Below are positions 1 to 64,000 of a stretch of 64,000 nucleotides of DNA, one piece after another. The stretch covers positions 118,105 to 182,104 of the forward strand of contig CAWDUZ010000004.1 of the NCBI GenBank assembly GCA_963805515.1, written 5' to 3'. The notes beneath the pieces are model-generated. The model was not told the origin of the DNA. It did no database searches and saw only the letters and a list, made by a program, of their open reading frames with translations. The position numbers were made by a program, and so were the translations under genes. Numbering within the stretch: the first letter of the stretch is position 1; each line of letters opens with the position of its first letter. The DNA comes from an uncultured Chloroflexia bacterium (GTDB taxonomy: Bacteria > Chloroflexota > Anaerolineae > Anaerolineales > Villigracilaceae).

Positions 1-1819
1 AAGCTGCCCGGCGTCTTCGTAGCCTACATAACCTGGAGGGCGCGCCCACCAGCCGGGAGGCCGTGTGGCGTTCCATGAACTCGGACATATCGAGCTGGAT
101 GGCCGCATCTTCACTGCCGAACATAAACTTCGCCAGCGATTTAGTCAGCTCCGTCTTGCCGACACCCGTAGGCCCGAGGAACATGAATGAGCCGATGGGG
201 CGTTTGGGATCCTTCAACCCGGCTCGGGCACGCCGGACGGCGCGGGAGATGGCGAGGATGGCATCTTCCTGCCCGATGATGGACTTGCGAAGCTCGTCTT
301 CCATCTTGAGCAGGCGCTGAGATTCTTCCTCAGCGAGTTGCATGAGCGGGACGCCGGTCCACATGGAGACCAGCTCGGCAATATCGTCCGCTGAAACGAC
401 GGGGCTGGTGGCGCGGTCCCAGCCGGAGCGGATGCGCTCGATCTGCTCGCCCAGGTCGATCTCGCGGTCTTCCCATTCCTTGATGTCTTCGCCGTTGCCC
501 TCTTCCTGTGCCAGGGCACGGTTCTGACGGGCTTCGCGCAGTTGGCTGTAGAGGTCTTTGGCCTGCTTGGCAGCCGGACTCTTGTACATGCGCACACGCG
601 AAGCAGACTCGTCGATCAGGTCAATAGCCTTGTCAGGCAGGAAACGCTCGGTTACGTATCTGGATGAAAGATGCGCTGCGGCTTCCAGGGCTTCGTCGGA
701 GATCACGAGGTGGTGATGCTCTTCATAGGCCGGGCGCACGCCGCGCAGGATCTCGATGGTTTCGGCCTCGGACGGCTCGTCCACCTGTACAGGCTGGAAG
801 CGCCGCTCGAGGGCTGCGTCGGATTCGATGTGCTTGCGGTATTCATCGAGAGTGGTCGCGCCAATCACCTGAAGCTCGCCGCGGGATAGGGCCGGCTTGA
901 GGATATTGGCCGCATCCACGGAGGAGCCTGCAGCACCTGCGCCGACGAGCATATGCACTTCGTCAATGAAAAGGATCGCGCCGGATTGCTTCAGCTCATC
1001 GATCACGCGCTTGAGTCTTTCCTCGAACTGGCCGCGATACATCGTGCCGGCCACGAGGGAACCCACATCCAACTGCAAGACCCGCTTGTTCATCAGGGGC
1101 GCGGGCACGTCGCCTTCGACGATGCGCTGCGCGAGACCTTCCACGATGGCGGTCTTGCCGACACCGGGCTCGCCGATCAGGGCGGGGTTGTTCTTCGTGC
1201 GACGCGCCAGGATCTGGATGACGCGCTCGATCTCCATCTGGCGCCCGATCACCGGATCAAGCTTCTTCTCTTCGGCCAGGGTCGTCAGGTCGGACGCGAG
1301 CTGATCGACAAGCGGCGTCTTGGGGGTTGCAGCCGGAGTGCGCGCCGATTGCGGCGTGCCCGCGGCGGCGGAAGGCGAGGAAGCCGTCTCGTTCAGGACG
1401 CGCCGAGTCTGGCGGCGGATCTGATCCGCAGTAACACCGAGGCGGCGCAGAACTTCCATCGCGGTCGCATCGACGCGTACGAGGCCTAATAGGATATGTT
1501 CGGTCCCGATATAGTGGTGGCCGAGGCGCCGGGCCTCGTCCACTGCATATTCGAGAACTTGTTGTGTATCGGGAGCAAGATCGATCTTGGTATCTTCGTG
1601 CCGGCTTTCGACGCTTACTCGCTCAATAATTTCTCGGACACGGCTAAATTCGAGGCCGAGCTCGCGCAACACTCTTCCGGCCACGCCCCCTTCTTCCTCC
1701 ATGAGGCCCAGAAGCAGATGTTCTGTACCAATACTGTTTTGATGACCCCGTTCGGCTTCTTGATGGGCCAAGCTAAGCACCCGTCTCGCCCGCTGGGTAA
1801 AGCGTTCCATACCAGCCAT
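1..1819 (-). CDS. clpC: ATP-dependent Clp protease ATP-binding subunit ClpC-like AAA+ chaperone (N-terminal ~606 aa; C-terminus runs off window start)
   Basis: Minus-strand translation from ATG at 1817-1819 gives [26 protein letters not shown] (Clp N-domain). Further down it gives ...LLKMEDELR... and [28 protein letters not shown] (second AAA Walker A). No stop before position 1. Confidence 0.8.
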
Positions 1820-1989
1820 AGTGTCTGTCACTCCTCGACCCAATAAATCGGATTGGGTCGGTAAAGATTGTACCAAAAAGCAAGCGGACTCTGTGTAGGA
1901 GAAAGATTAGAGTTTCGTGTCGTTATGACATTTTTCGCAATTTGGTCATCAAATTGCAATATTCATGCGCGATTCCGCACGAACCTCCT

Positions 1990-2331
1990 CTATCGATTAT
2001 CTCCATCGCCGTGGATCTTACCGCGTGCCTGGCGGTCAAGCAGCTTTTCGATGTTATGAGCTGCTATTTCGTCAAGCGAAAGGCCCAGTTCTGTTGAAAC
2101 TTGAGCGAGATACCACAGAACATCGCCCAATTCGGCCTGCAAGGCTGCACGATCGGCCTCACTAAAAACACCGTCCTTGTCGCGGAAGATCTTTTTGATC
2201 TTACCGGAGACTTCACCCGCTTCATTTGTAAGGCCCAGCGTCGGATAGATCACGCCGTGCCCTATAACGGGATACTTCGCGGTCTGCCTGGCTTTTAGTT
2301 GATAGTCATCGAAGTTCACATCCTTCTCCAA
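1990..2331 (-). CDS. MazG-like nucleotide pyrophosphohydrolase (all-alpha NTP-PPase)
   Basis: 113-aa ORF; DYQLKARQTAKYP...GLTNEAGEVSGKIKKIFRD...LGDVLWYLAQVSTELG is typical of MazG-domain proteins. Confidence 0.7.
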   Translation of the reverse strand: MEKDVNFDDYQLKARQTAKYPVIGHGVIYPTLGLTNEAGEVSGKIKKIFRDKDGVFSEADRAALQAELGDVLWYLAQVSTELGLSLDEIAAHNIEKLLDRQARGKIHGDGDNR

Positions 2332-2461
2332 TTGGTAAAACGATGAATTTCAATTTGCGTATCGAGCCGCACGGAATCAGAGCCCAGCCTTTTTGGGAAT
2401 GCGGCCTCAGCCAAAAGTGCTGCTTGACATCCCGCCCTGCAAGCATGCACATCATACACGA

Positions 2462-4996
2462 TTATCGTTTCAATTGGCGGGTGATCGTGGGGTCGGTGAT
2501 CTTCCTGTCGTCGGCAAGCAGGAAGGCCTTGGACAGTATGACTGCCAGGGTCGGGTCGCCTTCAAATGGCAGGAGCAGCTTCTCTCTTGCCAGTGCGCCT
2601 GCTGCCCGTGACGGGACGATGCACAAATACTGATCGTTTGGCTCCATCAGGATGTTTCCGGATCCCAGATGGATCTTATATTTCCGAATGTCGCCGGTTA
2701 CAAGCAGGAACTTTTCGTCCAGCGGCAGCGTTCGGCGATCTTCAGGCGCGGGAGCAGTGTTTCCAGCACCTGTTTTCGAGTGCGGGCTGATTCGGTAAGC
2801 TCGCCGAAGGAGTAACTGTTCCAATAGTCACGGTAGCGCACCTCCGGGCCGCCATCCAGCCAGTTGGGATCGTTGCCCAGGCTGGCTACGCCGACGAATA
2901 GATCCACATCGCGCATGACCTCCGAGAACACCAGCGGTGGAATGTTTTCCAGCGGCAGGGGTTCGGCATTGTCATGATTATTCCAACGGCGGGCGCGGTA
3001 ACCACCCCCGGAGGCATGCGCACGGTTCTCCGCGGCGTCACGGTGATAAAAGCGCACCTGGTCCGTTGTTAGATATAGGAACGTGCCCGTCTCGTTGGTA
3101 TCGTGTCCGTAGTGGCTGCCGATGCCCTCCACCCAAAACTCGGCGCGCAGGTTCCAGGGACCAAGCAGGCGCGTGGCAGGCGGGAACTCACTATCCACCA
3201 TCAATCGAAGTGAATTCTTCCATCCGCGCACCGCGCATAATGCATGGAACTGATGCTGCCGCAGAATATGCGCCGCGAAGCGGTTGGAGTAGACGCCTGT
3301 GCTGCGCTCCGCATCCGTGAGGACATAGATCTCGCGGTGCGCCTGCTTGAACGGCTGCTGCACATTATGCGCGGCCAGCCAGCTCCGCCATGTCGACACT
3401 ACATCCGAACCTGCGCTGATCGGATGCCATAACTCGACGTTCGTCCTATCATCCAGCCACGTCAGCGGCTTGTCATCGCGTCCCACGATCTGCCCCGCCC
3501 GCCAGATGCCCGATTCAGCCTGGTCGTCTCTGCTGAACTTCCAAATGAGCCGGCGCGCTACCGTACCTGCCATAGGATGATCGAGGTAGCGCACCCGCCA
3601 GGCTGCCAGCGTCCATTTGCGGGGCGAAAGGTAGAGGCGATCCATTCGATCGCGCAGCGCGGGCAATAATTTGCGGATGTCCTTGACGGTCTGCGTGATC
3701 TCCCCGATTTCGGCCGGGTAGCGTTCTTTGACATCTGCGGGCAGAGTGGAGATCTGCTTGCCGGAGCGTTCCCACGTTTGCTCCACATCGCTCCCGATCA
3801 CGGTTATGTGAGCACGCGCCGTCGTTGAACATATAAGACTGTGTTCCGACTTCCTCAAAGCCATAGGTAGGCACGCACAATTCTTCCATCTCTTCCATTG
3901 CGATGCCTGTACGTTTCGCCGCCATGGTGATGGCAGCCGTGACCGCTTTTTGCGGACTGCTGCCCTTGATCTTTACCTTCAGAATGCTCAACTGGGCGAC
4001 GCCTTCCGCCGAAGGCATGCTGCCCAGTGCCCAGAAGCAGGCATTACCTATCCTAGCTGCACGCGGCCCATACCCCGGCAGGCGGCGATACGCAGAGATC
4101 GCCAGCGCGGTGAGCGCCCGAGCGATCTCGGCGTCTTCGAACCTGCCGCACAGCCATACCAGCCCCTTGAGGATATCGGCGTTGCCCGGCAGGGGCATCT
4201 GGCCGTTGTCGCGGCGGCCTGGCGATTCACGCGGCCTGTCAGCCAGCGGGAACCACTGCAAGGCGGCGGAGCGGAAGTCCTGTTCCCCGATGATGCCGAG
4301 GCTGGCCTGCGAATCCTTTAGCCATTTTCTCGTCGGAGCGGACCCGGTTGCTCGCAAACAGCAGAGCAGAAGCCGGGCCCACGCGCTGCGCCTCTCGCTA
4401 TCCAAGGCATTGATATCAGCCAGCGCCGCGTCCGCCCACGCATCCCCTTCCGTCATCGGCAGGCGCACGGCCTGATTGCCCACCAGCTCGTGCAGGTGCA
4501 GGATATGGCGCTGGTCTTCAACGGTCATGCGCTCGGCTTCGACGGCTTTGATAAGTCGCCCGATGCTCCCGGCCAATGCCGTACTTAATTCATTTTGCTT
4601 AAGATGGTCGCTCACCAACTTGACCAATTGCGGCAGCCCGCGCCAGTAATTGCTCCCCACTTGCGCCGACCAATCCAGGATGATCAGGATATCCGATTCG
4701 CTGAGCGGCAGCCGGCGCTTAAGCAGCACAAAGAGCGCCTGGCGCATCTTCCAGCTCGTCTGGTTGTACGTGGTGGCGCCATGCTGCTCAAGCCATCGCA
4801 CCATGGCAAGCACCGCGCGGCTCTGAACCGCCGGATCGGATTCCTGGATTCGAGCGCCTGCGGCAAAATTCTCCAAGCGAAACGGGTAGTTGCGCCCGGG
4901 CTGTTTGGCAAGCTCTTCGACAAGGGTTTCCGCGGCCTCAGGCTCTGCCCGCAGATTGAATGAGTTTTCCATCTCAGCCCCCAACCAATGGCACAA
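2462..4996 (-). CDS. Large DUF4132 (MolR-like) domain protein, about 845 aa, spread over three ORF pieces (2 apparent frameshifts)
   Basis: ORF 3515-4996 carries the N-terminal region. ORF 2698-3864 has the DUF4132 core (TWLDD...ELWHPI...QAHREIYVLTDAERSTGVYSNRFAAHILRQHQFHALC...PLVFSEVMRDVDLFVGVAS). ORF 2462-2824 has the family C-terminus (KFLLVTGDIRKYKIHLGSGNILMEPNDQYLCIVP). Homology continues across the frame changes near 3840 and 2700. Confidence 0.6.
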
Positions 4997-5375
4997 GCTT
5001 CAGGAAGGTGACCGATGTCTCCGGACGCGCCTCGAACTGCGCGTCGAGACTTTCGGCCTGCCGCCCATCCACCAGCACAACGAAACCGTTGCGCTCGAAT
5101 CCTTCGATGGCCTTTTCGAATTGTTCTTGTGGGTCGATGGAGCGCGGTTCCCGCATGTGGAATCCATAGCGGGTGCGCTCGGCTTCCCCCGGCTGGACGA
5201 GCAGGTGAAAGAACTCGGGCCTGTGACGGTTGTACTCGCGGACTTCCTGATAGACGCGTTTGCGAATGAGCTCGCGAACGCTGATGGTCTCGGCTGGCAC
5301 GCGCACATTAAACATGTGTTCCGTTTGACCCAGGCCGGCAGTGGATTGATCCCGAACATTGAGAAGGGTAAGCAT
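4974..5375 (-). CDS. Hypothetical protein (133 aa); stop overlaps the DUF4132 start, suggesting translational coupling
   Basis: ORF with a protein-like composition; a 23-nt overlap with the downstream DUF4132 start suggests an operon. No recognisable domain. Confidence 0.4.
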   Translation of the reverse strand: MLTLLNVRDQSTAGLGQTEHMFNVRVPAETISVRELIRKRVYQEVREYNRHRPEFFHLLVQPGEAERTRYGFHMREPRSIDPQEQFEKAIEGFERNGFVVLVDGRQAESLDAQFEARPETSVTFLKLVPLVGG

Positions 5376-5617
5376 GGGTATCTCCTTATGACAGTGTAAA
5401 GGTGGGCAGGCAAAGACGCCTGCCTACAGGGTGCTGCGTAATTATCTGAACCCGAGTGTTCCTTTCTGCCCTGCTACCGGTTGCACCCGTTTAGATATTA
5501 ATGCAACAAGCAGCAGAACGTATGTTCTAATTATACAAGAATTGTGGGATTTTCGCCAGTCCACTTGCAATAAAACTCTTGCCCCCAACCCTCACTTGGA
5601 ATCGGAAATAAGACGCG

Positions 5618-6619
5618 CTACGTCTTGAACGAGCCGGCCAAACTTTTCCAGAACTCGTCCCGCTTGCCCGGAACAAAGGGCACATACAGGGTCAGCCGGT
5701 CCGCGATACCCGCATACCTCTCACGCAGGGCAGACGCCAAGTCTTTTGCATCGGTCACCAGGCAAAACTCCTGCAGCATCTCATCGTTGACAAGGGCCGG
5801 CATCTCAGCCCATTCCCCTTTCGCTGCGTGCGACGAGAGCTTTTCAGCAACGCCAGCCCAGCCATGCAACTCCATCACCGGGCGATACGAAGGCGTGGAT
5901 GCGTAGAACGCAAGCTGCGCGCGGGCGGCTGCCTGCTCCTCTGCCGAGGTCGCGGCGAAGGCGGACACCGAGATCGAAATATCCTGTCGCTTTCTTGCGG
6001 ACTTATTAAGTCCCGCCTCAATCGCGGGTACGATGACTCTCTCCAAATAGTGCGGACTGTGGAACGGATGTACATGGAACCCGTCGCACAACTCGCCCGC
6101 CAGCCTTGCCAGTCCCTCATTCACTCCGGCGATGTAGATCGGGATCTGCGGATGTTCGATCGGCCCCGGGTCAAAGAAGGGCGACATGAGGGTCAGCTTG
6201 TAATACTCGCCCCGGAAATTGAGCTTCGTGCCGTTCTGCCATGCATCCCACAGCGCCCGAATGGCAAGGATCTGTTCGCGCAGCTTGCCGGTGACCGAAT
6301 CGGGCCAGGACATGCCGAAGCGCCGCTCGATGTGCGCCCGCACCTGCGTGCCCAGCCCCAGCATGAAACGCCCATTCGATTGCGCCGCCAGGTCCCACGC
6401 GGTATAAGCCAGGTTCGCGGGCGAACGCGCAAAGGAGACGGCGATCGCCGTGCCGAAGAACAGCCTCTGCGTATGTTCGGCGATCAGCGTGCAAGGCAGG
6501 AATGGATCGTGCTGGGTTTCTGAGGTCCAGAGCGCATCGAAGCCGAGGTCTTCGGCGGCCCGGGCGATGGCCGGGACGTCTTTCAATGTACAAGGCGGCA
6601 GAGTCGCATCAAAGTTCAT
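5618..6619 (-). CDS. LLM-class F420-dependent oxidoreductase (luciferase-like monooxygenase family)
   Basis: 333-aa ORF with a TIM-barrel LLM signature (DALWTSETQHDPF..., GLGTQVRAHIERRFG, IYIAGVNEG...) typical of the F420-dependent LLM subfamily. Confidence 0.8.
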   Translation of the reverse strand: MNFDATLPPCTLKDVPAIARAAEDLGFDALWTSETQHDPFLPCTLIAEHTQRLFFGTAIAVSFARSPANLAYTAWDLAAQSNGRFMLGLGTQVRAHIERRFGMSWPDSVTGKLREQILAIRALWDAWQNGTKLNFRGEYYKLTLMSPFFDPGPIEHPQIPIYIAGVNEGLARLAGELCDGFHVHPFHSPHYLERVIVPAIEAGLNKSARKRQDISISVSAFAATSAEEQAAARAQLAFYASTPSYRPVMELHGWAGVAEKLSSHAAKGEWAEMPALVNDEMLQEFCLVTDAKDLASALRERYAGIADRLTLYVPFVPGKRDEFWKSLAGSFKT

Positions 6620-6721
6620 TGTTGAGCGTTGTCTGATTGGATATTAGAAGGAAAGCGCCACACGACTCTATGGGCTGGGGACTGCGGTCGGCGTCGCTGC
6701 GGCCGGGCAATTACCGTGCAC

Positions 6722-7249
6722 CTATTCCCCTTGCAGCCATAAAAGCAAAGCGGTCAGGGTGTAGCCATTGGATGTACCTTTGTTCTTCACCATTTGCCTT
6801 ACCTCGTCCCGGCTGAACCACCGGATCTCGCTCACCTCATCCTTGTCGAAATCCTGGACGCGGCCGAGCGCTTTGCAGTGCAGCACATGGAAAAGCTTGT
6901 TGGCATTCCCGTTCATCGGATAATAAGAATAGATCAAGCGGTGTTGATCGGACGCATATCCCGTCTCTTCCAGGATCTCGCGCCGGGCGGCGTCAATTTC
7001 TGTTTCGCCGGCTTCCACTCCGCCGGCTGGCAATTCCCACTCCGCCAGACCGGTGGTATAGCGCCAGACGCGGACGAACACGATGCTGCCCAGGTCATTC
7101 TCAGCGATCATCGTGACCGCGGGCCGCGGAAAATCCAACAGGTGGTAATTGTCGATCACAAGCCCATTGGGAAACCTCACTTTATCGACGTACAGGTTCA
7201 CCCACGGGCTTTGATAGATAATGCTTCTTGATAGTCGCTCTGGTTTCAT
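6722..7249 (-). CDS. NUDIX hydrolase
   Basis: Nudix box GGVEAGETEIDAARREILEETG (GX5EX7REUXEEXGU). Confidence 0.8.
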   Translation of the reverse strand: MKPERLSRSIIYQSPWVNLYVDKVRFPNGLVIDNYHLLDFPRPAVTMIAENDLGSIVFVRVWRYTTGLAEWELPAGGVEAGETEIDAARREILEETGYASDQHRLIYSYYPMNGNANKLFHVLHCKALGRVQDFDKDEVSEIRWFSRDEVRQMVKNKGTSNGYTLTALLLWLQGE

Positions 7250-7288
7250 GAATTACCCTGCGCTAAATTATTTCCGGGCAGTCCGCAC

Positions 7289-8335
7289 CTAGTCGCTTAA
7301 CAGATAAGCCAGGACCCACTGCGTGGTTGCGACCAACGCATCAGTATGGGTGCGCTCGTAATTGTGCGAAGCATCAATGCCGGGGCCGATCAGCGCCACT
7401 GCCACATCCCCGCCGGCACGCCAGAGCGCTTCCCCATCTGATCCATAGTTTGGATATGTATCTGCCTTATAGATGATGCCGTTCGTATCCGCCAGCGCGC
7501 GCAGCTTATTGCTCAAGCCGTGATGGTAAGGTCCGCCGCTGTCCTTGAGACACAGCGAGGCATGGAACTCATCAGATTGTTGACCTTCACCCACAGCGGC
7601 CATGTCCACCGTAACCAGCTCATGCACGTCGGATGGGATCCCTGCGGCGGCGCCATGTCCCACTTCTTCATAGTTGCTGAAAAGAAAGGTAACGCTCTGC
7701 GCGGGGCTTTGACCTGCAGCGGACAGGGATTTGATGGCCGCCACAAGGACCGCGACGCAAGCCTTATCATCCAGGTGCCTCGAGCGCACGAATCCGTTCG
7801 TCAGCTCGACGCGCGGATCGAAAGCCACAAAGTCGCCCGCGTTGATACCGAGCAGGCGCGTTCCATGCGCAGACGAGGTGCTCGCGTCGAGCCGGATTTC
7901 CATATGGTCTTCGTCCCGCTTCGTCTCAGAGGCTTTCGCCCCATAGACGTGGCCGGAGGCCGCATCGATGAGCAGCGAACCCCGTATTTTCTCACCCGCA
8001 GACGTGAAGACCCAACAACCTTCGGTTTCCACGGCGTTAAGCAGCAGGCCCCCGATACGAGTGATTGCGAGCCTGCCATTGGGCTTGAGTTCCTTGACCA
8101 TTGCACCGAGCGTATCCACATGGGCCGTCAAGGCACGCGGCGAGCCAGCGGATCGCCCTTCCCATCTTGCGACCAGGGCGCCTTTGCGTGTGCGCGAGAG
8201 TTGAAGGAACGGATATTGGGAGAGTTCTTTCTCTACAAATGCGATGGCCTGATCCGTAAAGCCGGTTGGTGAGGGAATGTTCAGCAAGTCCACCAGGAAC
8301 TTGATGAGGTAATTGGTATCTACGTCAGGAAGCAT
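7289..8335 (-). CDS. M42 family metallopeptidase (FrvX/glutamyl aminopeptidase-like)
   Basis: 348 aa; M42 motifs HVDTLG, SNYEEVGHGAA and GPGIDASHNYERTH. Confidence 0.8.
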   Translation of the reverse strand: MLPDVDTNYLIKFLVDLLNIPSPTGFTDQAIAFVEKELSQYPFLQLSRTRKGALVARWEGRSAGSPRALTAHVDTLGAMVKELKPNGRLAITRIGGLLLNAVETEGCWVFTSAGEKIRGSLLIDAASGHVYGAKASETKRDEDHMEIRLDASTSSAHGTRLLGINAGDFVAFDPRVELTNGFVRSRHLDDKACVAVLVAAIKSLSAAGQSPAQSVTFLFSNYEEVGHGAAAGIPSDVHELVTVDMAAVGEGQQSDEFHASLCLKDSGGPYHHGLSNKLRALADTNGIIYKADTYPNYGSDGEALWRAGGDVAVALIGPGIDASHNYERTHTDALVATTQWVLAYLLSD

Positions 8336-8479
8336 TTTGGCTCTTCTCCGAATGCGAAGCGCGAAATGGATGGCACAATTACACTACCCCGGAAGCATCA
8401 TTTATGTGCGGTGCGACAGCGGTGAGTATATCGCATGATTTTCTCCTTCGGGCGAAAATTGGGGACAGCCGCTGGCGTT

Positions 8480-8938
8480 TCACGCGATCTTGCGAGTTCG
8501 ATAGCCGTCGTAGTCCGGCACGAGACGATCATATTCCCCATCCATGAGAGGCGAAGAGATCATGAAATCCGCTGAGGCGCGGTTGCAGGCAATCGGGATG
8601 TTCCATACGACCGCCATGCGCAGCAGGGCCTTCACATCGGGATCATGCGGCTGCGGCTCGAGCGGGTCCCAGAAGAAGATCAGAAAATCGATCTCATTGT
8701 CAGCGATCTTGGCGCCGATCTGCTGATCGCCGCCCAGCGGCCCGCTCTGAAGCTTCTGGACGGTAAGCTCCAGCTCGCGCTCCAGCACCAGGCCCGTGGT
8801 ACCCGTCGCATAGATCTCGTGATGAGCCAGGAGAGTGCGGTTGTACTTCGCCCATTCCAGCAGGTCGCGTTTCTTGTTGTCGTGAGCGACGAGGGCGATC
8901 TTCTTATTGTGTTCCATGGCGATCTTTTTGTGCGCCAT
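8480..8938 (-). CDS. mgsA: Methylglyoxal synthase
   Basis: [12 protein letters not shown]...ATGTTG...[11 protein letters not shown]...[25 protein letters not shown] aligns along its length with E. coli MgsA. Start chosen at the ATG (8936-8938) that has a GGAGGAG SD 8 nt upstream. Confidence 0.85.
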
Positions 8939-9164
8939 AAGTCTCCTCCAATTCGCTGAATACTTCTTCTGCCAGGTCCCCATTGGACATCAGCCCTTGA
9001 ACTTCTTAATTGTAGCCAGTTTCGCCGGCAGTACAGGTGATCCGTAACCGTCGGCTTACAAAGCAGAGAGGGCAACCGATTGGGTCGCCCTGTCTGTGCT
9101 AATTCACCCTGTCTTTTTTGGCAGTGCCGCCACGAATGCACTCGGTTGTGATGCGTCCCCTGGG

Positions 9165-9608
9165 CTATCCCGGCCTCTTGCCGACGATCGCAGCAAATCG
9201 AGCATCCCCGCGCAGCCATTGGAGGTCCGGATCTTCCCATGCCCGTGCCAGAGTGAACTTTCCGAGCTTTGCCGCTTGCTGAAGGTGTTCGAAAGCCATA
9301 TCGACGTTCCCGCACACGCTTTTCAAACAGGCGCGGCTATACCAATTGTCCTCAGGCATTAACTGTCGGATTTTCTCGACATAGCGGTTGGAAACGGGTT
9401 CCCCCATTACCTTGTAGATCGCCTCGCTCGCACTCCGACAGAACCACGCTCCTCTTAGGATTTCTGCAATCATAATATGGTGCTGGATCATCCCTTTCAA
9501 CGCTAACTGTGGACTTAACCGACTCTGTGGTGAGGCTGCAACGGGATTATTTGCTCTTAGCCTCTCGTGGATAATGGGCACAATGTCGCTAAGCTCTCCC
9601 TTCGTCAA
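9165..9608 (-). CDS. Hypothetical protein, apparent C-terminal fragment of a TPR-like protein (truncated at the low-GC island boundary)
   Basis: The C-terminus (...LARAWEDPDLQWLRGDARFAAIV) resembles TPR-protein ends. The ORF opens just after a stop with only a TTG start, and the upstream sequence switches to the low-GC island. Confidence 0.3.
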   Translation of the reverse strand: MTKGELSDIVPIIHERLRANNPVAASPQSRLSPQLALKGMIQHHIMIAEILRGAWFCRSASEAIYKVMGEPVSNRYVEKIRQLMPEDNWYSRACLKSVCGNVDMAFEHLQQAAKLGKFTLARAWEDPDLQWLRGDARFAAIVGKRPG

Positions 9609-9732
9609 AGCGAAATGTGGACAACCATATCGCCAACTTGTTCATTGGGTGTAAACGACTTGCCTACGCCAACGGCATCTAGGAAAAACTCGGCAAATTG
9701 ATCCTTATGATTGCGCTGTGAGCCGACTGGGT

Positions 9733-10281
9733 TCAAAACACGATTTGCCTGCTGGCTGTAAACAGGTCTGCTACTTGTATGAATATGTTATGAGTAGAAT
9801 CGACGCATCGGATATCATCAATGTACAGTTGTCCATTGAGTCGCGAAGTCGACGCTTGTTTTAGGCGATCATTTAGATCTGCAACTAAGAGACGGTCACT
9901 CCCTTGATCGTCTGAATCTTTCCAAATCTGCAGTAACCTTGGCAATACAGCCCGGCCTGTTTCATGTTCGTCGGTAACGCCTCGCACTAGCAAATGATAA
10001 AACATTTGATGTAACGCATCTTGTTTGTTACTTATGCCTTTAGCAAGAACACTGGTAATTTTGAAACTTACTGCTGGTGCATCTTTCAAGAAAAGCTTGA
10101 TCATTCCTATGTAAACCGGCAAATCATGACGACTTATAGCAGAAAAATGAAATTCTTTGTCAAGCCCGGAATTTTCCTTGAACTTTAGCAAACTACGGTG
10201 CAATGCTAAGATGGGATAACCCCCACCTAAAAACCACACGCTACCCACGATAAGTTGGGGGTCGTTTTTTCCGCTCTTCAT
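9733..10281 (-). CDS. DUF3800 domain protein (predicted RNase H-like fold); N-terminal YMDESG motif lies in the adjacent frame, implying a 1-bp indel
   Basis: The C-terminus (DSTHNIFIQVADLFTASRQIVF) matches the DUF3800 C-terminal motif. Directly upstream, in the -1 frame, ...LSVYMDE abuts MKSGKNDPQLIVGSVWF, which reconstitutes the VYMDESGKND N-terminal motif if one g at about 10262 is removed. Confidence 0.55.
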   Translation of the reverse strand: MKSGKNDPQLIVGSVWFLGGGYPILALHRSLLKFKENSGLDKEFHFSAISRHDLPVYIGMIKLFLKDAPAVSFKITSVLAKGISNKQDALHQMFYHLLVRGVTDEHETGRAVLPRLLQIWKDSDDQGSDRLLVADLNDRLKQASTSRLNGQLYIDDIRCVDSTHNIFIQVADLFTASRQIVF

Positions 10282-10448
10282 CCATGTACACGCTCAGAGT
10301 AGGACAGCCTTCCGGTCTATCTTCAACAGCCTTCTCTTTTTCTTCGTCAGAAAGTGTTCTTCGATGTTGACGGATTTCCGCATTGGCGATGAAAAGTTTA
10401 TACACGTTCTGGATTTGCCCGCCCTTTCTCGGGCTAGAGAAGTTAAAT

Positions 10449-10742
10449 CTAGTCAGGCTGTAGAGATGGTCTGGGGTGATCGATTTGCCGTCGTACTGAT
10501 TTGGCTCGAAAATTTCCCGAAAATTTAGCCTGCAGAGCAATGTCTGAATTCCGGGTTTCGGGATAATGGTTCAGAATCCAGGCAACCTTGTCTCTGAGTG
10601 TGTTTACTACAGCCGATGAGATGTGGTCAATTAGTTGCCTGCGTTCTTCATCTCTGGTAGCTTCTTTTTGTCTCTCCTCTTCTGATAACTCTTGGAACCC
10701 TTCAGAGCGATTGTTCATTGAGTTAAACAATGATGTCTGCAT
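10449..10742 (-). CDS. Hypothetical protein (97 aa; conserved-looking ...VAWILNHYPETRNSDIAL... segment). It may be fused to the DUF3800 gene through a second frame change
   Basis: ATG-initiated ORF in the island. It overlaps a TTG-initiated ORF (10241-10540) that runs into the DUF3800 N-terminal motif. Confidence 0.3.
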   Translation of the reverse strand: MQTSLFNSMNNRSEGFQELSEEERQKEATRDEERRQLIDHISSAVVNTLRDKVAWILNHYPETRNSDIALQAKFSGNFRAKSVRRQIDHPRPSLQPD

Positions 10743-10829
10743 TTTGATGTTTCCCTACCAGATCGGCGAACGGTTGATAGAGCAGCGTGCTCACTTTCCT
10801 GGTTGAGTTGTTATCTGTAATATCGCGAT

Positions 10830-11075
10830 TTAGTATACCGATACCTCCGAGTTGCAACTCTTGGCTGCGATTGAGACGGATATTGTTGCGACAAAGCTAC
10901 GGAGCCTGTCCAGATTCGTTAACACGTTTCCAGATGGCCCGCTGTAATCCGATGTCAATACCTGTTCAATCCATTCGTTCATTGCTTCCAGCATATACCA
11001 TCTCACATTGTGGGCACTTGCGTAGTTCGCGGCATTGCCGGATAGCCCAGGCGAACAAAATAGAAAACTCCGCAC
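10830..11075 (-). CDS. Hypothetical protein (81 aa)
   Basis: ORF only; sits in the low-GC island. Confidence 0.25.
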   Translation of the reverse strand: MRSFLFCSPGLSGNAANYASAHNVRWYMLEAMNEWIEQVLTSDYSGPSGNVLTNLDRLRSFVATISVSIAAKSCNSEVSVY

Positions 11076-11132
11076 TGTGCGATGGCGTACCGATAAGCGA
11101 GACGAGTTTTTCGACGTAGGTGATGTTCGTGG

Positions 11133-11660
11133 CTATGCCTGCACGGTGGCGAAAGCGTACTGATATTTTTTCTTCCCCGTCAGTGAATAATAGCGTGCGA
11201 TTTTCCGCGGTCGAATTGCAGCGGCATATACCCCATTAGAAAAAGAAGGCGGTGAGGCGACGTGCCACTTGTTCTTCGCTATCGTCGAAGGATGAGGAAG
11301 CGGAGCAGAATCGGCAAGAGATGCAAAGGAAGAAAAATGGCGTTCGAGGCCGCTTATATCCTTGGCGCAACTATCCTTCGCTACTTGCCCCGCTGATGTT
11401 CGAAGGGTATTGTCTACATCAGAATTGAACATAGAGAAACTGCGACCGGCTACTTGTAAACCACTCAACCTTGATGCCAAAATAAATCCGAGATAAATAA
11501 CTCCGATCCAGAGTATGGGAGAATGCACTGCAATCGTAACGGCACCAGCAGAGATAATGCCGCAAGAATATATAGACGGTTTCTTGTCGCTACTCCTGGA
11601 CCACTGCTCCTTAAATGTTTTTTCGTTCTGTTGTGCTACGATGATCTGAGATCCTGCCAA
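11133..11660 (-). CDS. Hypothetical membrane protein (2 predicted TM helices near the N-terminus)
   Basis: 175-aa ORF; hydrophobic stretches AGAVTIAVHSPILWIGVIYLGFILA; in the low-GC island. Confidence 0.35.
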   Translation of the reverse strand: MAGSQIIVAQQNEKTFKEQWSRSSDKKPSIYSCGIISAGAVTIAVHSPILWIGVIYLGFILASRLSGLQVAGRSFSMFNSDVDNTLRTSAGQVAKDSCAKDISGLERHFSSFASLADSAPLPHPSTIAKNKWHVASPPSFSNGVYAAAIRPRKIARYYSLTGKKKYQYAFATVQA

Positions 11661-12347
11661 ATCCGATCCTTCTCATGTTGGATTTGTTGAGATATGTGGT
11701 TTCTTGCAGCGAGTTAGGGGCTCCCTTAGCTGTGTGTTCGTGTTGAGTTCACTTTGTCTCTGGTGCCTGTTTGCTTTTGTCTGAGCACGGGTCTGATTTG
11801 TGTGGGATGATTGCGACGCTTCGGCCCGAGCGTAGCCGTTGGATGTCGGAGGCTGTTCGCCAGCAGGTACCGTCGTGGGCTTGACGTTCAATTGGATCTG
11901 ACAGGACTCTGTAGGTCTTGCATCGACTTTGACCTGTGCCTCATGAGAGTCGCCCCTATCTGGGGTGGCTCTCTTAGGCTAGCCTGTCTGTACGCCGAGC
12001 GTATTTCCTGTGGCGCAAGCTATTTCCTGATATGCCCAAAAATCCATAGCAATTAAACCTGTTCATATTCCTCACCTAGCATAGAATCGACCTCGAATCG
12101 GCGTCGCCAAACTCATCCCTAATGAACCTGTGCAATCACGGCAGGCTCTCGCAAGCGTTACCGTCACTATCCGAATCGAGCCTGTGGATATCCCCGTGGC
12201 CAATGGATTTGCAGTAGTCGTAACATGCCTGCGCGCTGGCATGCTGCCAGAAAAATCGCCGCAGTTATAGAGATTGCCGCTGCACGAACACGCCGCCGCC
12301 CCGCCGGTGCCTGGTGCTGTTGGCAGAGGTGCGCAGGGTCGGTATGG

Positions 12348-12890
12348 TTAGCGGAGCTGCCCAAATTCCAAGACTGTGTCGGCAGATGCCGCTTGTTCGA
12401 CCGCCTGGAAAGCAGGGATACAGGCCGTATCCGGAGGATAGGAGGCCGCTTTTGCAAATGCCAGTGCCACGAGTTCGTAATTAACGAAGACTTTGTCAAC
12501 GATCACGTAGCGCAGCAAGCGTCCGTATCTGTCGGTCTCGGAAACATCCTTGAACAACAAAGCATCCTTGCCAAAAACCAATTCTGTATTCTTCGCGCTG
12601 GCCTCTGCCGCATAATATTGGATGCCGCCGCTCATTTCGGGAGTGTCCATGCCGATATAGCGCACAGAGTATGTTTTCCCATCCCCATCCAGCATGACCT
12701 TGATCGTGTCACCGTCTACTACTTGGACGACTTTGCCGTGCTCTGGTGGATTGGTCGGAATGCAGCCTGCGCCGTTGATGCCAGATAGGTCGGCGATTGC
12801 TGGAAGTGGGATTGCCGTCTCCGTTGCCAGCGGTGGTGGCTGCGATGGGTGTCGCCGTAGCTTGCGCCATGGGCGTACTTACACTGAGCG
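12348..12890 (-). pseudogene. Staphylococcal-nuclease (SNase/thermonuclease)-like domain, N-terminally degraded. The same frame upstream contains two TAA stops, then a TM helix
   Basis: ...GKVVQVVDGDTIKVMLDGDGKTYSVRYIGMDTPE...TDRYGRLLRYV...VNYELVALAFA is an SNase domain. The conserved VVDGDTIKV lies upstream of the first ATG. In the same frame further up come ...SRRHQS*ARSV*VRPWRK... and then the TM segment ILLIGGGILSSLCLLLLCSAVVL. Confidence 0.55.
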
Positions 12891-12982
12891 TGCTTAGCTT
12901 TGATGCCGACGCGATCCAAAAACGGACGTGTTGATAGCACCGTAATCAAGCGTCGGCTGCGGCGCGGCGAAGTTCATCCGAC

Positions 12983-13372
12983 TTAACACAACAGCGGAGC
13001 AGAGCAGCAGCAGACATAGGCTTGAAAGAATTCCCCCGCCGATAAGCAGGATCTGCGTGACGTTTCCTCCGCCTTTTCGCCGTGGCGGTAATCCCTGGTT
13101 AGCGCCGTAGTTGGGAGGCGGCTTGGTCGGTCGGACTGCGCCTTTGGCTGACCGGGATAATTCTGGTTGAAACTAAGCGGGCTCGATGCAAGGAGATTGT
13201 CGCCCGTATAGGACATGCCCGTGCCGGGCAGGGATACGGTCGGGAGAACGCCCCGCCTTCCAACATTCATATGAAAGCCCTTGCCGCCAATAGATGTGCT
13301 TAGTCCACCCTTGCTTAGATCGACTTTTACGCCCGGAAAAATCTTGAGTGAACGACGGAAGCGAAAAGGCAT
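12983..13372 (-). CDS. DUF4236 domain protein. It is probably the N-terminal part of a degraded DUF4236-TM-SNase membrane nuclease (a frame change joins it to the TM segment)
   Basis: MPFRFRRSLKIFPGVKVDLSKGGLSTSIGGKGFHMNVGRRGVLPTVSLPGTGMSYTG matches the DUF4236 N-terminal repeat signature. An alternative frame from about 13150 encodes a Pro-rich linker plus TM helix continuous with the SNase frame. Confidence 0.55.
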   Translation of the reverse strand: MPFRFRRSLKIFPGVKVDLSKGGLSTSIGGKGFHMNVGRRGVLPTVSLPGTGMSYTGDNLLASSPLSFNQNYPGQPKAQSDRPSRLPTTALTRDYRHGEKAEETSRRSCLSAGEFFQAYVCCCSAPLLC

Positions 13373-13457
13373 AGTATCCCTCCATCCTGCCAACTATCAT
13401 CGTACACATTTCCGGTAGAGTTTACAAGTGCCTTTCGCACCCTGATTCCGCTAGGAA

Positions 13458-14239
13458 TTAGGCCGCCTGCCCCTCATACTTCACGATTCCCCGGCACTGC
13501 GGATAATTCGCGCATCCCCAGAACTGCCCGCCCTGGTTGGTCCCGCTCTTTGCCGTTCTCAGCACCATCTCCCCGCCGCATTTCGGACAGCACGGCGCAC
13601 TGTTTTGTTTTTCGATCACCACCGGTTGGACCGGCGTTTCGGCCTTCGGCAAGCCCATGTGCTGGCGCAACGCCGCAGGTTAGCTCCGTCACCGAATATG
13701 CCTGCCGCACCGGGATTTCAGCAGCGGCAGCTTTGCCGCCTCTGAAAACCCTCTCCACGAACTCATCCCTCCCCTGCCTGTCGCTCCGCTGGTGACTCTT
13801 ATCATCCAGTTCTATGCCCAGCAGCGGCCCGCGCCGTCTTCGGCTCGCACACCAGGAAATCCACATGCTTCCGGTCGATCTTATTTGTCAGCGTCCTGTA
13901 CTTGCTCGCATCGTTCGACCTCACATAGAACAGATCGTGCAGCCCCACCTTCGGGCAGATCAAAGCCCAGTCCGCCACGACATGCTTCAGCACCAGATAG
14001 AAGTTCTGCTCCGCGGGGGATAGGAAGTCATCCCTCACCAGGTACGGATATTCCGGCGGCCCCGCCGGCTTCGGGTCATTTCTCCGACAGCAGGTCCACG
14101 ATCCGATCGACAATATCATCGACCGCCTCGGTCGACAGCCCGATGGTCCGCAATATCGAGCGCAGCAGTGAGAACTTTTCTTGAAGATGGCATGCTTGAC
14201 TGTCCGCCTCTTGTTCAATTTATCCGGTTTCGGCGTCAA
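13458..14239 (-). pseudogene. DUF2726 (NERD-like nuclease-related) domain protein with C-terminal topoisomerase-type C4 zinc ribbon, split over 3 frames
   Basis: ORF 13802-14239: ...FLSPAEQNFYLVLKHVV...HVDFLVCEPKTAR. ORF 13474-13866: PLLGIELDDKSHQRSDRQGRDEFVERVF (DUF2726 core). ORF 13458-13670: CPKCGGEMVLRTAKSGTNQGGQFWGCANYPQCRG (zf-C4_Topoisom). Frame changes at about 13850 and 13690. Confidence 0.55.
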
Positions 14240-14520
14240 TTCTGCCTACCGAACTATAACGTATCCACTGGAGTAAGCCGATGATACCCCCGATCGGCTC
14301 CGCCAAGATTACCAAAGCCGTTAAGTCGGCTGCCGTGACGCAATACCATCTGAGATGATCAGATCCCGCCGCTTGTTCTTCCCGTTTTCCCATGAGTGCT
14401 AATGAGATTTTTGCTCGCCTCATCCCCTTTCCAATTCCTCTATTACCGACTCCGACCGGGGCCCGTAACCGCGGTGCATACTAGCGTGCTTACCCAATTC
14501 TCATTTTCCCCCGGAGCGTC

Positions 14521-15060
14521 GTCTTCGGGCCACAAAGCGCCCTTTCCCAAAACATTGTAGTACTAATACAAGGGCGTACAAGGACGTACAAACTTTGTCC
14601 TTGACCATAGAACACATGTTCCCTATAATGATCGAAGGGAACTACCATGCTTACAACTCACTTTGCCTCCGCTCATCCGACGTTGGACCCCCGACTTTTG
14701 ACGTTACACCGTCTATCCATCTCTCATCTGTACATACCAAGGTGTTCTTCGCAGAGCGCGCTTTACTCGAAAAGAAGCGCATTGTTCCCCGGAGGCGTTC
14801 TCCAGCCGAGGCCAGGTGCAGGACGTTCTTCCCTGCAAAGGTGTCTCCTGCATCTCTCTCATACCAGAATGTTCTTTGCGGAGCACGCTTTACTCGACTA
14901 GGAACGCCATTGATCCTCATTGTTTTTCTAGAGAGCAAGGTGGTAAAAAGCCGGTTTTCGACCCCCATATATGGCCGGCCTACCCGTGCGCAGCGTCCCA
15001 ATGTCCATATATGGCCTCGCATTGACCCTCCGAAAGAGCCTCAAAATCGGCATTTTTCAA
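14521..15060 (-). repeat. Dispersed repeat element, copy A (inverted relative to copy C at 54380-55030). Its end module is 2x CGYCCTTGTR 10-mers, the TAGTACTA palindrome and TACAAT; the body shares ccatatatggc palindromes
   Basis: The revcomp of 14521-14590 is near-identical to 54961-55030. 14880-15010 is about 90% identical to the revcomp of 54440-54560. The embedded ORFs share the peptide IDPHCFSREQGGKKPVFDPHIWPAY. Confidence 0.6.
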
Positions 15061-15263
15061 TGGAGAGGTGGAAAGCGCCGTACCGCCTCTTGATGCCCAA
15101 CCTTCGGCGTTTAACCGAGCCAGCGCTCAGTGCGTACGCTATCAGGTTATACAATTATCAAACTCTTCAACTAGGAGACGATGGGATTACCGTATGTACT
15201 ATTCGAACCTCATTCGAGATTCGCATTGCGCAATGTATTCCCGCTACTTACTGCGTTCACTCG

Positions 15264-15678
15264 TCACTGCCAACCGCCAAGCTTCCGTCGCCACTCTTCG
15301 GGCACGGGGATCGTCTGATGGCTGTGGTAGTCATACGCCACGAGCACCACTTCGCCGCTGGCATGGACCTGCGTGCCCATCTCATCCTCAACGGTCTCTT
15401 CCAGGGTGATGGACTTGTTTCCGATCTTGATCGTCCGCACCCCTACCCTGATGGGCGCACCCAGGAATACCGGCGCCAGGTACTTGATGTGGATGTCGGC
15501 AACGATCACCCCGATATCCATGAACGACTTGTCTTTGGAGAACAGCCCCAGCGCCGCGAAATACTGGATGCGGGCCTGCTCAAAGTAGGTCAGGTACTTG
15601 GCGTTGTTGAGGTGCCCCTGCGGATCCAGGTCACCGTATCGCACTTCCATCGGATGAAAGAATTTGTGCTCGTCCATG
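15264..15678 (-). CDS. Acyl-CoA thioesterase (4HBT/YbgC-like hotdog fold)
   Basis: MDEHKFFHPMEVRYGDLDPQGHLNNAKYLTYFEQARIQYF...; this is the 3' part of the long ORF 15264-16706, whose upstream portion is antisense to the sortase gene. Confidence 0.7.
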
Positions 15679-15799
15679 ATGAAGCGATTATACCGTCCGC
15701 AAATTAAGTCCGGAGCACCTTGCGATCCCATGATAAAGACCATTATGGTCGGCATGGCGCGTATTTGTGCAAACCGAGCGCGGTATAATCGCCTCTGCC

Positions 15800-16003
15800 A
15801 TGCCCAGACGTAAAGCGCCCGAAGACCTGTCGGTAGAGGAGTTGCGGCGTCTGCTGATCGAAAAGAGACGTGGCCCCCGGCGCGAGCGGCTGGAACATTT
15901 CCGGCAGACAGGGCGTGTGGTTGCGCCCGAGCTGATGAACGACCGCAACTCGGCGCCGGTGGTGGATACGCCCGAAGCCGCGGCTGACGATCGGACCGTC
16001 TGA
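15800..16003 (+). CDS. Hypothetical small basic protein (67 aa)
   Basis: ATG lies about 6 nt after a perfect TATAAT -10 box (15789-15794). MPRRKAPEDLSVEELRRLLIEKRR...; no known domain. Confidence 0.25.
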   Translation: MPRRKAPEDLSVEELRRLLIEKRRGPRRERLEHFRQTGRVVAPELMNDRNSAPVVDTPEAAADDRTV

Positions 16004-16040
16004 TCGCCGGGAAACCCCAAAGACGCCGCGCCGCCGCCTG

Positions 16041-16712
16041 ATGGACAGATTGCTGCTCGGCGTGGAATTGCTGGGGGTTCTGGGCCTGGTAGGAGTGTTG
16101 TTCAGCGGGCTGGGCATGCTGAGGGATCTGAACCGTGAAGTTGCTGCGGCGCTCCATCCCGCAACGCCCACACCCACCCCACTGGTAATGGCTGTGGTAC
16201 TGCCATCGGGGCATACGCCTCCCGATGCGCAGGGCAACACACGTCCGAACGATGCGGAGATCCCCGAGCATCTGCGCCCGATGATGCAATCGCTGGCGAA
16301 CCTGCCGGCTCCGACACCCGGAGTGCAGCAGGCCGTGCGCATCGAGATCCCGTCGATCAAGATCGATGCGCCGGTGGTGCAGGGTGATGGCTGGGAACAA
16401 CTGAAGAAGGGCGTCGCGCAGCACATCGGCTCGGCCGACCCCGGCGACTCGGGCAACGTGGTGCTTTCGGCCCACGATGACGTCTACGGCGAGCTCTTCC
16501 GCAACCTCGACAAGCTCCACCCCGGCGACGAAGTGCGGTTGTACACGCAGCAACGGCAATTCGTGTACGTCATCGACCGGACGGAGATCGTGGAGCCGAC
16601 GGCGGTGGAAGTGATGGCTTCGGCGGGCGCGCCGACCGTGACGCTGATCTCCTGCTATCCGTACCTGGTGGACAAGCAGCGCATCGTGGTCTTTGCCCGG
16701 CTGCAAAATTAA
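16041..16712 (+). CDS. Class E sortase (transpeptidase) with N-terminal membrane anchor
   Basis: Catalytic His (VVLSAHDD), the TLxTC-type Cys motif (TLISCYPY) and the conserved Arg (QRIVVFARL). Confidence 0.75.
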   Translation: MDRLLLGVELLGVLGLVGVLFSGLGMLRDLNREVAAALHPATPTPTPLVMAVVLPSGHTPPDAQGNTRPNDAEIPEHLRPMMQSLANLPAPTPGVQQAVRIEIPSIKIDAPVVQGDGWEQLKKGVAQHIGSADPGDSGNVVLSAHDDVYGELFRNLDKLHPGDEVRLYTQQRQFVYVIDRTEIVEPTAVEVMASAGAPTVTLISCYPYLVDKQRIVVFARLQN

Positions 16713-16774
16713 GTCAACAGCATTGCGAGTTGCAGAAGATGCGGCCGCAGTGACAACCTTGAAGGAGAATTCTC

Positions 16775-16957
16775 ATGCCCAAAAAGAGTAGACGACAAGT
16801 GAGCAAGTCCGCCGCATTCATGCCTGCGACCCCCGCCCCGCGCGTGACGGAGTTCAACCCCGACTATACGTATATCAAGCGCGACCTTGGCCGCATCGGT
16901 ACACTGGCGGGAGGCTTCTTTGTGGTGCTCGTGATCCTGGCGTTCATCCTGCGGTAG
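16775..16957 (+). CDS. Small membrane protein (60 aa), hypothetical
   Basis: Strong SD (GAAGGAGAA) 7 nt upstream. C-terminal TM helix GGFFVVLVILAFIL. Confidence 0.4.
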   Translation: MPKKSRRQVSKSAAFMPATPAPRVTEFNPDYTYIKRDLGRIGTLAGGFFVVLVILAFILR

Positions 16958-17045
16958 GACGCCCTTCGAGACCGCAGAAACGATGTTCAGTCATGCAGAT
17001 CGGGCAGGCATCAGGCCTGCCCCTACTCTTTAATGATCAACAGCC

Positions 17046-18353
17046 ATGGATGACCAAATCTTCGACCTGACACTATCGGCCTTCACGTACGGCGGCGATA
17101 CGCTCGGACGCATCCCGCCAGCGGAGGCGGGGAAACCCGACCGGGCGGTCTTCGTGCCGTTCGGCCTGCCGGGGGAGAGGGTGCGCATCCGGCTGGTGGA
17201 GCAGAAGCGCGGCTTTGCCCGTGGCGAACTGCTGGAGGTGCTCGAGCCGGCGCCCGAACGCATCATGCCGCGCTGCAAGCACTTCGGCGTGTGCGGTGGA
17301 TGCCACTATCAGCACATGCCCTATGAGATGCAACTCAAGGCCAAGACGGAAATCCTGCGGGATCAGCTGCGGCGCATCGGCCATATCGAGAACGCACCGG
17401 TGCAGGAGGCCGTCGCCTGCCCTGAGCCGTATTACTATCGCAACCAGGTGCAGTTCCATCTGACGGCGGAGGGCAAGCTCGGATACGTGCGGGCCGGAAT
17501 GATCGAGCGCGCTGCGGACGAGTCGCACAGGCACAGAACCGCACCCAGCGTGTTGCCGATCACCGAGTGTCACCTGCCAGAGGGCGCCATCAACAGCCTG
17601 TGGCCGCAGCTCGAATTCGAGCCGGGGATAGACATCGAGCGTGTCTCCATAAGGCAGGGCAAGGATGAGGAGCTGATGGTGGGCCTGGAATCCGATGCAC
17701 CCGATCTGCCGGAGCTGGAGATCGAGGCAGGCGTTTCAGTGGCGCATATTTATGAAGAGCATGCTGCGGTGTTAGCGGGCGGCGACCATGTGACCATGCA
17801 GGTGCTGGGCCGCGACTTCCAGGTGTCGGCGGCCTCCTTCTTTCAGGTGAACACGGCGATGGCAGAAAAAATGGTGGAGCACGTGCTCGCCAACCTGCCA
17901 AGCGAACGCTCCACCATTCTGGATGTGTATTGCGGGGTGGGATTGTTCAGCGCGTTCCTGAGCGGCGAAGTGCGAGCGGCTGATCGCCATCGAGTCGTCG
18001 GAGGCGGCTTGCGAAGATTTCACGGTGAACCTGGAGGAGTTCGACAACGTGGAGCTTTACGAGGATGCGGCGGAGAACGTGCTGCCGGCGTTGGATGTGA
18101 AGCCGGACATTATCCTGGTGGACCCGCCGCGGGCGGGGCTGCAAACGGAGGCACTGGACGCAATCGTGAAGATGAAGCCGGGTACCGTTATCTACGTCTC
18201 GTGTGACCCGTCGACGCTGGCGCGGGATGCTGCCGGCTGCTGAAGGGAGGCTATGAGCTGAGATCGGTGACGCCGTTCGACCTGTTCCCGCAGACGTATC
18301 ATATCGAGAGCATCAGCTGGTTTGAAGCGGGATCAGTAACCAGTAAGCAGTAA
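17046..18353 (+). CDS. rlmD: 23S rRNA (uracil-5-)-methyltransferase RlmD/RumA family (TRAM domain + 4Fe-4S Cys cluster + SAM MTase). It has 2 apparent single-base frameshifts
   Basis: TRAM N-terminus, [33 protein letters not shown]. Then, in shifted frames, [16 protein letters not shown]...[11 protein letters not shown]...[14 protein letters not shown] and [30 protein letters not shown]. Shifts at about 17966 and 18228; true stop TAA at 18351-18353. Confidence 0.75.
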
Positions 18354-18552
18354 TCAGTGAGCAGTTGATGGTGGAGGCGAGGGGTTGGCGGGCTTCCCTT
18401 GACGGGGAAGGCGGACAAACCAAGCGCGAGAACGTAGAAGAACAAGGGGAGAGAAGTTGAACCAAGCGAGGGAGGAAAGTATTACTGCTTGTTGCATAAA
18501 TATCTAAACAGGTCGTAATCGGCAGCAGGGCAGAAAGTAATATTCAGGTTTA

Positions 18553-18599
18553 GATAATTACGCAGTACCTTGTAGACAATTACGCAGTACCCTGTAAGA
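18553..18599 (+). promoter_or_regulatory. Tandem 23-bp direct repeat (AATTACGCAGTACCYTGTARA x2) overlapping a putative promoter 20 nt upstream of pxpB. Candidate operator for the pxpBCA operon
   Basis: ataattacgcagtaccttgtagac / aattacgcagtaccctgtaagat. TTGTAG-N17-TAAGAT is sigma70-like. A 9-bp inverted repeat (tatctaaac/gtttagata) lies just upstream. Confidence 0.35.
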
Positions 18600-18619
18600 T
18601 TGGGCAGAGGAAGCAAGCG

Positions 18620-19292
18620 GTGAATCAAGACGATAGGGTGAAGATCGTGCCGCTCGGGGATGCGGCGCTGCTGGTGCTGTATGGCGATGAGATCGAGCTT
18701 GCGACCAACCAGCGCGTGCATGCGCTGGATGCGCGGCTGAGGGCGAAAGCGATCAGCGGCGTGATCGAGATGGTGCCGGCGTACGCGAGCCTGGTGGTCC
18801 ATTACGATCCGCTGAGGTTGACGTACGCGGAGGTGATGGACTGGGTGAGGGCGGAAATGCCCGTGTGGAAGCAGGGGCTGCTCGAAAGGCCGCGGCGCGT
18901 GGAGGTTCCGGTGCGCTACGGCGGCGAGGAAGGGCCTGACCTGGAATTCGTCGCGGCGTACCATCGAGTGAGCACGGAGGAAATCGTGCGGCGGCATACG
19001 AGCCGCGATTACACGGTGTTCATGATGGGGTTCACGCCGGGCTTCCCCTACATGGGCAAGCTGGAGGAGGGGATCGCGACGCCGAGGCTGGAGACGCCGC
19101 GCACGCGGGTGCCGGCGGGGTCGGTGGGGATTGCGGGGGCGCAGACCGGGATCTACCCGATCGAGTTCGCCGGGCGGGTGGAGGCTGATCGGGCGGACGT
19201 CGCTGCGGTTGTTCGACCCGGAGGCGGAAGAGCCATTCCTTTTTTCGCCGGGGGACAGCGTGCGCTTCGTCGCGGAGGCGCTGGATGCTTGA
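18620..19292 (+). CDS. pxpB: 5-oxoprolinase subunit B (PxpB; KipI/allophanate hydrolase subunit 1 family). There is a frameshift near 19170
   Basis: GTG start. ...[13 protein letters not shown]...GIYPIE, then in the shifted frame [42 protein letters not shown]. Confidence 0.75.
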
Positions 19293-20234
19293 GGTGTTGG
19301 AAGCTGGCGGACTGGCGACGGTGCAGGATGAGGGGCGGCTTGGATGGAGGCGGTACGGGGTGCCAGCCGCGGGGCCGATGGATGCGTTTGCTTTCAGGGC
19401 CGCGAACCTACTGGCTGGCAATGAAGAAGATGCGGCGGCGCTGGAGGTGGGAGCAGGCGACCTGGTGCTGAGGGCGACGTATGATTGCGTGGTGGCGGTG
19501 ACGGGAGCGGGGTATCAAGCTGTCGGTGGGACCGTGGGACGTTCACACTGTGGGGCTCGTATTTTGTCAGGGGCGGCTGGACGATCCGGCTCAACAAGCT
19601 GGGCTTCGGGATGTGGGCCTACGTCGCAGTGGCGGGAGGATTGGATGCGCCGAGGGTGCTCGGCTCACGCTCCACCTATATGCGCGGGCGGTTCGGGGGG
19701 ATGGACGGGAAGGCTGCTGCAAGCGGGGGATGAGCTGAAGATCGAGAGGCCGACGCCGCGGTCTGATGGAGGCGGCGGGGCGGAGCTCTGACTGAAGAGG
19801 CGCGGCCCGCGTATCGGTCGTACCCCATTGTAGATGTGGTGATGGGGCCGCAGAACGATCAGTTCGACGAGGAGAACGTGAGCAGGTTCCTATCGGGGAC
19901 GTACTGGGTGAGCGGGGCGTCGGACCGGATGGGATACCGGTTGCAGGGGCCGCGGCTGGAACGGAAGAGCCGAGCGGAGCTTACGTCGGAGGGGATGGCG
20001 ATGGGATCGATCCAGGTGCCGGCGGATGGGCAGCCGATCGTGATGATGGCGGACAGTGCGACAACGGGAGGGTATCCGAAGATCGCATGCGTGACGAAGG
20101 CGGACATGCCGCTGCTGGCGCAGTGCACGCCGGGGAGGGATGAGGTGCGCTTCCGGGAGGTGAGCGTGGAGGCGGCGCAGGAGAAGTATCGGGAGACGAT
20201 GCGGAGGATGAGGGGAGGGGTGGAGGATTTTTGA
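19285..20234 (+). CDS. pxpC: 5-oxoprolinase subunit C (PxpC; KipA/allophanate hydrolase subunit 2 family), spread over 3 or more ORF pieces
   Basis: [31 protein letters not shown]...; then ...[43 protein letters not shown]...; then ...QGPRLERKS...[30 protein letters not shown].... The start overlaps the pxpB stop (ATGCTTGA). Confidence 0.7.
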
Positions 20235-20449
20235 TTGTAGATTTTAGATTGATGATTGGAAGAGCAAGAGCCAAACACAAAGGGAGATTCACCAGAGATG
20301 AACATGGATGAACCAGGATATAGGGATAAGAGATATTTTCTATGTCTGGTTGAGCCGAAGAGCAAGAATTAAACACCAAGGGCACCAAGGACTTAAAGGG
20401 AAGAACATTTTAGATTGACGGATTGGGTGTGGCTGAAGGCTGATGGCTG

Positions 20450-21221
20450 ATGGCGGAGTGTGAGATGAACATTGACTTGAACTGTGATATGGGCGAGAGC
20501 TTTGGGCGATATGCATTGGGGGATGACGAGGCGCTGATGCCGTTCATCAGCTCGGCAAACATTGCGTGCGGGCTGCATGCGGGGGATCCGATGGTGATGC
20601 GGAGGACGGTGTGGCTGGCGAACGCATACGGGGTGGCGGTGGGGGCACACCCGGGCTGGCCGGACATGCAGGGATTTGGGCGGCGGGAGATGATGTTGAC
20701 GCCGGAGGAGGCGGAGGCGTATGTGCTGTATCAGATCGGGGCGCTGGCGGCGTTCGGGCGGGCGGAGGGGGAACATGCGGAGCGGGTGGAACTGCGGCAC
20801 GTGAAGGCGCACGGGGCGCTGTATAACCAGGCGGCGAAGGATAGGCCGTTGGCGGAGGCGATCGCGCGGGCTGTGAAGCTGTTCGACAAGGACCTGATCC
20901 TGGTGGGACTGGCGGGGTCGGAGATGATCGCGGCGGGGATGGGAACTGGGGCTGCGAGTGGCGAACGAGGCGTTCCCGGACCGGCGGTATAACGCGGACG
21001 GCACATTGATGTCGCGGAAGCTGCCGGGGGCGCTGATCGAATCTCCGGAGGAGGTGGCGATGCATGCGGTGTCGCTGGCGAAGGATGGGATCGACTTTGC
21101 GGGGGAACGTATACAGGTGGATACGTTATGCCTGCACGGGGATAGTCCGCAGGCGGCGGAGAATGCGAGGCTGGTGAGGGAGGCGCTGGGGAAGGAGGGA
21201 ATAACGGTGAGGGGATTGTAA
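20450..21221 (+). CDS. pxpA: 5-oxoprolinase subunit A (PxpA; LamB/YcsF family). There is a frameshift near 20945
   Basis: [15 protein letters not shown]...[12 protein letters not shown]...GAHPGWPD...VKAHGALYN, then in the shifted frame ...[16 protein letters not shown]...LCLHGDSP. Confidence 0.75.
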
Positions 21222-21894
21222 ATTGTAGATTGTAGATTTTAGATTTGATTGTTGATTGCAGCCGACGGTTGAGGGCCGGTACCTGGATGAGGAGAAGAGC
21301 TTTAACCACGACCACCTAACGGGTGCAGGCGGCCACAAAGCGGCACCAAGGAAGAACAAGGAAAGATCGAAACAGGGAAGCAGCGATACAAGTTGTTAAG
21401 GTTCGGGTGGGAGCTCCCGCTGGTAGTGGGACCTCCGCTCCGCTACGACTTCGCTCGGAAGGTCAGCCAAGAGCAAATGCGGATATCCGGCGGGCTTTCG
21501 GGGCATTGGCAAAGATAAGAAAACGCCTCTTAAAAAGAGGTTCGAATAGGATTGGCTTGCCGTAAATTACGGGTAAACGGGTCGCGAAAACGGGGAGGTT
21601 CGAATAGAGGGTCAAATGGGACGTCCGGTTGGCAGTTGACAGTTGGCTCCGGCATTCGCTTTGCCCGGCGGGGTACCCAGTAAACAGTTTCCAGTATGCA
21701 GTGAGCAGTATATAGTGGGCGTTTGGCGGTGATAAGGAGAAGGCGCGGGAGCGGGTGACGACTGAAGGGGGATGAACGGAATGCGAACCGCGAATGCAAG
21801 CCGGGCTGGCGAGGCTCCAATGGATCCAGATACCGAGGAGGGAGATGACATGCCATGCAATCATTATGCGGAACATATGTTCGAGTGTCAAGAT

Positions 21895-21990
21895 AAGGCG
21901 AACGTGCGCCCTTGTACGTCCTTGTGTGCCCTTGTGTTAGTACTACAATGTTTTGTAGCAGGGCCGCTTTGTGGCACGTAGATCACGCTT
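21895..21990 (+). repeat. Partial copy B of the dispersed repeat's end module (3x CGYCCTTGTR 10-mers + TAGTACTA palindrome + TACAAT)
   Basis: aacgtgcgcccttgtacgtccttgtgtgcccttgtgttagtactacaatgttttgtagcagggccgctttgtggc aligns to 54955-55028 and to the revcomp of 14521-14590. Confidence 0.5.
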
Positions 21991-22148
21991 AATAAGGGGA
22001 AGAGAGACAGGAAACAAGAAAGAGGAATAGGGGTGGGCGGCGGGGATTGATTTTTCATCGGAGGGTCAGCATAATGGATAAGTGGCGGCGATCTTCGCAC
22101 CTGCGGCAACCATTGGCGCAAATCCTGCAATTCGATCGGAAACCTTGA

Positions 22149-22700
22149 ATGACACTAGAGCGGACGCTGGAAAGTATCGAGGCCAATATCAATGCGGGCG
22201 ATCTCGGAAAGGCGAGAGACCGACTGCATGGGCTGCTTTCCAGCTACCCGGATAACCTGGAACTGCGAAAACGACTGGGCGCGGTCTACTGGCGGCTTCA
22301 GATGCCGGAGATGGCCGGACGATATTGGTATTTGGAAGAAGCGAAGGACTTAGACATGACTGCCGCCTGCAGGCGCTTCGAAGTGCAATTCGGGAATGAT
22401 CCGGCTTACCTGCTGTTCGCGCTCAAGTTCAGGGGCGAAGTTGAAGCTATCAAGGATACGTTCGCGGGCCAACTGCTGTTGGATCTCGATAAACGGGCAC
22501 GGCGGAAGCACTCCTGGTATGAGGACTACCGAAAGCGCGGCGCCGGAAAGTATCGCCAGTATAAGTATGAGGCCGGGAAGCACAAGACCCGGGATCTGAT
22601 CATCAAGTGGGGCTGCATCACCGCCGCAGTCCTAATGGTTTTGGTCTTCCTTGCCGGGTTGATCGAGGGTATAGGGAGTCTGATTGGGAGGATAAGGTAA
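22149..22700 (+). CDS. Hypothetical protein with C-terminal TM anchor (183 aa), paralog of 23972-24519
   Basis: MTLERTLESIEANINAGDLGKARDRLHGLLSSYPDNLELRKRLGAVYWRL... with C-terminal TM GCITAAVLMVLVFLAGLIEGIG; no known domain. Confidence 0.5.
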   Translation: MTLERTLESIEANINAGDLGKARDRLHGLLSSYPDNLELRKRLGAVYWRLQMPEMAGRYWYLEEAKDLDMTAACRRFEVQFGNDPAYLLFALKFRGEVEAIKDTFAGQLLLDLDKRARRKHSWYEDYRKRGAGKYRQYKYEAGKHKTRDLIIKWGCITAAVLMVLVFLAGLIEGIGSLIGRIR

Positions 22701-22815
22701 TGGGCAGTCCGCGCGCGCTGAGGGCTGGGAATCCGGCAAAGGATGAAGCAGTTCAAGGCGGGAAGTTTTAGGATAGAGCCTGCTTGGAGTTCGAATCTCT
22801 AATCCCCAGCCTACA

Positions 22816-22849
22816 GAATACCGCCTTGTGCGGTATTCTTGTTTGTTTT
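22816..22849 (+). terminator. Rho-independent terminator (gaataccgc-cttgt-gcggtattc + TTGTTTGTTTT)
   Basis: Perfect 9-bp stem, 5-nt loop and a T-rich tract, downstream of ORF 22149-22700. Confidence 0.6.
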
Positions 22850-22898
22850 GCGCATCAATGGAGGTACGGAAGCCAGGGACCTATTCCACGGTTGCGAT

Positions 22899-23159
22899 TC
22901 AGATCCTCTTTCGCTTGAAATAGACAGCATGGGAACCCTGGCCTGTGATACCCGTTGCGACCATTTCCCATCCTTCATTGCCAAGTTTTGCAATTCTTAT
23001 AGCGACTTCATTCCTCTGCGAGCTCTCTTCAACCGCGGGCAGGCTCTCGACCTTCTCGCCCTCGGCTGTGAAGAAGATCAGCCTTGCCCGGCGCATGATT
23101 CCGCCGCCGAGCAAATCCTCAAATCTGCAATATTCCCATTTTTCCTGGCCTGTTGTCAT
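22899..23159 (-). CDS. DUF4177 domain small protein (86 aa)
   Basis: KWEYCRFEDLL...LGNEGWEMVATG...SHAVYFKRKRI fits the DUF4177 pattern (WEYK...GWELV...fKR). Confidence 0.55.
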   Translation of the reverse strand: MTTGQEKWEYCRFEDLLGGGIMRRARLIFFTAEGEKVESLPAVEESSQRNEVAIRIAKLGNEGWEMVATGITGQGSHAVYFKRKRI

Positions 23160-23179
23160 TTCACACTCCTCTTATCTCG

Positions 23180-23425
23180 TCACATTATACAGTGGCGGAA
23201 ATCCTTTAGCGCAACTCGTTCTCTATTTAGGAATATATCTTCTATTGGCTCGTCATCGGGCTGATTGCTGGCTGTTGGCGCTTCCTCCTCATTCCCTGAA
23301 CAACCGGGAAGAAAATCGGGCGAAGAAGGCAATAGCGTGCCGAGAATCTTCTGATTCCTCATGGTGATATACTCCATTCTGAGCCCTATCGAGTGGGAAG
23401 ATTTGCCTGCGTAGCTCCCTATCAA
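23180..23425 (-). CDS. Hypothetical protein (81 aa) in the AT-rich spacer between module copies
   Basis: ORF ends 20 nt upstream of the DUF4177 start; weak support. Confidence 0.2.
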   Translation of the reverse strand: MIGSYAGKSSHSIGLRMEYITMRNQKILGTLLPSSPDFLPGCSGNEEEAPTASNQPDDEPIEDIFLNRERVALKDFRHCIM

Positions 23426-23971
23426 TGGCTGGAGAGAGCGCCGATGTCAGAAGTGGACAACCACAAGCGCCCAATTCTATACCCACGATATGTCCGAGAC
23501 ACCCTCGGGGTCATCTTATGGGCATCCATACTTGTTAAGGCCCTCGCTCTTCGACCTCGACCAGTACTTTGTCCAATTCGCTAGCTCCAAATATCGCTTG
23601 GATTCTGAACTTTCGCATCTTTGCCCTGCTCGCTGGTGATCGCGGTCTTGTGGGTTGTATTGGGAAATCGGCGTTTTCTACCGAACTTCCTATATGTCGT
23701 TGGATACCCGCTGGTCGTGCTTTTTCTTTAAAATTGCCACTGTTTATTGCGACGTCGATGGGTGATGTTCCTGATTTTACTTCCATCGATTTTTGATACT
23801 CTCGTCAGCTTTAACAACTTTTGTCCTTTATGCGACAATTATTGTATCTGCCGCCGTGGTGTTTTTCTCCAGACAGCCAATTATGTTGGTTGCGGGCATG
23901 GTGGGCTTTGGTTGCCGTTAATCTTCAGCGTGTCTGCCTTTGGCTCAATGCAATTCGATCGGAAACCTTGA

Positions 23972-24519
23972 ATGACACTAGAGCGGACGCTGGAAAGTAT
24001 CGAGGCCAATATCAATGCGGGCGATCTCGGAAAGGCGAGAGACCGACTGCATGGGCTGCTTTCCAGCTACCCGGATACCCTGGACTCGCGAAAACGACTG
24101 GGCGCGGTGTACTGGCGGCTCCAGATGCCGGAGATGGCCGGTCGATATTGGTATTTGGAAGAAGTGAAGGACCTAGACATGACTGCCGCCTGCAGGCGCT
24201 TTGAAGCGAAATTCGGCGATGATCCGGCTTACCTGCTGTTGCTCAAGTTCAGGGCGAAGTTGAAGCTATCAAGGATACGTTCGCGGGCCAACTGCTGTTG
24301 GATCTCGATGAACGGGCACGGCGGAAGCACTCCTGGTATGGGGACTACCGAAAGCGCGGCGCCGGAAAGTATCGCCAGTATAAGTATGAGGCCGAGAAGC
24401 ACAAGACCCGGGATCGGATCATCAAGTGGGGCTGCATCACCGCTGCGGTCCTAACAGTTTTGGTGTTCCTTGCCGGGTTGATCGAGGGTATAGGGAGCCT
24501 GATCGGGAGGATCAGATAA
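23972..24519 (+). CDS. Paralog of 22149-22700 (frameshifted near 24250 in this assembly)
   Basis: N-terminal 90 aa nearly identical to copy 1. The C-terminal ...RKHSWYGDYRKRGAGKYRQYKYEAEKHKTRD...TM continues in ORF 24298-24519. Confidence 0.45.
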
Positions 24520-24633
24520 TGGGCAGTCCGCGCGCGCTGGGGCTGGGAATCCGGCAAACGATGAAGCAGTTCAAGGCGGGAAGTTTTAGGATAGAGCCTG
24601 CTTGGAGTTCGAATCTCTAATCCCCAGCCTATA

Positions 24634-24667
24634 GAATACCGCCTTGTGCGGTATTCTTGTTTGTTTT
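24634..24667 (+). terminator. Rho-independent terminator (copy of 22816-22849)
   Basis: Identical hairpin and T-tract. Confidence 0.6.
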
Positions 24668-24716
24668 GCGCATCAATGGAGGTACGAAAGCCAGGGATCT
24701 ATTCCACGGTTGCGAT

Positions 24717-24974
24717 TCAGATCCTCTTTCGCTTGAAATAGACAGCATGAGAGCCCTGGCCAGTGATACCCGTTGCGACCATTTCCCAGCCTTCATTGCC
24801 AAGTTTTGCAATCCTTATGGCGACTTCATTCCTCTGCGAGCTCTCTTCCACCGCGGGCAGGCTCTCGACCTTCTCGCCCTCGGCTGTGAAGAAGATCAGC
24901 TTTGCCGCAATGAATCCGCCGCCGAGCAAATCCTCAAATCTGCAATACTCCCATTTTTCCTGGCCTGTTGTCAT
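24717..24974 (-). CDS. DUF4177 domain small protein, paralog of 22899-23159
   Basis: MTTGQEKWEYCRFEDLLGGG...VYFKRKRI; an alternative upstream start exists at 25016. Confidence 0.55.
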   Translation of the reverse strand: MTTGQEKWEYCRFEDLLGGGFIAAKLIFFTAEGEKVESLPAVEESSQRNEVAIRIAKLGNEGWEMVATGITGQGSHAVYFKRKRI

Positions 24975-25114
24975 TTTATGTTTCTCTCCTATCTTCACAT
25001 GATCCGGTTTCGGCAATGAGGATAGCCCCTGCGTGATACTGGGCGTTGGAATGACCGGATATCTTTGTAACTACTAACGCTGCGGCACAAGTTGGTGATG
25101 GCTTATTTCAACCG

Positions 25115-25435
25115 TCAGCGGCTGGCGTTGCCCATGCGGCGCACCAGCTCAGCCATGTAGTCGGTTGATTTTTCCAGCTCACCGGCGATACTGGCCATGA
25201 GCCAGACGACCTGCCCAATGGCTGCCAGCAAGAGTCCCTGGAAGCCGACCGCGACGCCGGCAATGATCCCTGCATAAGGCAACAAGGCGGACAGGTTAGG
25301 AACCAAGCTGAACGGGGAAGGGGCCGGCGCTTGCGGCTTGAGGAAGCCATTAACGGTCATGCTGACGCCCAGCATGATAACTATGACACCCACGATCATG
25401 AAGACAATAGCCGTGATGCGAGCGAAGCTTTTCAT
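25115..25435 (-). CDS. Hypothetical small membrane protein (106 aa, 3 predicted TM)
   Basis: Hydrophobic segments ITAIVFMIVGVIVIML and GIIAGVAVGFQGLLLAAIGQVVWL. Confidence 0.4.
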   Translation of the reverse strand: MKSFARITAIVFMIVGVIVIMLGVSMTVNGFLKPQAPAPSPFSLVPNLSALLPYAGIIAGVAVGFQGLLLAAIGQVVWLMASIAGELEKSTDYMAELVRRMGNASR

Positions 25436-25663
25436 AGTGTCCCTCCATTTGAATTTAGAGTCATTTGCCCTCGACCACTGACCTTAGCATGGATTGTCTC
25501 AGGCTCGGGCGGCGAAGAGTTCTCCGGATGCGGGTATGAATTCCCCTGGTAGGACGATTATAGCATTTGGGGTATGAGGGAAACCTGACAGGAAACGCAC
25601 AAAAATGAAAAGAAGAAGGCCTGCACGGTTCGGCGCCTGATTGTCGTCATGCCAACGAGGAGG

Positions 25664-26459
25664 TCAGCCGACGATCTCTAGCATTGGCGTGAGCAGGCCG
25701 TGCCGGGTCACGTCAATTACGTGAGAGGCCGCGGCCTTTATGGTCTCGGAGGCGCTGGCGGGTGCAAAAGAAGCTGCCGCAATGCGGAACAACGGCAGGT
25801 CGTTTGCCCAATCTCCGGCTGCATAAATGGGCTGATCCGCTTTGCCGATCTTCTGGAGGAGCTTCCGTACACCGCTGCCTTTGTTTACTTCGTAATTCGT
25901 GATCTCAAGAATCGTGGGCATGCTCAAGGCGCTCTCGATGGGCCAGGATGCGACAGCCCGGGCAATGTCATCAAGCGCAGCGGGGCTAGTGGACATGCAC
26001 ATGACCTTGCTGAATGGAGTGGCGGCGGAGGCATCCGACAGAGGACGTAAGGCAAAGTCAAAACTGGCCGACAGGGCCAGCCCAAACGGGTTCGGCCACA
26101 ACACGAAGATGTCGGTTGAGCTGAGGAACAGGAAGGTGACCTGCGTGAAGCCTTTCGCCAACGCGATCAGCCGTTCCTGGACGGAGCGCTTCCAGGCGGT
26201 CATAGGCCAATAGCACCTCCTGCTGTTCAAGGAGCAGGGCGCCGTTCTGAAGGACCATATTGAAAGGGATCGGGCGATCCAGATACAGGCCGCTGCGGGC
26301 GAAGGCGCATCGGACGGAGGCCGTGGGGCGACCGGTGGAGGGTATGAACATGGCGGGAGGATCGGCGGATGCCAGGAGAGCTACATCATTGGGGTGGATA
26401 ATCCCCTGCGCGTCAAGCAACGTGCCGTCCAGGTCAAAACAGATGATCGGCAAATGCAT
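25664..26459 (-). CDS. HAD-superfamily hydrolase, subfamily IIB (Cof-like phosphatase). There is a frameshift near 26100
   Basis: N-terminus MHLPIICFDLDGTLLD (motif I). C-terminal piece ...PIYAAGDWANDLPLF (motif IV GDxxND) is in ORF 25664-26230. Confidence 0.7.
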
Positions 26460-26772
26460 TCGGAATTCCTTGGCGACAGTGACAAATGACAGATGGCCCA
26501 GAGGGCCAGGCGCCTGTACAATGTGAATTGAGCGAACCGGGCTGCTCAGGCACGACCAGGCAGATTTGAGAACATTATAAAGGTATGCAGCCCACTGGCA
26601 ATGAAGTGAGGGCCGAGGCGCGATGATGGAAAACGGGCACGGCTAAAGCCGTCACTACAGATGATAATATGAAGGCGGGAGCGCAATGAGTAAAGAGATG
26701 CACGGCTGACCCCAGAGGGGTGCTCACGCGAAGCCGTCACTACAGATGCTAGTATGAAGGCGGGGATGGCGC

Positions 26773-28758
26773 ATGGGACCTATGACTACAAAGCAACGAA
26801 CTACCGTAATTTTTGTACTGCTCATGAGTGTGGTCTTGTCGGGGTGCGGGCCACGGCAATTGGCCGGGCCGACAAGCGGACCCACGCCGGTACCCGGCGG
26901 CGTTGCCGAGCGGGGCGAGCGAGGCGATCTACAAGGACAGCAGTCAAACGGTCGAGGCGAGGGTCGAGGACCTGCTTTCACGCATGACGCTGGACGAGAA
27001 GATCGGGCAGATGACGCAGGCGGAGAACAACAGCATCAAGCCGGAAGATGTGAGCAAGTATTACATTGGCTCGGTGCTGACGGGCGGGGACGGGGTTTCG
27101 CAGGACAACACGCTCGCCGACTGGACCCAGGTCGTCAAAGGCTATCAAGATGCGGCACTGCAAACCCGGCTGGCAATCCCGTTGATCTATGGGGTGGACT
27201 CGGTGCACGGTTTTGCACACGTGAACGGGGCCACGGTCTATCCGCATAATATAGGGCTGGGCGCGACGCGGGACGCGGAACTGGTGCGGAAGATCGGGCA
27301 GGCAACGGCGGAGGAGATGCTGGCAGCCGGTATCCCGTGGAACTTTGCGCCCACAGTGGCTGTGCCGCAGGATATCCGCTGGGGGCGGACGTATGAAGGC
27401 TTTAGCGAAGATACGGGGCTGGTGGCGGAACTTGCTGCGGCGTATGTTGAGGGCTTTCAGAGCATTCCAGATGGCATGAAGGTTCCGCCAGGACAGACAC
27501 TGTTTGCCGGGGCGACCGCCAAGCATTTCCTGGGGGACGGCGGCACTACGTTTGGGACATCCACGCAAAACATTATTAAGCCCTATCTGCTGGATCAAGG
27601 AGACATGCAGTACGACGAGGCAACGGTTCGAGCCTTATTCCTGCCTCCCTACCAGGAGGCCGTTCGGGATGGCGCGATGAGCGTGATGATCTCGTTCAGC
27701 AGCTGGAACGGCACGAAGATGCATGCCAATAAGCATATGATCACGGACGTGCTGAAAGGCGAAATGGGGTTCGCGGGGTTTGTCGTTTCGGACTGGGGCG
27801 GGATCGACCAGATCAATGCGAATTACGACGAAGCCGTCGTAACTGCCATCAACGCCGGGGTGGACATGAACATGGTGCCATATGACTACGTCCGGTTCAT
27901 CAACGTGATGAAGCAGGCGGTAGCAACGGGCGCCATTTCTCAAGAGCGCATCGACGATGCGGTGCGCCGGATCCTGCGGGCCAAGTTCGAGCTGGGGCTG
28001 TTCGAGAATCCATATGGGAATCCGGCACTCGCGGATACTGTAGGCTCGGAGGCGCACCGCCAACTGGCGCGGCAGGCGGTACGTGAGTCGCTGGTGTTAC
28101 TGAAGAACGACAGGGATGCGCTGCCCATCGCGAAGGACACGCCGACGATCTTCGTCTCGGGGCGCGGCGCCGATAGCGTGGGAATGCAATGCGGCGGCTG
28201 GTCGCTGACCTGGCAAGGGAGCGACACGGCGAACATCATGAACGGCACAAGCATACTGAGCGCAATACAAGGCAACTGTCTCGCCGAGCACGAAGGTGGT
28301 GTACGATAAGGCCGGGCAATTTGAAGGCAATGCGGATATTGGGATCGTGGTCGTTGGGGAATCGCCGTACGCGGAAGGGGTGGGTGACCAGGCAGACCTG
28401 AGCCTTCCGAGGGAGGATATCGAGGCGATCACGAACATGCGCGGGCACGCGAACAAACTGGTCGTTATACTTGATCTCGGGGCGACCGATGGTCATCACA
28501 AGCCAGTTCCAGAGTGCAGAGGCGTGGGTGGCGGCGTGGCTGCCGGGAACGGAAGGAGAAGGGGTGACCGACGTGCTGTTCGGCGATGCTCCGTTCAAGG
28601 GGAAGCTGCCATACTCCTGGCCGCGGTCGAACGCGCAACTGCCGATCAATGAGAATAACGCGGCGGGGAAGACGGGCTGCGAGGCGCCGCTGTTCCCGTT
28701 GGGCTATGGGCTGGGGGAGGGCGGTCAGGAGGCGATGCAATGGATGGAGTGCCCGTGA
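26773..28758 (+). CDS. Glycoside hydrolase family 3 (BglX-like beta-glucosidase/exo-glycosidase) lipoprotein; 3 or more apparent frameshifts
   Basis: Lipoprotein signal MTTKQRTTVIFVLLMSVVLSGC in the frame of 26773. The GH3 N-domain lies in ORF 26828-28309 (LLSRMTLDEKIGQMTQ, GVDSVHGFAHV, KHFLGDG, FVVSDWGGID). The C-domain pieces lie in 28296-28758 (IGIVVVGESPYAEG, WLPGTEGEGVTDVLFGDAPFKGKLPYSWPR). Confidence 0.75.
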
Positions 28759-28891
28759 GAGGGCGCAGAGGAACGCCCCCTCCCGGGCCGCTGGGCGGTG
28801 AGGCTCCCATGAATTTGAATACAGACTCTAGCGAGTCAAACGAACGGGCCTTCAGGCAAGATGCAATTCATATTTAAGGAACGGAACTAAG

Positions 28892-29990
28892 ATGAGAAAG
28901 ATGCAAGATGTATTGAGAGATGCCACACGGCCGATACGAGCAGTTGGCAAGGCAGCGATCTTCTTCCTGAAAGTATTTCCAATGCTGCCAAGCCGACCGG
29001 TGGATTGGGTGACGAAGCCGCCGGTGGTGGAGAAGGTGCGGTATCCGACGTGCTTTGGCGAGGCGGAGGGCGATATCTACCGGCCGGCGGAAGAGGGCGC
29101 GCACCCGGGGATCGTGGTGTGCCTGGGGGTGGTGCCGTTCGGCGTGGATCATCCGCAGGTGCCGGTGCTGGGGAAGGCGCTGGCGCGGGCGGGGTTCGCG
29201 GCGCTGCTTTACTGGTCGCCGGCGATGCGGGACTTGCGACTGGACCCGGAGGATGTGGATAATATCGCGCTGGCGTATCACTGGCTGGTGGAGCAACCAT
29301 ATGTTGACGCGGCGAGAAGCGGTCTGCTGGGAACGTGCGTGGGAGGGTCGTTCGCGCTGATGGCGGCTAGCCCGCCCGCTGATCCGGGACTCGGTCGCGT
29401 TCGTCAGCGCATATGCTCCGTTCTCGTCGATGTGGACATTCGCGCGGGACATTGCAAGCGGAACACGCTGCTGGGGGAATGAGCGTACCGCGTGGAAAGT
29501 GGATCAGCTGACTCGCAAGGTGTTCGTCCACTCCGTGACGGCGTGGCTGGATGAGGGTGAGGCGGAACGGCTGCGAAGCGCGTTCGCAACGGAGGGCGGG
29601 CACTTCGATGGCGGCGAACTCTCAGCAGATGGACAGGCGGTGTATTCGCTGCTGACCGCGCCGGATCCAGAGCAGGCGGAGGCGGCACTGCATCGACTGC
29701 CGGCCGGCATGCAGGAAAACCTGAGCGCCATGTCTCCGGTGAATTTTGTAAAGGATATCCATGCTCCGCTAATGGTGTTCTTGCACGACCGCGGGGACCA
29801 GGTGATACCAGTCGACGAGTCGAGGCGACTGCAGCCGACGCTAGCCGGACGGGCGGGGGTGCATTACACCGAGATGCAATTCCAGCACCTGGACCCGACG
29901 AAGGGAAAGCTGCCACTGCCGCGTCTCATCAGGGAACTGAGCAAGTTCTTTCTGGCGGTGTACCCGATGTTCCGGCAGGCGGTGAAGTAG
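28892..29990 (+). CDS. Alpha/beta hydrolase (dienelactone hydrolase/S9-like). There is a frameshift near 29420
   Basis: GLLGTCVGGSFALMAA (nucleophile elbow). C-terminal part ...IHAPLMVFLHDRGDQVIPVDESRRL (His-containing motif) in ORF 29430-29990. Confidence 0.6.
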
Positions 29991-29999
29991 CGAGGAAAA

Positions 30000-30384
30000 A
30001 TGAACAAGATGCTGATCGGCGCGCATTCCATCATCTATAGCAAGAAGCCGGAGGCCGACCGCGCCTTCCTGCGCGATGTGCTGGGGCTCTCGCATGTGGA
30101 TGTTGGCGACGGGTGGCTTATCTTTGGACTGCCGAGGGGAGAGCTGGCGGTGCATCCGTCCGGGAAGAACAACGTGCAGGAGTTGTATTTCATGTGCAAG
30201 GATATCGGTGCGTTCGTGTCGGCGATGGAGGAGAAAGGTATTCGGTGCGGCGCCGTTCAAAACGTTGAGATGGGGAAAGCTTACGCAGGTAAAGCTGCCG
30301 GGAGGCGGGAAATTGGGCGTCTATGAGCCGCTGCATGCACGGCCAAAGGCCAGCGCGGTGCGCAAGCCGGCGAGGGCAAGATAG
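30000..30384 (+). CDS. VOC-family (glyoxalase/bleomycin-resistance-like) protein. There is a frameshift near 30265
   Basis: MNKMLIGAHSIIYSKKPEADRAFLRDVLGL...; C-terminal ...WGKLTQVKLPGGGKLGVYEPLHARP in ORF 30076-30384. Confidence 0.55.
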
Positions 30385-30615
30385 CCTGAACTGCAGCATT
30401 CAGAACTGGCTTTTGAATCCAAGTAGATCTGCGACCCACTTCCCACTTTTTCCAATTCGATCTTATACCGAACTGGAACAAGATCTGGAGTGATGTGAAC
30501 GCCGGCCCTCCCAAGCATTTCGAGGGATCAATTCGTCTAAAAAATGCCTGTTGCAACGATACTCAATTCGTGTAGAATGAAATCAGTGCTTACTCAATCA
30601 GAAAGGAGCGCCGCA

Positions 30616-30822
30616 ATGTCAGTTGCCCGTGTTACCGAAATCAAGTCGTCTTCCACGAAGAGTTTCGATGATGCCCTGAGACAGGGTGTCGCTCGCGCCA
30701 GTAAGACCTTGAAGAATGTCAAATCTGCGTGGGTCGAGAATCAAGAGGTTGTCATCGACGACAACGGTGGAATCTCCGAGTATCGAGTCCAATTGCGGAT
30801 CACATTTGTTCTCGAGGACTAA
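30616..30822 (+). CDS. Dodecin-family flavin-binding protein
   Basis: MSVARVTEIKSSSTKSFDDALRQGVARASKTLKNVKSAWV...EYRVQLRITF; AAAGGAG SD upstream of the ATG at 30616. Confidence 0.7.
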   Translation: MSVARVTEIKSSSTKSFDDALRQGVARASKTLKNVKSAWVENQEVVIDDNGGISEYRVQLRITFVLED

Positions 30823-30966
30823 GCAGCGTATTAATCCACCGTTATCCAGAACGTGGTCATTGAGTTATGGAAGGGGTTTCCCATCCCGGAACTTCGATAT
30901 GGGCCAGGGATGATTAAGGCATTCAGAGAGCGTCATCCATATTAAGCCAAGGAGGAGAAAGTGAAA

Positions 30967-31137
30967 ATGAAACTTTCAGCACCGCAAGTAGTTACCTGGT
31001 GGATTGCCGTGATTGTCGGTGTACTCGGCATCCTGGGCCACCTCACCAAGATACAATTTGTTAGTGCCAATGATTTTTGGTTTGTAGCAGTCGCCTTCGT
31101 TCTGCTTGCCGTTGCTACATATATGAAGGATCTCTAG
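30967..31137 (+). CDS. Small membrane protein (56 aa), hypothetical
   Basis: AAGGAGGAG SD; MKLSAPQVVTWWIAVIVGVLGILGHL...FWFVAVAFVLLAVATYM. Below the 60-aa ORF-track cutoff, found by direct reading. Confidence 0.4.
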   Translation: MKLSAPQVVTWWIAVIVGVLGILGHLTKIQFVSANDFWFVAVAFVLLAVATYMKDL

Positions 31138-31194
31138 GCGTAAGAATTGATACTGCCGTGTGAATTGGGCCCAAATTCACACTCCTGTGCCGCT

Positions 31195-31236
31195 CACCGC
31201 ACCCCCAACATTTCAGTTGGGGGTGCGGTGTTTCTG
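31195..31236 (+). terminator. Rho-independent terminator
   Basis: caccgcacccccaac-atttcag-ttgggggtgcggtg followed by TTTCTG. Preceded by a second inverted repeat, gtgtgaatt...aattcacac. Confidence 0.55.
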
Positions 31237-31459
31237 CCCTCTGCGATTATTGGTGATGGCAGTGAACTGCCTTCGCAGAAGTAATCACGTCACGCCTGCC
31301 AAATTGCAGTCGAACTGGAATTGAGCTTTGCAAAGGATGGGGCGGCCTACGTTTGCGACCGTTTGTTGTTTTCCAAGCTGCCGTTGCGAACTTCGTGTTG
31401 GAACCATCCTGCATCGAGCGGGGTATTATTCGCAAGGAACTCTCCGGAGAGATGATCTT

Positions 31460-32020
31460 TTGGATGAAGCCAGCCTGATCAGCCGTGCGGCGCAGGGCGA
31501 GGCAGCAGCCTGGGAGCCAGTGGTGCTCGCCCACCAGGAAGCGATCTTCCGCCTTGCCTATCTGATCCTGGGTGACCCTGACGAAGCAGAAGACGTTGCC
31601 CAGGAAACGTTCGTGCGCGCCTGGAAGAACCTGCGACGCTTCGACGCGAGGCGCCCGCTGCGGCCGTGGCTATTCCGCATTGCAGCCAACGCGGCCAACA
31701 ACCGGCGACGGTCGGCGGGGCGATACCTGGCGGCATTGGTCCGCACGGTGCAGGCGGAGGCCGAGACACCCAGCACTGAAGAGCAGGGCACACAACGGAT
31801 CGAGTCGCAGCAACTTTGGAAGGCCGTGCAGCAGTTGGCGCAAGCCGACCAGCAGATCATCTATCTACGCTATTTCCTGGACCTATCGGTGGCCGAAACG
31901 GCGGAGACACTGGAGATGGCGGAGGGCACGGTCAAGTCGCGATGCTCGCGGGCGCTGGAGCGGCTGCGGAGCATTGTGCGGCGTGATCTTCCAACACTTG
32001 GAGATGAGCAAGCCCGATGA
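31460..32020 (+). CDS. ECF (sigma-70 family) RNA polymerase sigma factor
   Basis: Region 2 (...DVAQETFVRAWKNLRRFD...RPWLFRIAAN) and region 4 (...LSVAETAETLEMAEGTVKSRCSRALERLR). TTG start at 31460 is likely; the track ORF begins at 31328. Confidence 0.7.
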   Translation: MDEASLISRAAQGEAAAWEPVVLAHQEAIFRLAYLILGDPDEAEDVAQETFVRAWKNLRRFDARRPLRPWLFRIAANAANNRRRSAGRYLAALVRTVQAEAETPSTEEQGTQRIESQQLWKAVQQLAQADQQIIYLRYFLDLSVAETAETLEMAEGTVKSRCSRALERLRSIVRRDLPTLGDEQAR

Positions 32021-32832
32021 ATCTTTTGGATGTTGAACGCCTTGAGTTTGAGCTAAAGGAGGCGGGGAGGGACCTGCCCTACCCGCCTACGCCACAACTC
32101 GCGGCGGGCGTGATGCGACGAGTGAAAGCAGGCGGCACCACCGGCCGCGAGGCGAGGCGGCGATGGGCGTGGGCGGCCGCGGCGGTGGTCGTGCTGCTCT
32201 CGGCATTGATGCTCGTGCCGCCGGCGCGCGCGGCGATCCTGGACTTCATCCAAATCGGCGTGGTGCGTATCCTACGGGGGCCGAATTTGCCGCCAGCGCC
32301 GGTGTATGCGCCGACGAGTATGCCAACTGCCGGGCTGCAATCGCCGGTGACGCCGATCACAGCGACGCCGGGTTCACCTGCCGCGCTCGATCTTGACGGA
32401 GAAACGACGCTCGCCGATGCGCAAACGAAGGTAGCGTTTCCCATTCTGCTGCCGAGCTATCCGCCGGATCTGGGCAAGCCGGACAGGGTGTATGTGCAGG
32501 ATATGGGCGGGCCGATGCTCCTGCTGGTCTGGCTCGACCCGGTACGACCTGACCGGGTGCGGATGAGCCTGCATGAGATAGCGCCGGGAAGCTGGGCGAT
32601 CACGAAGTTCAATCCGCGTGTCGTGCAGGAGGTGCAAGTAAACGGAGAGCGGGGCGCGTGGACGGAAGGCCCTTACATGCTGGAGACGCGAAATCACAAT
32701 TACGTCGAGAGACACCTTGTGGAGGGTCACGTGCTGATCTGGACTGAGAAGAACGTCACCTACCGGCTGGAGACGGACCTGCCGGTGGAGCAGGCGATCA
32801 AGATAGCCGAATCACTCAAGCCGGTGCAATAA
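32017..32832 (+). CDS. Anti-sigma factor (single TM helix; DUF4367-like C-terminal domain)
   Basis: ATGA overlap with the sigma-factor stop; cytoplasmic N-terminus, TM helix AAAAVVVLLSALMLV, extracytoplasmic domain. Confidence 0.55.
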   Translation: MNLLDVERLEFELKEAGRDLPYPPTPQLAAGVMRRVKAGGTTGREARRRWAWAAAAVVVLLSALMLVPPARAAILDFIQIGVVRILRGPNLPPAPVYAPTSMPTAGLQSPVTPITATPGSPAALDLDGETTLADAQTKVAFPILLPSYPPDLGKPDRVYVQDMGGPMLLLVWLDPVRPDRVRMSLHEIAPGSWAITKFNPRVVQEVQVNGERGAWTEGPYMLETRNHNYVERHLVEGHVLIWTEKNVTYRLETDLPVEQAIKIAESLKPVQ

Positions 32833-32869
32833 GGCGCTGAGGCCAGGCTCTCAGCGCAAGGAGAATCCA

Positions 32870-34291
32870 ATGCGAAGACTTAGAAGTGTAATGATGATCG
32901 GTTGCATGCTGGGCATGCTGTTGAGCGCGTGCGGCACGGCGATACAGGAGACGACGCCGGTCCCTACGCCATTGCAAGCGGCTGCGCCTTCCGTAACGGC
33001 GCTTCCGACAGATGAGCCATTGGGCGTGGCTGTGCCCGCCATCGCTTATATCAAGGGGCGAAACGAGCTGATGGTGGTTTCGTCCGTAACAGGCGCGGCT
33101 TATAGCGCGTTCCCTCCCATCCTACTGGGATATTACTACAGCCATGCTTTCGCGCCCGATGGGCATACGCTGGCAGTAATCTCCGATACAAAACTACTGC
33201 TCGTCGACCTGCAGAGCTGGAAAGTGCGCACGTCGGATGTGGGAATACGCGGATGGATGAGCGCAATGGTTTACAGCCCGGACGGAAGCCTGCTGGCACT
33301 CGCATACAATGGGCCGGAAGGCGAACTCCGCATCGTGGATGCGAAGAGCGGCAAGGTAACGGCGAGCGCAAAGGCAGGCTTCGCGGTGAAGAAAGTGAAA
33401 TTCACATCGGATGAAAAAGGGATCATGGTGTACGGCCCTCACCTGGCAAGCACCGGTGAGGCCGCCAATGCCGGCGTCAGCGTCGGCGCGCCGAAGGCCG
33501 CGTTATTCGCCACGCAGAACTTGAGCCTGCTTTGGTCCGTGGAATTGAGCAGCGTGCGCGATGGGACTTTCCCCAAGAAGCCGGAAACCACAATTACACA
33601 GGACATCTATCAGCCGGGCGCGGCGTCGCACTTCGAGCCGGGTGTGGCCTTTGCGCCGACCCAGGATGTTCTTTACATCGTACATGGCGATTCCGACCTG
33701 CTGACGCGCATCGACTTCGCCGACAAGAAGATACATACGCTCAGCATCCACGCGGCATTAAGCTGGATCGACCAGTTGCTGGCGCTGACGGCGGGGGTGG
33801 CTACTGCAAAAGGCATGGACGGCACGACCAAACAAGCGACGATCTCGCCGGACGGGAAATACCTGTACGTAGTGGGATCGACCGAGACGGTGGCTCTAGA
33901 TGCGAATGGGACCAACTGGAATATGGAAATGAGTTACATTGGCCTGCAGGTGATCGACGCGCAGGATGGGACACTCGTGGACCAAAAGGGCAGCGAGGCG
34001 TATTCGCTCGCCTTAGCACCGGACGGGAGGCAGGTTTTGTTGTCGGGTTGGGGTAGCAATGCGCCGGCGGCATGGACGGAGGTTTACGATCCGGCATCGA
34101 AGAGCATCATCAAACACATAAATAGCGCGGATCTGGTACCCACGCGCCGACTGGATGGGAAGGCACTGGCGGCCTCCAGCAGCTTCATCAGCGACAACCT
34201 GTGCGAGATAAGCACGGTGGATCCCAATACATGGGCCACTGTCGGAAAGTGGAAGCAGCCTAATTGCATCGATTGGCTGGTGGATCCGTGA
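32870..34291 (+). CDS. Lipoprotein with beta-propeller (PD40/YVTN-like) repeats
   Basis: Lipobox LLSAC; repeated ...SPDG..L... blades (FAPDGHTLAV, YSPDGSLLALA, ISPDGKYLYVVG, LAPDGRQVLLSG). Confidence 0.5.
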   Translation: MRRLRSVMMIGCMLGMLLSACGTAIQETTPVPTPLQAAAPSVTALPTDEPLGVAVPAIAYIKGRNELMVVSSVTGAAYSAFPPILLGYYYSHAFAPDGHTLAVISDTKLLLVDLQSWKVRTSDVGIRGWMSAMVYSPDGSLLALAYNGPEGELRIVDAKSGKVTASAKAGFAVKKVKFTSDEKGIMVYGPHLASTGEAANAGVSVGAPKAALFATQNLSLLWSVELSSVRDGTFPKKPETTITQDIYQPGAASHFEPGVAFAPTQDVLYIVHGDSDLLTRIDFADKKIHTLSIHAALSWIDQLLALTAGVATAKGMDGTTKQATISPDGKYLYVVGSTETVALDANGTNWNMEMSYIGLQVIDAQDGTLVDQKGSEAYSLALAPDGRQVLLSGWGSNAPAAWTEVYDPASKSIIKHINSADLVPTRRLDGKALAASSSFISDNLCEISTVDPNTWATVGKWKQPNCIDWLVDP

Positions 34292-34353
34292 GGGCGGACG
34301 TGCTCACATTCGAGAACACTTTGCTGCTGCTAAGATGAGCTGATCCTATAAAT

Positions 34354-34381
34354 GAAGGGCGACCCTTTCGGGTCGCCCTTC
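34354..34381 (-). terminator. Hairpin terminator (gaagggcgaccc-tttc-gggtcgcccttc) 13 nt downstream of the flotillin stop; possibly bidirectional
   Basis: 12-bp perfect stem; A/T-rich flank on the minus strand. Confidence 0.5.
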
Positions 34382-34393
34382 GGTTCAGTCCTA

Positions 34394-36349
34394 CTAATCA
34401 TCCCCTGTGAGCTTCTTACGAATCTCCTGGCGGAGCTTCTCGGCCTCGGGTGAGCGCGGGCCCTGGGCCTTCTCGGACAGCGCGCCGAAGCGATCGGAGA
34501 GCAGCATGGCGAGCAAGCCCTCCATGATGTTGCCGCTGCCGGAGTCCTTATCGCCGCCGACGACCACACGAGGCACGACGTCCACGCCGGACTGCTGGAT
34601 GGCGTCGGCAAAGCGGTTGAGCACCTGCTGAGTCACCTGGAACTGCGGCCCACCGTAGGCGCGGACCTGCTCTTCTGTGGCAAGCGCCTGCGCGATACCG
34701 ATGCGAGCCACGCGTTCGGACTCTGCCTCCGCAAGAGCGCGGATCTGCGATGCCTGCTGGATGGAGCGCTGGTACTCAGCCTTACCCTGGTTCGCCTGCA
34801 CGTTGATGTTCAGCTCAGACTGGGTAATGCCGGTCTGCATCTGGGCGCGGGCCTCGGCCTCGCGGAGTTGGCGTTCCTGCACGGCTGCTTCCTGCTGCCG
34901 GAGGTAGGTCTCCACCTGCTCGGTCGCGATCTGACGCGAGCGCAACTGGGTGAGGATCGATTCGATCTGGATATCGTTCTCCGGAGAGGTGGGAGTGCCG
35001 ATGAGCACTTCTTCCAACTCGAGGTTGTAGTGAGCGAACTTCTCCTTCATCTCCTGACTGGACTGCTGCTGGATGGCGCTGCGCTCCTGCAGCAGCTGGA
35101 TCAGCGTGCGGGTCTGTGCGACGTTCTTGAAATAGGCCGCGACCATCGGGTCCAGGGTCTGCTCGACCAGGCGCTTGATGTCGCCGAAGCGCTGGATGAC
35201 GAGCGGCGCCTTCTGATAGTCGATGTGGACGACCACCGAGAGCGGCAGCGAGGGCTCGAATGCGTCGCGGGTGATCAACGAGACTTCGGTGAGGTTCTCA
35301 TCGAAGTGATGCGCGCCGGTCTCATTGCGGATCCACTTGAGGATGAAGTTGGTGGTTGGGACAGCGACCACCTTGCCGGCGAAGGTGTTGAAGGCATACT
35401 TGCCGGGGAGCAAAGGCTCCTCCCATACGCCGCGCTTGCCGCGCTCGACCAACTCGCCATGACGATATTCCGTGCCGGACAGGTCAATGCCGGTCTCGCC
35501 GGTATAGGAGACGACCACGCCTACGTTGCCGACTTCGATGATGGTCTTCTGTATCATCTCGATGGTGGCAAAGAGACGGTTGATGTAGTAGGTACCTTCC
35601 ACGAGCACCTGCAACTGCCGACCGCGCGAGCCGCCGGCTTTAATGAAGCGGTCGGGGTCCTGGAAGTTGTTGTGATAGGTATCGGGCTGTTTGGGGTCAT
35701 CGCCGACGACGGAGGCAATGATCTCGCCCTGATGGAGGGAGATCCCATCATGCACGGTCACGACGCCGATCTTGTCGTCGGTGTCCTTGATGATGACCGG
35801 CTGGAAGCCGCCGCGCTCGCCGATGACCTTCGCCATGCGCTGCACGACTTCGATCTCTTCGCGGCTGAGAGGCACGGAATAGACGCGCTCCTCCGTGATG
35901 ACGATGAACTGCACGAGGTTGAAGGCATAGGTGCCTTCGCGCAGGATGCGCCGCTGAGGACCGCGCTGCCCGCCGTTCTTAAGGAACGCTTCCACATCCT
36001 GGAAATCCTGGACGACCGCATTGGACGCCAGCACCTGCGTCGGGTCCAACTGGATGCCGTCACGGGCGAACACGTAACCGATCTTGCCTTGCGGAATGGT
36101 GACGAGGGGTGCGGTGTGCACGACGTATTGCACGGGCATCAGATAATGCAGGCCACCGCGCAGGACGCGCGGCTGGAAGCCGGCTTCGCCATGCAATGCG
36201 ATCAGACCGCCCTTGACCGATCCCTGGCCGCTGAAGCGTTTTTCCACGATACCGATGCGGGTATTGGGAATGGCCCGAACGCCGGAGAGGAAAAACAGCA
36301 GCAACACCAACACCGCGACGAGCCCCACCAGTAACAAAATGCCGTTCAT
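34394..36349 (-). CDS. Flotillin-family SPFH/band-7 protein (YqiK-like)
   Basis: N-terminal TM; SPFH domain; long coiled-coil C-terminus (EAEARAQMQTG...RALAEAESERVARIGIAQALATEEQ). Confidence 0.8.
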   Translation of the reverse strand: MNGILLLVGLVAVLVLLLFFLSGVRAIPNTRIGIVEKRFSGQGSVKGGLIALHGEAGFQPRVLRGGLHYLMPVQYVVHTAPLVTIPQGKIGYVFARDGIQLDPTQVLASNAVVQDFQDVEAFLKNGGQRGPQRRILREGTYAFNLVQFIVITEERVYSVPLSREEIEVVQRMAKVIGERGGFQPVIIKDTDDKIGVVTVHDGISLHQGEIIASVVGDDPKQPDTYHNNFQDPDRFIKAGGSRGRQLQVLVEGTYYINRLFATIEMIQKTIIEVGNVGVVVSYTGETGIDLSGTEYRHGELVERGKRGVWEEPLLPGKYAFNTFAGKVVAVPTTNFILKWIRNETGAHHFDENLTEVSLITRDAFEPSLPLSVVVHIDYQKAPLVIQRFGDIKRLVEQTLDPMVAAYFKNVAQTRTLIQLLQERSAIQQQSSQEMKEKFAHYNLELEEVLIGTPTSPENDIQIESILTQLRSRQIATEQVETYLRQQEAAVQERQLREAEARAQMQTGITQSELNINVQANQGKAEYQRSIQQASQIRALAEAESERVARIGIAQALATEEQVRAYGGPQFQVTQQVLNRFADAIQQSGVDVVPRVVVGGDKDSGSGNIMEGLLAMLLSDRFGALSEKAQGPRSPEAEKLRQEIRKKLTGDD

Positions 36350-36723
36350 AGTGCCTCCTTACGGATTGATCCGTATCTTATAGACATACGTAGGAGGCGC
36401 GGCGGGGTTGTGGGAGGGAGTTTAAACACCAAGGGGAGAATACTTGTATAGAGTAGTGAAAGGCAACCACAGATAAACACGGATGAATTGGATGAAAAGA
36501 TGGAGAATGGGATGGAAAGATGGAAAGAAAACACTAATTGTTCATGCAGAGAGATTTAGGCGACCGTATTGAGGAGCGTAGTACGGGGAGGGGAATGCAA
36601 GCATAATTACACACGGATATTCTGCAAACCCCGATGAATAAGGATGAACAGGGGAATTCAGAAGGGGTCCTAGGATCTTGGGGCAGGCGGAGTCCAGTTG
36701 GTTGCTGGCTTGACAGGGGCGGG

Positions 36724-38704
36724 TTATTTGCCCATTTGCCAACGCTGCAAGCCGGCAATGCAGCCGTATTGGAATAGGATGTCCTGCTCTACGGGGGAGC
36801 CGTTTTCCGTCAGTTTGCCTTTAAGGTATTCGGACTTCGCCGAGTAGCCGACCTGAATGCCTCCGGGCGAGGTACCGGTCAGCGTTAGAAGATAGAGGTT
36901 GCTGGAGGAGGCCCACTCGGGCGGGAAGTTCAGCTTGAGCCAGCCGGCTTCGGGGAGGTCGGCGTTCTTGAAGACCTTTTGGGTAAGGTCCTTCTCCTGT
37001 TGCGGAGCGCGCAGGGTGACCTGCGTAGTGCCGGCGGGGTCCGAGCCGGGAGAGTTCACCCAGACGAGCATCTGCTGCATCCCGTCACAGGCCGGGACAA
37101 TCTCCTGGGTGAGGGTTAGGGCGGGCGAGATGGGCGGGGAAGAGAACGCTTCAGGAGCCCAGTTCTTATATTCGGGCTGATAGCAGAGGCCAAGACGGTA
37201 GTACTCCGAGCCGCAGGGCACATGATAGGAGAGCACCATCCCGCCCACGTAGAGGACGATGGCGAAGAGGGCAAGTGAGACGGGGAGAGCCGTGGGAATG
37301 CGGAGGTTGGCGAGCCGGGGATCGGGGCCGCATCGCCCCCACGGACGATGCCCGCCAACGCCAATAGAAGCAGAGGCATGACCGGGGTGAAGTAGCGTCC
37401 CTGCACGCCGGCGACGAACTGGCTCTTTACCGGGGTAAAGGCTACATACAGGGAGACGATGGTGAGCAGATATCCGATGACGAAGAGGGAGATCAGGACT
37501 GCGCGGGTCCAGGGCTGCTGCTCGATGTGACGGGGCTGACTATCGATGAAGTCGGCGCGCATCTGCTGCTCAGGATGTGAAGGGCCTTCGGCTGGTGTCG
37601 AAGGAGCGCTGACAGCGGAGGAGGAAGCGCCGAACGATAGGGCCAGCGCAGCGAGGACCGCAAGCGGGTAGAGGAGATAGGTGAGGGCGGGGACAGGGAA
37701 ATAGTTGTAGCCGTAGACGCCGACCCAGCCCTGCATGTAGGCAAGGGTGTTCGTCCAGATATCGTTCGCAATGATGCGGATGAATTGCAGAGGGGCGGAG
37801 AGGATGTAGCGAATCTGCTCGGCGGGATTGGCCCCCTCGAGCGCTCGCGTGAAATGGGAGTAGGCCAGCACATTCCAGCCGCCGACTTCGAAAACGAAGA
37901 GCACCAAGCCGACCGCGGCCAACAGGAACCAGCCGTATTTCATCCGGAAGCGCGAGGGGCGGATGAGCAGGAAGGGCAACAGCACCAGAAAGACCAGGTT
38001 CACTTTGGCCATGAAGAGCAGGGCGATCAGGGCGAGGAAGAGTCCACCATGATCTCCAGGAAATATCCTGCCGGGAAGCGAAGGCGAGCGAGGCGCCCAG
38101 GAAGAGAAAGCCGATGCCATTGGAGATGGTGTCGGTGTTGATGGTGGCGGCCTGGAAGAGGGCCATGGGAGAGAGCATCAGGATGGCGAGCAGCCATTTG
38201 CCAAAGGGGATGCTGCGCAGTGCGAGCCAGCACAATATTAAATAGGAAAGCAAGGCCGGCGAAGCGGCAGGCGTAGTAGACGGCGAGGGCGGGTAACTGG
38301 AGCGAGAGGCCGAGGTATCTTAATGTAAGGGCCTGCGGCAGGAGAAGCAGGGGCGAGTAGACCGAGCGCGTCTCGACGCTGGCATAGACGTAGTCGTGGG
38401 CGTCCAGACGCAGGCTGCCATATTTGCTCCACAACCCTGGAGCGACGGCTTCGACGATGGGCTGGCGACGGTAGGAGAGCTCCCAGTAGAGGGCGGGGAA
38501 GGGCAGCCGGGTACCCAACTGCTCATTCGGGACGAAGTAGAGATGGGCCATCTGCCAGGCGCGGACGATGTGCGTCTCTTCGTCGTAGCCGGCGCTGAGA
38601 GGGATGGTGAGGCAGGCAATGCTGCCGAATATCAGCAGGACCAGGAGGAGGAATTTCTCCGGGGCGGAGATGGAATCAGCGAAGGTAGTGAAACGATTTT
38701 TCAC
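36724..38704 (-). CDS. DUF2142-like polytopic membrane protein (putative glycosyl/arabinosyl-transferase family), about 660 aa over 3 ORF pieces
   Basis: N-terminus MKNRFTTF...LLLVLLIFGSIACLTIPLSAGYDEETHIVRAW (DUF2142 signature). Multiple TM segments continue in ORFs 37116-38120 and 36724-37248. Confidence 0.5.
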
Positions 38705-38840
38705 GCAATTGCTCGCAGGCAGGCTTCAAGATGGAGGAGGATAAGCGTGCCAAGTTCAGGTTTCATGCGACGGGTTCTTGTAAGGAGGGCTGCATTTCAG
38801 CTTTGGAGAAGGCAGAGGCAAAGCATTCATTCAGCCTTTT

Positions 38841-39050
38841 CCATTCCCTTCCAGGGAATGGAAAAGGAAAACCCGAAAAACATACATGGGCGGGGAAGAA
38901 CACCCCGCCCATGTATGTTTTTCGGAAGGGCTTGCGCAACAAGAATTGGGCGGCGATCATCGATGTTTTTCAAGAGGGCCTGCGGAACGAGAAGCCGAAG
39001 GGTTTCCTGTATGTTCTTTTCGGAGAGCTTGCGCCACCAGTATTGCACAT
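38841..39050. repeat. Intergenic palindromes (ccattccct/agggaatgg; ccgaaaaacatacatgggcgggg/ccccgcccatgtatgtttttcgg) followed by a 3x tandem repeat of about 48 bp (TGTTTTTCRGARGGCYTGCGSAAC)
   Basis: Immediately 3' of the channel gene stop (39050-39052). Related to the repeat at 62441-62620. Confidence 0.6.
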
Positions 39051-40986
39051 CAGTTCTCGGCGAGAACGATGATCTTATCGTCAGGAGGAGAAGGTGACGG
39101 AGCTCGGATTTCTTCGGGTTGGTATGCACGCCGTAGGAACGGGCGGCGTCCTTGGACTGGCTGACGACCCGATAGCCGATGGCGGTCTCGTTGCGGCAGC
39201 GGGCGGCTTCCAACACGGTATAGAAATTGACGGGCCTGCCGGGCTCGACATAGTCCGAGACGGGCTTGAGATATATCTCCGAGCCCTCGGGGTCGAAGAT
39301 ATCGGTGAAGACCGCGAACAGGTCGGCATTCTCCGAGAGCTGTGACATCATGAGGCTGACCAAATGCTCGCTGACGATGAAGTCGTCCACGCCGGCGACT
39401 TCGGCCAGCTCGCGGTTGCGGAGATCGAGCATTTCGCTGACGATGGAGAAGGGCGTCTCATCGCGCCGGCGAGATGTCGCGCAGATGCAGCAGCGTGACC
39501 AACGTCCTGGCATCAGCCTCCTGCGGCTCAAGGCCACTATAAGCCAGGACGATCACATGGTCGTAGTCCGTGAGCTTGAGCTTTTCCAGCATGGCGCGAT
39601 GGGTGATCTCGCCTTCGAGAACGGTGATCTTCTGGTTTGGCAGCCGGCCGCAATCCTCGCGGATCTGCTTCTCGACGTTGGAGACATCGCACAGTACGAG
39701 GACTTCGGAACCCTTCGCAACGTAGTTTTCCAGCTCGCAGATGATGGTAGTGCCGGAGCGGTTCCAGCCGAGGATGAGGCATTTCTCGGGCACCGGTTTG
39801 CGAGGGTTTTGACCGGAACGAATGGCTGCCTGCTCGATCGGAATGGCATCGAGGCCGGAGGGATGCAGAGTGTCATCGTCGGCGGAGATGGCGAAGAGGC
39901 GGTCACCGAGGCGCAGGTCGGTGTCCATGGGCGGATTCATCAGCATCGTGCCATCGGGGCGCTGGAGGCCCATGACGCACGAGTCCTCATAGGCGAACAA
40001 CGACTCGGCGTAGGTCTTCCCCACGAGGGATGAGGGCAGGTCGGTAAAGTAGATCTCATCGCCGTCGAAATTCATCAGCTCGGTGTAGACCACGGACAGG
40101 CCGGACTGACGCGAGGTCTGCGCGACCACGCGGGCGATCAAGTCATTAGTGAGGACGGGCTGGACATGGTCTTTCTGGCTGACCATGCGCAGGACTTCCA
40201 GGTTCTTTGGATCGCGGACCTGGGTGACGACGTGATAGGGCTCCGCGCGCCGCCTGGGGTTATTGGTGAGGGCGAGCACGGATTTGATGATGTGCGAGTC
40301 GGGGTCATTCCCTTCCGAGGCGCTGCCAGGCAGAACGATGATGGAACGAGCGGTATGAGGGCTGACGATCTCGATATCGGTCGGGTCGATGGGGCTGCCG
40401 GAGCGGCAGATGAGGCGGGTGTTCTTCGTGTCGCCGACACGGTCGCGGATCTCGTCTTCCATCTCGAGCTTATCGCGGTCGGCGAGGATGGCGATCACGG
40501 CGCCGATCCTGCGGTTCTCGTTCGCCAGCACCAGCTCGGAGATGATGGTGAAAACCTGCGGCGACCAGCCGAGGATGACGGTGTGATCATTCTCCAGAAC
40601 GCGCGAGCGTCCCTTGCGCAGGCGGCTCATCTGAGACTCGATGCCGTTGCTCAAGACACCGATGAGCGTGCTGACGACGAAGATGCCACCCAGCGTGACA
40701 ACGAACATGATGCCGCGAAAGAGCCAGCCGGTATCGCCGCCCATGGTACCCGAGTCAAGCGTGCGCATGAGGCTCTCCCAGGCGGCTTCGCCGAAGGACA
40801 TGGGCTGGCCGTGCTATCTGCCGGCGCAGTCAGAAGGCCGCCGAGGCTGACGATGGCGGCCGCTGCCATGATGATGGTGAGAGAGACCAGGAACAGGCCG
40901 CCGATCAACGCGAGCGTCCCCTTGGACATCAGGGTGTCGAAGCGATAATTGAGGCGCTCGCGGAACGTTGGTTTTGAAGATGGCAT
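39050..40986 (-). CDS. CASTOR/POLLUX-related ion channel (N-terminal TM region + two RCK/TrkA-like domains), about 645 aa, frameshifted
   Basis: HTVILGWSPQVFTIISEL and KCLILGWNRSGTTIICEL (RCK Rossmann motifs). C-terminus ...PKKSEIRAPSPSPPDDKIIVLAEN* reached after a frame change near 39095. N-terminal TM in ORF 40651-40986. Confidence 0.6.
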
Positions 40987-41349
40987 TTACCCTCCGATGT
41001 GGCTCAGGTTAGGGGCAAGTCTACTTCAAAAATGGGCAGTGGAGGATAGGCGGAGAGTAAACCGCAAGGATCAGATACGGAGGAATGTGCAGGACCGTTT
41101 GAGCTTCCGGATGCACGGAGACTGAACACCCGGCATTGCGCTCGGACCGGCTCTCATCACGCCGTAATATTTGCGGGGTAACGAGGGCGGGCCATGGATA
41201 GTCCATCTCATGCAATCGCTTATAATTTCGGGCTATTAGGCAGCCAAGGACAGAAGCCTTAAGGGCGAGTTTTCAAATAGTTCCGTCTTCCTTTCGTGTT
41301 GAGAATTATTGTAAGTCATCAAGCGAGATCGTCTGAGGAGAACCAAATC

Positions 41350-41994
41350 ATGTTCAATTTTTTGGAAGGGCCTGACCGGCGCAAGGAAGAGATACGCGTG
41401 CGCAATGAGGGCCGCCTGCCACCAGGACAGTCTTTGACACTGAAATTTCCGGTGCTGCATTACGGCCCCGTGCCGCGCTTCAACGCGGCCACCTGGAACT
41501 TCCGCGTGTGGGGCGAGGTAGAGGAAGAGAAGCAATGGACCTGGGACGAGTTCAATAAGCTGCCGCGCACGAAGATCCGGATGGATATCCACTGCGTTAC
41601 GCGCTGGAGCAAGTTCGACACCGAATGGGAGGGTGTGTCGATCAAGACGCTGGTGGGCGAGGGCATCCTCAATATCAAGCCGACCGCAACGCACGTGATG
41701 CAACATGCGGAGTACGGCTTCACGGTGAACGTGCCGCTGGAAGTGGTATTGCAGGATAACTTTCTCATGGCGACGCATCTGAACGGCGAGCCGATCACGC
41801 CGGACCACGGTTACCCGCTGCGCGGCGTGGTGGGAAACATCCCCGCTCAGAAGGACCTCATCACGCCGTATCTATGGAAGGGGGCGAAGTGGCTGCGCTC
41901 CATCGAGTTCATGCCGCGGGACAAGCGCGGGTTCTGGGAGCAGGCAGGGTATCACAACCGGGCCGACGTCTGGAAGGAAGAGCGGTTCGGGTAG
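41350..41994 (+). CDS. Molybdopterin-dependent oxidoreductase, sulfite-oxidase family (YedY/MsrP-like Moco domain, no signal peptide)
   Basis: ...HYGPVPRFNAATWNFRVWGEV...IHCVTRWSKFDTEWEGV...NGEPITPDHGYPLRGVV...KWLRSIEF; GAGGAG SD before the ATG at 41350. Confidence 0.7.
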   Translation: MFNFLEGPDRRKEEIRVRNEGRLPPGQSLTLKFPVLHYGPVPRFNAATWNFRVWGEVEEEKQWTWDEFNKLPRTKIRMDIHCVTRWSKFDTEWEGVSIKTLVGEGILNIKPTATHVMQHAEYGFTVNVPLEVVLQDNFLMATHLNGEPITPDHGYPLRGVVGNIPAQKDLITPYLWKGAKWLRSIEFMPRDKRGFWEQAGYHNRADVWKEERFG

Positions 41995-42041
41995 GTTGTG
42001 CAGGATTCCACGAAGACCACTTAATAGGAGAGAAAAATGAA

Positions 42042-42076
42042 CCTCCGAGGCCCCTCCGGGCCTCGGAGGTTTTCGG
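42042..42076 (+). terminator. Rho-independent terminator
   Basis: cctccgaggccc-ctcc-gggcctcggagg + TTTTCGG. Confidence 0.65.
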
Positions 42077-42387
42077 TGCAGGGCAGGCGATTCCGTGAGG
42101 CACCTCACAAAATTGTGAGAAAATCATAACAAATGCCATGGATTGTGGCAAGAAATCCCAACTTGTGGCACAATTCGGAGTAACAAAGTCATATTCCATA
42201 CCTGACCAATATCACTTGGCGGTCAAAGCCTGCCGGCATAGAATTGGTGCAATCGTCAGGCACGGGCCGTTTTATTCATTAGAGACGAAGAAAACCGTGC
42301 GATGTACTCTCGAAGCCGAGCCCGACGTTTAAGCATCATTAACCCCGTGTTCCGGCTCCTTTAACAACCGCTGAGTAGAATACAAGC

Positions 42388-43212
42388 ATGGAAATCCGCA
42401 GACCCCGTCCGATTTACTACCTGTTCATAGCCTCCGCCACCGAGTTCGTGTTGGCGGTTGGCGCAGTGATCGCGCTGCTGGTGGCTGATCTCCTGAGCGA
42501 GCTGCCGCTGACGACAATCGCTTTCCTTTTGATCTACAATACGTTCATCGCGACACTGGTCCTGCTGATGCTGGCCAGGAACGACGGGCAGGACAAGACT
42601 GTAATCGTCAAAGGCGGCGGGCTGATCCTGGGGCACCTCGTTGGACTGGTGCTGGGCGGCTTGCTCGGATCGAAATACGGAGGCGTAGTGTGGGCGGTCA
42701 TCGGCGCGGTCGGGCTGTACTTCATTATCGGACAGATCGGTTCCACCCTGAGCTCCACGATCGGGCTGGAGGTGGACAGGCTGACAGCTCCCTACAAGCA
42801 GCCGGTAGTGAAGAATACGATGCAGTTGGCAAAGCCCAAGCCCTCCTATCTCTTCACTTATGGCGCGCTGATCCCGGCGATGTTCATGGCAGCCGCGGTG
42901 TTCCTAAAAGAGGCGCCTTTCGCGCTGGCGCAATACTCCGGGATATTGCCTTCGGCGCGGATCGCGGTCATTGCGCTCTCGCTCGGCTCCATGCTGCTGG
43001 CGTGGATATTGCGCACGCGTTGGATGGCGAAGAACCATAAGAGCACATTCTCACGCAGAACGGGACTCTCGCTAGTGGGCCTGGGTCTGTCGCTGGCACC
43101 TGCGCTGTATGGCTTCCTGCTGTTCTGCGTCTTCGGTATCTCCATCATTGAACTGGGAATCTTCGCGGCGGTGTCTACACTGGCGGCACTGCTGTGGGTG
43201 CAAACGCCGTAA
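42388..43212 (+). CDS. Hypothetical polytopic membrane protein (274 aa)
   Basis: At least 7 hydrophobic segments; no recognised domain. Confidence 0.45.
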   Translation: MEIRRPRPIYYLFIASATEFVLAVGAVIALLVADLLSELPLTTIAFLLIYNTFIATLVLLMLARNDGQDKTVIVKGGGLILGHLVGLVLGGLLGSKYGGVVWAVIGAVGLYFIIGQIGSTLSSTIGLEVDRLTAPYKQPVVKNTMQLAKPKPSYLFTYGALIPAMFMAAAVFLKEAPFALAQYSGILPSARIAVIALSLGSMLLAWILRTRWMAKNHKSTFSRRTGLSLVGLGLSLAPALYGFLLFCVFGISIIELGIFAAVSTLAALLWVQTP

Positions 43213-43455
43213 GGTTCGTTGTCTTGATCCAACATCTCCGAGGTTACGCCGCTTCTTTCGGCACGCCGGAGATTTTTTTGTGGGGACAAAGAACACCTTC
43301 ACCGTGTACAAGATGAACGGGGTGCCGCGCTTTCTCATGCAACAGTTGGGCATAAGCATGAAGAGCAGATCTGAAATGGACTCGCTGCCAGGGCTGAGCC
43401 ACGTGGAACATTGCTAGAAAAGCATGGGATAATGGGGCGTCACGAAGGACGGACC

Positions 43456-44139
43456 ATGACGACCGAACTGATCCTCATCCGACACGGATACACGGTGCCG
43501 ATCAACGGCGATTATGCGCACGCGCCGTTGACGCCACTCGGCAGACAGCAAGCCGAGCAAACCGGCGAATACTTATTGTCGAACCAGGAACCGCTGCACG
43601 GTTTATACACAAGCCCACTGCGACGCGCCCGCGAGACGGCGGACATCATCGCATCCAAAATAAGCGCCAGTCCCAGACTTAAAACCGGCATCCGCGAAAT
43701 CGAAGCGCTCGAAGCGCCAATGCTCGCGGTATATGAACTGGCTTCCCTGCTGGACCCGGTGGAAGACTACCTGGACGCGAGAGCGGGACAGGCTATTCGG
43801 TGGCCTGTGGAGGGCCGCGTCTCCGGCTCGCTGCTGGAGATCATTGCCGCAGAGCCGGACCAGCGCACAGTGGTAGTAGCTCACAGCGGCGTGATCTCAT
43901 CGGTGCTGGCGTGGTACTTTCCGGAAGAGCGGGCCAAATGGTGGCTCACCATGGTTAAGAATTGCTCGCTCACACGGCTGGCAGTGGACGGTGCGAAAGC
44001 CCGCGTCCTGGGGGTAGATGAGACTGGTCACCTGTCACCGAATGCGGTGACCCAGCAGCCGCCTGCCCCGGCAGCGCAGGTTGCGAAAGCGATCCCCGCG
44101 GCGGTGGATAAGTCTCCCATCGGGCGCAAGAGTCCTTAG
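43456..44139 (+). CDS. Histidine phosphatase family protein (phosphoglycerate-mutase-like)
   Basis: LILIRHG (RHG motif), SPLRRARETA, VVVAHSGV. Confidence 0.7.
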   Translation: MTTELILIRHGYTVPINGDYAHAPLTPLGRQQAEQTGEYLLSNQEPLHGLYTSPLRRARETADIIASKISASPRLKTGIREIEALEAPMLAVYELASLLDPVEDYLDARAGQAIRWPVEGRVSGSLLEIIAAEPDQRTVVVAHSGVISSVLAWYFPEERAKWWLTMVKNCSLTRLAVDGAKARVLGVDETGHLSPNAVTQQPPAPAAQVAKAIPAAVDKSPIGRKSP

Positions 44140-44306
44140 CAGATATTACACGGCTTTCTCAAAGTCCAGATTATCAGCCCCACCTCTGCCCCGCCCCACT
44201 CTTGGGGCGGCGAGGCCCTTCTCACAGAGGCGGAGGCTCAACTTGCGGGTCTGGAGAATTCATAAGCGGAGCCAGAAGATGATGAACAGAATCGTCCACA
44301 GGATGC

Positions 44307-45117
44307 TCACGACCAATTGCCGGAGACCAATGCGGACAGGCTTGACCCTATGGCGGGATGAAACGCGCCCCAAAGCGACTCAATCCATTGAAGCAGGTAG
44401 GGGATGAAGATCAGGCGCGGAAGCTGGCCGACGAGCCCGAAGGCGAATGAGAAGAGGACGTTGAAAGATGTGAAAGCCAGCGCGCGGACTGCCATGCTCC
44501 ATTGGATGCGGCGCGGCGGGACGGAAGGCAGAAGGCGCTGCTCCAGGCGCAAATAGGCGTAGAGGATGGAGGCCGCAGATTGAAGCCAGGTCAGCAGCCA
44601 GAGCCACCAGCCGGACGCGCCGTAATGGCCGAGCCCGACCCAATAAGCGCCCGGCGCAGCGAGTGAAAGAACGCCTGTTGCTAGCAACTCCACGCCGACC
44701 TGCTTGCGTTCTTCGCGGCGGACCACCAACCATAAGTGCCAGGCGAATACGAGGAGACCTGGAACGGCAAGATAGGTGACATAGCCATCGCCGAGGGAGA
44801 TCAAGCGCTGCGACGGCAAGCAGGCCGATGACTCCGTATACAGCGGTCCAGAAAAACGCTGCGGGAAGGTCTGAGCGCGGGCGGCGGCCCGACCAGGCTT
44901 TGACGAGGGTGGTCAGCGGCTGGCGCAGAAAAAATGCTGCCAGGGCAGCGATGACAAGAAAGGCGGTACCTGTGCGAAAATGCGCGCCTACAAAAATCCC
45001 GATGACCAGCGGGCTGAGGATGAATACCCAAGACCCATGATCCTGGGGAATGGCTATGTGTCTTCTGAAAAGGGATCTCACAGCGCGTAATTGTAGTTGA
45101 GGAAGCGAGCGGCGCAT
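44307..45117 (-). CDS. Hypothetical membrane protein (frameshifted; pieces 44380-45117 and 44307-44819)
   Basis: MRRSLPQLQLRAV...HGSWVFILSPLVIGIFVGA... then ...ISLGDGYVTYLAVPGLLVFAWHLWLVV.... Multiple TM segments continue across a frame change near 44800. Confidence 0.35.
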
Positions 45118-45131
45118 TTTCGTCGGTGCGG

Positions 45132-45833
45132 CTAATTGAGCGAGCCGAGAAGAATGCGGCTTGGCTGATGATAGCGGATGACGAGCCGGGGGCGCCATGC
45201 TTGAGTCGGCTCATCTCCGCTGGAGAAGTGGATGTAGTCGGGGCGGGCATTGCCGTCGTTGTTCAGCGCGAAGCGAAGACGGAACTGCGTCAGACCAGAA
45301 GAGACGGCCCAGCGATCAATGTAGGGAAAGGCAACGCTGCGGATGGTGAAAGTATAGGTGTCGGCGAGATCAGGCGTGAAAGGCCCCAATGAACTGACAT
45401 CGGCGTAAGCATCAAAGTCTTGAAACTCCAATGCAGGGGAGCCAAAGGAACCGAAGCGCATATCGATCATCAGGCCGCGGAACTTGACGAAGGGGTTGCC
45501 TTCGCCGACGATGCTGCTTTCCTGCTTGAGGATCAACTGGGCGGAGTTGATCAGGGCATCATCGGGCAGGGAACTGGTGTCAAAGGAAAGGATGGTTACG
45601 ATCTGGGGATTTGGATAGCCATTTTCGTCGCCGACGCGCAGGCTTGTGCTGGCGGCATCCATCTCACCGTTTTCGACGATATAGCCGTCCTGCGCGCCGA
45701 TGCTGTAGAAGACTCTCTGAAGGATAGTAAACGGTACAAGCCCGGGATGGCTGACAGCCGCCGGGCCGAGGCATGCGAGTGTGAAGAGCAGACACAGTGC
45801 AGGGATAAGCAGGCGCCGAAGCCTCATGAGCAC
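45132..45833 (-). CDS. Hypothetical secreted protein (signal peptide)
   Basis: MLMRLRRLLIPALCLLFTLACLGPAAVS signal; no known domain. Confidence 0.45.
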   Translation of the reverse strand: MLMRLRRLLIPALCLLFTLACLGPAAVSHPGLVPFTILQRVFYSIGAQDGYIVENGEMDAASTSLRVGDENGYPNPQIVTILSFDTSSLPDDALINSAQLILKQESSIVGEGNPFVKFRGLMIDMRFGSFGSPALEFQDFDAYADVSSLGPFTPDLADTYTFTIRSVAFPYIDRWAVSSGLTQFRLRFALNNDGNARPDYIHFSSGDEPTQAWRPRLVIRYHQPSRILLGSLN

Positions 45834-46000
45834 GCTCCATCGGAGAGGGAAAACCTGTTCTGCGGGATTAGAATGAAGGCTTGAAAGACCCCATCCGACA
45901 ATGAGCAGATTATAAAACCAACCCGTACTGCACGCATTGCAAAGCCCTTGCCACAGGGCGAGAGACGGCGCTCCACAACGACATGAAAGCAGAGGAAAAC

Positions 46001-47413
46001 ATGCAGAACATCGTCAAGCCGCGCCTGACGCTCATGGACGAAGAACAAATCATGGAGGTCCATCGAAACGCGCTGCAGATCCTGGGGGAAGTGGGGGTAC
46101 GGGTGGATTTGCCGACCGTTCTTCAGAAGCTGAAGCGCACGGGGCAGGTGCATGTGGATGACCGGACGGTGAGAATGCCGGCCGAGCTGGTCGAATCTGC
46201 CATTCAGTCGGCGCCGCGTGAGATCGCGGTGTTCAACCGCAGAGGCGAGCCGGCGCTGACGCTGGGCGACGGGAAGATGCACTTCGGGATCGGGGTGACG
46301 GCGCTATCCTATATCGATCCGGCCACGGATGCACCGGAGCCGTTCCGGCGCGAACACATGCGCGATATGGTGAGGCTAGGAGAGGCGCTGCCCCATTACG
46401 AGGTGATATCGACCGTGGGGGTGCCGCGGGATGTGCCGCCGGAGCTTTCGGACCTTTACGCGGGGCTGGATATGATCTCGCACACCGTCAAGCCGCTGGT
46501 GGTGCTGGTGTCGGACGAAAGCCAATTTGGGCCGGTGCTGGATCTATTCGAAAGCCTGACCGGCGACCTGGGCTCACGGCCTTTTATCGTCCCGTATTTC
46601 AACCCCATATCGCCGCTGATCTACAATGCGGGCACCGTGGATAAGATGGCGGAGGCCATCGAGCGCGGCCTGCCTTTCATACTATCGAGCTACAGCATGG
46701 CGGGAATGTCCTCGCCCATGACACCCGCCGGAATACTGGCCCTGTTGACCGCCGAGTTATTAGCGGGGTTGGCAATCAGCCAGGCGCTGAAGACGGGAGC
46801 GCCGGTGGTACTGGGCATGCTGCCGAATTATTTCGACATGAAGACCATGCAAAGCTTTTACGATCCGCAAAGCATCCTGCTCAACGTGGCGTGCGCGGAG
46901 ATGATGGCGCACTACGGCCTGCCACACTGCGGGACATCAGGCAGCGGCACGGGCTGGGGCACGGACCTGATCTCGGCGGACACGTATTGGATGAATACGC
47001 TGACGTTCGGGCTGACACACGGGGGACTGGCACCCTTCGTGGGCGATACGCTGGGAGCGAAGGCTTTCGCAGCGACGACGGTTGTCTACGTGCACGAGGT
47101 GATCGAGCAGGCGAAGCGCATTGCCGATGGCTTTGTGCTGGATGAGGCTTCGAGCGCGCTGGATGAGATCGTAGCAGCCGGAGTGGGCGGAAGTTATCTG
47201 TCGTCGGCGGGTACGAAGCGGCTGTATAAGACGGGCTATTACCAAAGCCCGGTATGGCCGCGGTGGTCCATTGAGAAATGGCAATCGGAAGGTATGCCGG
47301 AGACGAAGAAGCTGCTCCGCGAACGGACCCGAGCGCTGATCGAGTCCGCGCCTGCTCCGGAGGATTGCGAGGAACTCATGCGAAAAGGAGAAGAGTTCAT
47401 CAAGGGGAGATGA
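46001..47413 (+). CDS. Trimethylamine-methyltransferase (MttB) superfamily corrinoid methyltransferase (non-Pyl, glycine-betaine/quaternary-amine type)
   Basis: 470 aa aligns throughout with the MttB family (...GVTALSYIDP..., ...NPISPLIYNAGT..., ...HCGTSGSGTGWG...). Start taken at the second ATG, which has an AGAGGAAAA SD; the track ORF starts at 45983. Confidence 0.8.
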   Translation: MQNIVKPRLTLMDEEQIMEVHRNALQILGEVGVRVDLPTVLQKLKRTGQVHVDDRTVRMPAELVESAIQSAPREIAVFNRRGEPALTLGDGKMHFGIGVTALSYIDPATDAPEPFRREHMRDMVRLGEALPHYEVISTVGVPRDVPPELSDLYAGLDMISHTVKPLVVLVSDESQFGPVLDLFESLTGDLGSRPFIVPYFNPISPLIYNAGTVDKMAEAIERGLPFILSSYSMAGMSSPMTPAGILALLTAELLAGLAISQALKTGAPVVLGMLPNYFDMKTMQSFYDPQSILLNVACAEMMAHYGLPHCGTSGSGTGWGTDLISADTYWMNTLTFGLTHGGLAPFVGDTLGAKAFAATTVVYVHEVIEQAKRIADGFVLDEASSALDEIVAAGVGGSYLSSAGTKRLYKTGYYQSPVWPRWSIEKWQSEGMPETKKLLRERTRALIESAPAPEDCEELMRKGEEFIKGR

Positions 47414-47523
47414 GAGAGGCGATTTGGGCGTAGCAAGGTGATGCAAACGTCCCGCGGGGTCGGATCATGAGTTCGGTATTGTGCGGAACCTATGGGACGA
47501 TGATCCTGGGCCGATAAAAAAAA

Positions 47524-47568
47524 CTTCCGAAGCGCCAGCAAGCGGCGGGCTTCGGAAGTTTGTCTTTG
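47524..47568. terminator. Hairpin terminator (cttccgaagc...gcttcggaag) with a T-tract on the plus side and an A-tract on the minus side, so bidirectional
   Basis: 10-bp stem; sits between convergent genes mttB(+) and htrA(-). Confidence 0.55.
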
Positions 47569-47600
47569 CCAATCAACGCCCCGGGGGCATTGCGATTTTT

Positions 47601-48798
47601 CTAGGACGGGCGCTTGCCGAGCGTAAGCTTAATGTCCTGCTTCTGGTCGCCGCGCAATATGGTCAGAGTGATAACGTCACCGGGCGATCTGTGAGTGACC
47701 AGATAGGAAATGAGATCATCATATTGAAGAATGGGGTGCCCGTCCACCGCGATGATCAGGTCGCCGCCAGCCAACAGGCCCTGGACACTGGTGGTCTGCG
47801 TGCCGGCCTTGAGACCGGCCTGCTCAGCAGGGCCGCCCTTCGCAAGATCGGTGACATAGGTACCGGTGAACTGCTTGAGGCCCAACACGTTGATCTCGCC
47901 CAAGGTGAGGCCGCCCTGCGAGGGGTTGCCCAGGCTGACCGAGCTGATGCCAAGATACGGATAGTCATACTTCCCGCTCTGGATGATGACCGGCACCACG
48001 CGCTTGACGATATTGGAAGAGACGGAGAAACCGACGCCTGAATTCAACAGGCTGGCCGGAGGCTGAATAGTCGGCGGTCTCGATGGCACGATTGACGCCG
48101 ATGACCTCCCCATTCAGATTGAAGAGCGGGCCGCCGGAATTACCGGGGTTGATGGCGGTATCGGTCTGGAGCAAGTCGCCCGCTGTGAAGGGCTGCCCGC
48201 CGTTGGGGGTGGCATGAGCCGAATCGAGGGTGCGATGTACCCCGGAAACGACCCCGACGCTCATTGAGCCCAGGAAACGGAACGGGTTGCCAATGGCGAT
48301 GACCGTCTGCCCAATGGCGACGGCATCCGAGTCTCCGATCGCGAGCGGGTGGAACTCCGAAGCCGGGGCATCGACTTTGAGGACCGCCAAGTCTGAGTCC
48401 AGGTCGGTGCCGGTCACAGTGCCATAGGCCTTGAAGCCGGACATGAAGTCCACTTCGACCTTGTTACTGGCAGCGCCATCCACGACGTGGAAGTTGGTTA
48501 CGACATGGCCGGCGGTATCGTAGACGAAGCCGGCCCCCAGGGCTTCACCCTGCTGGGAAGCAACCTTGATGACGACGACACCGGGGATGACCCGCTGATA
48601 GATGGCAACAAATGCATCCTGCGCAGCAGCCGGGTTGAGAGGCGCCTGCACGGAAATGGGCGGTTCATTATTCGTAAGCGGCGCAGGAGTCTGAGGTGCT
48701 GCAGCACTCGGCGAGGGGGCCACCACCTGGCAGGCAAGGATCGCAAACGTCATCAGAGCAGCGGCTGCCAATACCGGTAAATTGCGTTTCATTCTCAT
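47601..48798 (-). CDS. htrA: HtrA/DegP-family serine protease (trypsin-like S1C + PDZ). There is a frameshift near 48080
   Basis: Signal peptide; catalytic triad context (VVTNFHVV, DLAVLKV, GNSGGPL). The PDZ domain continues in ORF 47601-48113. Confidence 0.8.
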
Positions 48799-49009
48799 TG
48801 AATCTCCTTTGACGGATCCGTTATGGTTGGTTTCTCGCAACGCTGTATGCACCCGACTACAGAACCTGTTCGACGATCTATTTGACCGATATGTACCAGA
48901 GACGATCTGCCCGGCACATCGCACAGATAAACGGGGACTTTGATATTCGTGCCTGACCTGTTTTGATCTGCGACCGAATTGATACGGGAATAGAAACGCC
49001 AGAGGGCTG

Positions 49010-49935
49010 CTAGCCGGGTTCGGCGCGGCCTGCTTCTTCGAGCAGTGATCTTTGTTTTGCAGAGAGTTGCTTGGGGATGCGCACCTTGACGCGCACGAAC
49101 AGATCGCCCTTGGTCTTTGGGCCCTTGAGGCGGGGCATGCCACGTCCCGGCGAGACGGAAGACCTGCTCGGGCTGGGTGCCGGCGGGTATCTTCAATGTG
49201 ATACGGCCTTCCATGGTTTCCACTTCGGCCTCACCGCCAAGCAGGGCAGTGAATACATCCACGTGTGGCAGTCGAGCGCAGGTCGTCGCCCTGGCGCTCG
49301 AAGAGCGGATGCGGCTCGACCTCGACGATGAGATACACGTCTGAGCCGTCGGGGCCGCCGCCCGCGATGCGCACCTTTGAGCCGGTCTTAACACCCGCAG
49401 GGATACGAACCTGGAGCTTGCGCTCATCGCTTTGCAGCAAACGCGTGGTACCGTGATAGGCCTCATCGAGCGTGATGCTAATGGGCTGCTGATAGGCCGG
49501 CGCGGAACGCGAACGCGTGGAGGTCTGCGCGCGGCCGCCCGCGCCGCCAAAGACGGAACGGAAGAAATCAGAGAAGATGTCCTGGCCGAACAGGTCGTTG
49601 ATATCGCCGTACTCGGTGCGCGTGCCGCCGGAAGCGCCGGCCTGCCCCGGCTGACCGCTGAACCACTGGCTCCAATCGAAGTCATTGGGCGAGCCGCCGC
49701 GCTGCTGCCAGTTCGAGTAGGCGCTGCCAAGCTGATCGAAGCGCGCCCGTTTTTGAGGATCGCTGAGGACCTGGTAGGCCTCGTTGATCTCCTTGAACTT
49801 ATCCTCCGCCTGCTTATCACCGGGATTGCGATCCGGGTGATATTGCATGGCGAGCTTGCGATATGCCTTGCGCACATCGTCTGCGCTGGCTGAGCGCTCA
49901 ACGCCCAAAGTCTTGTAATAATCCTTATAGTCCAT
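49010..49935 (-). CDS. DnaJ-domain co-chaperone (CbpA-like type II J-protein: J-domain, G/F region, C-terminal substrate-binding domains, no Zn finger), frameshifted
   Basis: [37 protein letters not shown] (HPD). C-terminal ...[17 protein letters not shown]...[26 protein letters not shown] in shifted frames. Confidence 0.7.
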
Positions 49936-50091
49936 TTGGGGTGAATTCTATGCTGTTTAACCAGGGCACACAAGCTTGCTCAGGCGCATCTAATAGAATT
50001 CTAACCTCCGACGGCATGCGCGGGGATGAGGCCTTTACCAAATGGCCGGGATGATTTGGGCGTGATCCGACAATCACTTTATAATAGCGAC

Positions 50092-50679
50092 ATGAAATCA
50101 ATCTGTGTCTTCTGTGGCTCTTCGGACGCCGTGGCTCCGGCTTACATTACCGCTGCGCGAGAACTGGGACGGGTGATGGCCGGACGCAAACTCCAGTTGA
50201 TCTATGGGGGCGGGCGGACGGGATTGATGGGGGCTGTGGCAGACGGCGCACTGGATGCAGGCGGAGAGGTGATCGGCGTGATGATCCCATCGATGCACAC
50301 GGCGGAGCTATCGCATGCAGGGCTGACGCGCATGGACATGGTGCCGGAGATGCATGCACGGAAGAGGCGTATGCATGAGCTGGCCGATGGCTACATTGCC
50401 CTGCCCGGCGGCTTTGGCACGCTGGACGAATTGTTCGAAACGCTCACCTGGGGTCAGATCGGCGCGCACGAAAAGCCGGTCGGACTGCTGGATGTGAATA
50501 ACTACTACACTCCGCTCATTGCGGCAATCGACCACGCGGTGAGAGAGGGCTTCGTATTCCGCGAGCACCGCGAGGCGCTGTATTGGGAGACCGAGCCGGA
50601 GAAACTGATCGAGCTGATGGAAAAGCATCAGCCGCGGCCGGAGGCTGTAAGGCGCTGGATGAGGCAGCATGAAGAATGA
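50092..50679 (+). CDS. LOG-family protein (TIGR00730; cytokinin riboside 5'-monophosphate phosphoribohydrolase-like)
   Basis: MKSICVFCGSS...LIYGGGRTGLMGAVA...ALPGGFGTLDELFE. Confidence 0.8.
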   Translation: MKSICVFCGSSDAVAPAYITAARELGRVMAGRKLQLIYGGGRTGLMGAVADGALDAGGEVIGVMIPSMHTAELSHAGLTRMDMVPEMHARKRRMHELADGYIALPGGFGTLDELFETLTWGQIGAHEKPVGLLDVNNYYTPLIAAIDHAVREGFVFREHREALYWETEPEKLIELMEKHQPRPEAVRRWMRQHEE

Positions 50680-50764
50680 GGGGATTTTAGATTTTAGATT
50701 TACGAACGTCCCGCAGGGTTGAGTGAACGGGCATGGACTAATAAGAACCTGCGGGGCGAGCGGG

Positions 50765-51580
50765 CTAATGCAAGTAGACGGCCAAGGGGCCGGCGGTGGG
50801 GATCAGCTGGCGGAGCTGCTTGTATGGGATAACGACGGTCTGAGGGCCGGCTGCGTAGGGGGCTACCTGGTATTCATCAAAGGTGATCATCAGGCCATCA
50901 GCCGTGAGGTTCCAGTTGCGGTAATTTTCAGCAGAGGCGGTTGCGCCCAATTCAAAGCCCTGGAAACCGATGTCGCGCGTGCCAAGCTGCGCAACGCAGT
51001 ATTTTGAAATGGCGGTGAGATAGTCGACGTCCGGCTCAAAGAGGTCGGCGAGGGTGAGGTCACGGCCCTGCTGCAGATCGTAGGTGAGCGTCTGGCTGGT
51101 ATCGCCCGGATGCGCGGCTCCGGTGTAATAAGTGGTGATATCAAATTTCACGCTGATCACGTTGCCAGGCGGCGAGAGCACGTTATAGCGCAACTCGAAC
51201 GAGCTGGCGGTGGAATTTGCGGTGGGAGCCAAATTCGCCAAATTATCCTTGAACTCGGTGACAGCTTTGTCGACGAGGGCCGTCATTTCATAATTGAACC
51301 GCAGGACACGCGGGTCCTGGCTGCCGGTCAAAGCGGGAGTTTGAGTCTTGATGGTGTAAGCGAAGGGCTGGCCCGACTGCTCCGATGACCTGGAGATCAA
51401 TGCCACTTGTTGATAGAGGGGTATGGATGTTTCAGTGGAAGCCGGGCTTGTCGGAGCCACATCAGGATTTGAAACCTTGCCCGGTACGGGATTCGCCAAG
51501 GTGCTGCAAGCCAAAGCGGTCAAAAACAATCCGCAAACGAACAATACCCCGGCTATGATCATCGTGCGAACGTGTCCCAT
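50765..51580 (-). CDS. DUF3298/DUF4163 domain lipoprotein (RsiV-like)
   Basis: Signal/lipobox LTALACS; C-terminal ...DEYQVAPYAAGPQTVVIPYKQL is typical of DUF3298. Confidence 0.6.
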   Translation of the reverse strand: MGHVRTMIIAGVLFVCGLFLTALACSTLANPVPGKVSNPDVAPTSPASTETSIPLYQQVALISRSSEQSGQPFAYTIKTQTPALTGSQDPRVLRFNYEMTALVDKAVTEFKDNLANLAPTANSTASSFELRYNVLSPPGNVISVKFDITTYYTGAAHPGDTSQTLTYDLQQGRDLTLADLFEPDVDYLTAISKYCVAQLGTRDIGFQGFELGATASAENYRNWNLTADGLMITFDEYQVAPYAAGPQTVVIPYKQLRQLIPTAGPLAVYLH

Positions 51581-51721
51581 TGCTCCTCCTCGAAGCTAAA
51601 GCACCTGTCTCTCATGTTCTATTAACGAAGTGCCAAATCGTTTTGCTATGGATGCGCTGGAGGTGGCCTCTGCATCAGTTTAAGGGCGGATTGGCAATCC
51701 GCCCTACATGGTTGGTGTCCG

Positions 51722-54323
51722 TCAAGAGGGCTTATGAAGGATCTGCAGGATCTCGAGCGTCTCCTGCTTTCCACCGATGCCGTTCTCGCCGCCAGGGCCG
51801 ACACATGAGGGGCAGCCATCCTTGCACTCACATTCGGAGACCAATTCAAGGGCACGCGCGATCAGCTCGGCGTGCATCTCGTACAGCTTCTGGCTGAAGC
51901 CGATGCCGGCGGGGACCTGATCGTAGAGCACGACGGAGGGGCGGGCCGTGTCCTCATCAGACGGGGAACCGCCGCGCAATGTTCCGGCGGCATCGGTGTG
52001 GGAGCCGAGGTCGCTTGGGTCGCACATGAGGAATAGCGGCGCAAGCTGGCTCAGTACGTAGGACAGCCCTGCCAAGCCGGAACGAATGCGGACGTTCTGC
52101 TCGGCCTTGTGATGGCAGGTGGGGCAGAGCGTGACGAGGTTGTCCATGCGGTTGGCCTCGGCCCAGGAAGTGAAGGTGCGGAAGGGGACCTTATGATGGA
52201 CATCGTGCTCGCGGCCGTTCTCGGGCGCACCGCAAACCTGGCAGCGGAAGCCATCACGCGTGCGGACCGCGAGGCGGATGCGCGGCCAGTTGGGACCGTA
52301 GTCGTTGGGATCGTTGGTCCACAGCGCCGCTGGAGCGAAGCTTATCAACGGCCTCATTGGAGAGAGTGAGCCAGTAGCCGGTGGTCTGCAACTGGGTTGC
52401 CGGCATGTCGAGCGGAGCTTCGCCCAAATTCTCCTGCGTGAACCAGCGCAGCTTCTTGAAACCCACGACCTGCGTGGTCACCTGGATCTCGCCCCAACCT
52501 TTTTCGCCGCCGGGGACGGGTGATAATGCCGACTCGGTGAGAACCTGGATCTCGGAGTGCTGCTGGGCTTCGGTGTAGTAGTCCAGCGCGACGGCGGTGA
52601 GCGTGGCGACCTTCTTCTCGAGATTCAGATCATGCACGAAGTATTGCTGGCCTTCGTGGATATAGATGGCGTTTGGATGGATCATCCAGTAGGCGCTGGC
52701 GAGGTCCACCTGCCCGATGATCTGCGGTCGATCATCGGTGGTCTGAAGGACGACATTCTCCGGCGAAGCGGAACGCAAGGAGATATTGGCGGCGGGATAG
52801 GAATCGGACATCCAGAAATATTGATCCTGGGAGGCATGGACTTCCTGATTGGAGGACAGGTACTCGAGGATCTCCTGCACGGTCTGCGGCGAGAGCGAGC
52901 CGAAGCCTTCGCCCTTCTGGAAGGGCAGCTCGAAGAGGGCACAGCGCAGATGATTGAGCAGGATCAGAAGATGATCGGGATTGATGAGCGCCTGCTCGGG
53001 CGACTTGCCGAAGAAATAATCGGGGTGATGGGCAAGGAACTGATCGAGCGGATTGGCAGAGGCGACGAGCACGGATAGGGCGGGCGCTTCGCCGCGGCCC
53101 GCGCGCCCGGACTGCTGATAGACGCTGGCAATGGAGCCGGGATAGCCGACCAGCAGTGCGGCCCCCAACCCGCCGATATCGATGCCCAACTCGAGGGCGT
53201 TGGTGGCTACGACGGTCTGGAGGGTGCCGGAGCGCAGGCCCTGCTCGATCTCGCGGCGCTGAGACGGGAGGTAGCCGGAGCGATAGCCGCGGATGGGGGA
53301 GTTGAGGAGTCGGGAGTTGGGGAGTCGGGAGTTGGGAGTCGATATTCGGGAATCGGAGGTGAGCTGCGGCCTGGACGATGATGCCTGGCGGTCGTCCTGG
53401 AGATAGGTGAGCATCATCTCGACGCTGCGGCGCGAGCGTGCAAAGATCACGGACTGGACATGGGCGGCGAGCAGATCCTGAGCGAGGCGCACGCTTTCCA
53501 TCAAGGAGCTTTTGCGCAGGCCGAGGGCCTCGTCTATAACCGGCGGATTGTAGAGCAGGAAGTGACGCTCGCCACGCGACGAGCCGTCCTGGTCGATCAG
53601 CTCAACGGGGGCTTCGATGAGCCGGGCAGCAAGCTCCTGCGGGTTGCCGATGGTGGCGGAGGTGAGGATGAACTGCGGGTAGGAGCCGTAAAAGTGAGCG
53701 ACGCGCTTGAGCCGGCGGATGACATTGGCAATGTGCGAGCCGAAGACGCCGCGATAACTGTGCATCTCATCGATCACGACGAAACGCAGGCCGCGGAAGA
53801 AGTCGGCCCAGTTGGTGTGATGCGGGAGGATGCCGGTATGCAGCATATCGGGGTTCGAGAGGATGATGCGGGCGCTCTTGCGGATGAGCGAGCGCTGGCC
53901 CTGCGGCGTGTCGCCATCATAGATGGCGCCGGGGACGTTGACCGCCGGAGACTTGAAGGCTTCCAGCACGGAGAGCTGATCCTGGGAAAGGGCCTTGGTG
54001 GGGAACAGATAGAGGGCGCGGGCGGAAGGCTCGACAAGCAGGGAGGCCATTACAGGCAGGTTGTAGGCGAGGGTCTTGCCGCTGGCGGTGCCGGTGGCGA
54101 GGACGATGTTGCTGCCCGCGCGGGCGGCGACCCATGCATCCAACTGGTGACTGTAGAGCATGGAGATGCCGCGCCTTGACAGGGTCTCGCGCAAGGCAGC
54201 GGGCATATCGTCGGGCAGGGGACGCGTCTGCGCGGGCCGCGCGGGCCGCGTCTGCCAAATGGGGAAGTTGGGAGCGGTCTTCGGGTCGGTGCGCCAGAGG
54301 TTGATGAGAGAGTCTAGAGACAT
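51722..54323 (-). CDS. DEAD/DEAH-box helicase with C-terminal DUF1998 zinc-finger domain (MrfA/YprA/Lhr-like), about 865 aa. There is a frameshift near 52300
   Basis: Walker A GTASGKT, DEMH (DExH), SATIGNP..., HRSGRAGR region. The C-terminal ORF 51722-52357 has the CxxC...CxxC DUF1998 (CQVCG...CPTCHHK...CPSC). An in-frame PNSRL-type tandem repeat at 53281-53345 is encoded. Confidence 0.75.
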
Positions 54324-54379
54324 GGGAGCGGGAATAGTTTACTCTGTGCGGCGGCCTTCGACGAGTAGGAGTGAATAGG

Positions 54380-55030
54380 ATAACCAGGTGGAGCATCGGC
54401 AATTCGTATCGCCGATGTGCGCAGGCCTTTGGAGGTTCAATGGAGGCCATATATGCGACATTGGGACGCGGCGTACGGAGTAGGCCTGCCATATATGGGG
54501 GTCGAAAACCGGCTTTTTACCACCTTGCTCTCTAGAAAAACAATGAGGTTCAATGGCGCTTTTGATGACTTGAAGCGCTCCATTGATTAAGCCGACTTTG
54601 ACCTTTTGGAGGGCATGGCGGACATAAAGGACATTAAAGGGAAGAGCAGGCGCACCTCCGGGGTCAATGGGAGGGAAGAGTGAATAGAGAATCGAGAATG
54701 GATCATGGGAAGACAATCGGTGATAGGCATGGTGTGTTGCTGAGAGTGGCGAGTAGAGCATGCGCCGCAAAGAAGACTTTGGTAGGCAAAGCGCGGTTGG
54801 TGGGAAGAGCAGTAGACACGAAGACAGGTAAACACGGCCAGAGGCAAGCATGGGTTTTCTCTACGGTGAGTGTATCACCAAAATACATAATGGCGGCGGG
54901 ATGCCGCCTTACGTGATCATTATATAGAACGGGTGTTCTGGCGTCAAGGAGAAAGTTTGTGCGCCCGTGTACGCCCTTGTATTAGTACTACAATGTTTTG
55001 TCGAAGGGCCGCTTTTTGGCCCGCAGATAC
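54380..55030 (+). repeat. Dispersed repeat element copy C (inverted partner of copy A at 14521-15060), ending in a promoter-like 10-mer iteron/palindrome module oriented toward the RHS locus
   Basis: See copy A. The end module is gtgcgcccgtgtacgcccttgtattagtactacaatgttttg, i.e. TTGTAC-N16-TACAAT. Confidence 0.6.
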
Positions 55031-55076
55031 CATCCCCGCCTTTGGGGACCCCGCCTGGCGGGAAAGAACGGAACTG

Positions 55077-55364
55077 TGATTTGTCTGATTGGAATGAGGA
55101 CTATGATCGGAGGGTGGCAAATCATAGTGTTCATTCAACCATTGTATTCAGGGTTCCAGAGGAGGCGTGATGGCCGGCAGCTGACTGATCTGTGTGATGA
55201 AATGAGGATGAGGGAGGCTGGCAAATCATGGTATTCATATAATCAGTCTAATCACGGTTCCAGACGAAGCGCGGAGGCGTCTGAACCATGATTTATGTGA
55301 TTGAATGAGAACTATGATGGAAAGTGGGCGGTAACTATGGTTCCTGCCAGCCTTCGAAGCGGCG
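55077..55364. repeat. Three tandem degenerate repeats of about 100-110 bp (TGATYTRTSTGATKRAATGAGRA...GGCAAATCAT...GGTTCC...GGCG)
   Basis: Repeat units start at 55077, 55187 and 55289. They lie between repeat element C and the GxxExxY/RHS locus. No coding support. Confidence 0.6.
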
Positions 55365-55442
55365 ATGAATAATAGGGAGCATAAGGTGATAAACGAGCAA
55401 TACCTCCACTCAGAATTGACGAGTTAAATCATCGGCTGTGCA

Positions 55443-55800
55443 ATGGAGGTGCATAAGACACTGGAGAATGGCTTTCAGGAAGTCATTTATCAGCGCGCAC
55501 TGGAAATCGAAACGTCGAATCAAGCCCTGGCATTCAGCCGTGAACACGAAATGGAGATCTTCAACAAGGGTGTCAAGATCGGAAACCGCCGTGTGGATTT
55601 CTTTGTTGAGCAGAAGGTAATGGTCGAGATCAAGGCTGTCGTTCAATTAGAGGATGTTCATTTGGCACAAGCCAATCAACTATCTGGAAGCTTATGCGGC
55701 TGGAGGTCGGCTTGCTTCTCAACTTTGGCGCTCGGAGTTTACAATTCAAGCGTGTGATGAGGCCCGAAGGGCTCATGCAAGAACACGGGCAAATCATGGT
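55443..55800 (+). CDS. GxxExxY family protein (PD-(D/E)XK-like), with 2 apparent frameshifts
   Basis: ...ENGFQEVIYQRALEIE (GxxExxY), ...RRVDFFVEQKVMVEIKAV.... The family C-terminus (INYLEAY...GLLLNFGARSLQFKRV) is in shifted frames. Confidence 0.55.
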
Positions 55801-55829
55801 CGATTCATAGAGATCATTCCGATCATGAG

Positions 55830-57121
55830 TTCAAAACAGAATGTGACCAGCGTGAGCGCCACGGGTGGAAGCGACGGCTTGTATAGTGAAACCTACGGCT
55901 ATAACCACACCAGCTGGTAATTTGCAAACCAAGGGCAGCCGCACACTGAGCTATGGAACGGATGGGCTTGGAGCGCCTGCGCTGAGCGGTGACAATCAAG
56001 AGTCCAGCCCACGCAAAATTGCGCATGCGCGATCTCTCGATCAGCCGGCACCGGTAATACATACAGCTACGACTGCAACGGCAACATGACCAGCGGACTG
56101 CCAATGGCCAGACGTTCACGATGGGCTACGATGCTGAGAACCGACGGGTGAGCGTCTCGGGTGCAGTCACGGCAAGCTTCGTATATGACGGCGAGGGCAA
56201 CCGAGTGAAATACCACGATCGGCACATTGACCACGACGTTCGTGGGCAATTATTATGAGGTAACGGGAACACAGGTCAACAAGTACTATTACGCTGGCGG
56301 CTCACGCGTGGCGATGAACGCCGGAGGGACGTTGTATTATTTGCTCTCCGACCAACTGGGAAGCACGAGCTTGACAGTGAAGGCCTCAGACAGTAGCACC
56401 TCTGAGATGCGCTACACAGCCTGGGGAGAGACTCGCTATACCTCCGGCACGACGCCTACCAATTACACCTACACCGGCCAATATAGCAACGTCGGCGATT
56501 TCGGGCTGATGTTCTATAATGCCAGGTGGTACGACCCTTATCTTTAACCGCTGGACCCAGCCCGATAGCATTGTACCCAATATATATGATCCACAGGCTT
56601 GGGACAGGTTCGCCTATGTCGATAATAATCCTGTCCGATATAATGACCCATCGGGGCATTGTCTTGAGGACGCTTGTATACTGGAGTTGGTGGTCATCAC
56701 GGCTGCAGTTGGCATGTACGCGTATGTAGCTAGCCCGCAATTTAGAGATGCGGCGAACGCGTTCGGAGCCAATCTAGCGAACTTCATGGACAAAGCGTTT
56801 GCCGTAGGCGAGAAAAAGCCACTGACAGAAGATGAACAAGACAAGGTAGATCACTTAGAAAAAGACTCGGAAGGCTTCTTGAGGAAGCACCCTGACCTGG
56901 AGGAGGAAGCGCAGAAGAAAGCAAGAGGAGAGACACTTGAAAAAGGTGACCATCCAGGAGAAGCGGAGCAATGGGTACAAGGACTAGAAAACGATATAGC
57001 GCATCTTCAAGATGCTCGGCGATCACGCGATAAAGAATCTCAAGCCGCAATAGATCGGGCAATTGAACGTGGGCAACGCTGGATTGATGAGATAAATCGG
57101 AAGCTATACGGAAAAGAATGA
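55830..57121 (+). CDS. Orphan RHS-repeat 3' fragment ending in the RHS junction motif and a C-terminal polymorphic-toxin domain (CT1, about 150 aa of unknown function). The repeat region has multiple frame breaks
   Basis: YD/RHS repeats (...YSYDCNGNMTSG..., ...QTFTMGYDAENRRVSVSGAVTASFVYDGEGNRVK..., ...TFVGNYYEVTGTQVNKYYYAGGSRVAMN...LYYLLSDQLGSTS...). Junction GDFGLMFYNARWYDPYLNRWTQPDSIVP...DRFAYVDNNPVRYNDPSGHC, then a divergent CT. Confidence 0.65.
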
Positions 57122-57672
57122 ACAACATCGACAAATTGAAATTGCGGTTTCAAGAACTCAGGGCAAGATCCTTGCAAGAGAATGCCAAGATTCACGGCAC
57201 GGGTCTTTGGGAATCCTGGCATGAACTAGCCGACGCGCAATATGAACCAGCCAAGGAGTTCTTTATCGAACGACTGGATGATGCACGTTCGGCTTGGAGG
57301 ACGGAGAGTATTAGCTTGCTTGGTTTTCACTACAAATTAGACGATCAAGTTCTGGAGAAGATTCGTGCTTTGTTGCTCCATGACACCGATTCAGGCGTGA
57401 GAATTGTGGCTGCGTCGGTCTTAGGGAGTCAAGGCCGGTATCCAGAGAAAGCACTTCTTCATGCTTTGGATCATGATTCCAATAACCTGGTGAGGGAGTT
57501 TGCCTTCTCTGCTCTTCTAGAGCTTGCAACCGTACCATATCTGGTGAAAAGAAAAGAGCTAAGGAGAGTCAAATCCGAAGAAACAAGCGCAAGTCTTGAA
57601 CAGGTGAAACGAGTGCTTCTTGAACAAAACCTGTTCTCCCAAGCAGCTTTGTTGGACGAAGCGGGAGGTTAA
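57118..57672 (+). CDS. Putative cognate immunity protein for CT1 (alpha-helical, HEAT-like)
   Basis: ORF starts in an ATGA overlap with the CT1 stop, which is the typical toxin-immunity arrangement; no known domain. Confidence 0.45.
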   Translation: MNNIDKLKLRFQELRARSLQENAKIHGTGLWESWHELADAQYEPAKEFFIERLDDARSAWRTESISLLGFHYKLDDQVLEKIRALLLHDTDSGVRIVAASVLGSQGRYPEKALLHALDHDSNNLVREFAFSALLELATVPYLVKRKELRRVKSEETSASLEQVKRVLLEQNLFSQAALLDEAGG

Positions 57673-57729
57673 CATAATCGGATGTTAGCTGTATGCCGCG
57701 CCGCTACAAAATTCCGTGCCTGCCGCCTG

Positions 57730-59274
57730 TTACGGAGGCGAACATTCTTGCACCGAGCCAAACAGTTCGCGCAATTGGCCGGCGATGCTCAGTCTGTCTG
57801 AGTAACTGAGTGTGGGTTGCGCAAGTTGCTTGACCCATCCCAGCACTTGCGTTCGTTCCTGCACCTTAACAACTTCATCGCTTTTCTCTTGATTTGCCTC
57901 CAGCGCAATCTCGAGTCTCTGCTCGATGCGCTGCATGGCCGCGAAGTAATCGTCTGCCACGGTCTGGTCATGCGCCCGGGCATAGATCATGGTGGTGTTG
58001 AGCTTCTTGTGCCCCAGGAAGCGCTGGATGGAGGTGATGCGGCAACCGGCATTCAGCAGCTGCGTGGCACAGGTATGCCGCAGCCGGTGGGGATAGACCT
58101 TCACACCCACCCGCTCGCCAGCATATTTCAAGTGATCCCGGATGATATCCTTTCGCAGGGGCGCATTGCGGTACAGGAAAACGTGATCGCCGCTGCCACC
58201 GCCACGCACTGCCAGGTACTCCTGCAGGGCCTGGATAGCGGTCTCCGCCAGGTACACGGTGCGGTCTACCCGCCCCTTGCCATCCCGCACGCTGAGCCGC
58301 TTGTGACCCAAATCCAGGTCTTCCAGGCGTAGTTCTTCGAGTTCGCCCAGCCGCAAGCCGCCCTGCCAAAGCAAATAGAAGGCCGCCCGGTCCAGCAGGG
58401 CAATACGGCGGTGGCTGGCCAAGACTGCCTCCCGCACAACTCGTTCGAACTCGTCCCGCAGCTTCTTCACCTGCTCATCGGTGAGGTACTTCGGCAGCGG
58501 CTCGGGGATTTTGAGGCCTGGAATGCGCAAGAGCGAGTTGGGCACGGTATAGCCTTCTTCCTGCAGGAAGAGCAGGAAGCTGTGCAAGCAGCGCAACTCG
58601 GCGTTCAGGGTCTGTGCGGATATCCCAGCTTGCAGGCGCATGTCCAGGTAGTCCAGAACGAACTGCCGCTTCACATCCGCCAACTGTTGCACGCCGCGCT
58701 CGGCGCACAGGAAACGCCACACCCGGCCGTGCTTGTTCCAAAAGCCCCGGAGGTTCTGCTCCAGCCGGGCAGAGCGCCAGTTACGCTGCAACACCTTTTC
58801 ATATCGCTCCAGTTCATTCACCAGCCAGGCAGGCAATCCTTGCGTGTGAGCGGGCACATCGAACGGCCGGACGTGGCGCTGCTCCCCCAGCCCGCGTTCG
58901 AGACGGAGATAGCGACGCAGCATGAGGAGAGCCAGCCGGCAGTTCTTGATCCAACCCGCGCTCACTCCTTTGGCCTGCACGTACTGGAGCGCACAATCCA
59001 AATCTGTATCTGGATCAAGCTGGTGATAGGGCTTGAGAGTCAGAGCGAAGACATGCCCGGCCATCTTGAGGTGATGCAACCGGATAACCAACTCACTGAT
59101 CCCGCCGCTGGACAACCAAGTGCGATAGCGTTCCAGAAACTCGAGGTTTTCTTGTGGCCAGTACTTTGTTGGCAGGGGGCGCGGCGTATCGGGCGGCAGA
59201 CGCTTATTGCGCATGTAGTGCAAGCCGAGGTCATAGCTTTCGGCCAATGTGCGGGCCGCATGGATGGGGCACAT
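57730..59274 (-). CDS. Tyrosine recombinase (phage-integrase family), large form of about 514 aa with a duplicated N-terminal SAM-like/core-binding region
   Basis: Catalytic domain ...HRLRHTCATQLLNAGCRITSIQRFLGHKKLNTTMIYARAHDQ (R..HxxR...Y). The ATG at 59272-59274 is adjacent to the upstream recombinase stop. Confidence 0.8.
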   Translation of the reverse strand: MCPIHAARTLAESYDLGLHYMRNKRLPPDTPRPLPTKYWPQENLEFLERYRTWLSSGGISELVIRLHHLKMAGHVFALTLKPYHQLDPDTDLDCALQYVQAKGVSAGWIKNCRLALLMLRRYLRLERGLGEQRHVRPFDVPAHTQGLPAWLVNELERYEKVLQRNWRSARLEQNLRGFWNKHGRVWRFLCAERGVQQLADVKRQFVLDYLDMRLQAGISAQTLNAELRCLHSFLLFLQEEGYTVPNSLLRIPGLKIPEPLPKYLTDEQVKKLRDEFERVVREAVLASHRRIALLDRAAFYLLWQGGLRLGELEELRLEDLDLGHKRLSVRDGKGRVDRTVYLAETAIQALQEYLAVRGGGSGDHVFLYRNAPLRKDIIRDHLKYAGERVGVKVYPHRLRHTCATQLLNAGCRITSIQRFLGHKKLNTTMIYARAHDQTVADDYFAAMQRIEQRLEIALEANQEKSDEVVKVQERTQVLGWVKQLAQPTLSYSDRLSIAGQLRELFGSVQECSPP

Positions 59275-59275
59275 G

Positions 59276-60154
59276 TCACATCGACCCCGTGCGGGATGCC
59301 CAGCCTTCGATCTTCCCGCAGGCGGCATAGTAATCCGCACACACCTGGCTGTCATTGGCCATGACATAGGTCTGCGTGCTCTCGATCCAGCGATGGCCCA
59401 GCAGCTTCTGGATGGAGGTGACGGGCACATCGGCGTTGAGCAGGTCGTTGGCGAAGGTATGGCGCAGGCGATGGGCGCTGAGGACTAATCCGGCCTGTTG
59501 CCGATAGCGCACGAGCCGTTTGTGGATGGCGGTGGTGGAGAGACCGTCTTGCAAGTAGCTCAGGAAGACGAACTCGCTGGCAACCTTCGGGCGCTCCAGC
59601 AGGTATGCCCGCAAGGCGCGTTCGGCTTGCGGCGAGAGGTACACGGCGCGCTCTCGGGAGCCCTTGCCCGGCACCACGATGCGCGGGAAGGTCTCAGCCA
59701 GATAGAGGTCTGCCAGTTGCAGGCTGGCGACTTCCGCAATGCGCAGCCCGCCACGCAGCATGAGCAGGAACATGGCGCGGTCGCGCCTATCGGTGATGAC
59801 GGCAAAGAAGGCCTGGAGGTCCTGTTCCGGCACCGGCCGCGGCAAACGCTGCTGTTCACGCAGCAGGTGGCGCCTGGGATGCACCGGGCAGGCCAGCGTA
59901 TCATCCTCCACCGAGAGAAAGGCATAGAATGCCACGACAGACGCCAGGCGGCGGTTGATGGTGGAGGCCTGGAAGCCCCTCTCGCTCTGCACGGCCACGA
60001 AGCGGTCTATGTCATGAAACGAGATCCTGTCGGGCGGACGGTCCCCCACGACCTGGGCGAAGAAGCGCAGATCATAGCCATAGTCCTTCCAGGTGCGCGC
60101 CCCGGGCGAACGGCGGCGGGTCCAATTGACGAAGCGTTCGATTTCGGCTAGCAT
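59276..60154 (-). CDS. Tyrosine recombinase (XerC/XerD-like, about 293 aa), immediately upstream of and co-oriented with the large recombinase
   Basis: ...AHRLRHTFANDLLNADVPVTSIQKLLGHRWIESTQTYVMAN...; GGAGG SD before MLAEIERF. Confidence 0.8.
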   Translation of the reverse strand: MLAEIERFVNWTRRRSPGARTWKDYGYDLRFFAQVVGDRPPDRISFHDIDRFVAVQSERGFQASTINRRLASVVAFYAFLSVEDDTLACPVHPRRHLLREQQRLPRPVPEQDLQAFFAVITDRRDRAMFLLMLRGGLRIAEVASLQLADLYLAETFPRIVVPGKGSRERAVYLSPQAERALRAYLLERPKVASEFVFLSYLQDGLSTTAIHKRLVRYRQQAGLVLSAHRLRHTFANDLLNADVPVTSIQKLLGHRWIESTQTYVMANDSQVCADYYAACGKIEGWASRTGSM

Positions 60155-60255
60155 GAAGAAGCCTCCTACGAGCAGAATTTTGGACAGGTATCCGCATTCT
60201 ACTCGCAGGAGGCTCTCACACCTCACCGGGAAGAAACGTGGTTAAAGATAAGTGA

Positions 60256-60864
60256 CCCGCCCTGGGACGCTTTGCCCAGGCGGATAGCGTCGTGCCGGAC
60301 GGGGTGCAGGGCTATGATCGGTACGCGTATGTAAACAATGATCCGATTGGGCGCGTAGACCCCACGGGACACTATGGCCAATGTCGAGACGGGGACAGCA
60401 ACTACAAATGCAACCATATCATCCCGCACCAGATGCAGCTCGATCAGCAGCAGGCGCTGACGTTAGCACTCCAACACCAGATCTTATGGGCCTGGCAAAT
60501 GAGCCGGATAATGGAATGAGGGTTAAGCTGCCAAGGGCTGTCCTGCTTCGGCCTGGGCGGCATCCCTGGAGGCGGGTTAGGCGGGAATGTCCGCGATGGT
60601 ACATTGGCTTTCGGCCAGTTCCAAAGCTTAGGAGGCGGACCCAATTGGAAAAAGATTGCGACGGGCGCAGCTCTTGTCTTGGCAACTGATGTCTCTGTGG
60701 TCATTGTGGGTGTTGGCGTTTACATGTCATGGGAAATCGTTGTGCCTATTCTCGGCGAGGCGGCGATAACCGAGTACCCGTGGGTGGTAGTATTTGGCAG
60801 TACAGTCATCGCTCTGAACTACAATGGCGTGCAGATGATGGTGGAGGGTATTAAAGGACAATAA
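60256..60864 (+). CDS. RHS C-terminal tip cassette CT2. It begins exactly at the right half of the RHS junction motif and runs into a Gly-rich/TM toxin-like domain interrupted by one in-frame TGA
   Basis: PALGRFAQADSVVPDGVQGYDRYAYVNNDPIGRVDPTGHY...QMSRIME*GLSCQGLSCFGLGGIPGGGLGGNV...IATGAALVLATDVSVVIVGVGVYM... all in one frame with a TGA at 60517-60519. No upstream RHS body (a stop sits at 60253). Confidence 0.45.
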
Positions 60865-60927
60865 TGGCGTAATGCCAGTCTGGACCTATATTTTCCTACA
60901 TTTTTCTGGGAACTCGAGGAGGCTCCA

Positions 60928-61221
60928 ATGAAAGACCCACTCATGTTGATGATAATCATATTCAATTTTATCATCCTAGCACCGATTAGCGTAATTCTGC
61001 GGTCATGGCGAGAACGGGGCACATTAACCGAAAAGAAATTCGCCATAACGTTGACAGCATATTTCAGCTTTTCATTTGTGACTCCTCTAATACCTGTAAT
61101 GATTGGCTATCCCCAAACAACCGCATTGGTCGATGCAGGTGCACTGCTGGTACTCTGGTGCATCGGCTATCCGTGCCTGCGTTGGCTTTATAGACAGTTC
61201 GACTCGCCGAGGCGTCGGTGA
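60928..61221 (+). CDS. Small 3-TM membrane protein, candidate immunity protein (paralog of 61385-61654)
   Basis: 97 aa; C-terminus ...CLRWLYRQFDSP resembles ...ARWIYRQFEPHK in the next ORF; AT-richer DNA. Confidence 0.4.
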   Translation: MKDPLMLMIIIFNFIILAPISVILRSWRERGTLTEKKFAITLTAYFSFSFVTPLIPVMIGYPQTTALVDAGALLVLWCIGYPCLRWLYRQFDSPRRR

Positions 61222-61384
61222 TTACCGCAATTGAACCGACGGTCCGGAGATTGAATCAGGAATTCAAAAAATTGGCCGTGAAGGCGATGAAGCATGGCGT
61301 TCTTCTCGCAATTTACTCCTGTGCAAAGCTATCGTCAACTTACGGAATCGACAGCTTGAAGTTTACTAGAGTCAGGATGCAGAA

Positions 61385-61654
61385 ATGAAGCTCTTTGGAT
61401 TCGTATGTGCAATTCTCTTTTGGCTAGGTGTGATCCGGATGCAGATTCGGTGGCGTACGCAGGGCAAGCTCAACGAGGCGAGCTTCGCCCTTTTCCAAGT
61501 TGCCGCTTTGGGGCTTCTAATCTTGGCCGGATTTCTTCTGTTCTCAAATACATGGCAAGTAATGGTAGGAGGGATTGTGCTCTCAACATTGTCGATGACT
61601 TTTGGACTCCCAGTGGCTCGATGGATCTACAGGCAGTTCGAGCCGCACAAGTGA
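61385..61654 (+). CDS. Small 3-TM membrane protein, candidate immunity protein (paralog of 60928-61221)
   Basis: 89 aa; paralogous C-terminal motif. Confidence 0.4.
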   Translation: MKLFGFVCAILFWLGVIRMQIRWRTQGKLNEASFALFQVAALGLLILAGFLLFSNTWQVMVGGIVLSTLSMTFGLPVARWIYRQFEPHK

Positions 61655-61715
61655 TCACACATTCTGTGGGTATTGGTGACGTCTTTTGACCTATTCCAGT
61701 CGGTGCAACGCACCG

Positions 61716-61795
61716 CGCCATCGCCGACTTCGGGCTGATATTCTATAATGCCAGGCGGATAGCGAAGGGACAGCAGCGACCGGTGGAGGTTTAGT
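61716..61795 (+). other. Isolated left half of the RHS junction (AIADFGLIFYNAR), followed at the 14-bp core by unrelated sequence and a stop
   Basis: gacttcgggctgatattctataatgccagg is 28/30 identical at DNA level to the CT1 junction at 56492-56521. It diverges exactly after ...aatgccagg. Confidence 0.5.
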
Positions 61796-61945
61796 ACATC
61801 AAAGGTTCTACCCGCTCCTGAAGGTTCTGCCTGCAAGGTGTTCGAAGGCCTAAATCCATGCGCAGAATAAGAGGGGTTGCTTTCCGGGATGCAATTTGAT
61901 TACGGTTTCAGGGAGGCGGGGGTTCGAGCGCTATAATAGCCGCCG

Positions 61946-62395
61946 ATGAACTACTCGGCGATCACGGAACATCTCTTTGTAGGCACCAGCCCGCGGCGAA
62001 GTGACTTTGAAGTGCTGCGGAAGATGGGCGTAGGGCTGGTGATCAATATGCGCTTCATGCCGGGGCCGCGTCCAGCGAGAGGCGAGCCGGGGCTGCGCTA
62101 CGTCTGGCTGCACACCTTCGACAATCCGCTGCTGCCGATCCCCTTGCGGGCGCTGATGCAAGGGGTGCAACTGGCTTTGGAGGAGATCAAGGCCGGGGGG
62201 AAGGTGTACACCCATTGCGCGGCGGGCCGGCACCGAAGCGTGGCGATGGCCGCGGCGATCCTGATCGCACAGGGTTTGGCGCCGGAGGGGGCGATGAGAC
62301 TGATCAAGGAGCAGCGACCGATTGCCGACCCGCAGGCGTACCATATCCGCAGGAGGATCGAGTTGTTTGCGCGGAAGTGGAGCGCGCAGCAATGA
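61946..62395 (+). CDS. Dual-specificity/tyrosine protein phosphatase (CX5R)
   Basis: VYTHCAAGRHRSVAMAAAIL (HCxxGxxRS P-loop). Confidence 0.7.
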   Translation: MNYSAITEHLFVGTSPRRSDFEVLRKMGVGLVINMRFMPGPRPARGEPGLRYVWLHTFDNPLLPIPLRALMQGVQLALEEIKAGGKVYTHCAAGRHRSVAMAAAILIAQGLAPEGAMRLIKEQRPIADPQAYHIRRRIELFARKWSAQQ

Positions 62396-62399
62396 GGGG

Positions 62400-62900
62400 A
62401 AAAAGTCATTATGGCTCGTAGTGCCCGGACTAGTGCCCGGCCCAAATCAAAAACGATTTGGTCCGGGCACTAAAATTTCCGAAAATAAATAGGGCTGGGT
62501 AAGAGCACCCAGCCCTATTTATTTTCGGAGGGCTTGCACATTAGCACGTGGGCAGAACTGAATTACAGGAAGAAGAAAACAGGGCCGATGGATTTTCGGA
62601 GGGCTTGCAGATTGGGAAAACGATTGATGCAAGGAGATTTTGGCAGGCTTAGCGTTCCTGTTCGCATATAGTAAAACGTCCCGCAGGTTTGCGCATCAAA
62701 CAAGGCGCTGGGAGACTGTTTCTTAAATGGTGACTACTCGCAGAGACCCTACCCCGACCCTCCCCTAAAGGGGAGGGAGACAAGCCGAATTTCGAGATAT
62801 GGTGGGAAAACACCACCATATCTCGAAATTCGGAAGCAAGCACAACATGTGAGCACGCAGCAGAGGACGTAAGAAACAGTCTGAGAGGAACCTGCGGGAC
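62400..62900. repeat. Cluster of nested palindromic (REP/MITE-like) elements between convergent genes
   Basis: gtgcccggcccaaatc/gatttggtccgggcac; ccgaaaataaatagggctgggt/acccagccctatttattttcgg; 2x TTTTCGGAGGGCTTGCA. Then a roughly 215-bp element with TIRs acgtcccgcagg (62686) / cctgcgggacg (62882) enclosing the hairpins ccctcccc-taaa-ggggaggg and ccgaatttcgagatatggtgg/ccaccatatctcgaaattcgg. Confidence 0.65.
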
Positions 62901-62901
62901 G

Positions 62902-63691
62902 AGGCTTTTTATCAGCGGTTCTGGTCGGCGTACTTCCACCAGAGGTAGGTGGCGAGCACGCCGAGCGAGGCCGGTAAGAACCACGATCCAGTAGCTGACA
63001 GAGGGTAGAGGGCTTTTGCTCTCCGCATATAGGACCGGCACAGCCCAAGGGAAATATTCGCCCCAGCCGAGGATCTGAGCCAGGTTGGTCGCGATCATCG
63101 CCAGGCCGGCCATGCCGACCGGCAAGAGAACCCCGCGGCCGATGCTGGCAAAGAAAGCAAAGGGCAGGATGACAGGAATGACCAGGCAGCAGGTGAGCGC
63201 CACAAGGGCGCTGCCATGCAGAAGGACCGCCATGGAGCTGCCGGGGAGCTTGAGGACTACGCCCATGACCAGGCCGGCGATGAAGATCACGGCGGCGAGG
63301 GCGGCGGACCAGAGGGCCGTAACAATGAACTTTGCCAGCACGATGCTGGAACGTTGAACCGGCACCGCCAGCATATCCTTCAGAGTGCCGTCGGCAAATT
63401 CGCGGCCGAAGACCCAGCTCACGATCAGGATGAATAAGATGACCCCGCCGGCGCCGATGATCTGCCCATACAATGCCAGGTAGGCCGTCCAGTCTGTAGC
63501 GGCATAAGCCACCAGGTTGGCTTTGGCGCTGACCAGGCCAAGCTTCTGCGAAATCTCCGGATTTTTGGAGACGAAAAGCAGGAAGGCAAACCCCAACGGC
63601 AAAAAGAGGGAACCGAGCGCCGTCCAGAGGGGCATCAAGGAACGGACAGCTTTTCGAAGCTCCACCCAGACCATATCCGACAGGTTAGTCA
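62902..63691 (-). CDS. ABC-2 type transporter permease (C-terminal frame change near 62985)
   Basis: MTNLSDMVWVELRKAVRSLMPLW... with 6 TM segments. The likely true C-terminus ...LATYLWWKYADQNR* is in an adjacent frame, ending at 62902-62904. Confidence 0.6.
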
Positions 63692-64000
63692 TTCTTGACT
63701 CTCGCTTTCCATGCCTACAAGCCTGAGGAAGTATTGCTCCAACTGCTCTTCCTCCACCATCAACTGAGTCGGCGGGTGCCGGCCCGGACAAGCAGGCTGT
63801 TCACATCGTCGGGGTGCTCGACACAGTCAGCAGCGTTAAACTCCAGGCTCCCATCCGGGAGGATGCCGGCGGGCTGACCGGCGGTCGCCAAGGCACGCTG
63901 CGCCGACTCGACGTCTCGCACACGCACAAGGAGGCGCCTGCGGCGATTGCGCTCCAACTCTTCCATGTTCAACTCCTGGAGCAAATGGCCCTGGTGAATG
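63688..64000 (-). CDS. ABC transporter ATP-binding protein, C-terminal part (extends beyond window end)
   Basis: ...GILPDGSLEFNAADCVEHPDDVNSLLVRAG...QLMVEEEQLEQYFLRLVGMESESQE*; its stop overlaps the permease start (ATGA). Confidence 0.45.

What the first reader, a model, noticed from the sequence alone, without database searches (positions are those of the whole stretch)
14521..15060. A roughly 600-bp repeat in inverted copies 39 kb apart (14.5-15.1 kb vs 54.4-55.0 kb), with a third partial copy at 21.9 kb
The revcomp of 14521-14590 matches 54961-55030 almost base for base. Internal segments (14880-15010 vs revcomp 54440-54560) are about 90% identical and contain twin ccatatatggc palindromes and short ORF fragments encoding the same peptide (IDPHCFSREQGGKKPVFDPHIWPAY). 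All copies end in a module of two or three tandem CGYCCTTGTR 10-mers, the perfect palindrome TAGTACTA and TACAAT, which can be read as a TTGTAC-N16-TACAAT promoter, so the iterons may overlap a promoter. The ends point respectively toward the DUF2726 nuclease-like gene (copy A), the duplicated DUF4177 module (copy B) and the 100-bp tandem repeats/GxxExxY/RHS locus (copy C). Large inverted repeats flanking a 39-kb segment could also mediate chromosomal inversion. This looks like an uncharacterised MITE or regulatory cassette delivering a promoter plus iteron operator next to accessory, defence or toxin loci.
Basis: seen in the sequence. Interest (0 to 1): 0.65.

Follow-up and report, generated by a model that had tools for sequence, protein, structure and literature searches.

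The report
Repeated DNA-damage promoter cassette, non-coding
The repeat is a family of DNA-damage (LexA/SOS-type) promoter cassettes, kept at fixed places in an uncultured Chloroflexota lineage, that read into stretches with no conserved protein-coding signal and sit at the edges of strain-variable gene islands; it is not a jumping MITE.

Summary
The repeat is real, but it is not one 600-bp unit. All three window copies share a ~95-130-nt module. Copies A and B also share a ~130-180-nt downstream "core", and the sequence between module and core is diverged. Each module holds a 17-bp dyad (TTGTAGTACTAAYACAA), 2-4 helically phased TACAAGGRCG 10-mers, and a near-consensus sigma-70 promoter (TTGACN-17-TATAAT, 11/12). 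A LexA/Cheo box, GAAC-N4-GTTC, lies in the promoter spacer.

I found 12 module copies in the window and relatives. Nine distinct copies keep a perfect dyad with nine different spacers. The 0.35-0.8-kb regions downstream are pyrimidine-rich and show no coding signature, Pfam or Rfam match, or significant RNA covariation.

Copies A and C lie at orthologous sites in a ~90%-identical relative. There are no terminal inverted repeats. A MITE is therefore not supported.

In the copies whose neighbours I annotated, the dyad side mostly abuts strain-variable cargo (nuclease-like genes, RHS toxin, R-M, recombinases). The best reading is an SOS-repressed promoter family with a second, unidentified upstream operator. 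The closest analogue is the LexA-bound 13E12 repeats of M. tuberculosis. The function of the transcripts is unknown.

The parts
14526..14546 (+). Copy A: outer boundary of the repeat with a short GC hairpin-like motif (GGGCCACAAAGCGCCC). This motif is shared only by the copies of this species.
   Evidence: Similarity among A, B and C ends sharply here. Relatives carry a pyrimidine tract (TTCTCTATTC...) at this position instead.
14555..14571 (+). Copy A: 17-bp near-dyad TTGTAGTACTAATACAA (TTGTA-N7-TACAA).
   Evidence: AAACATTGTA and ACAAGGGC are invariant in the seven aligned modules.
14567..14591 (+). Copy A: 2.5 tandem, helically phased 10-mers (TACAAGGRCG), ending about 10 nt before the -35 hexamer.
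   Evidence: TRF. The number of repeats is 2-4 in other copies.
14601..14629 (+). Copy A: sigma-70-type promoter TTGACC-17-TATAAT (11/12), reading rightwards into the body.
14610..14621 (.). Copy A: LexA/Cheo-type dyad GAACACATGTTC inside the promoter spacer.
   Evidence: 4 in the window against 0.68 expected..
14636..15278 (+). Copy A body: pyrimidine-rich stretch with no coding signature, ending at the 3' end of the convergent thioesterase gene.
   Evidence: The whole segment 9034-15278 is absent from conspecific L010.
14855..15086 (+). Copy A conserved core. It runs from CATTGATCCTCATTG through two perfectly conserved purine-rich boxes, with the twin CCATATATGG arms between them.
   Evidence: nhmmer E=9e-71. 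Alignments.
54895..55031 (-). Copy B module. Dyad 54993-54977, 10-mers about 54981-54957, promoter TTGACG-17-TATAAT 54947-54919, LexA-type box 54927-54938. It reads leftwards.
54340..54912 (-). Copy B body. The core is at 54580-54400, preceded by a degenerate extra unit at about 54700-54576. It runs into the helicase gene that starts at 54323.
   Evidence: The body is rearranged in the conspecific strain L009.
52254..54323 (-). DEAD/Helicase_C/HRQ1-WHD helicase downstream of copy B. It is truncated here; relatives are 804-866 aa and add MZB and HNH domains.
21837..21989 (-). Copy C module. Dyad 21948-21932, 3-4 10-mers, promoter TTGACA-17-CATAAT 21891-21863, LexA-type box 21871-21882. It reads leftwards.
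21391..21856 (-). Copy C body. It has a different conserved core at about 21640-21530 with three ATTYGAMCCTC boxes and the palindrome CCGTAATTTACGG. It is convergent with the pxpA-like gene.
   Evidence: The core is conserved in L001, L011 and L010.
21332..21344 (.). 13-nt exact inverted copy of the boundary motif GCCACAAAGCGGC, at the far end of copy C only.

Best explanation
The repeat is a lineage-restricted, chromosomally stable family of SOS-type promoter cassettes.

Shown:
- Each copy has a near-consensus sigma-70 promoter.
- The 17-nt spacer of that promoter holds a GAAC-N4-GTTC dyad. This is the LexA operator of Firmicutes and Actinobacteria; PMC4951493 says variations of the motif are seen in Chloroflexi, citing the D. 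ethenogenes study.
- Upstream lie a very highly conserved 17-bp dyad and 2-4 helically phased TACAAGGRCG repeats.

Inferred mechanism:
- LexA sits on the dyad between -35 and -10 and blocks RNA polymerase.
- DNA damage leads to RecA-stimulated LexA self-cleavage, and the promoter fires.
- The product is a 0.35-0.8-kb pyrimidine-rich RNA that shows no coding signature and contains short conserved blocks.
- In copy B the transcript would run on into an Hrq1/MrfA-like repair helicase.
- In A and C it would run against the 3' ends of convergent genes.
- The upstream dyad plus 10-mers is a second operator for an unidentified DNA-binding protein. That protein could be an activator or a recombination or architectural factor. 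The operator may also serve a weak outward promoter whose -10 would be TACAAT.

The copies are old paralogues kept at fixed loci, with exchange between them, and not recent transpositions. What the RNA or its conserved DNA blocks do is not known.
For: Promoter and LexA-type box:
- Promoters score 11/12 with a 17-nt spacer in all three copies, reading inward.
- GAAC-N4-GTTC occurs 4 times in the window against 0.68 expected, three of them in the modules.
- In 197 kb of held DNA there are 15 sites, 12 of them in modules. That sequence was fetched because it holds the element, so this is not an independent test.
- Nine distinct copies have a perfect dyad with nine different N4 spacers. L001 and L002 each have one mismatch.

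Family size: 12 module copies in the window, a conspecific, a ~90% relative, a Chloroflexia MAG and metagenome contigs.

Conservation: the dyad plus 10-mers is 49/49 identical between window A and its positional orthologue in L011. The surrounding body is 42-87% identical.

Orthology of A and C in L011.

Non-coding body:
- Non-synonymous changes far outnumber synonymous ones in all frames.
- Single-base indels separate A, B and L009B.
- There is no Pfam or PADLOC match.
- The C ORF has no homologue.
- Database ORFs over the same DNA read it in different frames.

Literature for the LexA motif: PMC4951493.
Against: - LexA binding and damage induction are not tested.
- No lexA or recA promoter of this lineage was available to confirm that its LexA uses this box.
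- The two copies in the MFD MAG have a mismatch in one arm.
- The distal core of copy C survives in conspecific L010 without any module. L013 has the A-type units and core with no module within 260 nt. So body and promoter can be uncoupled.
- RNA folding gives no strong structure: z = +1.9, -1.7 and -1.6.
- Covariation is not significant.
- No function can be assigned to the transcript.
- Helicase orthologues in relatives lack the module, so SOS control of that gene is not ancestral.
Confidence: 0.55

Rival explanations
1. The module is a recombination or attachment platform. Accessory DNA would be captured by site-specific recombination next to the dyad. The dyad with its 7-bp centre would act as a core site and the tandem 10-mers as accessory or arm-type sites. 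The SOS promoter would link the site to DNA damage. This would be analogous to the 13E12 repeats of M. tuberculosis or to an integron attI.
For: - Between positional orthologues (window A and L011A), similarity ends within about 8 nt of the dyad, and different cargo follows: DUF2726/DUF4236/DUF3800 against a type I R-M system.
- At locus C the cargo differs in all three genomes. The window has DUF6584 x2, L010 has DUF4760/DUF5122, and L011 has none.
- Copy B lies at the end of a 7.6-kb segment with two tandem tyrosine recombinase genes. That segment is absent from relatives.
- L014 has a truncated second dyad plus 10-mers about 200 nt upstream of a full module.
- The 13E12 repeats are LexA-bound and carry a phage attachment site (PMC3381160).
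Against: - There is no recombinase near A or C.
- No second partial copy of the dyad was found at the far ends of the variable segments.
- Cargo genes point towards the module in L011A and L014.
- Variable regions between core genes are common without any dedicated site.
- The deletion in L010 removes module and body together, not the cargo alone.
Confidence: 0.15
2. It is a MITE-like mobile cassette that delivers an outward promoter (TTGTAC-N16-TACAAT) with an overlapping iteron operator to neighbouring accessory, defence or toxin genes.
For: - TACAAT (read as AAACATTGTA on the other strand) is invariant in every copy. This includes copies whose dyad centre has changed, L012 and L016.
- In the window the first genes on that side are co-oriented with such a promoter in all three copies.
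- Presence/absence differences exist between strains.
Against: - The first hexamer is 3/6 (my count) and varies between copies. The consensus scan did not report this promoter.
- There are no terminal inverted repeats.
- No target-site duplication is visible.
- A and C are orthologous in L011.
- The exact-pattern scan of 185,579 species genomes found one MAG only, and the bodies are strongly diverged.
- Cargo genes point inward in L011A and L014.
Confidence: 0.12
3. The bodies are decaying copies, or assemblies damaged by frameshifts, of an SOS-induced small protein gene. The gene might be leaderless, because ATG lies 6-7 nt after the -10 in C, L001, L002 and L004.
For: - CATG lies 6-9 nt after the -10 in 4 of 7 aligned copies.
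- Long sense ORFs are present: 108, 170 and 370 aa.
- By my reading, the conserved part of the C-type core has 8 of 12 differences between window C and L001 at third codon positions.
- Peptide-like blocks (TKVFFAEHALL..KRIVPHCFSREQGGKK.VFDPHIW) recur in database ORFs.
- Both assemblies carry many frameshifted genes.
Against: - The sense strand is pyrimidine-rich (Y = 56-61%), so stop codons are rare in all three sense frames.
- Window A against its orthologue L011A gives non-synonymous well above synonymous changes in every frame.
- The frames of the shared blocks differ between copies.
- Single-base indels lie outside homopolymers.
- There is no family match.
- The 170-aa ORF is broken in the conspecific strain.
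Confidence: 0.1

Closest known systems
LexA (SOS/Cheo) box promoters of Firmicutes, Actinobacteria and Dehalococcoides (GAAC-N4-GTTC)
   Same: The same dyad, placed within the core promoter. The arms are conserved while the 4-nt centre varies freely across copies (PMC4951493).
   Different: - It does not sit in front of a recognised SOS gene; it sits in front of apparently non-coding DNA.
- It is always coupled to an upstream 17-bp dyad and phased 10-mers. I found no match for that feature and do not know it from LexA promoters.
- Binding is untested.
13E12 / REP13E12 repeat family of Mycobacterium tuberculosis
   Same: - A multi-copy chromosomal repeat family.
- Most members are bound or controlled by LexA, with a second DNA-damage promoter element (RecA_NDp).
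- It contains a phage attachment site and is prone to exchange between copies (PMC3381160; PMC13061034).
- Here there is also mosaicism between paralogues: L001 has a B-type module with a C-type body.
   Different: - 13E12 repeats encode proteins. No protein family matched here.
- There is no sequence similarity, and the phylum is different.
- An attachment function here is only a conjecture.
Integron platform (LexA-controlled PintI plus attI with an inverted simple site and direct repeats)
   Same: The order of parts is the same: an SOS-box promoter reading one way, then direct repeats, then an inverted pair, then variable cargo. The integron side of this comparison rests on my own knowledge.
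   Different: - There is no integrase gene behind the SOS promoter.
- I did not look for attC-like sites in the cargo.
- The cargo consists of ordinary genes with their own orientation.
SOS-induced small RNAs and type I toxin loci (for example tisB/istR-1, dinQ/agrB of E. coli); LexA peaks at sRNA genes in M. tuberculosis
   Same: A LexA-type operator in front of a short locus without an annotated protein (PMC3381160).
   Different: - There is no small hydrophobic ORF and no antisense partner.
- The transcripts would be much longer (0.35-0.8 kb).
- There is no Rfam match even at E<=1.
MITEs and REP-like intergenic repeats
   Same: Short, multi-copy and intergenic, with hairpin-containing sub-repeats. 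One example is the GTTCT-loop hairpin with covarying stems.
   Different: - No terminal inverted repeats.
- No target duplication.
- Orthologous positions are kept across about 10% divergence.

Membership tests
LexA/Cheo-box SOS promoter | Dyad GAAC-N4-GTTC with conserved arms and a free centre | tested here: met
   Perfect in 9 distinct copies with 9 different centres, and one mismatch in 2 copies.
LexA/Cheo-box SOS promoter | The operator overlaps the core promoter, so a bound repressor blocks RNA polymerase | tested here: met
   The box lies in the 17-nt spacer of an 11/12 promoter in A, B and C.
LexA/Cheo-box SOS promoter | The same motif lies upstream of lexA/recA in the same lineage; LexA binds; the promoter is induced by DNA damage | not testable with these tools
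There are no expression data.
MITE | Terminal inverted repeats | tested here: not met
   None in A, B or L011A. Only a 13-nt pair around C.
MITE | Target-site duplication at filled against empty sites | tested here: inconclusive
   Comparing L011 (with module) with L010 (without) shows no duplication, but the junction is not clean.
MITE | Recent mobility: near-identical copies at non-orthologous sites | tested here: not met
   A and C are positional orthologues in L011. The bodies of A, B and C are largely diverged.
IS/transposase remnant (the shared peptide) | Similarity of the ORF fragments to a transposase or any protein family | tested here: not met
   No Pfam match at E<=1 and no PADLOC match at E<=0.1. 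The only relatives among 1.84 billion representatives are unannotated ORFs over the same element.
13E12/REP13E12 repeats | Encoded 13E12-family protein | tested here: not met
   No Pfam domain in any body ORF.
13E12/REP13E12 repeats | Multi-copy, LexA-box-bearing, next to integrated elements | tested here: met
   This is functional resemblance only.
Integron | An intI integrase gene adjacent to and divergent from the cassette array | tested here: not met
   No integrase behind the SOS promoter. Tyrosine recombinases lie only 2.7-5 kb away, on the cargo side of copy B.
Plasmid/phage iteron origin | A Rep gene nearby; similarity to plasmid or phage DNA | tested here: not met
   No match in 72,556 plasmids or 50,697 phages, none in IMG/VR, and no Rep-like domain nearby.
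Known structured RNA (Rfam 15) | A match to a covariance model | tested here: not met
   None at gathering score over the whole window. None at E<=1 over copies A and C.

The most novel reading that the evidence does not exclude
The cassette is an SOS-linked capture site. The invariant dyad and phased 10-mers would form an attachment or assembly site at which diverse defence, toxin and nuclease cargo is inserted next to a damage-inducible promoter. It would be a non-integron, Chloroflexota counterpart of attI or the 13E12 repeats, and the conserved non-coding core would be part of the machinery. My evidence does not exclude it: cargo differs between genomes directly beside the dyad at loci A and C, copy B ends a recombinase-bearing island, and L014 carries a duplicated partial dyad.
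Probability: 0.12. Interest if true: 0.8.

Novelty: new variant of a known kind. Interest (0 to 1): 0.5.

Why it matters
If the reading is right, it adds an undescribed branch to the SOS regulon of a poorly studied, uncultured Chloroflexota lineage. The branch would be a conserved non-coding family under a LexA-type operator, paired with a second, more strongly conserved upstream operator whose binding protein is unknown. The position of that operator at the border of strain-variable defence and toxin cargo gives a concrete, testable link between the DNA-damage response and island turnover. It also corrects the annotation: several public gene calls over these elements (for example P0242-P0251) are probably not genes.

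Tried and rejected
- Contiguous 600-bp repeat: rejected.
- MITE: no terminal inverted repeats, and A and C are orthologous in L011.
- Protein-coding body: the C ORF has no homologues. There are no Pfam or PADLOC hits. There is no synonymous excess. The frames differ between copies. I at first noted codon-like substitution patterns in two short stretches, the C-type core and a paralogous comparison of the TKVFFAE unit. I do not rely on them, because the orthologous comparison shows no such signal.
- Known RNA family: none.
- Stable RNA fold: z-scores are weak or positive. The consensus fold has a covariation term of +1.36, and the pair counts are no better than shuffles.
- Intrinsic terminators: a hairpin at 21540-21526 is not conserved in L001.
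- Plasmid, phage or viral origin: no matches.
- Module as the ancestral promoter of the helicase: rejected, because three relatives lack it.
- Second att-like half-site at island ends: none convincing.
- Source genome: not in the gene-position index.
- L003 was a chance match in eukaryote-like DNA.
- Inversion of 15-55 kb: the conspecific contig is collinear.
Full report

Yes in substance. The repeat finder gives these pairs:
- inverted arms 14539-14633 / 54915-55009 (95 nt, 85%);
- inverted arms 14905-14983 / 54480-54558 (79 nt, 97%);
- a third copy, 21912-21983, that matches 54957-55028 directly (72 nt, 85%) and 14539-14591 in inverted orientation (53 nt, 87%).

The 22-mer ACATTGTAGTACTAAYACAAGG occurs exactly three times, against 0 in 100 shuffles. 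TRF finds 2.5 copies of TACAAGGACG.

It is not one 600-bp repeat. Between the shared ~95-nt module and the shared A/B core lie about 270 nt that do not align. The 21.9-kb copy has a full module followed by a different downstream sequence.

The ~104-bp repeats, the GxxExxY ORF (55443-55757) and the RHS C-terminal/toxin ORFs lie beside copy B. The duplicated genes beside copy C are Pfam DUF6584.

**2. Anatomy of the module**

Read in the direction that runs into the repeat, every copy has the following parts:
- the invariant stretch AAACATTGTA;
- a 17-bp near-dyad TTGTAGTACTAAYACAA (TTGTA-N7-TACAA);
- two to four head-to-tail 10-mers, TACAAGGRCG;
- about 10 nt further on, TTGACN, a 17-nt spacer, and TATAAT or CATAAT.

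The consensus scan scores these promoters 11 of 12 in all three copies. In each case the strand is the one that reads into the repeat. The spacer of each promoter holds GAAC-N4-GTTC.

That dyad occurs four times in the window against 0.68 expected, and no shuffle reaches four. Three of the four are in the modules. GAAC-N4-GTTC is the LexA operator of Firmicutes and Actinobacteria; PMC4951493 says variations of it are seen in Chloroflexi, citing the D. ethenogenes study.

By my count its first hexamer matches 3 of 6, and it is GTGTAC, TTGTGT or CCGTAC in other copies. The scan did not report it. Its TACAAT is invariant everywhere, so a weak or activator-dependent outward promoter is not excluded.

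**3. Relatives**

The exact-pattern scans found little:
- one Chloroflexia MAG with two copies among 185,579 species genomes (L001, L002);
- one real metagenome contig (L004) plus one chance hit (L003);
- nothing in IMG/VR.

Walking out from neighbouring genes and from ORFs called over the element gave more:
- a conspecific strain at about 98% identity (L009, L010);
- a ~90%-identical relative (L011);
- further contigs L012-L016.

Profile searches of everything held find 12 module copies.

The LexA-type dyad is perfect in nine distinct copies. Their centres all differ: ACAT, ACCC, ATAT, ACGG, AAGT, GCGT, ATTT, GTCT and ATAA. Two copies (L001, L002) have one mismatch. Conserved arms with a free centre are what a dimer-binding site looks like.

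The dyad plus 10-mers is even more conserved. It is 49/49 identical between window A and its positional orthologue in L011, while the rest of the element is 42-87% identical. The number of 10-mers changes by whole units of 10-11 nt, which keeps the helical phase.

**4. What lies downstream of the promoter**

The bodies are A 14636-15278, B 54912-54340 and C 21856-~21391. Their sense strands are pyrimidine-rich (Y = 56-61%), with few stop codons in any sense frame. Long ORFs there are therefore expected by composition alone.

I found no evidence of coding:
- The 108-aa ORF of C has no homologue.
- No ORF matches Pfam at E<=1 or PADLOC at E<=0.1.
- Between the orthologues A and L011A, non-synonymous differences far outnumber synonymous ones in every frame and every block.
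- A, B and L009B differ by single-base indels outside homopolymers.
- The 170-aa ORF of B is broken in the conspecific strain.

A full search of 1.84 billion representatives with that 170-aa ORF found nine other unannotated ORFs. Their sequences show the same DNA blocks read in different frames. For example, REQGGKKPVFDPHIW in some corresponds to ESKVVKSRFSTPIYGRP in others, and one ORF switches frame midway. It is not a transposase remnant either.

**5. Conserved blocks and RNA structure**

The motif ATT(N)GAnCCTC occurs 10 times in the window. Nine of these are in the three bodies, and all nine are on the sense strand.

A-type and B-type bodies share a ~230-nt core (nhmmer E from 1e-50 to 1e-72 in A, B, L009, L011, L012, L013, L014 and L016). 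The core has two purine-rich boxes that are identical between A and L011A: CCTCATTGTTTTTCTAGAGAGCAAGGTGGTAAAAAGC and GCCTCAAAATCGGCATTTTTCAATGGAGAGGTGGAAAGC.

C-type bodies (C, L001, L011C, L010) share a different ~105-nt core.

The twin CCATATATGG sequences can pair with each other. The consensus fold predicts this helix, and one pair changes on both sides (A-U to G-C in L012). But the covariation term is +1.36, and the pair counts do not exceed shuffles.

Single-sequence folds are unremarkable: z = +1.9 for C, -1.7 for A and -1.6 for B. A short hairpin with a conserved GTTCT loop recurs in A-type bodies with three different base pairs at one stem position (TGCAGG/CCTGCA, TGCCGG/CCGGCA, GCGGGG/CCCCGC). 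No Rfam family matches.

The RNA-structure question stays open.

**6. Is it mobile?**

The evidence is against recent mobility.
- In L011, thioesterase, sortase, methyltransferase, pxpBCA and GH3 are syntenic with the window. Modules sit at the same two places and in the same orientation as A and C.
- There are no terminal inverted repeats in A, B or L011A.
- There is nothing similar in plasmids or phages.

The loci are still dynamic.
- The conspecific L010 lacks window 9034-15278 (6.2 kb: cargo, module A and body A) and has 325 nt there instead. Those 325 nt are homologous to the flank upstream of L011's module.
- At locus C, L010 lacks 21660-22390 (module plus proximal body) but keeps the distal core.
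- Copy B lies in a 7.6-kb segment between the helicase and a phosphatase gene. Three ~78%-identical relatives lack that segment.
- Body B is rearranged between the two conspecific strains.
- Module and body types are mosaic. L001 has a B-type module with a C-type body, which suggests exchange between paralogues.

**7. Context**

In the copies whose neighbours I annotated, the dyad side faces variable cargo, except at L011C:

| Copy | Cargo on the dyad side |
|---|---|
| A | DUF2726 (split), DUF4236, DUF3800 |
| B | GxxExxY, RHS C-terminal/toxin, HEAT-like immunity, two tandem tyrosine recombinases |
| C | two DUF6584 units |
| L011A | type I R-M genes |
| L014 | NADAR-DarT1-like ORF |
| L010, locus C | DUF4760, DUF5122 |
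| L011C | none |

Between the orthologues A and L011A, similarity stops about 8 nt outside the dyad. In this species all copies carry the same ~30-nt GC hairpin-like motif at that edge. Relatives carry a pyrimidine tract there.

The promoter side faces core genes. In B that is the Hrq1/MrfA-like helicase, in the same direction. In A and C the neighbouring genes are convergent.

**8. Mechanism and rivals**

My best reading (0.55) has three parts.
- LexA occupies the spacer dyad and blocks the promoter.
- DNA damage removes LexA, and an RNA with no coding signature is made. In B it reads into the helicase.
- An unknown protein uses the dyad plus 10-mers as a second operator. The head-to-tail 10-bp repeats next to -35 resemble sites of winged-helix response regulators, and the 4-7-4 dyad resembles LysR-type sites. 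Both resemblances are from memory and untested.

Shown: sequence features, conservation, orthology and lack of coding signal. Inferred: LexA binding, induction, transcript ends and any function.

The rivals are:
- a recombination or capture site (0.15);
- a decayed or mis-assembled small gene (0.10).

**9. Comparison with known systems**

As a promoter it meets the sequence criteria of a LexA/Cheo box. Binding cannot be tested here.

The nearest described analogue is the 13E12/REP13E12 family of M. tuberculosis. It is a multi-copy repeat, mostly LexA-bound, with a second damage-responsive promoter element and a phage attachment site, and it is highly prone to gene conversion (PMC3381160; PMC13061034). 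This cassette is not a member, because it has no 13E12 protein or any other domain.

It fails the tests for a MITE, an integron, an iteron origin and any Rfam family.

**10. Verdict**

This is a real, lineage-restricted, previously undescribed non-coding family under a LexA-type operator. I rate it a new variant of a known kind.

Interest is moderate (0.5):
- The SOS promoter itself is ordinary.
- The invariant upstream operator, the conserved non-coding core and the consistent position beside variable cargo are not explained.

On inversion, the record ranges and the alignments show that the conspecific contig is collinear with the window. There is no evidence for inversion of the 15-55 kb interval.

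Noticed in passing
window 5421-5482 and 18517-18578; LexA-type box at 5516-5527: A second repeat family of ~120 nt (ACAGGGTRCTGCGTAATTATCT...GTTTAGATATTWATGCAACAAGCAG) in inverted copies. The 5.4-kb copy is directly followed by the window's fourth GAAC-N4-GTTC site (AGAACGTATGTTCT), next to a TATAAT on the minus strand. The site is conserved in conspecific L010 at 4223.
   Followed up: partly
window 22126-23202 and 23949-25017: A 1.8-kb tandem duplication (84-97% identical) carrying a DUF6584 gene and the following ORF. Conspecific L010 has one diverged unit (~90%) plus different genes (DUF4760, DUF5122).
   Followed up: partly
window 55092-55330: Degenerate ~104-bp tandem repeat (77-78% identical) between module B and the GxxExxY ORF. 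TRF does not score it.
   Followed up: partly
window 54338-61888: A 7.6-kb segment absent from three helicase-syntenic relatives. It holds module and body B, GxxExxY, an RHS C-terminal fragment with toxin (56227-57121), a HEAT-like immunity ORF (57118-57672), and two tandem tyrosine recombinase ORFs (57730-59430 and 59276-60226, minus strand). The recombinase pair resembles a Tn554-like arrangement (from memory).
   Followed up: partly
window 9034-15278: A 6.2-kb strain-specific segment (DUF3800, DUF4236, split DUF2726 with a zinc-ribbon tail, module and body A). In the conspecific contig it is replaced by 325 nt.
   Followed up: yes
window 52254-54323; 13458-14239; 18620-21221: Several genes look frameshifted. 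The helicase is 689 aa against 804-866 aa in relatives. DUF2726 is split into three ORFs. The pxpB/C/A genes are fragmented. The conspecific assembly shows the same kind of breaks, which suggests long-read indel errors or pseudogenes. This limits any ORF-based argument here.
   Followed up: partly
L013 86-880, then 872-2485: Three ~119-nt tandem units plus the A-type core, with no SOS module within 260 nt, lie directly upstream of a gene with a phage terminase large-subunit domain (Terminase_6C).
   Followed up: no
L014 3710-3781 and 3948-4054: A truncated second copy of the dyad plus two 10-mers lies ~200 nt upstream of a full module. The two are separated by a long palindromic element (GGTCGGGCTG...CAGCCCGACC), which also precedes the modules in L001 and L002.
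   Followed up: partly
window 14818-14844; L011 ~7306-7330 and ~7441-7467; L013 ~224-248, ~348-374 and ~456-482: A hairpin with a conserved GTTCT loop. Its stem changes by paired substitutions between copies (TGCAGG/CCTGCA, TGCCGG/CCGGCA, GCGGGG/CCCCGC).
   Followed up: partly
window 21225-21270: A simple repeat (aatcaaatctaaaatctacaatctacaatttacaat) between the pxpA-like gene and the end of body C.
   Followed up: no
P0242-P0251 (public gene calls): Public gene predictions of 141-271 aa lie over these elements in several metagenomes. They read the same conserved DNA in different frames and are probably spurious genes.
   Followed up: yes

What the first reader, a model, noticed from the sequence alone, without database searches (positions are those of the whole stretch)
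55830..61800. Orphan RHS toxin-tip/immunity cassettes arranged around a tandem pair of tyrosine recombinases
Three separate pieces of the RHS C-terminal junction occur within 6 kb, all on the plus strand. (i) A complete junction GDFGLMFYNAR|WYDPYLNRWTQPDS...DPSGHC plus CT1 and an ATGA-coupled immunity ORF (56.2-57.7 kb). (ii) A cassette (60256-) that starts exactly at the right half of the junction (..LGRFAQADSVVPDG..YDRYAYVNNDPIGRVDPTGH) with no RHS body upstream. (iii) An isolated left half (DFGLIFYNAR, 61716-61750). Between (i) and (ii) sit two co-oriented tyrosine recombinases, a small (293 aa) and a large (514 aa, duplicated N-terminal SAM-like region) form reminiscent of Tn554 TnpA/TnpB pairs. 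RHS CT diversification is classically ascribed to homologous recombination with orphan tips. Here the arrangement instead suggests site-specific, recombinase-driven capture or exchange of toxin-tip cassettes at the YNAR|WYDP junction, an integron-like logic for polymorphic toxins that I do not know to be described. No full-length rhs gene is present in the window; the locus begins with a GxxExxY gene and a 700-bp RHS-repeat remnant.
Basis: partly seen in the sequence, partly recalled or inferred. Interest (0 to 1): 0.85.

Follow-up and report, generated by a model that had tools for sequence, protein, structure and literature searches.

The report
Mobile element that swaps RHS toxin tips
The two recombinase genes belong to a 3.7-kb mobile element that carries its own toxin tip and immunity gene and inserts, in reading frame, into the conserved junction of RHS toxin genes, which gives a site-specific mechanism for how these toxins exchange their tips.

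Summary
RHS junction pieces lie at 56.5, 60.26 and 61.72 kb (+ strand). Two tyrosine recombinase genes (514 and about 292 aa, minus strand) lie between the first two.

The link between recombinases and junction is site-specific and recurrent, but it is not an integron-like platform. The mobile unit is window 56538-60257 (3,720 bp): R-arm, toxin tip CT1, HEAT-repeat immunity gene, RecL, RecS, L-arm and a 6-bp spacer. The arms are perfect inverted repeats (TTATCTT(T)AACC / GGTTAA(A)GATAA).

- The R-arm encodes the first tip residues (P)YLN and is fused in frame to RHS ...YNARWYD.
- Piece (ii) is the displaced former tip. Joining the flanks rebuilds WYDPALGRFAQADS in frame.
- The architecture recurs in about 90 units, mostly from Anaerolineae/Chloroflexota MAGs.
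- Arms are perfectly complementary in 38 of 42 complete units and co-vary.
- 45 of 82 L-arms are followed by a native RHS right half in one fixed register, 8 by another R-arm, none inverted.
- Tips read through from ORFs of up to 3,323 codons, and cargo toxins are highly diverse.
- One identical element has different flanks within one sample series.

The closest known class is the Tn554/SE-type two-recombinase transposons. I found no description of this element. Mobility is inferred, not observed.

The parts
55849..56531 (+). RHS core remnant (target gene, degenerate). It matches residues 166-244 and 800-922 of a full RHS shell, has several frameshifts in this assembly, and ends ...GDFGLMFYNARWY.
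   Evidence: L001 carries a different, shorter RHS piece here.
56521..56549 (+). attL: target left arm GCCAGGTGGTA (56521-56531), target-type 6-bp spacer CGACCC (56532-56537, Asp-Pro codons), element R-arm TTATCTTTAACC (56538-56549, codes (P)YLN).
   Evidence: The same structure is seen in 51 distinct attL sequences.
56538..60257 (.). The whole mobile unit, 3,720 bp, from the R-arm to the L-arm plus its 6-bp spacer.
   Evidence: Contig L094 (4,194 nt) begins 2 nt before an R-arm and ends exactly after L-arm+GTGATC.
56539..57121 (+). Element-borne toxin tip: YL(N)RWTQPDS...DPSGHC, a predicted TM helix, then a helical CT1 of unknown family. One extra T at 56543-56545 breaks the frame in this assembly only.
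   Evidence: no Pfam hit; L001 is in frame at the junction.
57118..57672 (+). Cognate immunity candidate, 184 aa, HEAT repeats. Its start overlaps the CT1 stop (ATGA).
   Evidence: PF13646, E=4.4e-7.
57730..59274 (-). RecL, large Xer-like tyrosine recombinase, 514 aa. It has an extra all-helical N-terminal region of about 250 aa, and R308, K333, H396, R399, H422 and Y431 are invariant in the family.
59276..60154 (-). RecS, ordinary Xer-like tyrosine recombinase, about 292 aa. R138, K164, H228, R231, H254 and Y263 are conserved. Its stop lies 1 nt before the RecL start.
60240..60268 (+). attR: element L-arm GGTTAAAGATAA (60240-60251), element-type spacer GTGACC (60252-60257, with a TGA in frame with the next tip), target right arm CGCCCTGGGAC (60258-60268).
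   Evidence: The same structure is seen in 49 distinct attR sequences.
60258..60864 (+). It has an in-frame stop at 60517-60519 and then a glycine- and TM-rich continuation to 60864.
   Evidence: The reconstructed attB reads GLMFYNARWYDPALGRFAQADSVVPD in frame.
60928..61221 (+). Small membrane protein (97 aa), immunity candidate for CT2. It is a paralogue of the next ORF; both end RW(L/I)YRQF(D/E).
   Evidence: No Pfam hit.
61385..61654 (+). Second small membrane protein (89 aa), a paralogous immunity candidate.
61721..61758 (+). It has no arm sequences and shares the 14-nt CCAGGCGGATAGCG with 60277-60290.

Best explanation
Window 56538-60257 is one copy of a family of small (3.7-4.8 kb) site-specific integrative elements. 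They are found mainly in Anaerolineae (Chloroflexota).

Each element carries four things: (a) a promoterless RHS toxin tip that begins at the element's own end, where the R-arm TTATCTTAACC encodes (P)YLN; (b) one to three immunity genes; (c) an antisense operon of an ordinary (RecS) and a large (RecL) Xer-like tyrosine recombinase; (d) the L-arm GGTTAAGATAA plus a 6-bp spacer, usually GTGATC.

Joined head to tail, the ends form a dif-like 11-6-11 palindrome (the attP-like site).

Inferred mechanism:
1. The element circularises.
2. RecS and RecL recombine the palindrome with the conserved RHS junction ..GCN CGN TGG TA|Y GAY CC|N xLGRF.
3. The apparent crossover is at the boundary between the spacer and the right arm. 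attL therefore keeps the target's Asp-Pro codons and reads straight into the element's tip. The old tip is pushed downstream behind the L-arm and a spacer that holds an in-frame TGA.
4. Repeated insertions at the same place build the orphan tip/immunity array, with the last one in being the one expressed. Excision would pop a unit and re-fuse the next tip.

In this window the target RHS gene has since collapsed to a 0.7-kb remnant, so the element is stranded. Both recombinase genes and both arms are intact.

What is shown: the anatomy, its recurrence, the in-frame fusions, the arm co-variation and the multiple flanks. What is inferred: circularisation, the strand-exchange chemistry, and which protein binds what.
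For: Terminal repeats in the window:
- 12-nt perfect inverted repeats lie at 56538-56549 and 60240-60251.

Recurrence of the gene pair and the L-arm:
- RecS and RecL are linked in essentially all related loci. These come from a genome-contig scan (78 loci, nearly all Anaerolineae/Chloroflexota) and from metagenome loci.
- The L-arm lies 77-143 nt upstream of the RecS start in 28 of 30 genome-derived copies.

What follows the L-arm:
- 82 L-arms linked to RecS have at least 60 nt beyond the spacer. Of these, 45 are followed by a native RHS right half (xLGRFxxxDS..NRYAY..DPSGH), always starting at the third base of the Pro codon. Another 8 are followed by an R-arm, none by an inverted left half, and 29 by other sequence.
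- The reconstructed attB is in frame in every locus checked, by hand. For the window it reads GLMFYNARWYDPALGRFAQADS.
- Uninterrupted junctions of this type exist in related bacteria, for example P0276 ..FYNARWYDPALGRFAQADT.

Unit structure:
- In 42 non-redundant complete units, 38 have perfectly complementary arms.
- The variant arms GGGTAATATAA and TTATATTACCC always occur together within a unit, but are mixed across unit junctions.
- 0 of 2,000 permutations match the observed complementarity.
- attL spacers are variable target codons (at least 15 types). The attR spacer is nearly constant.

Function:
- 92 R-arm+tip sites were found. The upstream in-frame ORF is 3,323 codons in L112, at least 2,301 in L037, at least 1,818 in L033 and 990 in L003.
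- In L003 a SpvB/RHS/YD-shell gene reads through attL into the tip.

Cargo:
- 37 toxin domains fall into 28 unrelated clusters.
- Pfam finds CDI_toxin_EC869_like, Peptidase_M23 and an alpha/beta hydrolase among them.
- The recombinases stay 55-77% identical throughout.

Serial arrays:
- L003 holds 2.5 units whose RecL copies are 67-91% identical, so they are independent insertions and not duplications.

Mobility:
- Contigs break exactly at the boundaries (L094, L027, L016, L012, L099).
- One element (recombinase region 100% identical over 2.4 kb, cargo 99.8-100%) has three different left flanks and two different right flanks in one sample series.
Against: - No circular form, empty site or transposition event was observed. 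The reconstructed attB of this window was not found in metagenome contigs, and no exact empty allele was found for the multi-flank element.
- Some of the flank combinations could be assembly chimeras across a repeat. That would still require two or more copies.
- attB has almost no similarity to the element's arms and shares no overlap sequence with them. This is unusual for simple Xer-like recombinases and leaves target recognition unexplained.
- 29 of 82 L-arms are not followed by recognisable RHS sequence. These are decayed arrays or other targets.
- In the window the RHS body is gone, so the element cannot be delivering a toxin here.
- The window and L001 have the same element position, so there is no polymorphism for the element itself.
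- These are noisy long-read assemblies, so single-base features are unreliable.
Confidence: 0.8

Rival explanations
1. Integron-like platform. The recombinase pair is a resident platform next to the RHS locus. It captures and reshuffles recombinase-less toxin-tip cassettes at the junction. Cassette (ii), bounded by the 14-nt repeat CCAGGCGGATAGCG (60277 and 61745), would be the mobile piece.
For: - Arrays of tips exist in which only the first is fused to the RHS body.
- A 14-nt direct repeat flanks cassette (ii).
- The joined ends form a palindromic site that loosely recalls attC.
Against: - The recombinase genes are repeated with each unit, and the inverted arms enclose them together with one tip.
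- Arm variants co-vary within [tip..recombinases] units, not across junctions.
- No arm sequence lies at 61.7 kb or anywhere else in the window.
- The right halves next to L-arms are native, diverse RHS sequences without an R-arm.
- Scores against the integron-integrase model are far below the cut-off.
Confidence: 0.06
2. Domesticated tip-switch. The units are no longer horizontally mobile. The host uses them as a resident stack, and the recombinases only delete (pop) leading units to switch the expressed toxin. This would be a deletion-type phase or antigenic-variation system.
For: - Serial junctions are perfect attP-like sites in direct orientation with attL, so excision of leading units is the simplest reaction.
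- Elements sit almost only in RHS loci of one class.
Against: - The same identical element occurs with different flanks.
- Contigs break at the element ends.
- Units within one array are only 67-91% identical and carry different arm types, which points to independent acquisitions.
- Native right arms at attR are very diverse, which implies many independent insertion events.
Confidence: 0.1
3. Coincidence. An unrelated integrase pair (prophage, ICE or RIT-like element) happens to have landed in an orphan RHS array that was built by ordinary homologous recombination.
For: - Orphan arrays with left-half remnants, such as piece (iii) and units in L011, L041, L042 and L048, look like classical homologous-recombination products.
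- The window and L001 differ by a replaced segment inside the RHS remnant.
Against: - The same junction register recurs in 45 native right halves, 8 serial junctions and 51 distinct attL sequences across unrelated samples.
- The element is only 3.7 kb and carries no phage or conjugation genes.
- The L-arm lies in non-coding DNA, so coding constraint cannot explain its perfect complementarity to the R-arm.
Confidence: 0.02

Closest known systems
[quoted passage not shown]
   Same: - An operon of an ordinary plus a large RHRY tyrosine recombinase sits at one end.
- Short terminal inverted repeats are present, and the joined ends carry a 6-bp spacer.
- Target specificity is strong.
- There are no mobilisation genes and no target duplication.
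- The 6 bp at the two borders differ: one comes from the target and one is carried by the element. This implies recombination across a non-homologous spacer.
   Different: - There is no third or fourth accessory gene (TnpC/Srap, Tfp).
- The arms are perfect 11-nt repeats.
- The carried 6 bp is nearly constant (GTGATC) and stays at the recombinase-proximal end. It is not a changing footprint of the previous site.
- The hosts are Chloroflexota.
- The target lies inside a coding junction, and the element supplies an in-frame replacement C-terminus.
- Sequence homology to TnpA/B or IntA/B was not tested.
RHS C-terminal displacement and orphan tip arrays (Jackson et al. 2009, cited in PMC6421346; Zhang et al. 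2012, PMC3482391)
   Same: - A new CT-immunity module replaces the expressed tip at the conserved core junction.
- Old tips and immunity genes accumulate downstream.
- The CT domains are hypervariable.
   Different: The classical view invokes homologous recombination through retained core sequence. Here each incoming module brings its own recombinases and a defined 28-bp site, and the joint falls at one fixed nucleotide position.
Integrons, and recombinase-associated AID (rAID) immunity arrays of Bacteroidales (PMC12247911)
   Same: - A tyrosine recombinase is linked to an array of promoterless conflict-system cassettes.
- Expression depends on position.
- The array acts as a memory of immunity genes.
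   Different: Integrons and rAID have a single resident recombinase and cassettes without recombinases. The integron integrase signature is absent here. In this family each cassette is an autonomous element, and expression comes from translational fusion to a host gene rather than from a promoter.
XerC/XerD-dif recombination and the IMEX elements that exploit it
   Same: - Both proteins score best against XerC, XerD and XerA models.
- The site is 11-6-11, as in dif.
- Two different recombinases act as a pair.
- A single-crossover outcome is compatible with exchange of one strand pair followed by replication, as for CTX phage.
   Different: - The recombinases are element-encoded and are not the host Xer pair. 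They score 128-166 bits against cut-offs of 220-335.
- The two arms are identical rather than XerC- and XerD-specific.
- The target is not dif.
Site-specific swapping of protein C-termini by inversion (Mu Gin / P1 Cin tail fibres, the Rci shufflon). This comparison is from my own knowledge.
   Same: The recombination site lies inside a coding sequence, so alternative C-terminal modules are joined in frame to a constant N-terminal part.
   Different: Those systems invert resident segments. Here no inverted configuration was found (0 of 82), and the modules are integrative and horizontally mobile.

Membership tests
Tn554 / SE / GInt class of multi-tyrosine-recombinase transposons | [quoted passage not shown] | tested here: met
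   RecS is about 292 aa and RecL is 514 aa, 1 nt apart. PF00589 matches both. Catalytic residues are invariant.
Tn554 / SE / GInt class of multi-tyrosine-recombinase transposons | Terminal inverted repeats that form a joint with a 6-bp spacer | tested here: met
   The arms are 11 nt and perfect in 38 of 42 units. Serial joints read GGTTAAGATAA-GTGATC-TTATCTTAACC.
Tn554 / SE / GInt class of multi-tyrosine-recombinase transposons | Target-site specificity without target duplication | tested here: met
   The position in the RHS Asp-Pro codons is fixed. The flanks rejoin without any duplicated bases.
Tn554 / SE / GInt class of multi-tyrosine-recombinase transposons | 6-bp footprint: the 6 bp next to the recombinase-proximal end is copied to the distal end of the next site | tested here: not met
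   The proximal 6 bp is nearly constant (GTGATC and close variants), and the distal 6 bp is the target's own Asp-Pro codons. One non-junction copy (L082) shows the opposite placement.
Tn554 / SE / GInt class of multi-tyrosine-recombinase transposons | Accessory protein(s) TnpC/Srap (and Tfp) | tested here: not met
   No conserved third gene is present. Only 57 nt and about 85 nt of non-coding DNA flank the recombinase operon in the window, and the rest of the element is tip plus immunity.
Tn554 / SE / GInt class of multi-tyrosine-recombinase transposons | Sequence homology to TnpA/TnpB or IntA/IntB beyond the generic catalytic domain | not tested
   No reference sequence was reachable, and pSEA1 is not in the collections. 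The best plasmid matches are below 31% identity and are generic integrases.
Tn554 / SE / GInt class of multi-tyrosine-recombinase transposons | Circular transposition intermediate | not testable with these tools
   This needs reads or PCR. The only indirect evidence is contigs ending at the arm boundaries.
Integron | IntI-type integrase | tested here: not met
   TIGR02249 scores 77 and 65 bits against a cut-off of 265. PRK15417 scores 56 and 44 bits against 435.
Integron | One resident integrase with attI, and cassettes that lack a recombinase and end in attC | tested here: not met
   Each unit has its own recombinase pair, and the arms enclose the recombinases.
Recombinase-in-trio (RIT) element | Three consecutive tyrosine recombinase genes between long inverted repeats | tested here: not met
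   Only two recombinase genes are present in all units. True trios (L076-L081, Acidobacteriota) are only 29-33% identical.
Host XerC/XerD | Equivalog-level match to XerC or XerD | tested here: not met
   The XerC model scores 148 and 166 bits against a cut-off of 335. The XerD model scores 128 and 145 bits against 330.
RHS polymorphic toxin locus with orphan tips | RHS core ending in the YNARxYDP-xLGRF..DPxGH junction, followed by a variable CT and an immunity gene, with displaced tips downstream | tested here: met
   for the window. Full-length examples are in L003 and L112. Recognised toxin domains occur in the cargo.
Shufflon / invertible C-terminal segments | Alternative orientations of the segment between the inverted sites | tested here: not met
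   0 of 82 L-arms face an RHS left half, and all 42 complete units have the same orientation.

The most novel reading that the evidence does not exclude
Anaerolineae carry a family of autonomous 'plug-in toxin' transposons. A two-recombinase, Tn554/SE-like machinery recombines a dif-like 28-bp palindrome with the conserved WYDP codons of RHS genes, across a non-homologous 6-bp spacer. Each insertion translationally fuses a new toxin to the host's delivery shell and displaces the old tip. RHS orphan arrays in these bacteria would then be stacks of successive site-specific insertions that can be pushed and popped, giving a dedicated molecular mechanism for RHS C-terminal displacement. A secondary layer may exist: an IS110-family element targets the same core site.
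Probability: 0.6. Interest if true: 0.88.

Novelty: new variant of a known kind. Interest (0 to 1): 0.8.

Why it matters
How RHS and other polymorphic toxins acquire new C-terminal tips has been put down to homologous recombination with orphan cassettes. No dedicated machinery has been identified.

This family would be a concrete, testable site-specific mechanism. Two small recombinases and a 28-bp site insert a toxin-immunity module in frame into a conserved coding junction.

- It turns toxin tips into self-mobile genes.
- It explains tip/immunity arrays as insertion stacks.
- It extends the poorly understood Tn554/SE class of two-recombinase transposons to Chloroflexota, with an unusually clean set of natural attL, attR and attP-like sequences for mechanistic work.
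- A recombinase pair that makes precise in-frame C-terminal replacements at a short conserved motif could also be useful as a tool.

Tried and rejected
- **GATC register.** I first aligned attL and attR on the shared GATC/GACC. This made every displaced tip 1 nt out of frame. The 11-6-11 register removes the discrepancy in all loci, so the GATC register was dropped.
- **Supposed mini-elements.** Sites preceded by ..CCCTTGACTCCTAATAGCAGGTC looked like recombinase-less derivatives. Alignment showed the 3' end of an IS110-family transposase gene inserted at the R-arm.
- **Internal site.** GGTTAACATAAT at 57667, between the immunity gene and RecL, might have split cargo from recombinases. It is absent at that place in L002 and L003, so I treat it as chance.
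- **Empty sites.**
  - The exact reconstructed attB of the window gave 0 hits in metagenome contigs.
  - A protein query across the reconstructed junction of the multi-flank element gave at most 75% identity. It did show that uninterrupted native junctions are common.
- **Reference sequences.** pSEA1 (SE elements) is not in the collections, so homology to IntA/IntB and TnpA/TnpB remains untested.
- **RecL structure.**
  - The AlphaFold model is confident only in the helical N-terminal half (mean pLDDT 65).
  - Foldseek confirms only a generic Xer/integrase fold.
- **Inversion.** The inverted configuration was looked for and not found.
- **Chance matches.** 22 of the 80 listed metagenome hits to the 17-mer (120 stretches matched in all) had no RecS beside them and were set aside as chance or decayed.

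Full report
**1. What is in the window**

The plus strand between 55.8 and 61.8 kb carries three RHS junction pieces.

- **Piece (i).** A frameshifted RHS remnant (55849-56544) ends ...GDFGLMFYNARWYDPYL. It continues one frame over as NRWTQPDS...DPSGHC plus CT1 to 57121. A HEAT-repeat ORF (57118-57672) overlaps the CT1 stop.
- **Piece (ii).** From 60258 the sequence reads (P)ALGRFAQADS..YDRYAYVNNDPIGRVDPTGH. It is preceded by TGA, with no RHS body upstream. Two paralogous small membrane ORFs follow.
- **Piece (iii).** 61721-61758 is 89% identical to the left half of (i) and then loses the junction.

Two tyrosine recombinase genes lie between (i) and (ii), on the minus strand. RecL is 57730-59274 (514 aa) and RecS is 59276-60154 (about 292 aa). 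A tblastn with a full RHS protein finds RHS-like sequence nowhere else in the window. It also shows that the remnant is an internally collapsed shell.

**2. Origin and quality of the sequence**

RecL is identical to a protein from ENA assembly ERZ25039533, contig_20642 (1.2 Mb). That contig (L001) is 97-99% identical to the window, with many small indels. The two are therefore separate noisy long-read assemblies of close relatives.

L001 lacks the extra T that breaks the frame at junction (i), and also lacks the matching extra A in the other arm. I therefore do not trust single-base frameshifts here.

The two assemblies also differ by a replaced segment, window 55506-56254. There L001 carries a toxin 3' end, an immunity-like ORF and a shorter RHS piece. 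The element itself and pieces (ii) and (iii) are the same in both.

**3. The key anatomical finding**

The sequence TTATCTT(T)AACC lies inside junction (i) at 56538-56549 and encodes (P)YLN. It is the perfect inverted repeat of GGTTAA(A)GATAA at 60240-60251. That second copy sits in non-coding DNA about 85 nt upstream of the RecS start and directly before piece (ii).

The sites read as 11-6-11:
- attL = GCCAGGTGGTA | CGACCC | R-arm
- attR = L-arm | GTGACC | CGCCCTGGGAC

Removing 56538-60257 joins the flanks into GLMFYNARWYDPALGRFAQADSVVPD, a normal in-frame RHS junction.

**4. Recurrence elsewhere**

RecL belongs to a compact family.
- The 120 best-scoring clusters at 90% identity are 62-77% identical to it, most of them on 2-6 kb contigs.
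- The RecL-specific N-terminal 250 aa has only 166 representatives among 1.84 billion 50% clusters.
- A scan of one genome per species returned 78 loci, nearly all Anaerolineae/Chloroflexota MAGs.
- RecS is always directly upstream of RecL.

The L-arm lies 77-143 nt upstream of RecS in 28 of 30 copies with enough flank. A metagenome scan with L-arm plus spacer added further loci, of which 22 of the 80 listed were discarded as lacking RecS.

Taken together, 82 RecS-linked L-arms have at least 60 nt beyond the spacer:
- 45 are followed by a native RHS right half (xLGRFxxxD(S/T)..NRYAY..DPSGH), always beginning at the third base of the Pro codon;
- 8 are followed by another R-arm, giving the perfect palindrome GGTTAAGATAA-GTGATC-TTATCTTAACC;
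- none is followed by an inverted left half;
- 29 are followed by other or decayed sequence.

On the other side, the R-arm lies 1.1-2.5 kb beyond the RecL stop. It opens a tip ORF that begins Y(L/I)(N/T)(R/H/Q)(F/W/M)(T/S)QPDS.

**5. The unit is [R-arm ... L-arm]**

Among 42 non-redundant complete units, 38 have perfectly complementary arms. The variant pair GGGTAATATAA / TTATATTACCC always occurs together within a unit (L003 unit 2, L011, L029, L030), whereas junctions between units mix arm types. None of 2,000 permutations reaches the observed complementarity.

The L-arm is non-coding, so coding constraint cannot explain this. The spacer at attL varies with the target's codons (at least 15 types). 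The spacer at attR is almost constant.

**6. Function of the tips**

Of 92 R-arm+tip sites, many terminate long open reading frames: 3,323 codons upstream in L112, at least 2,301 in L037, at least 1,818 in L033 and 990 in L003. In L003 a SpvB/RHS/YD-shell gene reads through attL into the element's tip. It is followed by 2.5 tandem units whose RecL copies are only 67-91% identical, so they are independent insertions.

Cargo is hypervariable. The 37 CT domains fall into 28 unrelated clusters. They include CDI_toxin_EC869-like, Peptidase_M23 and alpha/beta-hydrolase domains. The window's CT1 and CT2 have no Pfam match.

**7. Evidence for mobility (indirect)**

Several short-read contigs end exactly at the inferred boundaries.
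- L094 (4,194 nt) is CC|TTATCTTAACC ... GGTTAAGATAAGTGATC|.
- L027 and L016 end right after the spacer.
- L012, L099, L095 and L070 start 1-5 nt before the R-arm.

A break with no read-through is what a repeat with two or more different neighbours produces.

More directly, one element appears with different flanks in one sample series. Its recombinase region is 100% identical over 2.4 kb and its cargo is 99.8-100% identical.
- Left flanks:
  - an RHS left half with spacer TGACAG (L086);
  - an RHS left half with spacer CGATAG (L088);
  - the end of a DUF6531 ORF with spacer GTGATC.
- Right flanks:
  - GTGATC plus a native right half SLGRFTSPDT.. (L087);
  - GGGAAT plus an ORF with 18 RHS repeats (Pfam).

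Some combinations may be assembly chimeras. At least two different neighbourhoods on each side are still required.

Exact empty sites were not found. Uninterrupted junctions identical in protein sequence to the window's reconstructed attB core do exist in relatives, for example P0276 FYNARWYDPALGRFAQADT.

**8. Mechanism (inferred)**

Both proteins are simple Xer-like tyrosine recombinases.
- Their best models are XerC, XerD and XerA, at 128-166 bits against cut-offs of 220-335.
- The integron-integrase model scores 65-77 bits against 265.
- Plasmid matches are below 31% identity.
- Fold search gives XerA, Xer, Tn1549 Int and XerH.
- The catalytic R-K-HxxR-H-Y residues are conserved in both.

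attL has the target's left arm and spacer joined to the element's right arm. attR has the element's left arm and spacer joined to the target's right arm. The apparent crossover is therefore a single point at the boundary between spacer and right arm. attB and the palindrome share no overlap sequence.

That excludes a classical reaction with a homologous overlap. It points to one of two alternatives:
- recombination across a heterologous 6-bp spacer, as described for Tn554, SEs and Tn916-type elements, with selection keeping the in-frame product; or
- exchange of one strand pair followed by replication.

The non-junction copy in L082 has the two spacers the other way round. This fits the first alternative but is a single case.

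How attB is recognised is unknown. RecL's extra helical N-terminal half is a candidate for this role, but that is speculation.

**9. Comparison with what is known**

The closest class is the group of tyrosine-recombinase transposons with one ordinary and one large recombinase: Tn554-related elements, SEs and GInts. PMC10214605 describes terminal inverted repeats, a 6-bp spacer in the circular joint, target specificity and different 6-bp sequences at the two borders.

This family differs in four ways:
- it lacks TnpC/Srap/Tfp-type accessory genes;
- it keeps a constant spacer at the recombinase-proximal end;
- it lives in Chloroflexota;
- it uses a coding junction as its target, so that it delivers an in-frame C-terminus.

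It realises RHS 'C-terminal displacement' (Jackson 2009, cited in PMC6421346) by site-specific rather than homologous recombination. Zhang et al. 2012 noted only that polyimmunity loci often lie next to XerC/D genes. rAID arrays of Bacteroidales have one recombinase and immunity genes only, and their biogenesis is described as unresolved.

Nine full-text searches found no description of a recombinase-borne RHS tip element. The held library lacks most subscription journals, so prior description cannot be fully excluded.

**10. Verdict**

In the window the element is intact but stranded beside a collapsed RHS gene. Piece (ii) is the displaced tip with its immunity genes, and piece (iii) is an ordinary decayed orphan junction.

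I rate the finding as a new variant of a known kind of mobile element, with high interest. It offers a testable mechanism for a long-standing question in polymorphic-toxin evolution.

Noticed in passing
L036, L047, L048 (about 6835 in RHS orientation) and L060: The 3' end of an IS110-family transposase gene abuts the R-arm at exactly the same nucleotide in four unrelated MAG contigs (..CCCTTGACTCCTAATAGCAGGTC|TTATCTTAACC). This looks like an insertion sequence that targets the element's core site, reminiscent of IS1111-attC elements in integrons.
   Followed up: partly
L082-L091 (JGI 3300008007/8009/9004 and ENA ERZ272933xx series): One identical element occurs with several left and right flanks. 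One copy lies between a DUF6531 ORF and an ORF with 18 RHS repeats, so it sits inside the 5' part of an RHS gene rather than at the tip junction. In that copy the element-type spacer GTGATC is at the R-arm side and GGGAAT is at the L-arm side, the reverse of the usual placement.
   Followed up: partly
L049 (whole contig, 2,329 nt) and L054 725-754: A distant small+large recombinase pair (about 38% identical) sits alone on a contig with a 141-nt terminal overlap, which may be a circle or a tandem repeat. Another distant pair has a 13-4-13 palindrome (TTCGTGTACACTA TGTC TAGTGTACACGAA) upstream of its small recombinase. The wider family may share the palindromic-site design with other targets.
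   Followed up: no
window 55506-56254 compared with L001: Two 97-99% identical assemblies differ by a replaced segment inside the RHS remnant. The window has the rest of a PD-(D/E)XK (GxxExxY) gene plus a longer frameshifted RHS piece. L001 has a toxin 3' end, an immunity-like ORF and a short RHS piece. The surrounding orphan array is therefore still being rearranged.
   Followed up: partly
window 22126-23161 and 23949-24976: A 1-kb direct repeat at 95% identity, unrelated to the finding.
   Followed up: no
window 54423-54558 / 14905-15041; 54915-55027 / 14522-14633 / 21912-21989; tandem 66-nt pair 55109-55174 / 55213-55278: Short dispersed repeats (85-93% identity, some inverted) flank the left side of the locus and recur twice elsewhere in the window. 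They look like MITE-type or intergenic repeat elements.
   Followed up: no
window 62431-62472, 62478-62529 and 62785-62833: Three strong hairpins with arms of 18, 23 and 21 nt (two of them perfect). Two lie between the DSPc-type phosphatase gene (61946-62395) and the ABC-2 permease ORF, and the third lies within the listed 62649-63791 ORF.
   Followed up: no
window 57667-57678: GGTTAACATAAT (2 mismatches to the L-arm) sits exactly between the immunity-gene stop and the RecL stop. It is not conserved at that place in L002 or L003, so it is probably chance. It would be worth rechecking if cargo exchange between elements is studied.
   Followed up: partly
window 60517-60519: A single in-frame TGA separates the short CT2 ORF from a glycine- and TM-rich continuation that runs to 60864. 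CT2 may be one longer membrane-active toxin interrupted by an assembly error or a real nonsense mutation.
   Followed up: no

What the first reader, a model, noticed from the sequence alone, without database searches (positions are those of the whole stretch)
60276..61764. 14-bp direct repeats (CCAGGCGGATAGCG) bound a 1.5-kb cassette and split an RHS junction into right and left halves
The identical 14-mer occurs at 60276-60289 and at 61751-61764. At the first copy it is immediately followed by the right half of the RHS junction, preceded by a stop. At the second copy it is immediately preceded by the left half (..ttctataatgccagg). The flanks outside the 14-mer are unrelated. So the segment core-[right half+CT2+two membrane ORFs+left half]-core looks like the linear form of a circular cassette opened at a core site. 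Circularising it would regenerate a complete YNAR-core-WYDP-like junction, as expected for a site-specifically integrated cassette. The left-half DNA (gacttcgggctgatattctataatgccagg) is 28/30 identical to the intact CT1 junction (56492-56521), far more conserved than the surrounding coding sequence, consistent with a recombination site rather than protein-level constraint alone.
Basis: seen in the sequence. Interest (0 to 1): 0.8.

Follow-up and report, generated by a model that had tools for sequence, protein, structure and literature searches.

The report
Recombinase element inserted in RHS junction
The repeated 14-mer is a shared scrap of two decayed copies of an RHS toxin gene's core-to-tip junction, not a recombination site, but 19 bases from it ends a 3.7-kb mobile element with two recombinases that inserts a new toxin tip into that junction, an arrangement repeated in 16 related genomes and not described in the papers I searched.

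Summary
The 14-mer CCAGGCGGATAGCG is present only at 60276 and 61751, with the junction halves placed as described. The cassette reading fails its own test. The two copies are read in different frames (AQADS versus ARRIA). Joining them gives FYNARRIASCRTG...*, which lacks 34 nt (RWYDPALGRFA) and is out of frame with CT2. The 14-mer has no dyad symmetry, and six other isolated 14-mer pairs lie within 2 kb elsewhere in the window. Copy 2 aligns to the reconstructed native junction with a single 34-nt gap between TGCCAGG and TGCCCAGG, so it is a decayed distal junction relic. A 95%-identical strain has the same relic but different DNA upstream. The actual site-specific element lies next door at 56537-60257. 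It carries CT1, a HEAT-repeat immunity gene and two intact Xer-like tyrosine recombinases. It is bounded by perfect 13-bp inverted arms (CTTATCTTTAACC / GGTTAAAGATAAG) and sits in the Asp-Pro codons of the junction, which displaced CT2. Sixteen Anaerolineae loci, fetched by recombinase homology alone, show the same architecture. Arm variants covary within elements, some elements are stacked in tandem, the toxin tips are diverse, and one locus keeps an uninterrupted paralogous junction for comparison. This looks like recombinase-driven RHS tip displacement, which the literature I searched does not describe.

The parts
55870..56535 (+). 3' fragment of an RHS core with several frameshifts, ending ..GQYSNVGDFGLMFYNARWYD. 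This is the left half of the junction that was interrupted.
   Evidence: Three-frame translation. Rhs_assc_core match of the adjoining tip. tblastn of 56227-56520 hits the core ends of 12 related loci.
56537..56549 (+). Left arm of element E1 (attL): CTTATCTTTAACC, embedded in the codons P-Y-L-(N) of tip CT1. The extra T relative to the consensus CTTATCTTAACC shifts the frame.
   Evidence: Exact reverse complement of 60240-60252, and the only two matches in the window. Conserved at the same place in 16 loci.
56519..57121 (+). CT1, the toxin tip carried by E1. It is a 200-aa ORF starting at an ATG inside the junction, and its N-terminus NRWTQPDSIVP..YVDNNPVRYNDPSGH is the RHS right half.
   Evidence: Rhs_assc_core positions 43-76. 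No Pfam toxin domain.
57118..57672 (+). Putative CT1 immunity gene encoding a HEAT-repeat protein of 184 aa.
   Evidence: Pfam HEAT_2 4.4e-07. The role is inferred from its position directly after the tip.
57730..59274 (-). recB, a tyrosine recombinase of 514 aa. It is Xer-like and has RHR-Y motifs, including HRLRHT and LGH..TTMIY.
   Evidence: Pfam Phage_integrase 2e-33. NCBIfam XerA/XerC-like but below cutoffs. Alignment to XerC-like 4a8e. The start is fixed by the 100%-identical 514-aa P0241.
59276..60154 (-). recA, a tyrosine recombinase of 292 aa. It is Xer-like and sits 1 nt upstream of recB, so the two probably form an operon.
   Evidence: The start ATG is preceded by GGAGG and is conserved in all loci.
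60156..60214 (-). Conserved leader hairpin in front of recA. The stretch CCUCCUG can pair with the Shine-Dalgarno sequence CAGGAGG.
   Evidence: Inverted repeat I11. Conserved in 13 distinct leaders, but the pairs are almost invariant, so there is no covariation support.
60240..60257 (+). Right arm of E1 (attR), GGTTAAAGATAAG, plus the spacer TGACC. Element DNA ends here.
   Evidence: The terminus GGTTAAGATAAG(Y)GATC is conserved in the loci, and variable target sequence follows it.
60256..60864 (+). CT2, the displaced tip of the interrupted RHS gene. It starts at the Pro codon of ..YD|PALGRFAQADSVVP, and it is a pseudogene with an in-frame TGA at 60517-60519 ahead of a Gly-rich membrane domain.
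   Evidence: P0003 (197 aa) aligns across 60256-60858 in one frame with E 2e-27, and P0001 carries the intact junction FGLMFYNARWYDPAIGRFAQADSVVPDG.
60276..60289 (+). 14-mer copy 1, covering codons (A)QADS(V) of the CT2 junction.
   Evidence: An independent RHS junction in L007 carries nearly the same string, GCCCAGGCGGATAGT.
60928..61221 (+). immA, a 97-aa membrane protein and putative CT2 immunity gene.
   Evidence: Homologous (E 8e-26) to the gene directly after the CT2-like toxin P0003 in L021.
61385..61654 (+). immB, an 89-aa paralogue of immA and probably an orphan immunity gene.
   Evidence: tblastn E 6e-08 to the L021 immunity protein. Shared C-terminal motif RW[LI]YRQF (D10).
61721..61764 (+). 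Distal junction relic. It consists of a 30-nt core end (ADFGLIFYNA) fused to (R)QADS codons, and 14-mer copy 2 is at 61751-61764. It lacks 34 nt of the native junction.
   Evidence: Global alignment to the reconstructed native junction shows a single 34-nt gap. The relic is conserved in strain L023.
61765..61922 (+). DNA between the relic and the phosphatase gene, with no RHS features. It is conserved at 95.6% in strain L023 but is not alignable in more distant relatives.

Best explanation
The two 14-mers are homologous leftovers of the same conserved coding stretch (Ala-Gln-Ala-Asp-Ser) of an RHS core/tip junction. They are not a crossover core. The locus is a decaying RHS tip array lying between a helicase gene and a phosphatase gene. 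Shown: copy 1 lies in CT2, whose junction was cut in the Asp-Pro codons 19 nt upstream by a 3.7-kb element, E1 (56537-60257). E1 carries its own start-less toxin tip (CT1), an immunity gene and two Xer-like tyrosine recombinases. It is bounded by 13-bp inverted arms that together form a dif-like site (arm, 4-6 bp spacer, arm), and the left arm is written in the tip's own codons P-Y-L-N. Inferred: the recombinase pair recombines the palindromic site on a circular form of the element with the conserved TGG TAY GAY CCN (W-Y-D-P) sequence of an RHS gene. This fuses the incoming tip to the resident core and pushes the old tip downstream, which is a site-specific form of RHS C-terminal displacement. 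Copy 2 belongs to an older, more distal displaced junction. That junction lost 34 nt by slippage or microhomology deletion between TGCCAGG (..NAR) and TGCCCAGG (..FAQA), and its tip is gone. The fusion joins the YNAR codons directly to the QADS codons and so recreates the same 14 letters in another frame.
For: Frames and missing bases. Copy 2 aligns to the native junction, rebuilt from 56487-56535 plus 60256-60310, with one 34-nt gap. The AQADS string GCCCAGGCGGATAG also occurs in an unrelated displaced junction, L007. Element evidence: two intact tyrosine recombinases, and perfect 13-bp inverted arms that are the only two matches in the window. In 16 Anaerolineae loci retrieved by recA homology alone, a right-half junction follows the conserved terminus GGTTAAGATAAG-YGATC. 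An RHS core end joined to PYLN.. (CTTATCTTAACC) lies 3.7-4.6 kb away, beyond recB. Arm variants match within an element: GGGTAATATAA at both ends in L002 and L008, and the extra base at both ends in the window. L002 contains three elements stacked head to tail. L016 keeps an uninterrupted paralogue, TGGTATGATCCGGCATTGGG, beside the interrupted copy AAGCGATCGGCATTGGG, which places the break inside GAT|CC. Most fusions are in frame, and some join long RHS ORFs (1171 aa in L002). The tips carry diverse toxin domains: ribonuclease, EC869-like DNase, DUF6973 and DUF7587. Relic age: strain L023 has the same relic.
Against: No circular form, empty site or excision product was observed, so mobility rests on comparative anatomy. 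The exact crossover is unresolved: in-frame attL sites have one more C than a simple exchange within GATC predicts, and L004 has the out-of-frame version. In this window CT1 is out of frame with a core fragment that is itself broken, so this copy may be inactive. If this is a long-read assembly, the extra base in both arms could be a systematic homopolymer error. For copy 2, the homology stops immediately after the 14-mer, which is a second breakpoint the deletion model does not explain. In L023 the switch from divergent to conserved sequence overlaps the 14-mer. A 34-nt deletion cannot be told apart from a larger deletion that joined two different junctions.
Confidence: 0.65

Rival explanations
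1. First reader's model. The 14-mer is the crossover core of a site-specific system, and 60276-61764 is the linear form of a circular CT2-immunity cassette integrated at a 14-mer site.
For: Exact direct repeats bracket a toxin-immunity unit. Tyrosine recombinase genes lie next to copy 1. In strain L023, different DNA precedes the same left half+14-mer, and the divergence boundary (61744-61778) includes the 14-mer. The left half is 81% identical between strains, against 95.6% downstream.
Against: The predicted circular junction is out of frame and lacks 34 nt. The 14-mer has no dyad symmetry. The neighbouring recombinases are associated in 16 loci with a different, palindromic site, and neither 14-mer copy has an arm-like sequence beside it. 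The left flank of copy 1 is native junction sequence that continues up to the E1 terminus. The hybrid was not found in the 16 related loci or in one metagenome scan. A 14-mer pair is not rare by chance.
Confidence: 0.1
2. Copy 2 comes from one large illegitimate or short-homology recombination event rather than a local 34-nt deletion. The YNAR codons of one junction were joined to the QADS codons of another, for example by deletion of intervening modules or by integration of a tip circle as in the Jackson model. The true duplicated homology is then the 38-nt core end (56492-56529 / 61721-61758).
For: The core-end repeats match at 34/38 and bracket everything from CT1 to immB. There are two immunity paralogues but only one tip between them, which suggests lost modules. 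Strain L023 shows module replacement with its boundary in the core end, and its left half extends 9 nt further into core homology. Jackson et al. 2009 (PMC2935791) propose tip circles that integrate by homologous recombination.
Against: The sequence signature is identical to that of a local deletion, so nothing here favours this model. The microhomology at the join is only 7-8 nt.
Confidence: 0.2
3. The 14-mer identity is coincidence. The left half simply abuts unrelated DNA that happens to begin CGGATAGCG.
For: Seven isolated 14-mer pairs lie within 2 kb in this window. Nothing after the 14-mer at copy 2 looks like RHS sequence.
Against: Five of the 14 bases are fixed by the YNAR codons. The other nine would have to match the bases that follow CCAGG in the neighbouring junction, in exact register (about 4e-6). 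The single-gap alignment to the native junction is clean.
Confidence: 0.05
4. The recombinase pair and palindrome are not an autonomous mobile element. They are a resident, integron-like or shufflon-like platform that captures or reshuffles RHS tips in place.
For: The recombinases face away from the displaced tip array, as intI faces away from its cassettes. rAID-1 clusters and polyimmunity loci pair Xer-like recombinases with immunity arrays.
Against: Each stacked unit in L002 brings its own recombinase pair, and the arms covary with the unit. Units occur with non-RHS flanks in L006 and L009. recB homologues form well over a hundred 90%-identity clusters, mostly on contigs of 3-6 kb, as expected for repeated mobile DNA. 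No attC-like repeats lie between cassettes.
Confidence: 0.15

Closest known systems
RHS C-terminal displacement arrays (Jackson et al. 2009, PMC2935791; orphan Rhs modules, Koskiniemi et al. 2014, PMC3967940)
   Same: A conserved core is followed by a variable tip and an immunity gene. Old tips are pushed downstream, where they keep scraps of the core end. The junction motif ends ..DPxGH. A tip circle has been proposed as the intermediate.
   Different: [quoted passage not shown] Here each incoming tip travels with two tyrosine recombinases and a defined palindromic site, and the break falls at one codon pair (Asp-Pro).
rAID-1 recombinase-associated interbacterial defence clusters of Bacteroidales (Ross et al. 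2019, bioRxiv 10.1101/471110)
   Same: A Xer-like tyrosine recombinase lies next to low-GC arrays of toxin-immunity-derived genes, and an integron-like acquisition mechanism is suspected.
   Different: rAID-1 has one recombinase, co-oriented orphan immunity genes, repeated intergenic motifs and no toxin tips, and it is restricted to Bacteroidales. Here there are two recombinases on the opposite strand, whole tip+immunity units, a site inside the toxin coding sequence, and the host is Chloroflexota.
Xer/dif recombination and elements that exploit it (IMEX; gonococcal island excision at dif)
   Same: The site is 28 bp with about 11-bp inverted arms around a roughly 6-bp spacer. Two paralogous Xer-type recombinases are involved, presumably one per arm.
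   Different: The recombinases are encoded by the element, not the host. The target is a protein-coding motif in RHS genes, not the chromosomal terminus.
Tn554-type transposons (two tandem tyrosine recombinases, TnpA and TnpB; from my own knowledge)
   Same: A short and a long tyrosine recombinase gene lie in tandem. Insertion is orientation-specific, targets one conserved site and makes no target duplication.
   Different: There is no tnpC-like third gene, since only 57 nt separate recB from the immunity gene. Perfect terminal inverted arms are present. The cargo is a gene fragment designed for in-frame fusion.
Integrons
   Same: Promoter-less cassettes are inserted by a tyrosine recombinase and expressed from resident signals. 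The recombinase gene is transcribed away from the older cassettes.
   Different: Integron-integrase models score far below cutoff (64-77 bits against 265). There are no attC hairpins. Each unit carries its own recombinases. Expression is by translational fusion to a resident gene rather than from a promoter Pc.

Membership tests
RHS tip array formed by C-terminal displacement | Core/tip junction with the conserved ..YDP..GRF..DP.. and ..NNP....DPxGH motifs | tested here: met
   CT1 and CT2 N-termini match Rhs_assc_core positions 43-76. Motif scan.
RHS tip array formed by C-terminal displacement | Displaced tips downstream, each with an immunity gene and a partial core end | tested here: met
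   CT2+immA, immB, and a core-end relic at 61721-61750. No full-length RHS gene occurs in the window.
RHS tip array formed by C-terminal displacement | Tip exchange by homologous recombination in the core end | not testable with these tools
   Only indirect evidence: 34/38 core-end repeats, and a strain difference whose boundary lies in the core end.
   The fusion reads ADFGLIFYNARRIASCRTG..*. 34 nt are missing and CT2 is in another frame.
   2/14 self-complementary positions. No arm-like sequence lies beside either copy.
   Absent from 16 related loci and from one metagenome scan. Strain L023 has the same right-hand site with a different upstream cassette, but its left end was not recovered.
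Tyrosine-recombinase integrative element (E1 type) | Recombinase(s) with the catalytic R..K..HxxR..H/W..Y signature | tested here: met
   Both proteins align to XerC-like and XerD structures, with GLR, GKG..R, HRLRHT and LGH...T..Y conserved.
Tyrosine-recombinase integrative element (E1 type) | Defined ends with inverted binding arms around a short spacer, conserved across copies | tested here: met
   13-bp perfect arms in the window. The 28-bp palindrome GGTTAAGATAAGTGATCTTATCTTAACC is intact where elements abut (L002, L008). Arms covary.
Tyrosine-recombinase integrative element (E1 type) | Same element type at different sites, and occupied versus empty target | tested here: met
   16 loci with different displaced tips. 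Tandem stacking in L002. An uninterrupted paralogous junction lies beside the interrupted one in L016. The intact CT2-type junction is seen in L020.
Tyrosine-recombinase integrative element (E1 type) | Excision and integration activity (circular attP form) | not testable with these tools
   Needs read-level data or an experiment.
Integron | IntI-type integrase | tested here: not met
   TIGR02249 scores 76.6 and 64.5 bits against a cutoff of 265.
Integron | attC sites between cassettes | tested here: not met
   The repeat search of 54000-62600 finds no recurring imperfect palindromes between the ORFs.
rAID-1 | A single 5' XerD-like recombinase followed by at least 2 co-oriented low-GC orphan immunity genes (criteria in bioRxiv 10.1101/471110) | tested here: not met
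   Two recombinases lie on the strand opposite the tips and immunity genes. Identity to the Bacteroides recombinase was not tested.
Tn554 family | tnpA-tnpB-tnpC gene trio | tested here: not met
   Only two recombinase genes are present. 57 nt separate the recB stop from the immunity gene.

The most novel reading that the evidence does not exclude
E1 and its relatives are an undescribed, abundant family of small (3.7-4.6 kb) mobile elements in Anaerolineae. They encode their own XerC/XerD-like recombinase pair and hide one arm of a dif-like site in the first codons (P-Y-L-N) of a start-less toxin tip. They integrate into the W-Y-D-P codons of any RHS gene, which instantly re-arms the resident delivery shell with a new toxin plus immunity gene and pushes the old tip downstream. 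That would be the site-specific route for RHS tip exchange whose existence Jackson et al. 2009 left open.
Probability: 0.55. Interest if true: 0.8.

Novelty: new variant of a known kind. Interest (0 to 1): 0.6.

Why it matters
How RHS and other polymorphic toxins acquire new C-terminal tips is still explained mainly by homologous recombination with hypothetical tip circles. Recombinases near such loci have been noted several times without a defined site or mechanism (Zhang 2012, Steele 2017, Ross 2019). This locus and 16 relatives supply those missing details. They show a recombinase pair, a 28-bp site, an insertion point resolved to a codon pair, tandem stacking and diverse toxin cargo. That makes the question testable, because the recombinases and the site can be synthesised and assayed. 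The design is also unusual in itself: a mobile element whose cargo is a gene fragment expressed only by in-frame fusion to the host gene it targets, with its att arm doubling as coding sequence. For the original finding the lesson is cautionary. Short exact repeats inside families of conserved junctions arise from homology plus small deletions and need not mark a crossover site.

Tried and rejected
(1) Exact-sequence look-ups of immA, the phosphatase and the HEAT protein found nothing on record, so the source genome was reached only later through recB (P0241). (3) I looked for an inverted RHS remnant at the left edge of the island (54518-54542, I4), but the minus-strand translation shows nothing RHS-like, so it is a chance match. 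(4) I looked for an E1-type arm near copy 2 (GGTTTAGTACATC at about 61787), but it matches only about 7/13 positions and was rejected. (5) I tried to define the chromosomal empty site from relatives. L024-L027 carry an approximately 500-aa membrane-protein gene between the helicase and phosphatase genes, and homology to the window resumes only at about 61923. The region just after copy 2 therefore cannot be assigned to chromosome or island. P0126 returned no DNA. (6) I tested the recA leader hairpin for covariation, but the pairs are nearly invariant, so there is no support beyond conservation. (7) Seven full-text literature searches and six papers opened yielded no description of a junction-targeting recombinase element. 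This shows only that it is absent from that library.
Full report
CHECK OF THE OBSERVATION. The 14-mer CCAGGCGGATAGCG occurs on the + strand at 60276-60289 and 61751-61764 and nowhere else in the window, even when two mismatches are allowed. QADSVVPDGVQGYDRYAYVNNDPIGRVDPTGH runs through and after copy 1, and ADFGLIFYNAR runs into copy 2. The left half is 34/38 identical to the core end in front of CT1 (56492-56529 vs 61721-61758, D5).

Several details change the picture. The right half begins 20 nt before copy 1 (CCC GCC CTG GGA CGC TTT = PALGRF, 60256-60273). Five of the 14 bases belong to the N-A-R codons of the left half. The two copies are read in different frames, AQADS at copy 1 and ARRIA at copy 2. 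As a bare repeat the 14-mer is unremarkable. The window contains seven isolated exact 14-mer direct pairs within 2 kb, and first-order Markov simulations give about one per 64 kb.

THE CASSETTE MODEL FAILS ITS OWN PREDICTION. Joining the end of the segment to its start at the 14-mer gives ADFGLIFYNARRIASCRTGCRAMIGTRM*. The QADSVVPDG.. reading is in another frame, and the 34 nt encoding RWYDPALGRFA are absent. The 14-mer matches its reverse complement at only 2 of 14 positions.

Copy 2 aligns to the native junction with one clean 34-nt gap whose ends are TGCCAGG and TGCCCAGG. I rebuilt that native junction from the window's own halves, 56487-56535 plus 60256-60310. The AQADS string GCCCAGGCGGATAG also occurs in an unrelated displaced junction in L007, so it is ordinary junction coding sequence. 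Copy 2 is therefore best read as an old junction that lost 34 nt by slippage between imperfect 8-nt repeats. That deletion places the YNAR codons directly against the QADS codons.

WHAT ELSE IS IN THE SEGMENT. CT2 is a single toxin gene with a premature stop. The 197-aa protein P0003 aligns across 60256-60858 in one frame, through the TGA at 60517 (E 2e-27). P0001 has the intact junction FGLMFYNARWYDPAIGRFAQADSVVPDG. The gene after P0003 in L021 is homologous to immA (E 8e-26) and to immB (E 6e-08). The two 'membrane ORFs' are therefore paralogous immunity genes.

THE RECOMBINATION SYSTEM NEXT DOOR. Between the CT1 module and CT2, on the minus strand, lie two intact tyrosine recombinase genes, recA (59276-60154, 292 aa) and recB (57730-59274, 514 aa). 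Both are Xer-like and both have the catalytic motifs.

I used recA alone to fetch relatives from one genome per species, which returned 16 Anaerolineae/Chloroflexota loci. Nearly all have the same layout. In the RHS reading direction it is: core end, junction, tip, immunity gene, then recB and recA on the opposite strand, then a conserved terminus, then a truncated junction leading into a different tip.

The terminus is GGTTAAGATAAG-YGATC, and it is followed directly by variable target sequence such as ..LGRFAQADT or ..LGRFTSPDS. At the other end the junction reads Y-D-P-Y-L-N-x-F/W-x-Q-P-D-S. The DNA encoding P-Y-L-N there is CTTATCTTAACC, the exact reverse complement of the terminus. Where two units abut (L002, L008) the full 28-bp palindrome GGTTAAGATAAGTGATCTTATCTTAACC is present. 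Its geometry of about 11-6-11 resembles a dif site.

In the window the arms are CTTATCTTTAACC (56537-56549) and GGTTAAAGATAAG (60240-60252). They are perfect complements and the only two matches in 64 kb. Arm variants are matched within an element: GGGTAATATAA at both ends in L002 and L008, and the extra base at both ends here. Both arms therefore belong to the same piece of DNA, and the tip between them is cargo.

L002 carries three units stacked head to tail. L016 keeps an uninterrupted paralogous junction (TGG TAT GAT CCG GCA TTG GG) next to the interrupted copy (AAG CGATC G GCA TTG GG). This places the break inside the Asp-Pro codons. Most fusions are in frame, and some join long RHS ORFs (1171 aa in L002). 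The element-borne tips include a barnase-type ribonuclease, an EC869-like DNase, DUF6973 and DUF7587. recB homologues form more than a hundred 90%-identity clusters, mostly on contigs of 3-6 kb and named only 'XerC/XerD/integrase'.

MECHANISM. The anatomy, the conservation and the insertion point are shown. What follows is inferred. A circular form carries the palindromic attP. The recombinase pair exchanges it with the conserved TGG TAY GAY CCN sequence of an RHS gene. The start-less tip becomes fused to the resident core, and the previous tip, now beginning at its Pro codon behind a TGA supplied by the element, is displaced. Repeated rounds give the stacks.

In this window the target was the junction ..FYNARWYD|PALGRFAQADS.. 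of CT2, so copy 1 of the 14-mer sits 19 nt inside the displaced tip. This copy of the element may be inactive. The core fragment upstream is frameshifted, and the extra T in the arm puts CT1 out of frame, although an ATG inside the junction opens a 200-aa ORF. The exact crossover is not settled, because in-frame attL sites have one more C than a simple exchange within GATC would give.

THE DISTAL RELIC IN OTHER STRAINS. A contig from a 95%-identical strain (L023) carries the same left half + 14-mer + downstream DNA in front of the phosphatase gene. Everything upstream of about 61721 is unrelated to the window. The relic therefore predates the strain split, and modules upstream of it have turned over.

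The left half itself differs at 5 of 26 positions, against 8 of about 180 downstream. The boundary lies somewhere in 61744-61778. This is expected if the core end serves as the homology for tip exchange, as in Jackson's model.

More distant relatives (L024-L027) have an approximately 500-aa membrane-protein gene between the helicase and phosphatase genes. Homology to the window resumes at about 61923, so the whole interval 54326-61922 is a replacement island.

COMPARISON WITH WHAT IS KNOWN. The array of displaced tips is classical RHS C-terminal displacement. However, Jackson et al. [quoted passage not shown] Xer-like recombinases next to polyimmunity loci (Zhang et al. 2012), Rhs-associated integrase-like genes in bee-gut bacteria (Steele et al. 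2017) and Bacteroidales rAID-1 clusters (Ross et al. 2019) have all been reported. None comes with a defined site in the junction or a recombinase pair.

The element is not an integron, since the IntI models score far below cutoff and there is no attC. It is not rAID-1, because the number and orientation of recombinases are wrong and toxin tips are present. It is not Tn554-like, because there is no third gene and the arms are inverted. It works most like a self-sufficient Xer/dif system aimed at a coding motif. Seven literature searches found no description of it.

VERDICT. The sequence facts are correct. The 14-mer cassette reading is not the explanation, though its general idea of site-specific traffic at the RHS junction is borne out 19 nt away by a different and much better supported element. 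I rate the whole as a new variant of known kinds (tyrosine-recombinase integrative elements and RHS tip displacement), with interest 0.6.

Noticed in passing
window 22126-23148 and 23949-24963: About 1 kb is present twice as a direct repeat, 1.8 kb apart, with long runs of exact identity.
   Followed up: no
window 55109-55330: A 66-nt direct repeat (77% identity) overlaps a 36-nt inverted repeat. It looks like a miniature repeat element and sits just upstream of the RHS core fragment.
   Followed up: no
window ~55370-55757 (+): A GxxExxY / PD-(D/E)XK-like small gene is interrupted by an in-frame stop (..HSELTS*IIGCAMEVH..). It is one more pseudogene in the island.
   Followed up: no
window 60156-60214 (-) and the same place in 13 loci: A conserved hairpin lies in the recA leader, in which CCUCCUG pairs with the Shine-Dalgarno sequence CAGGAGG. 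It may act as a translational brake on the recombinase, or it may be an accessory DNA site. The pairs are almost invariant, so there is no covariation evidence.
   Followed up: partly
window 56519-56549 and 60240-60252: Both arms of this element have one base more than the family consensus (TTT/AAA instead of TT/AA). This keeps the arms perfectly complementary but frameshifts CT1 relative to the core. An ATG inside the junction codons (aATGcc) then opens a free-standing 200-aa CT1 ORF. A systematic homopolymer error cannot be excluded.
   Followed up: partly
window 60517-60519: An in-frame TGA splits toxin CT2 into a junction/N-terminal part and a Gly-rich membrane domain. Homologues P0001 and P0003 are uninterrupted.
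   Followed up: yes
L016 9523-9925 and 13870-14273: A 404-nt direct repeat (94.6% identity) of the junction and tip start flanks a degenerate element in which recA is truncated and recB is missing. It served as the comparison of uninterrupted and interrupted junctions, but its origin (tandem paralogues or conversion) is unexplained.
   Followed up: partly
L009 11322-12727: The recB homologue is split by about 1.4 kb of inserted DNA, which makes this element 5.1 kb long.
   Followed up: no
window 54326-61922 vs L024, L025, L026, L027: In related species the interval between the helicase and phosphatase genes holds a single membrane-protein gene of about 500 aa. In the window and in strain L023 that gene is replaced by the RHS-derived island.
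   Followed up: partly
L006 and L009 (flanks of the element): Two elements have no RHS sequence at either flank. L006 is followed by a half palindrome (GTGATCTTATCTTCC) and a terminator-like hairpin. Either insertion is not strictly limited to RHS junctions or the flanks have been rearranged.
   Followed up: no
window 62431-62529: Two adjacent near-perfect palindromes (18 nt and 23 nt arms, 6-nt loops) lie downstream of the phosphatase gene. They are probably bidirectional terminators.
   Followed up: no
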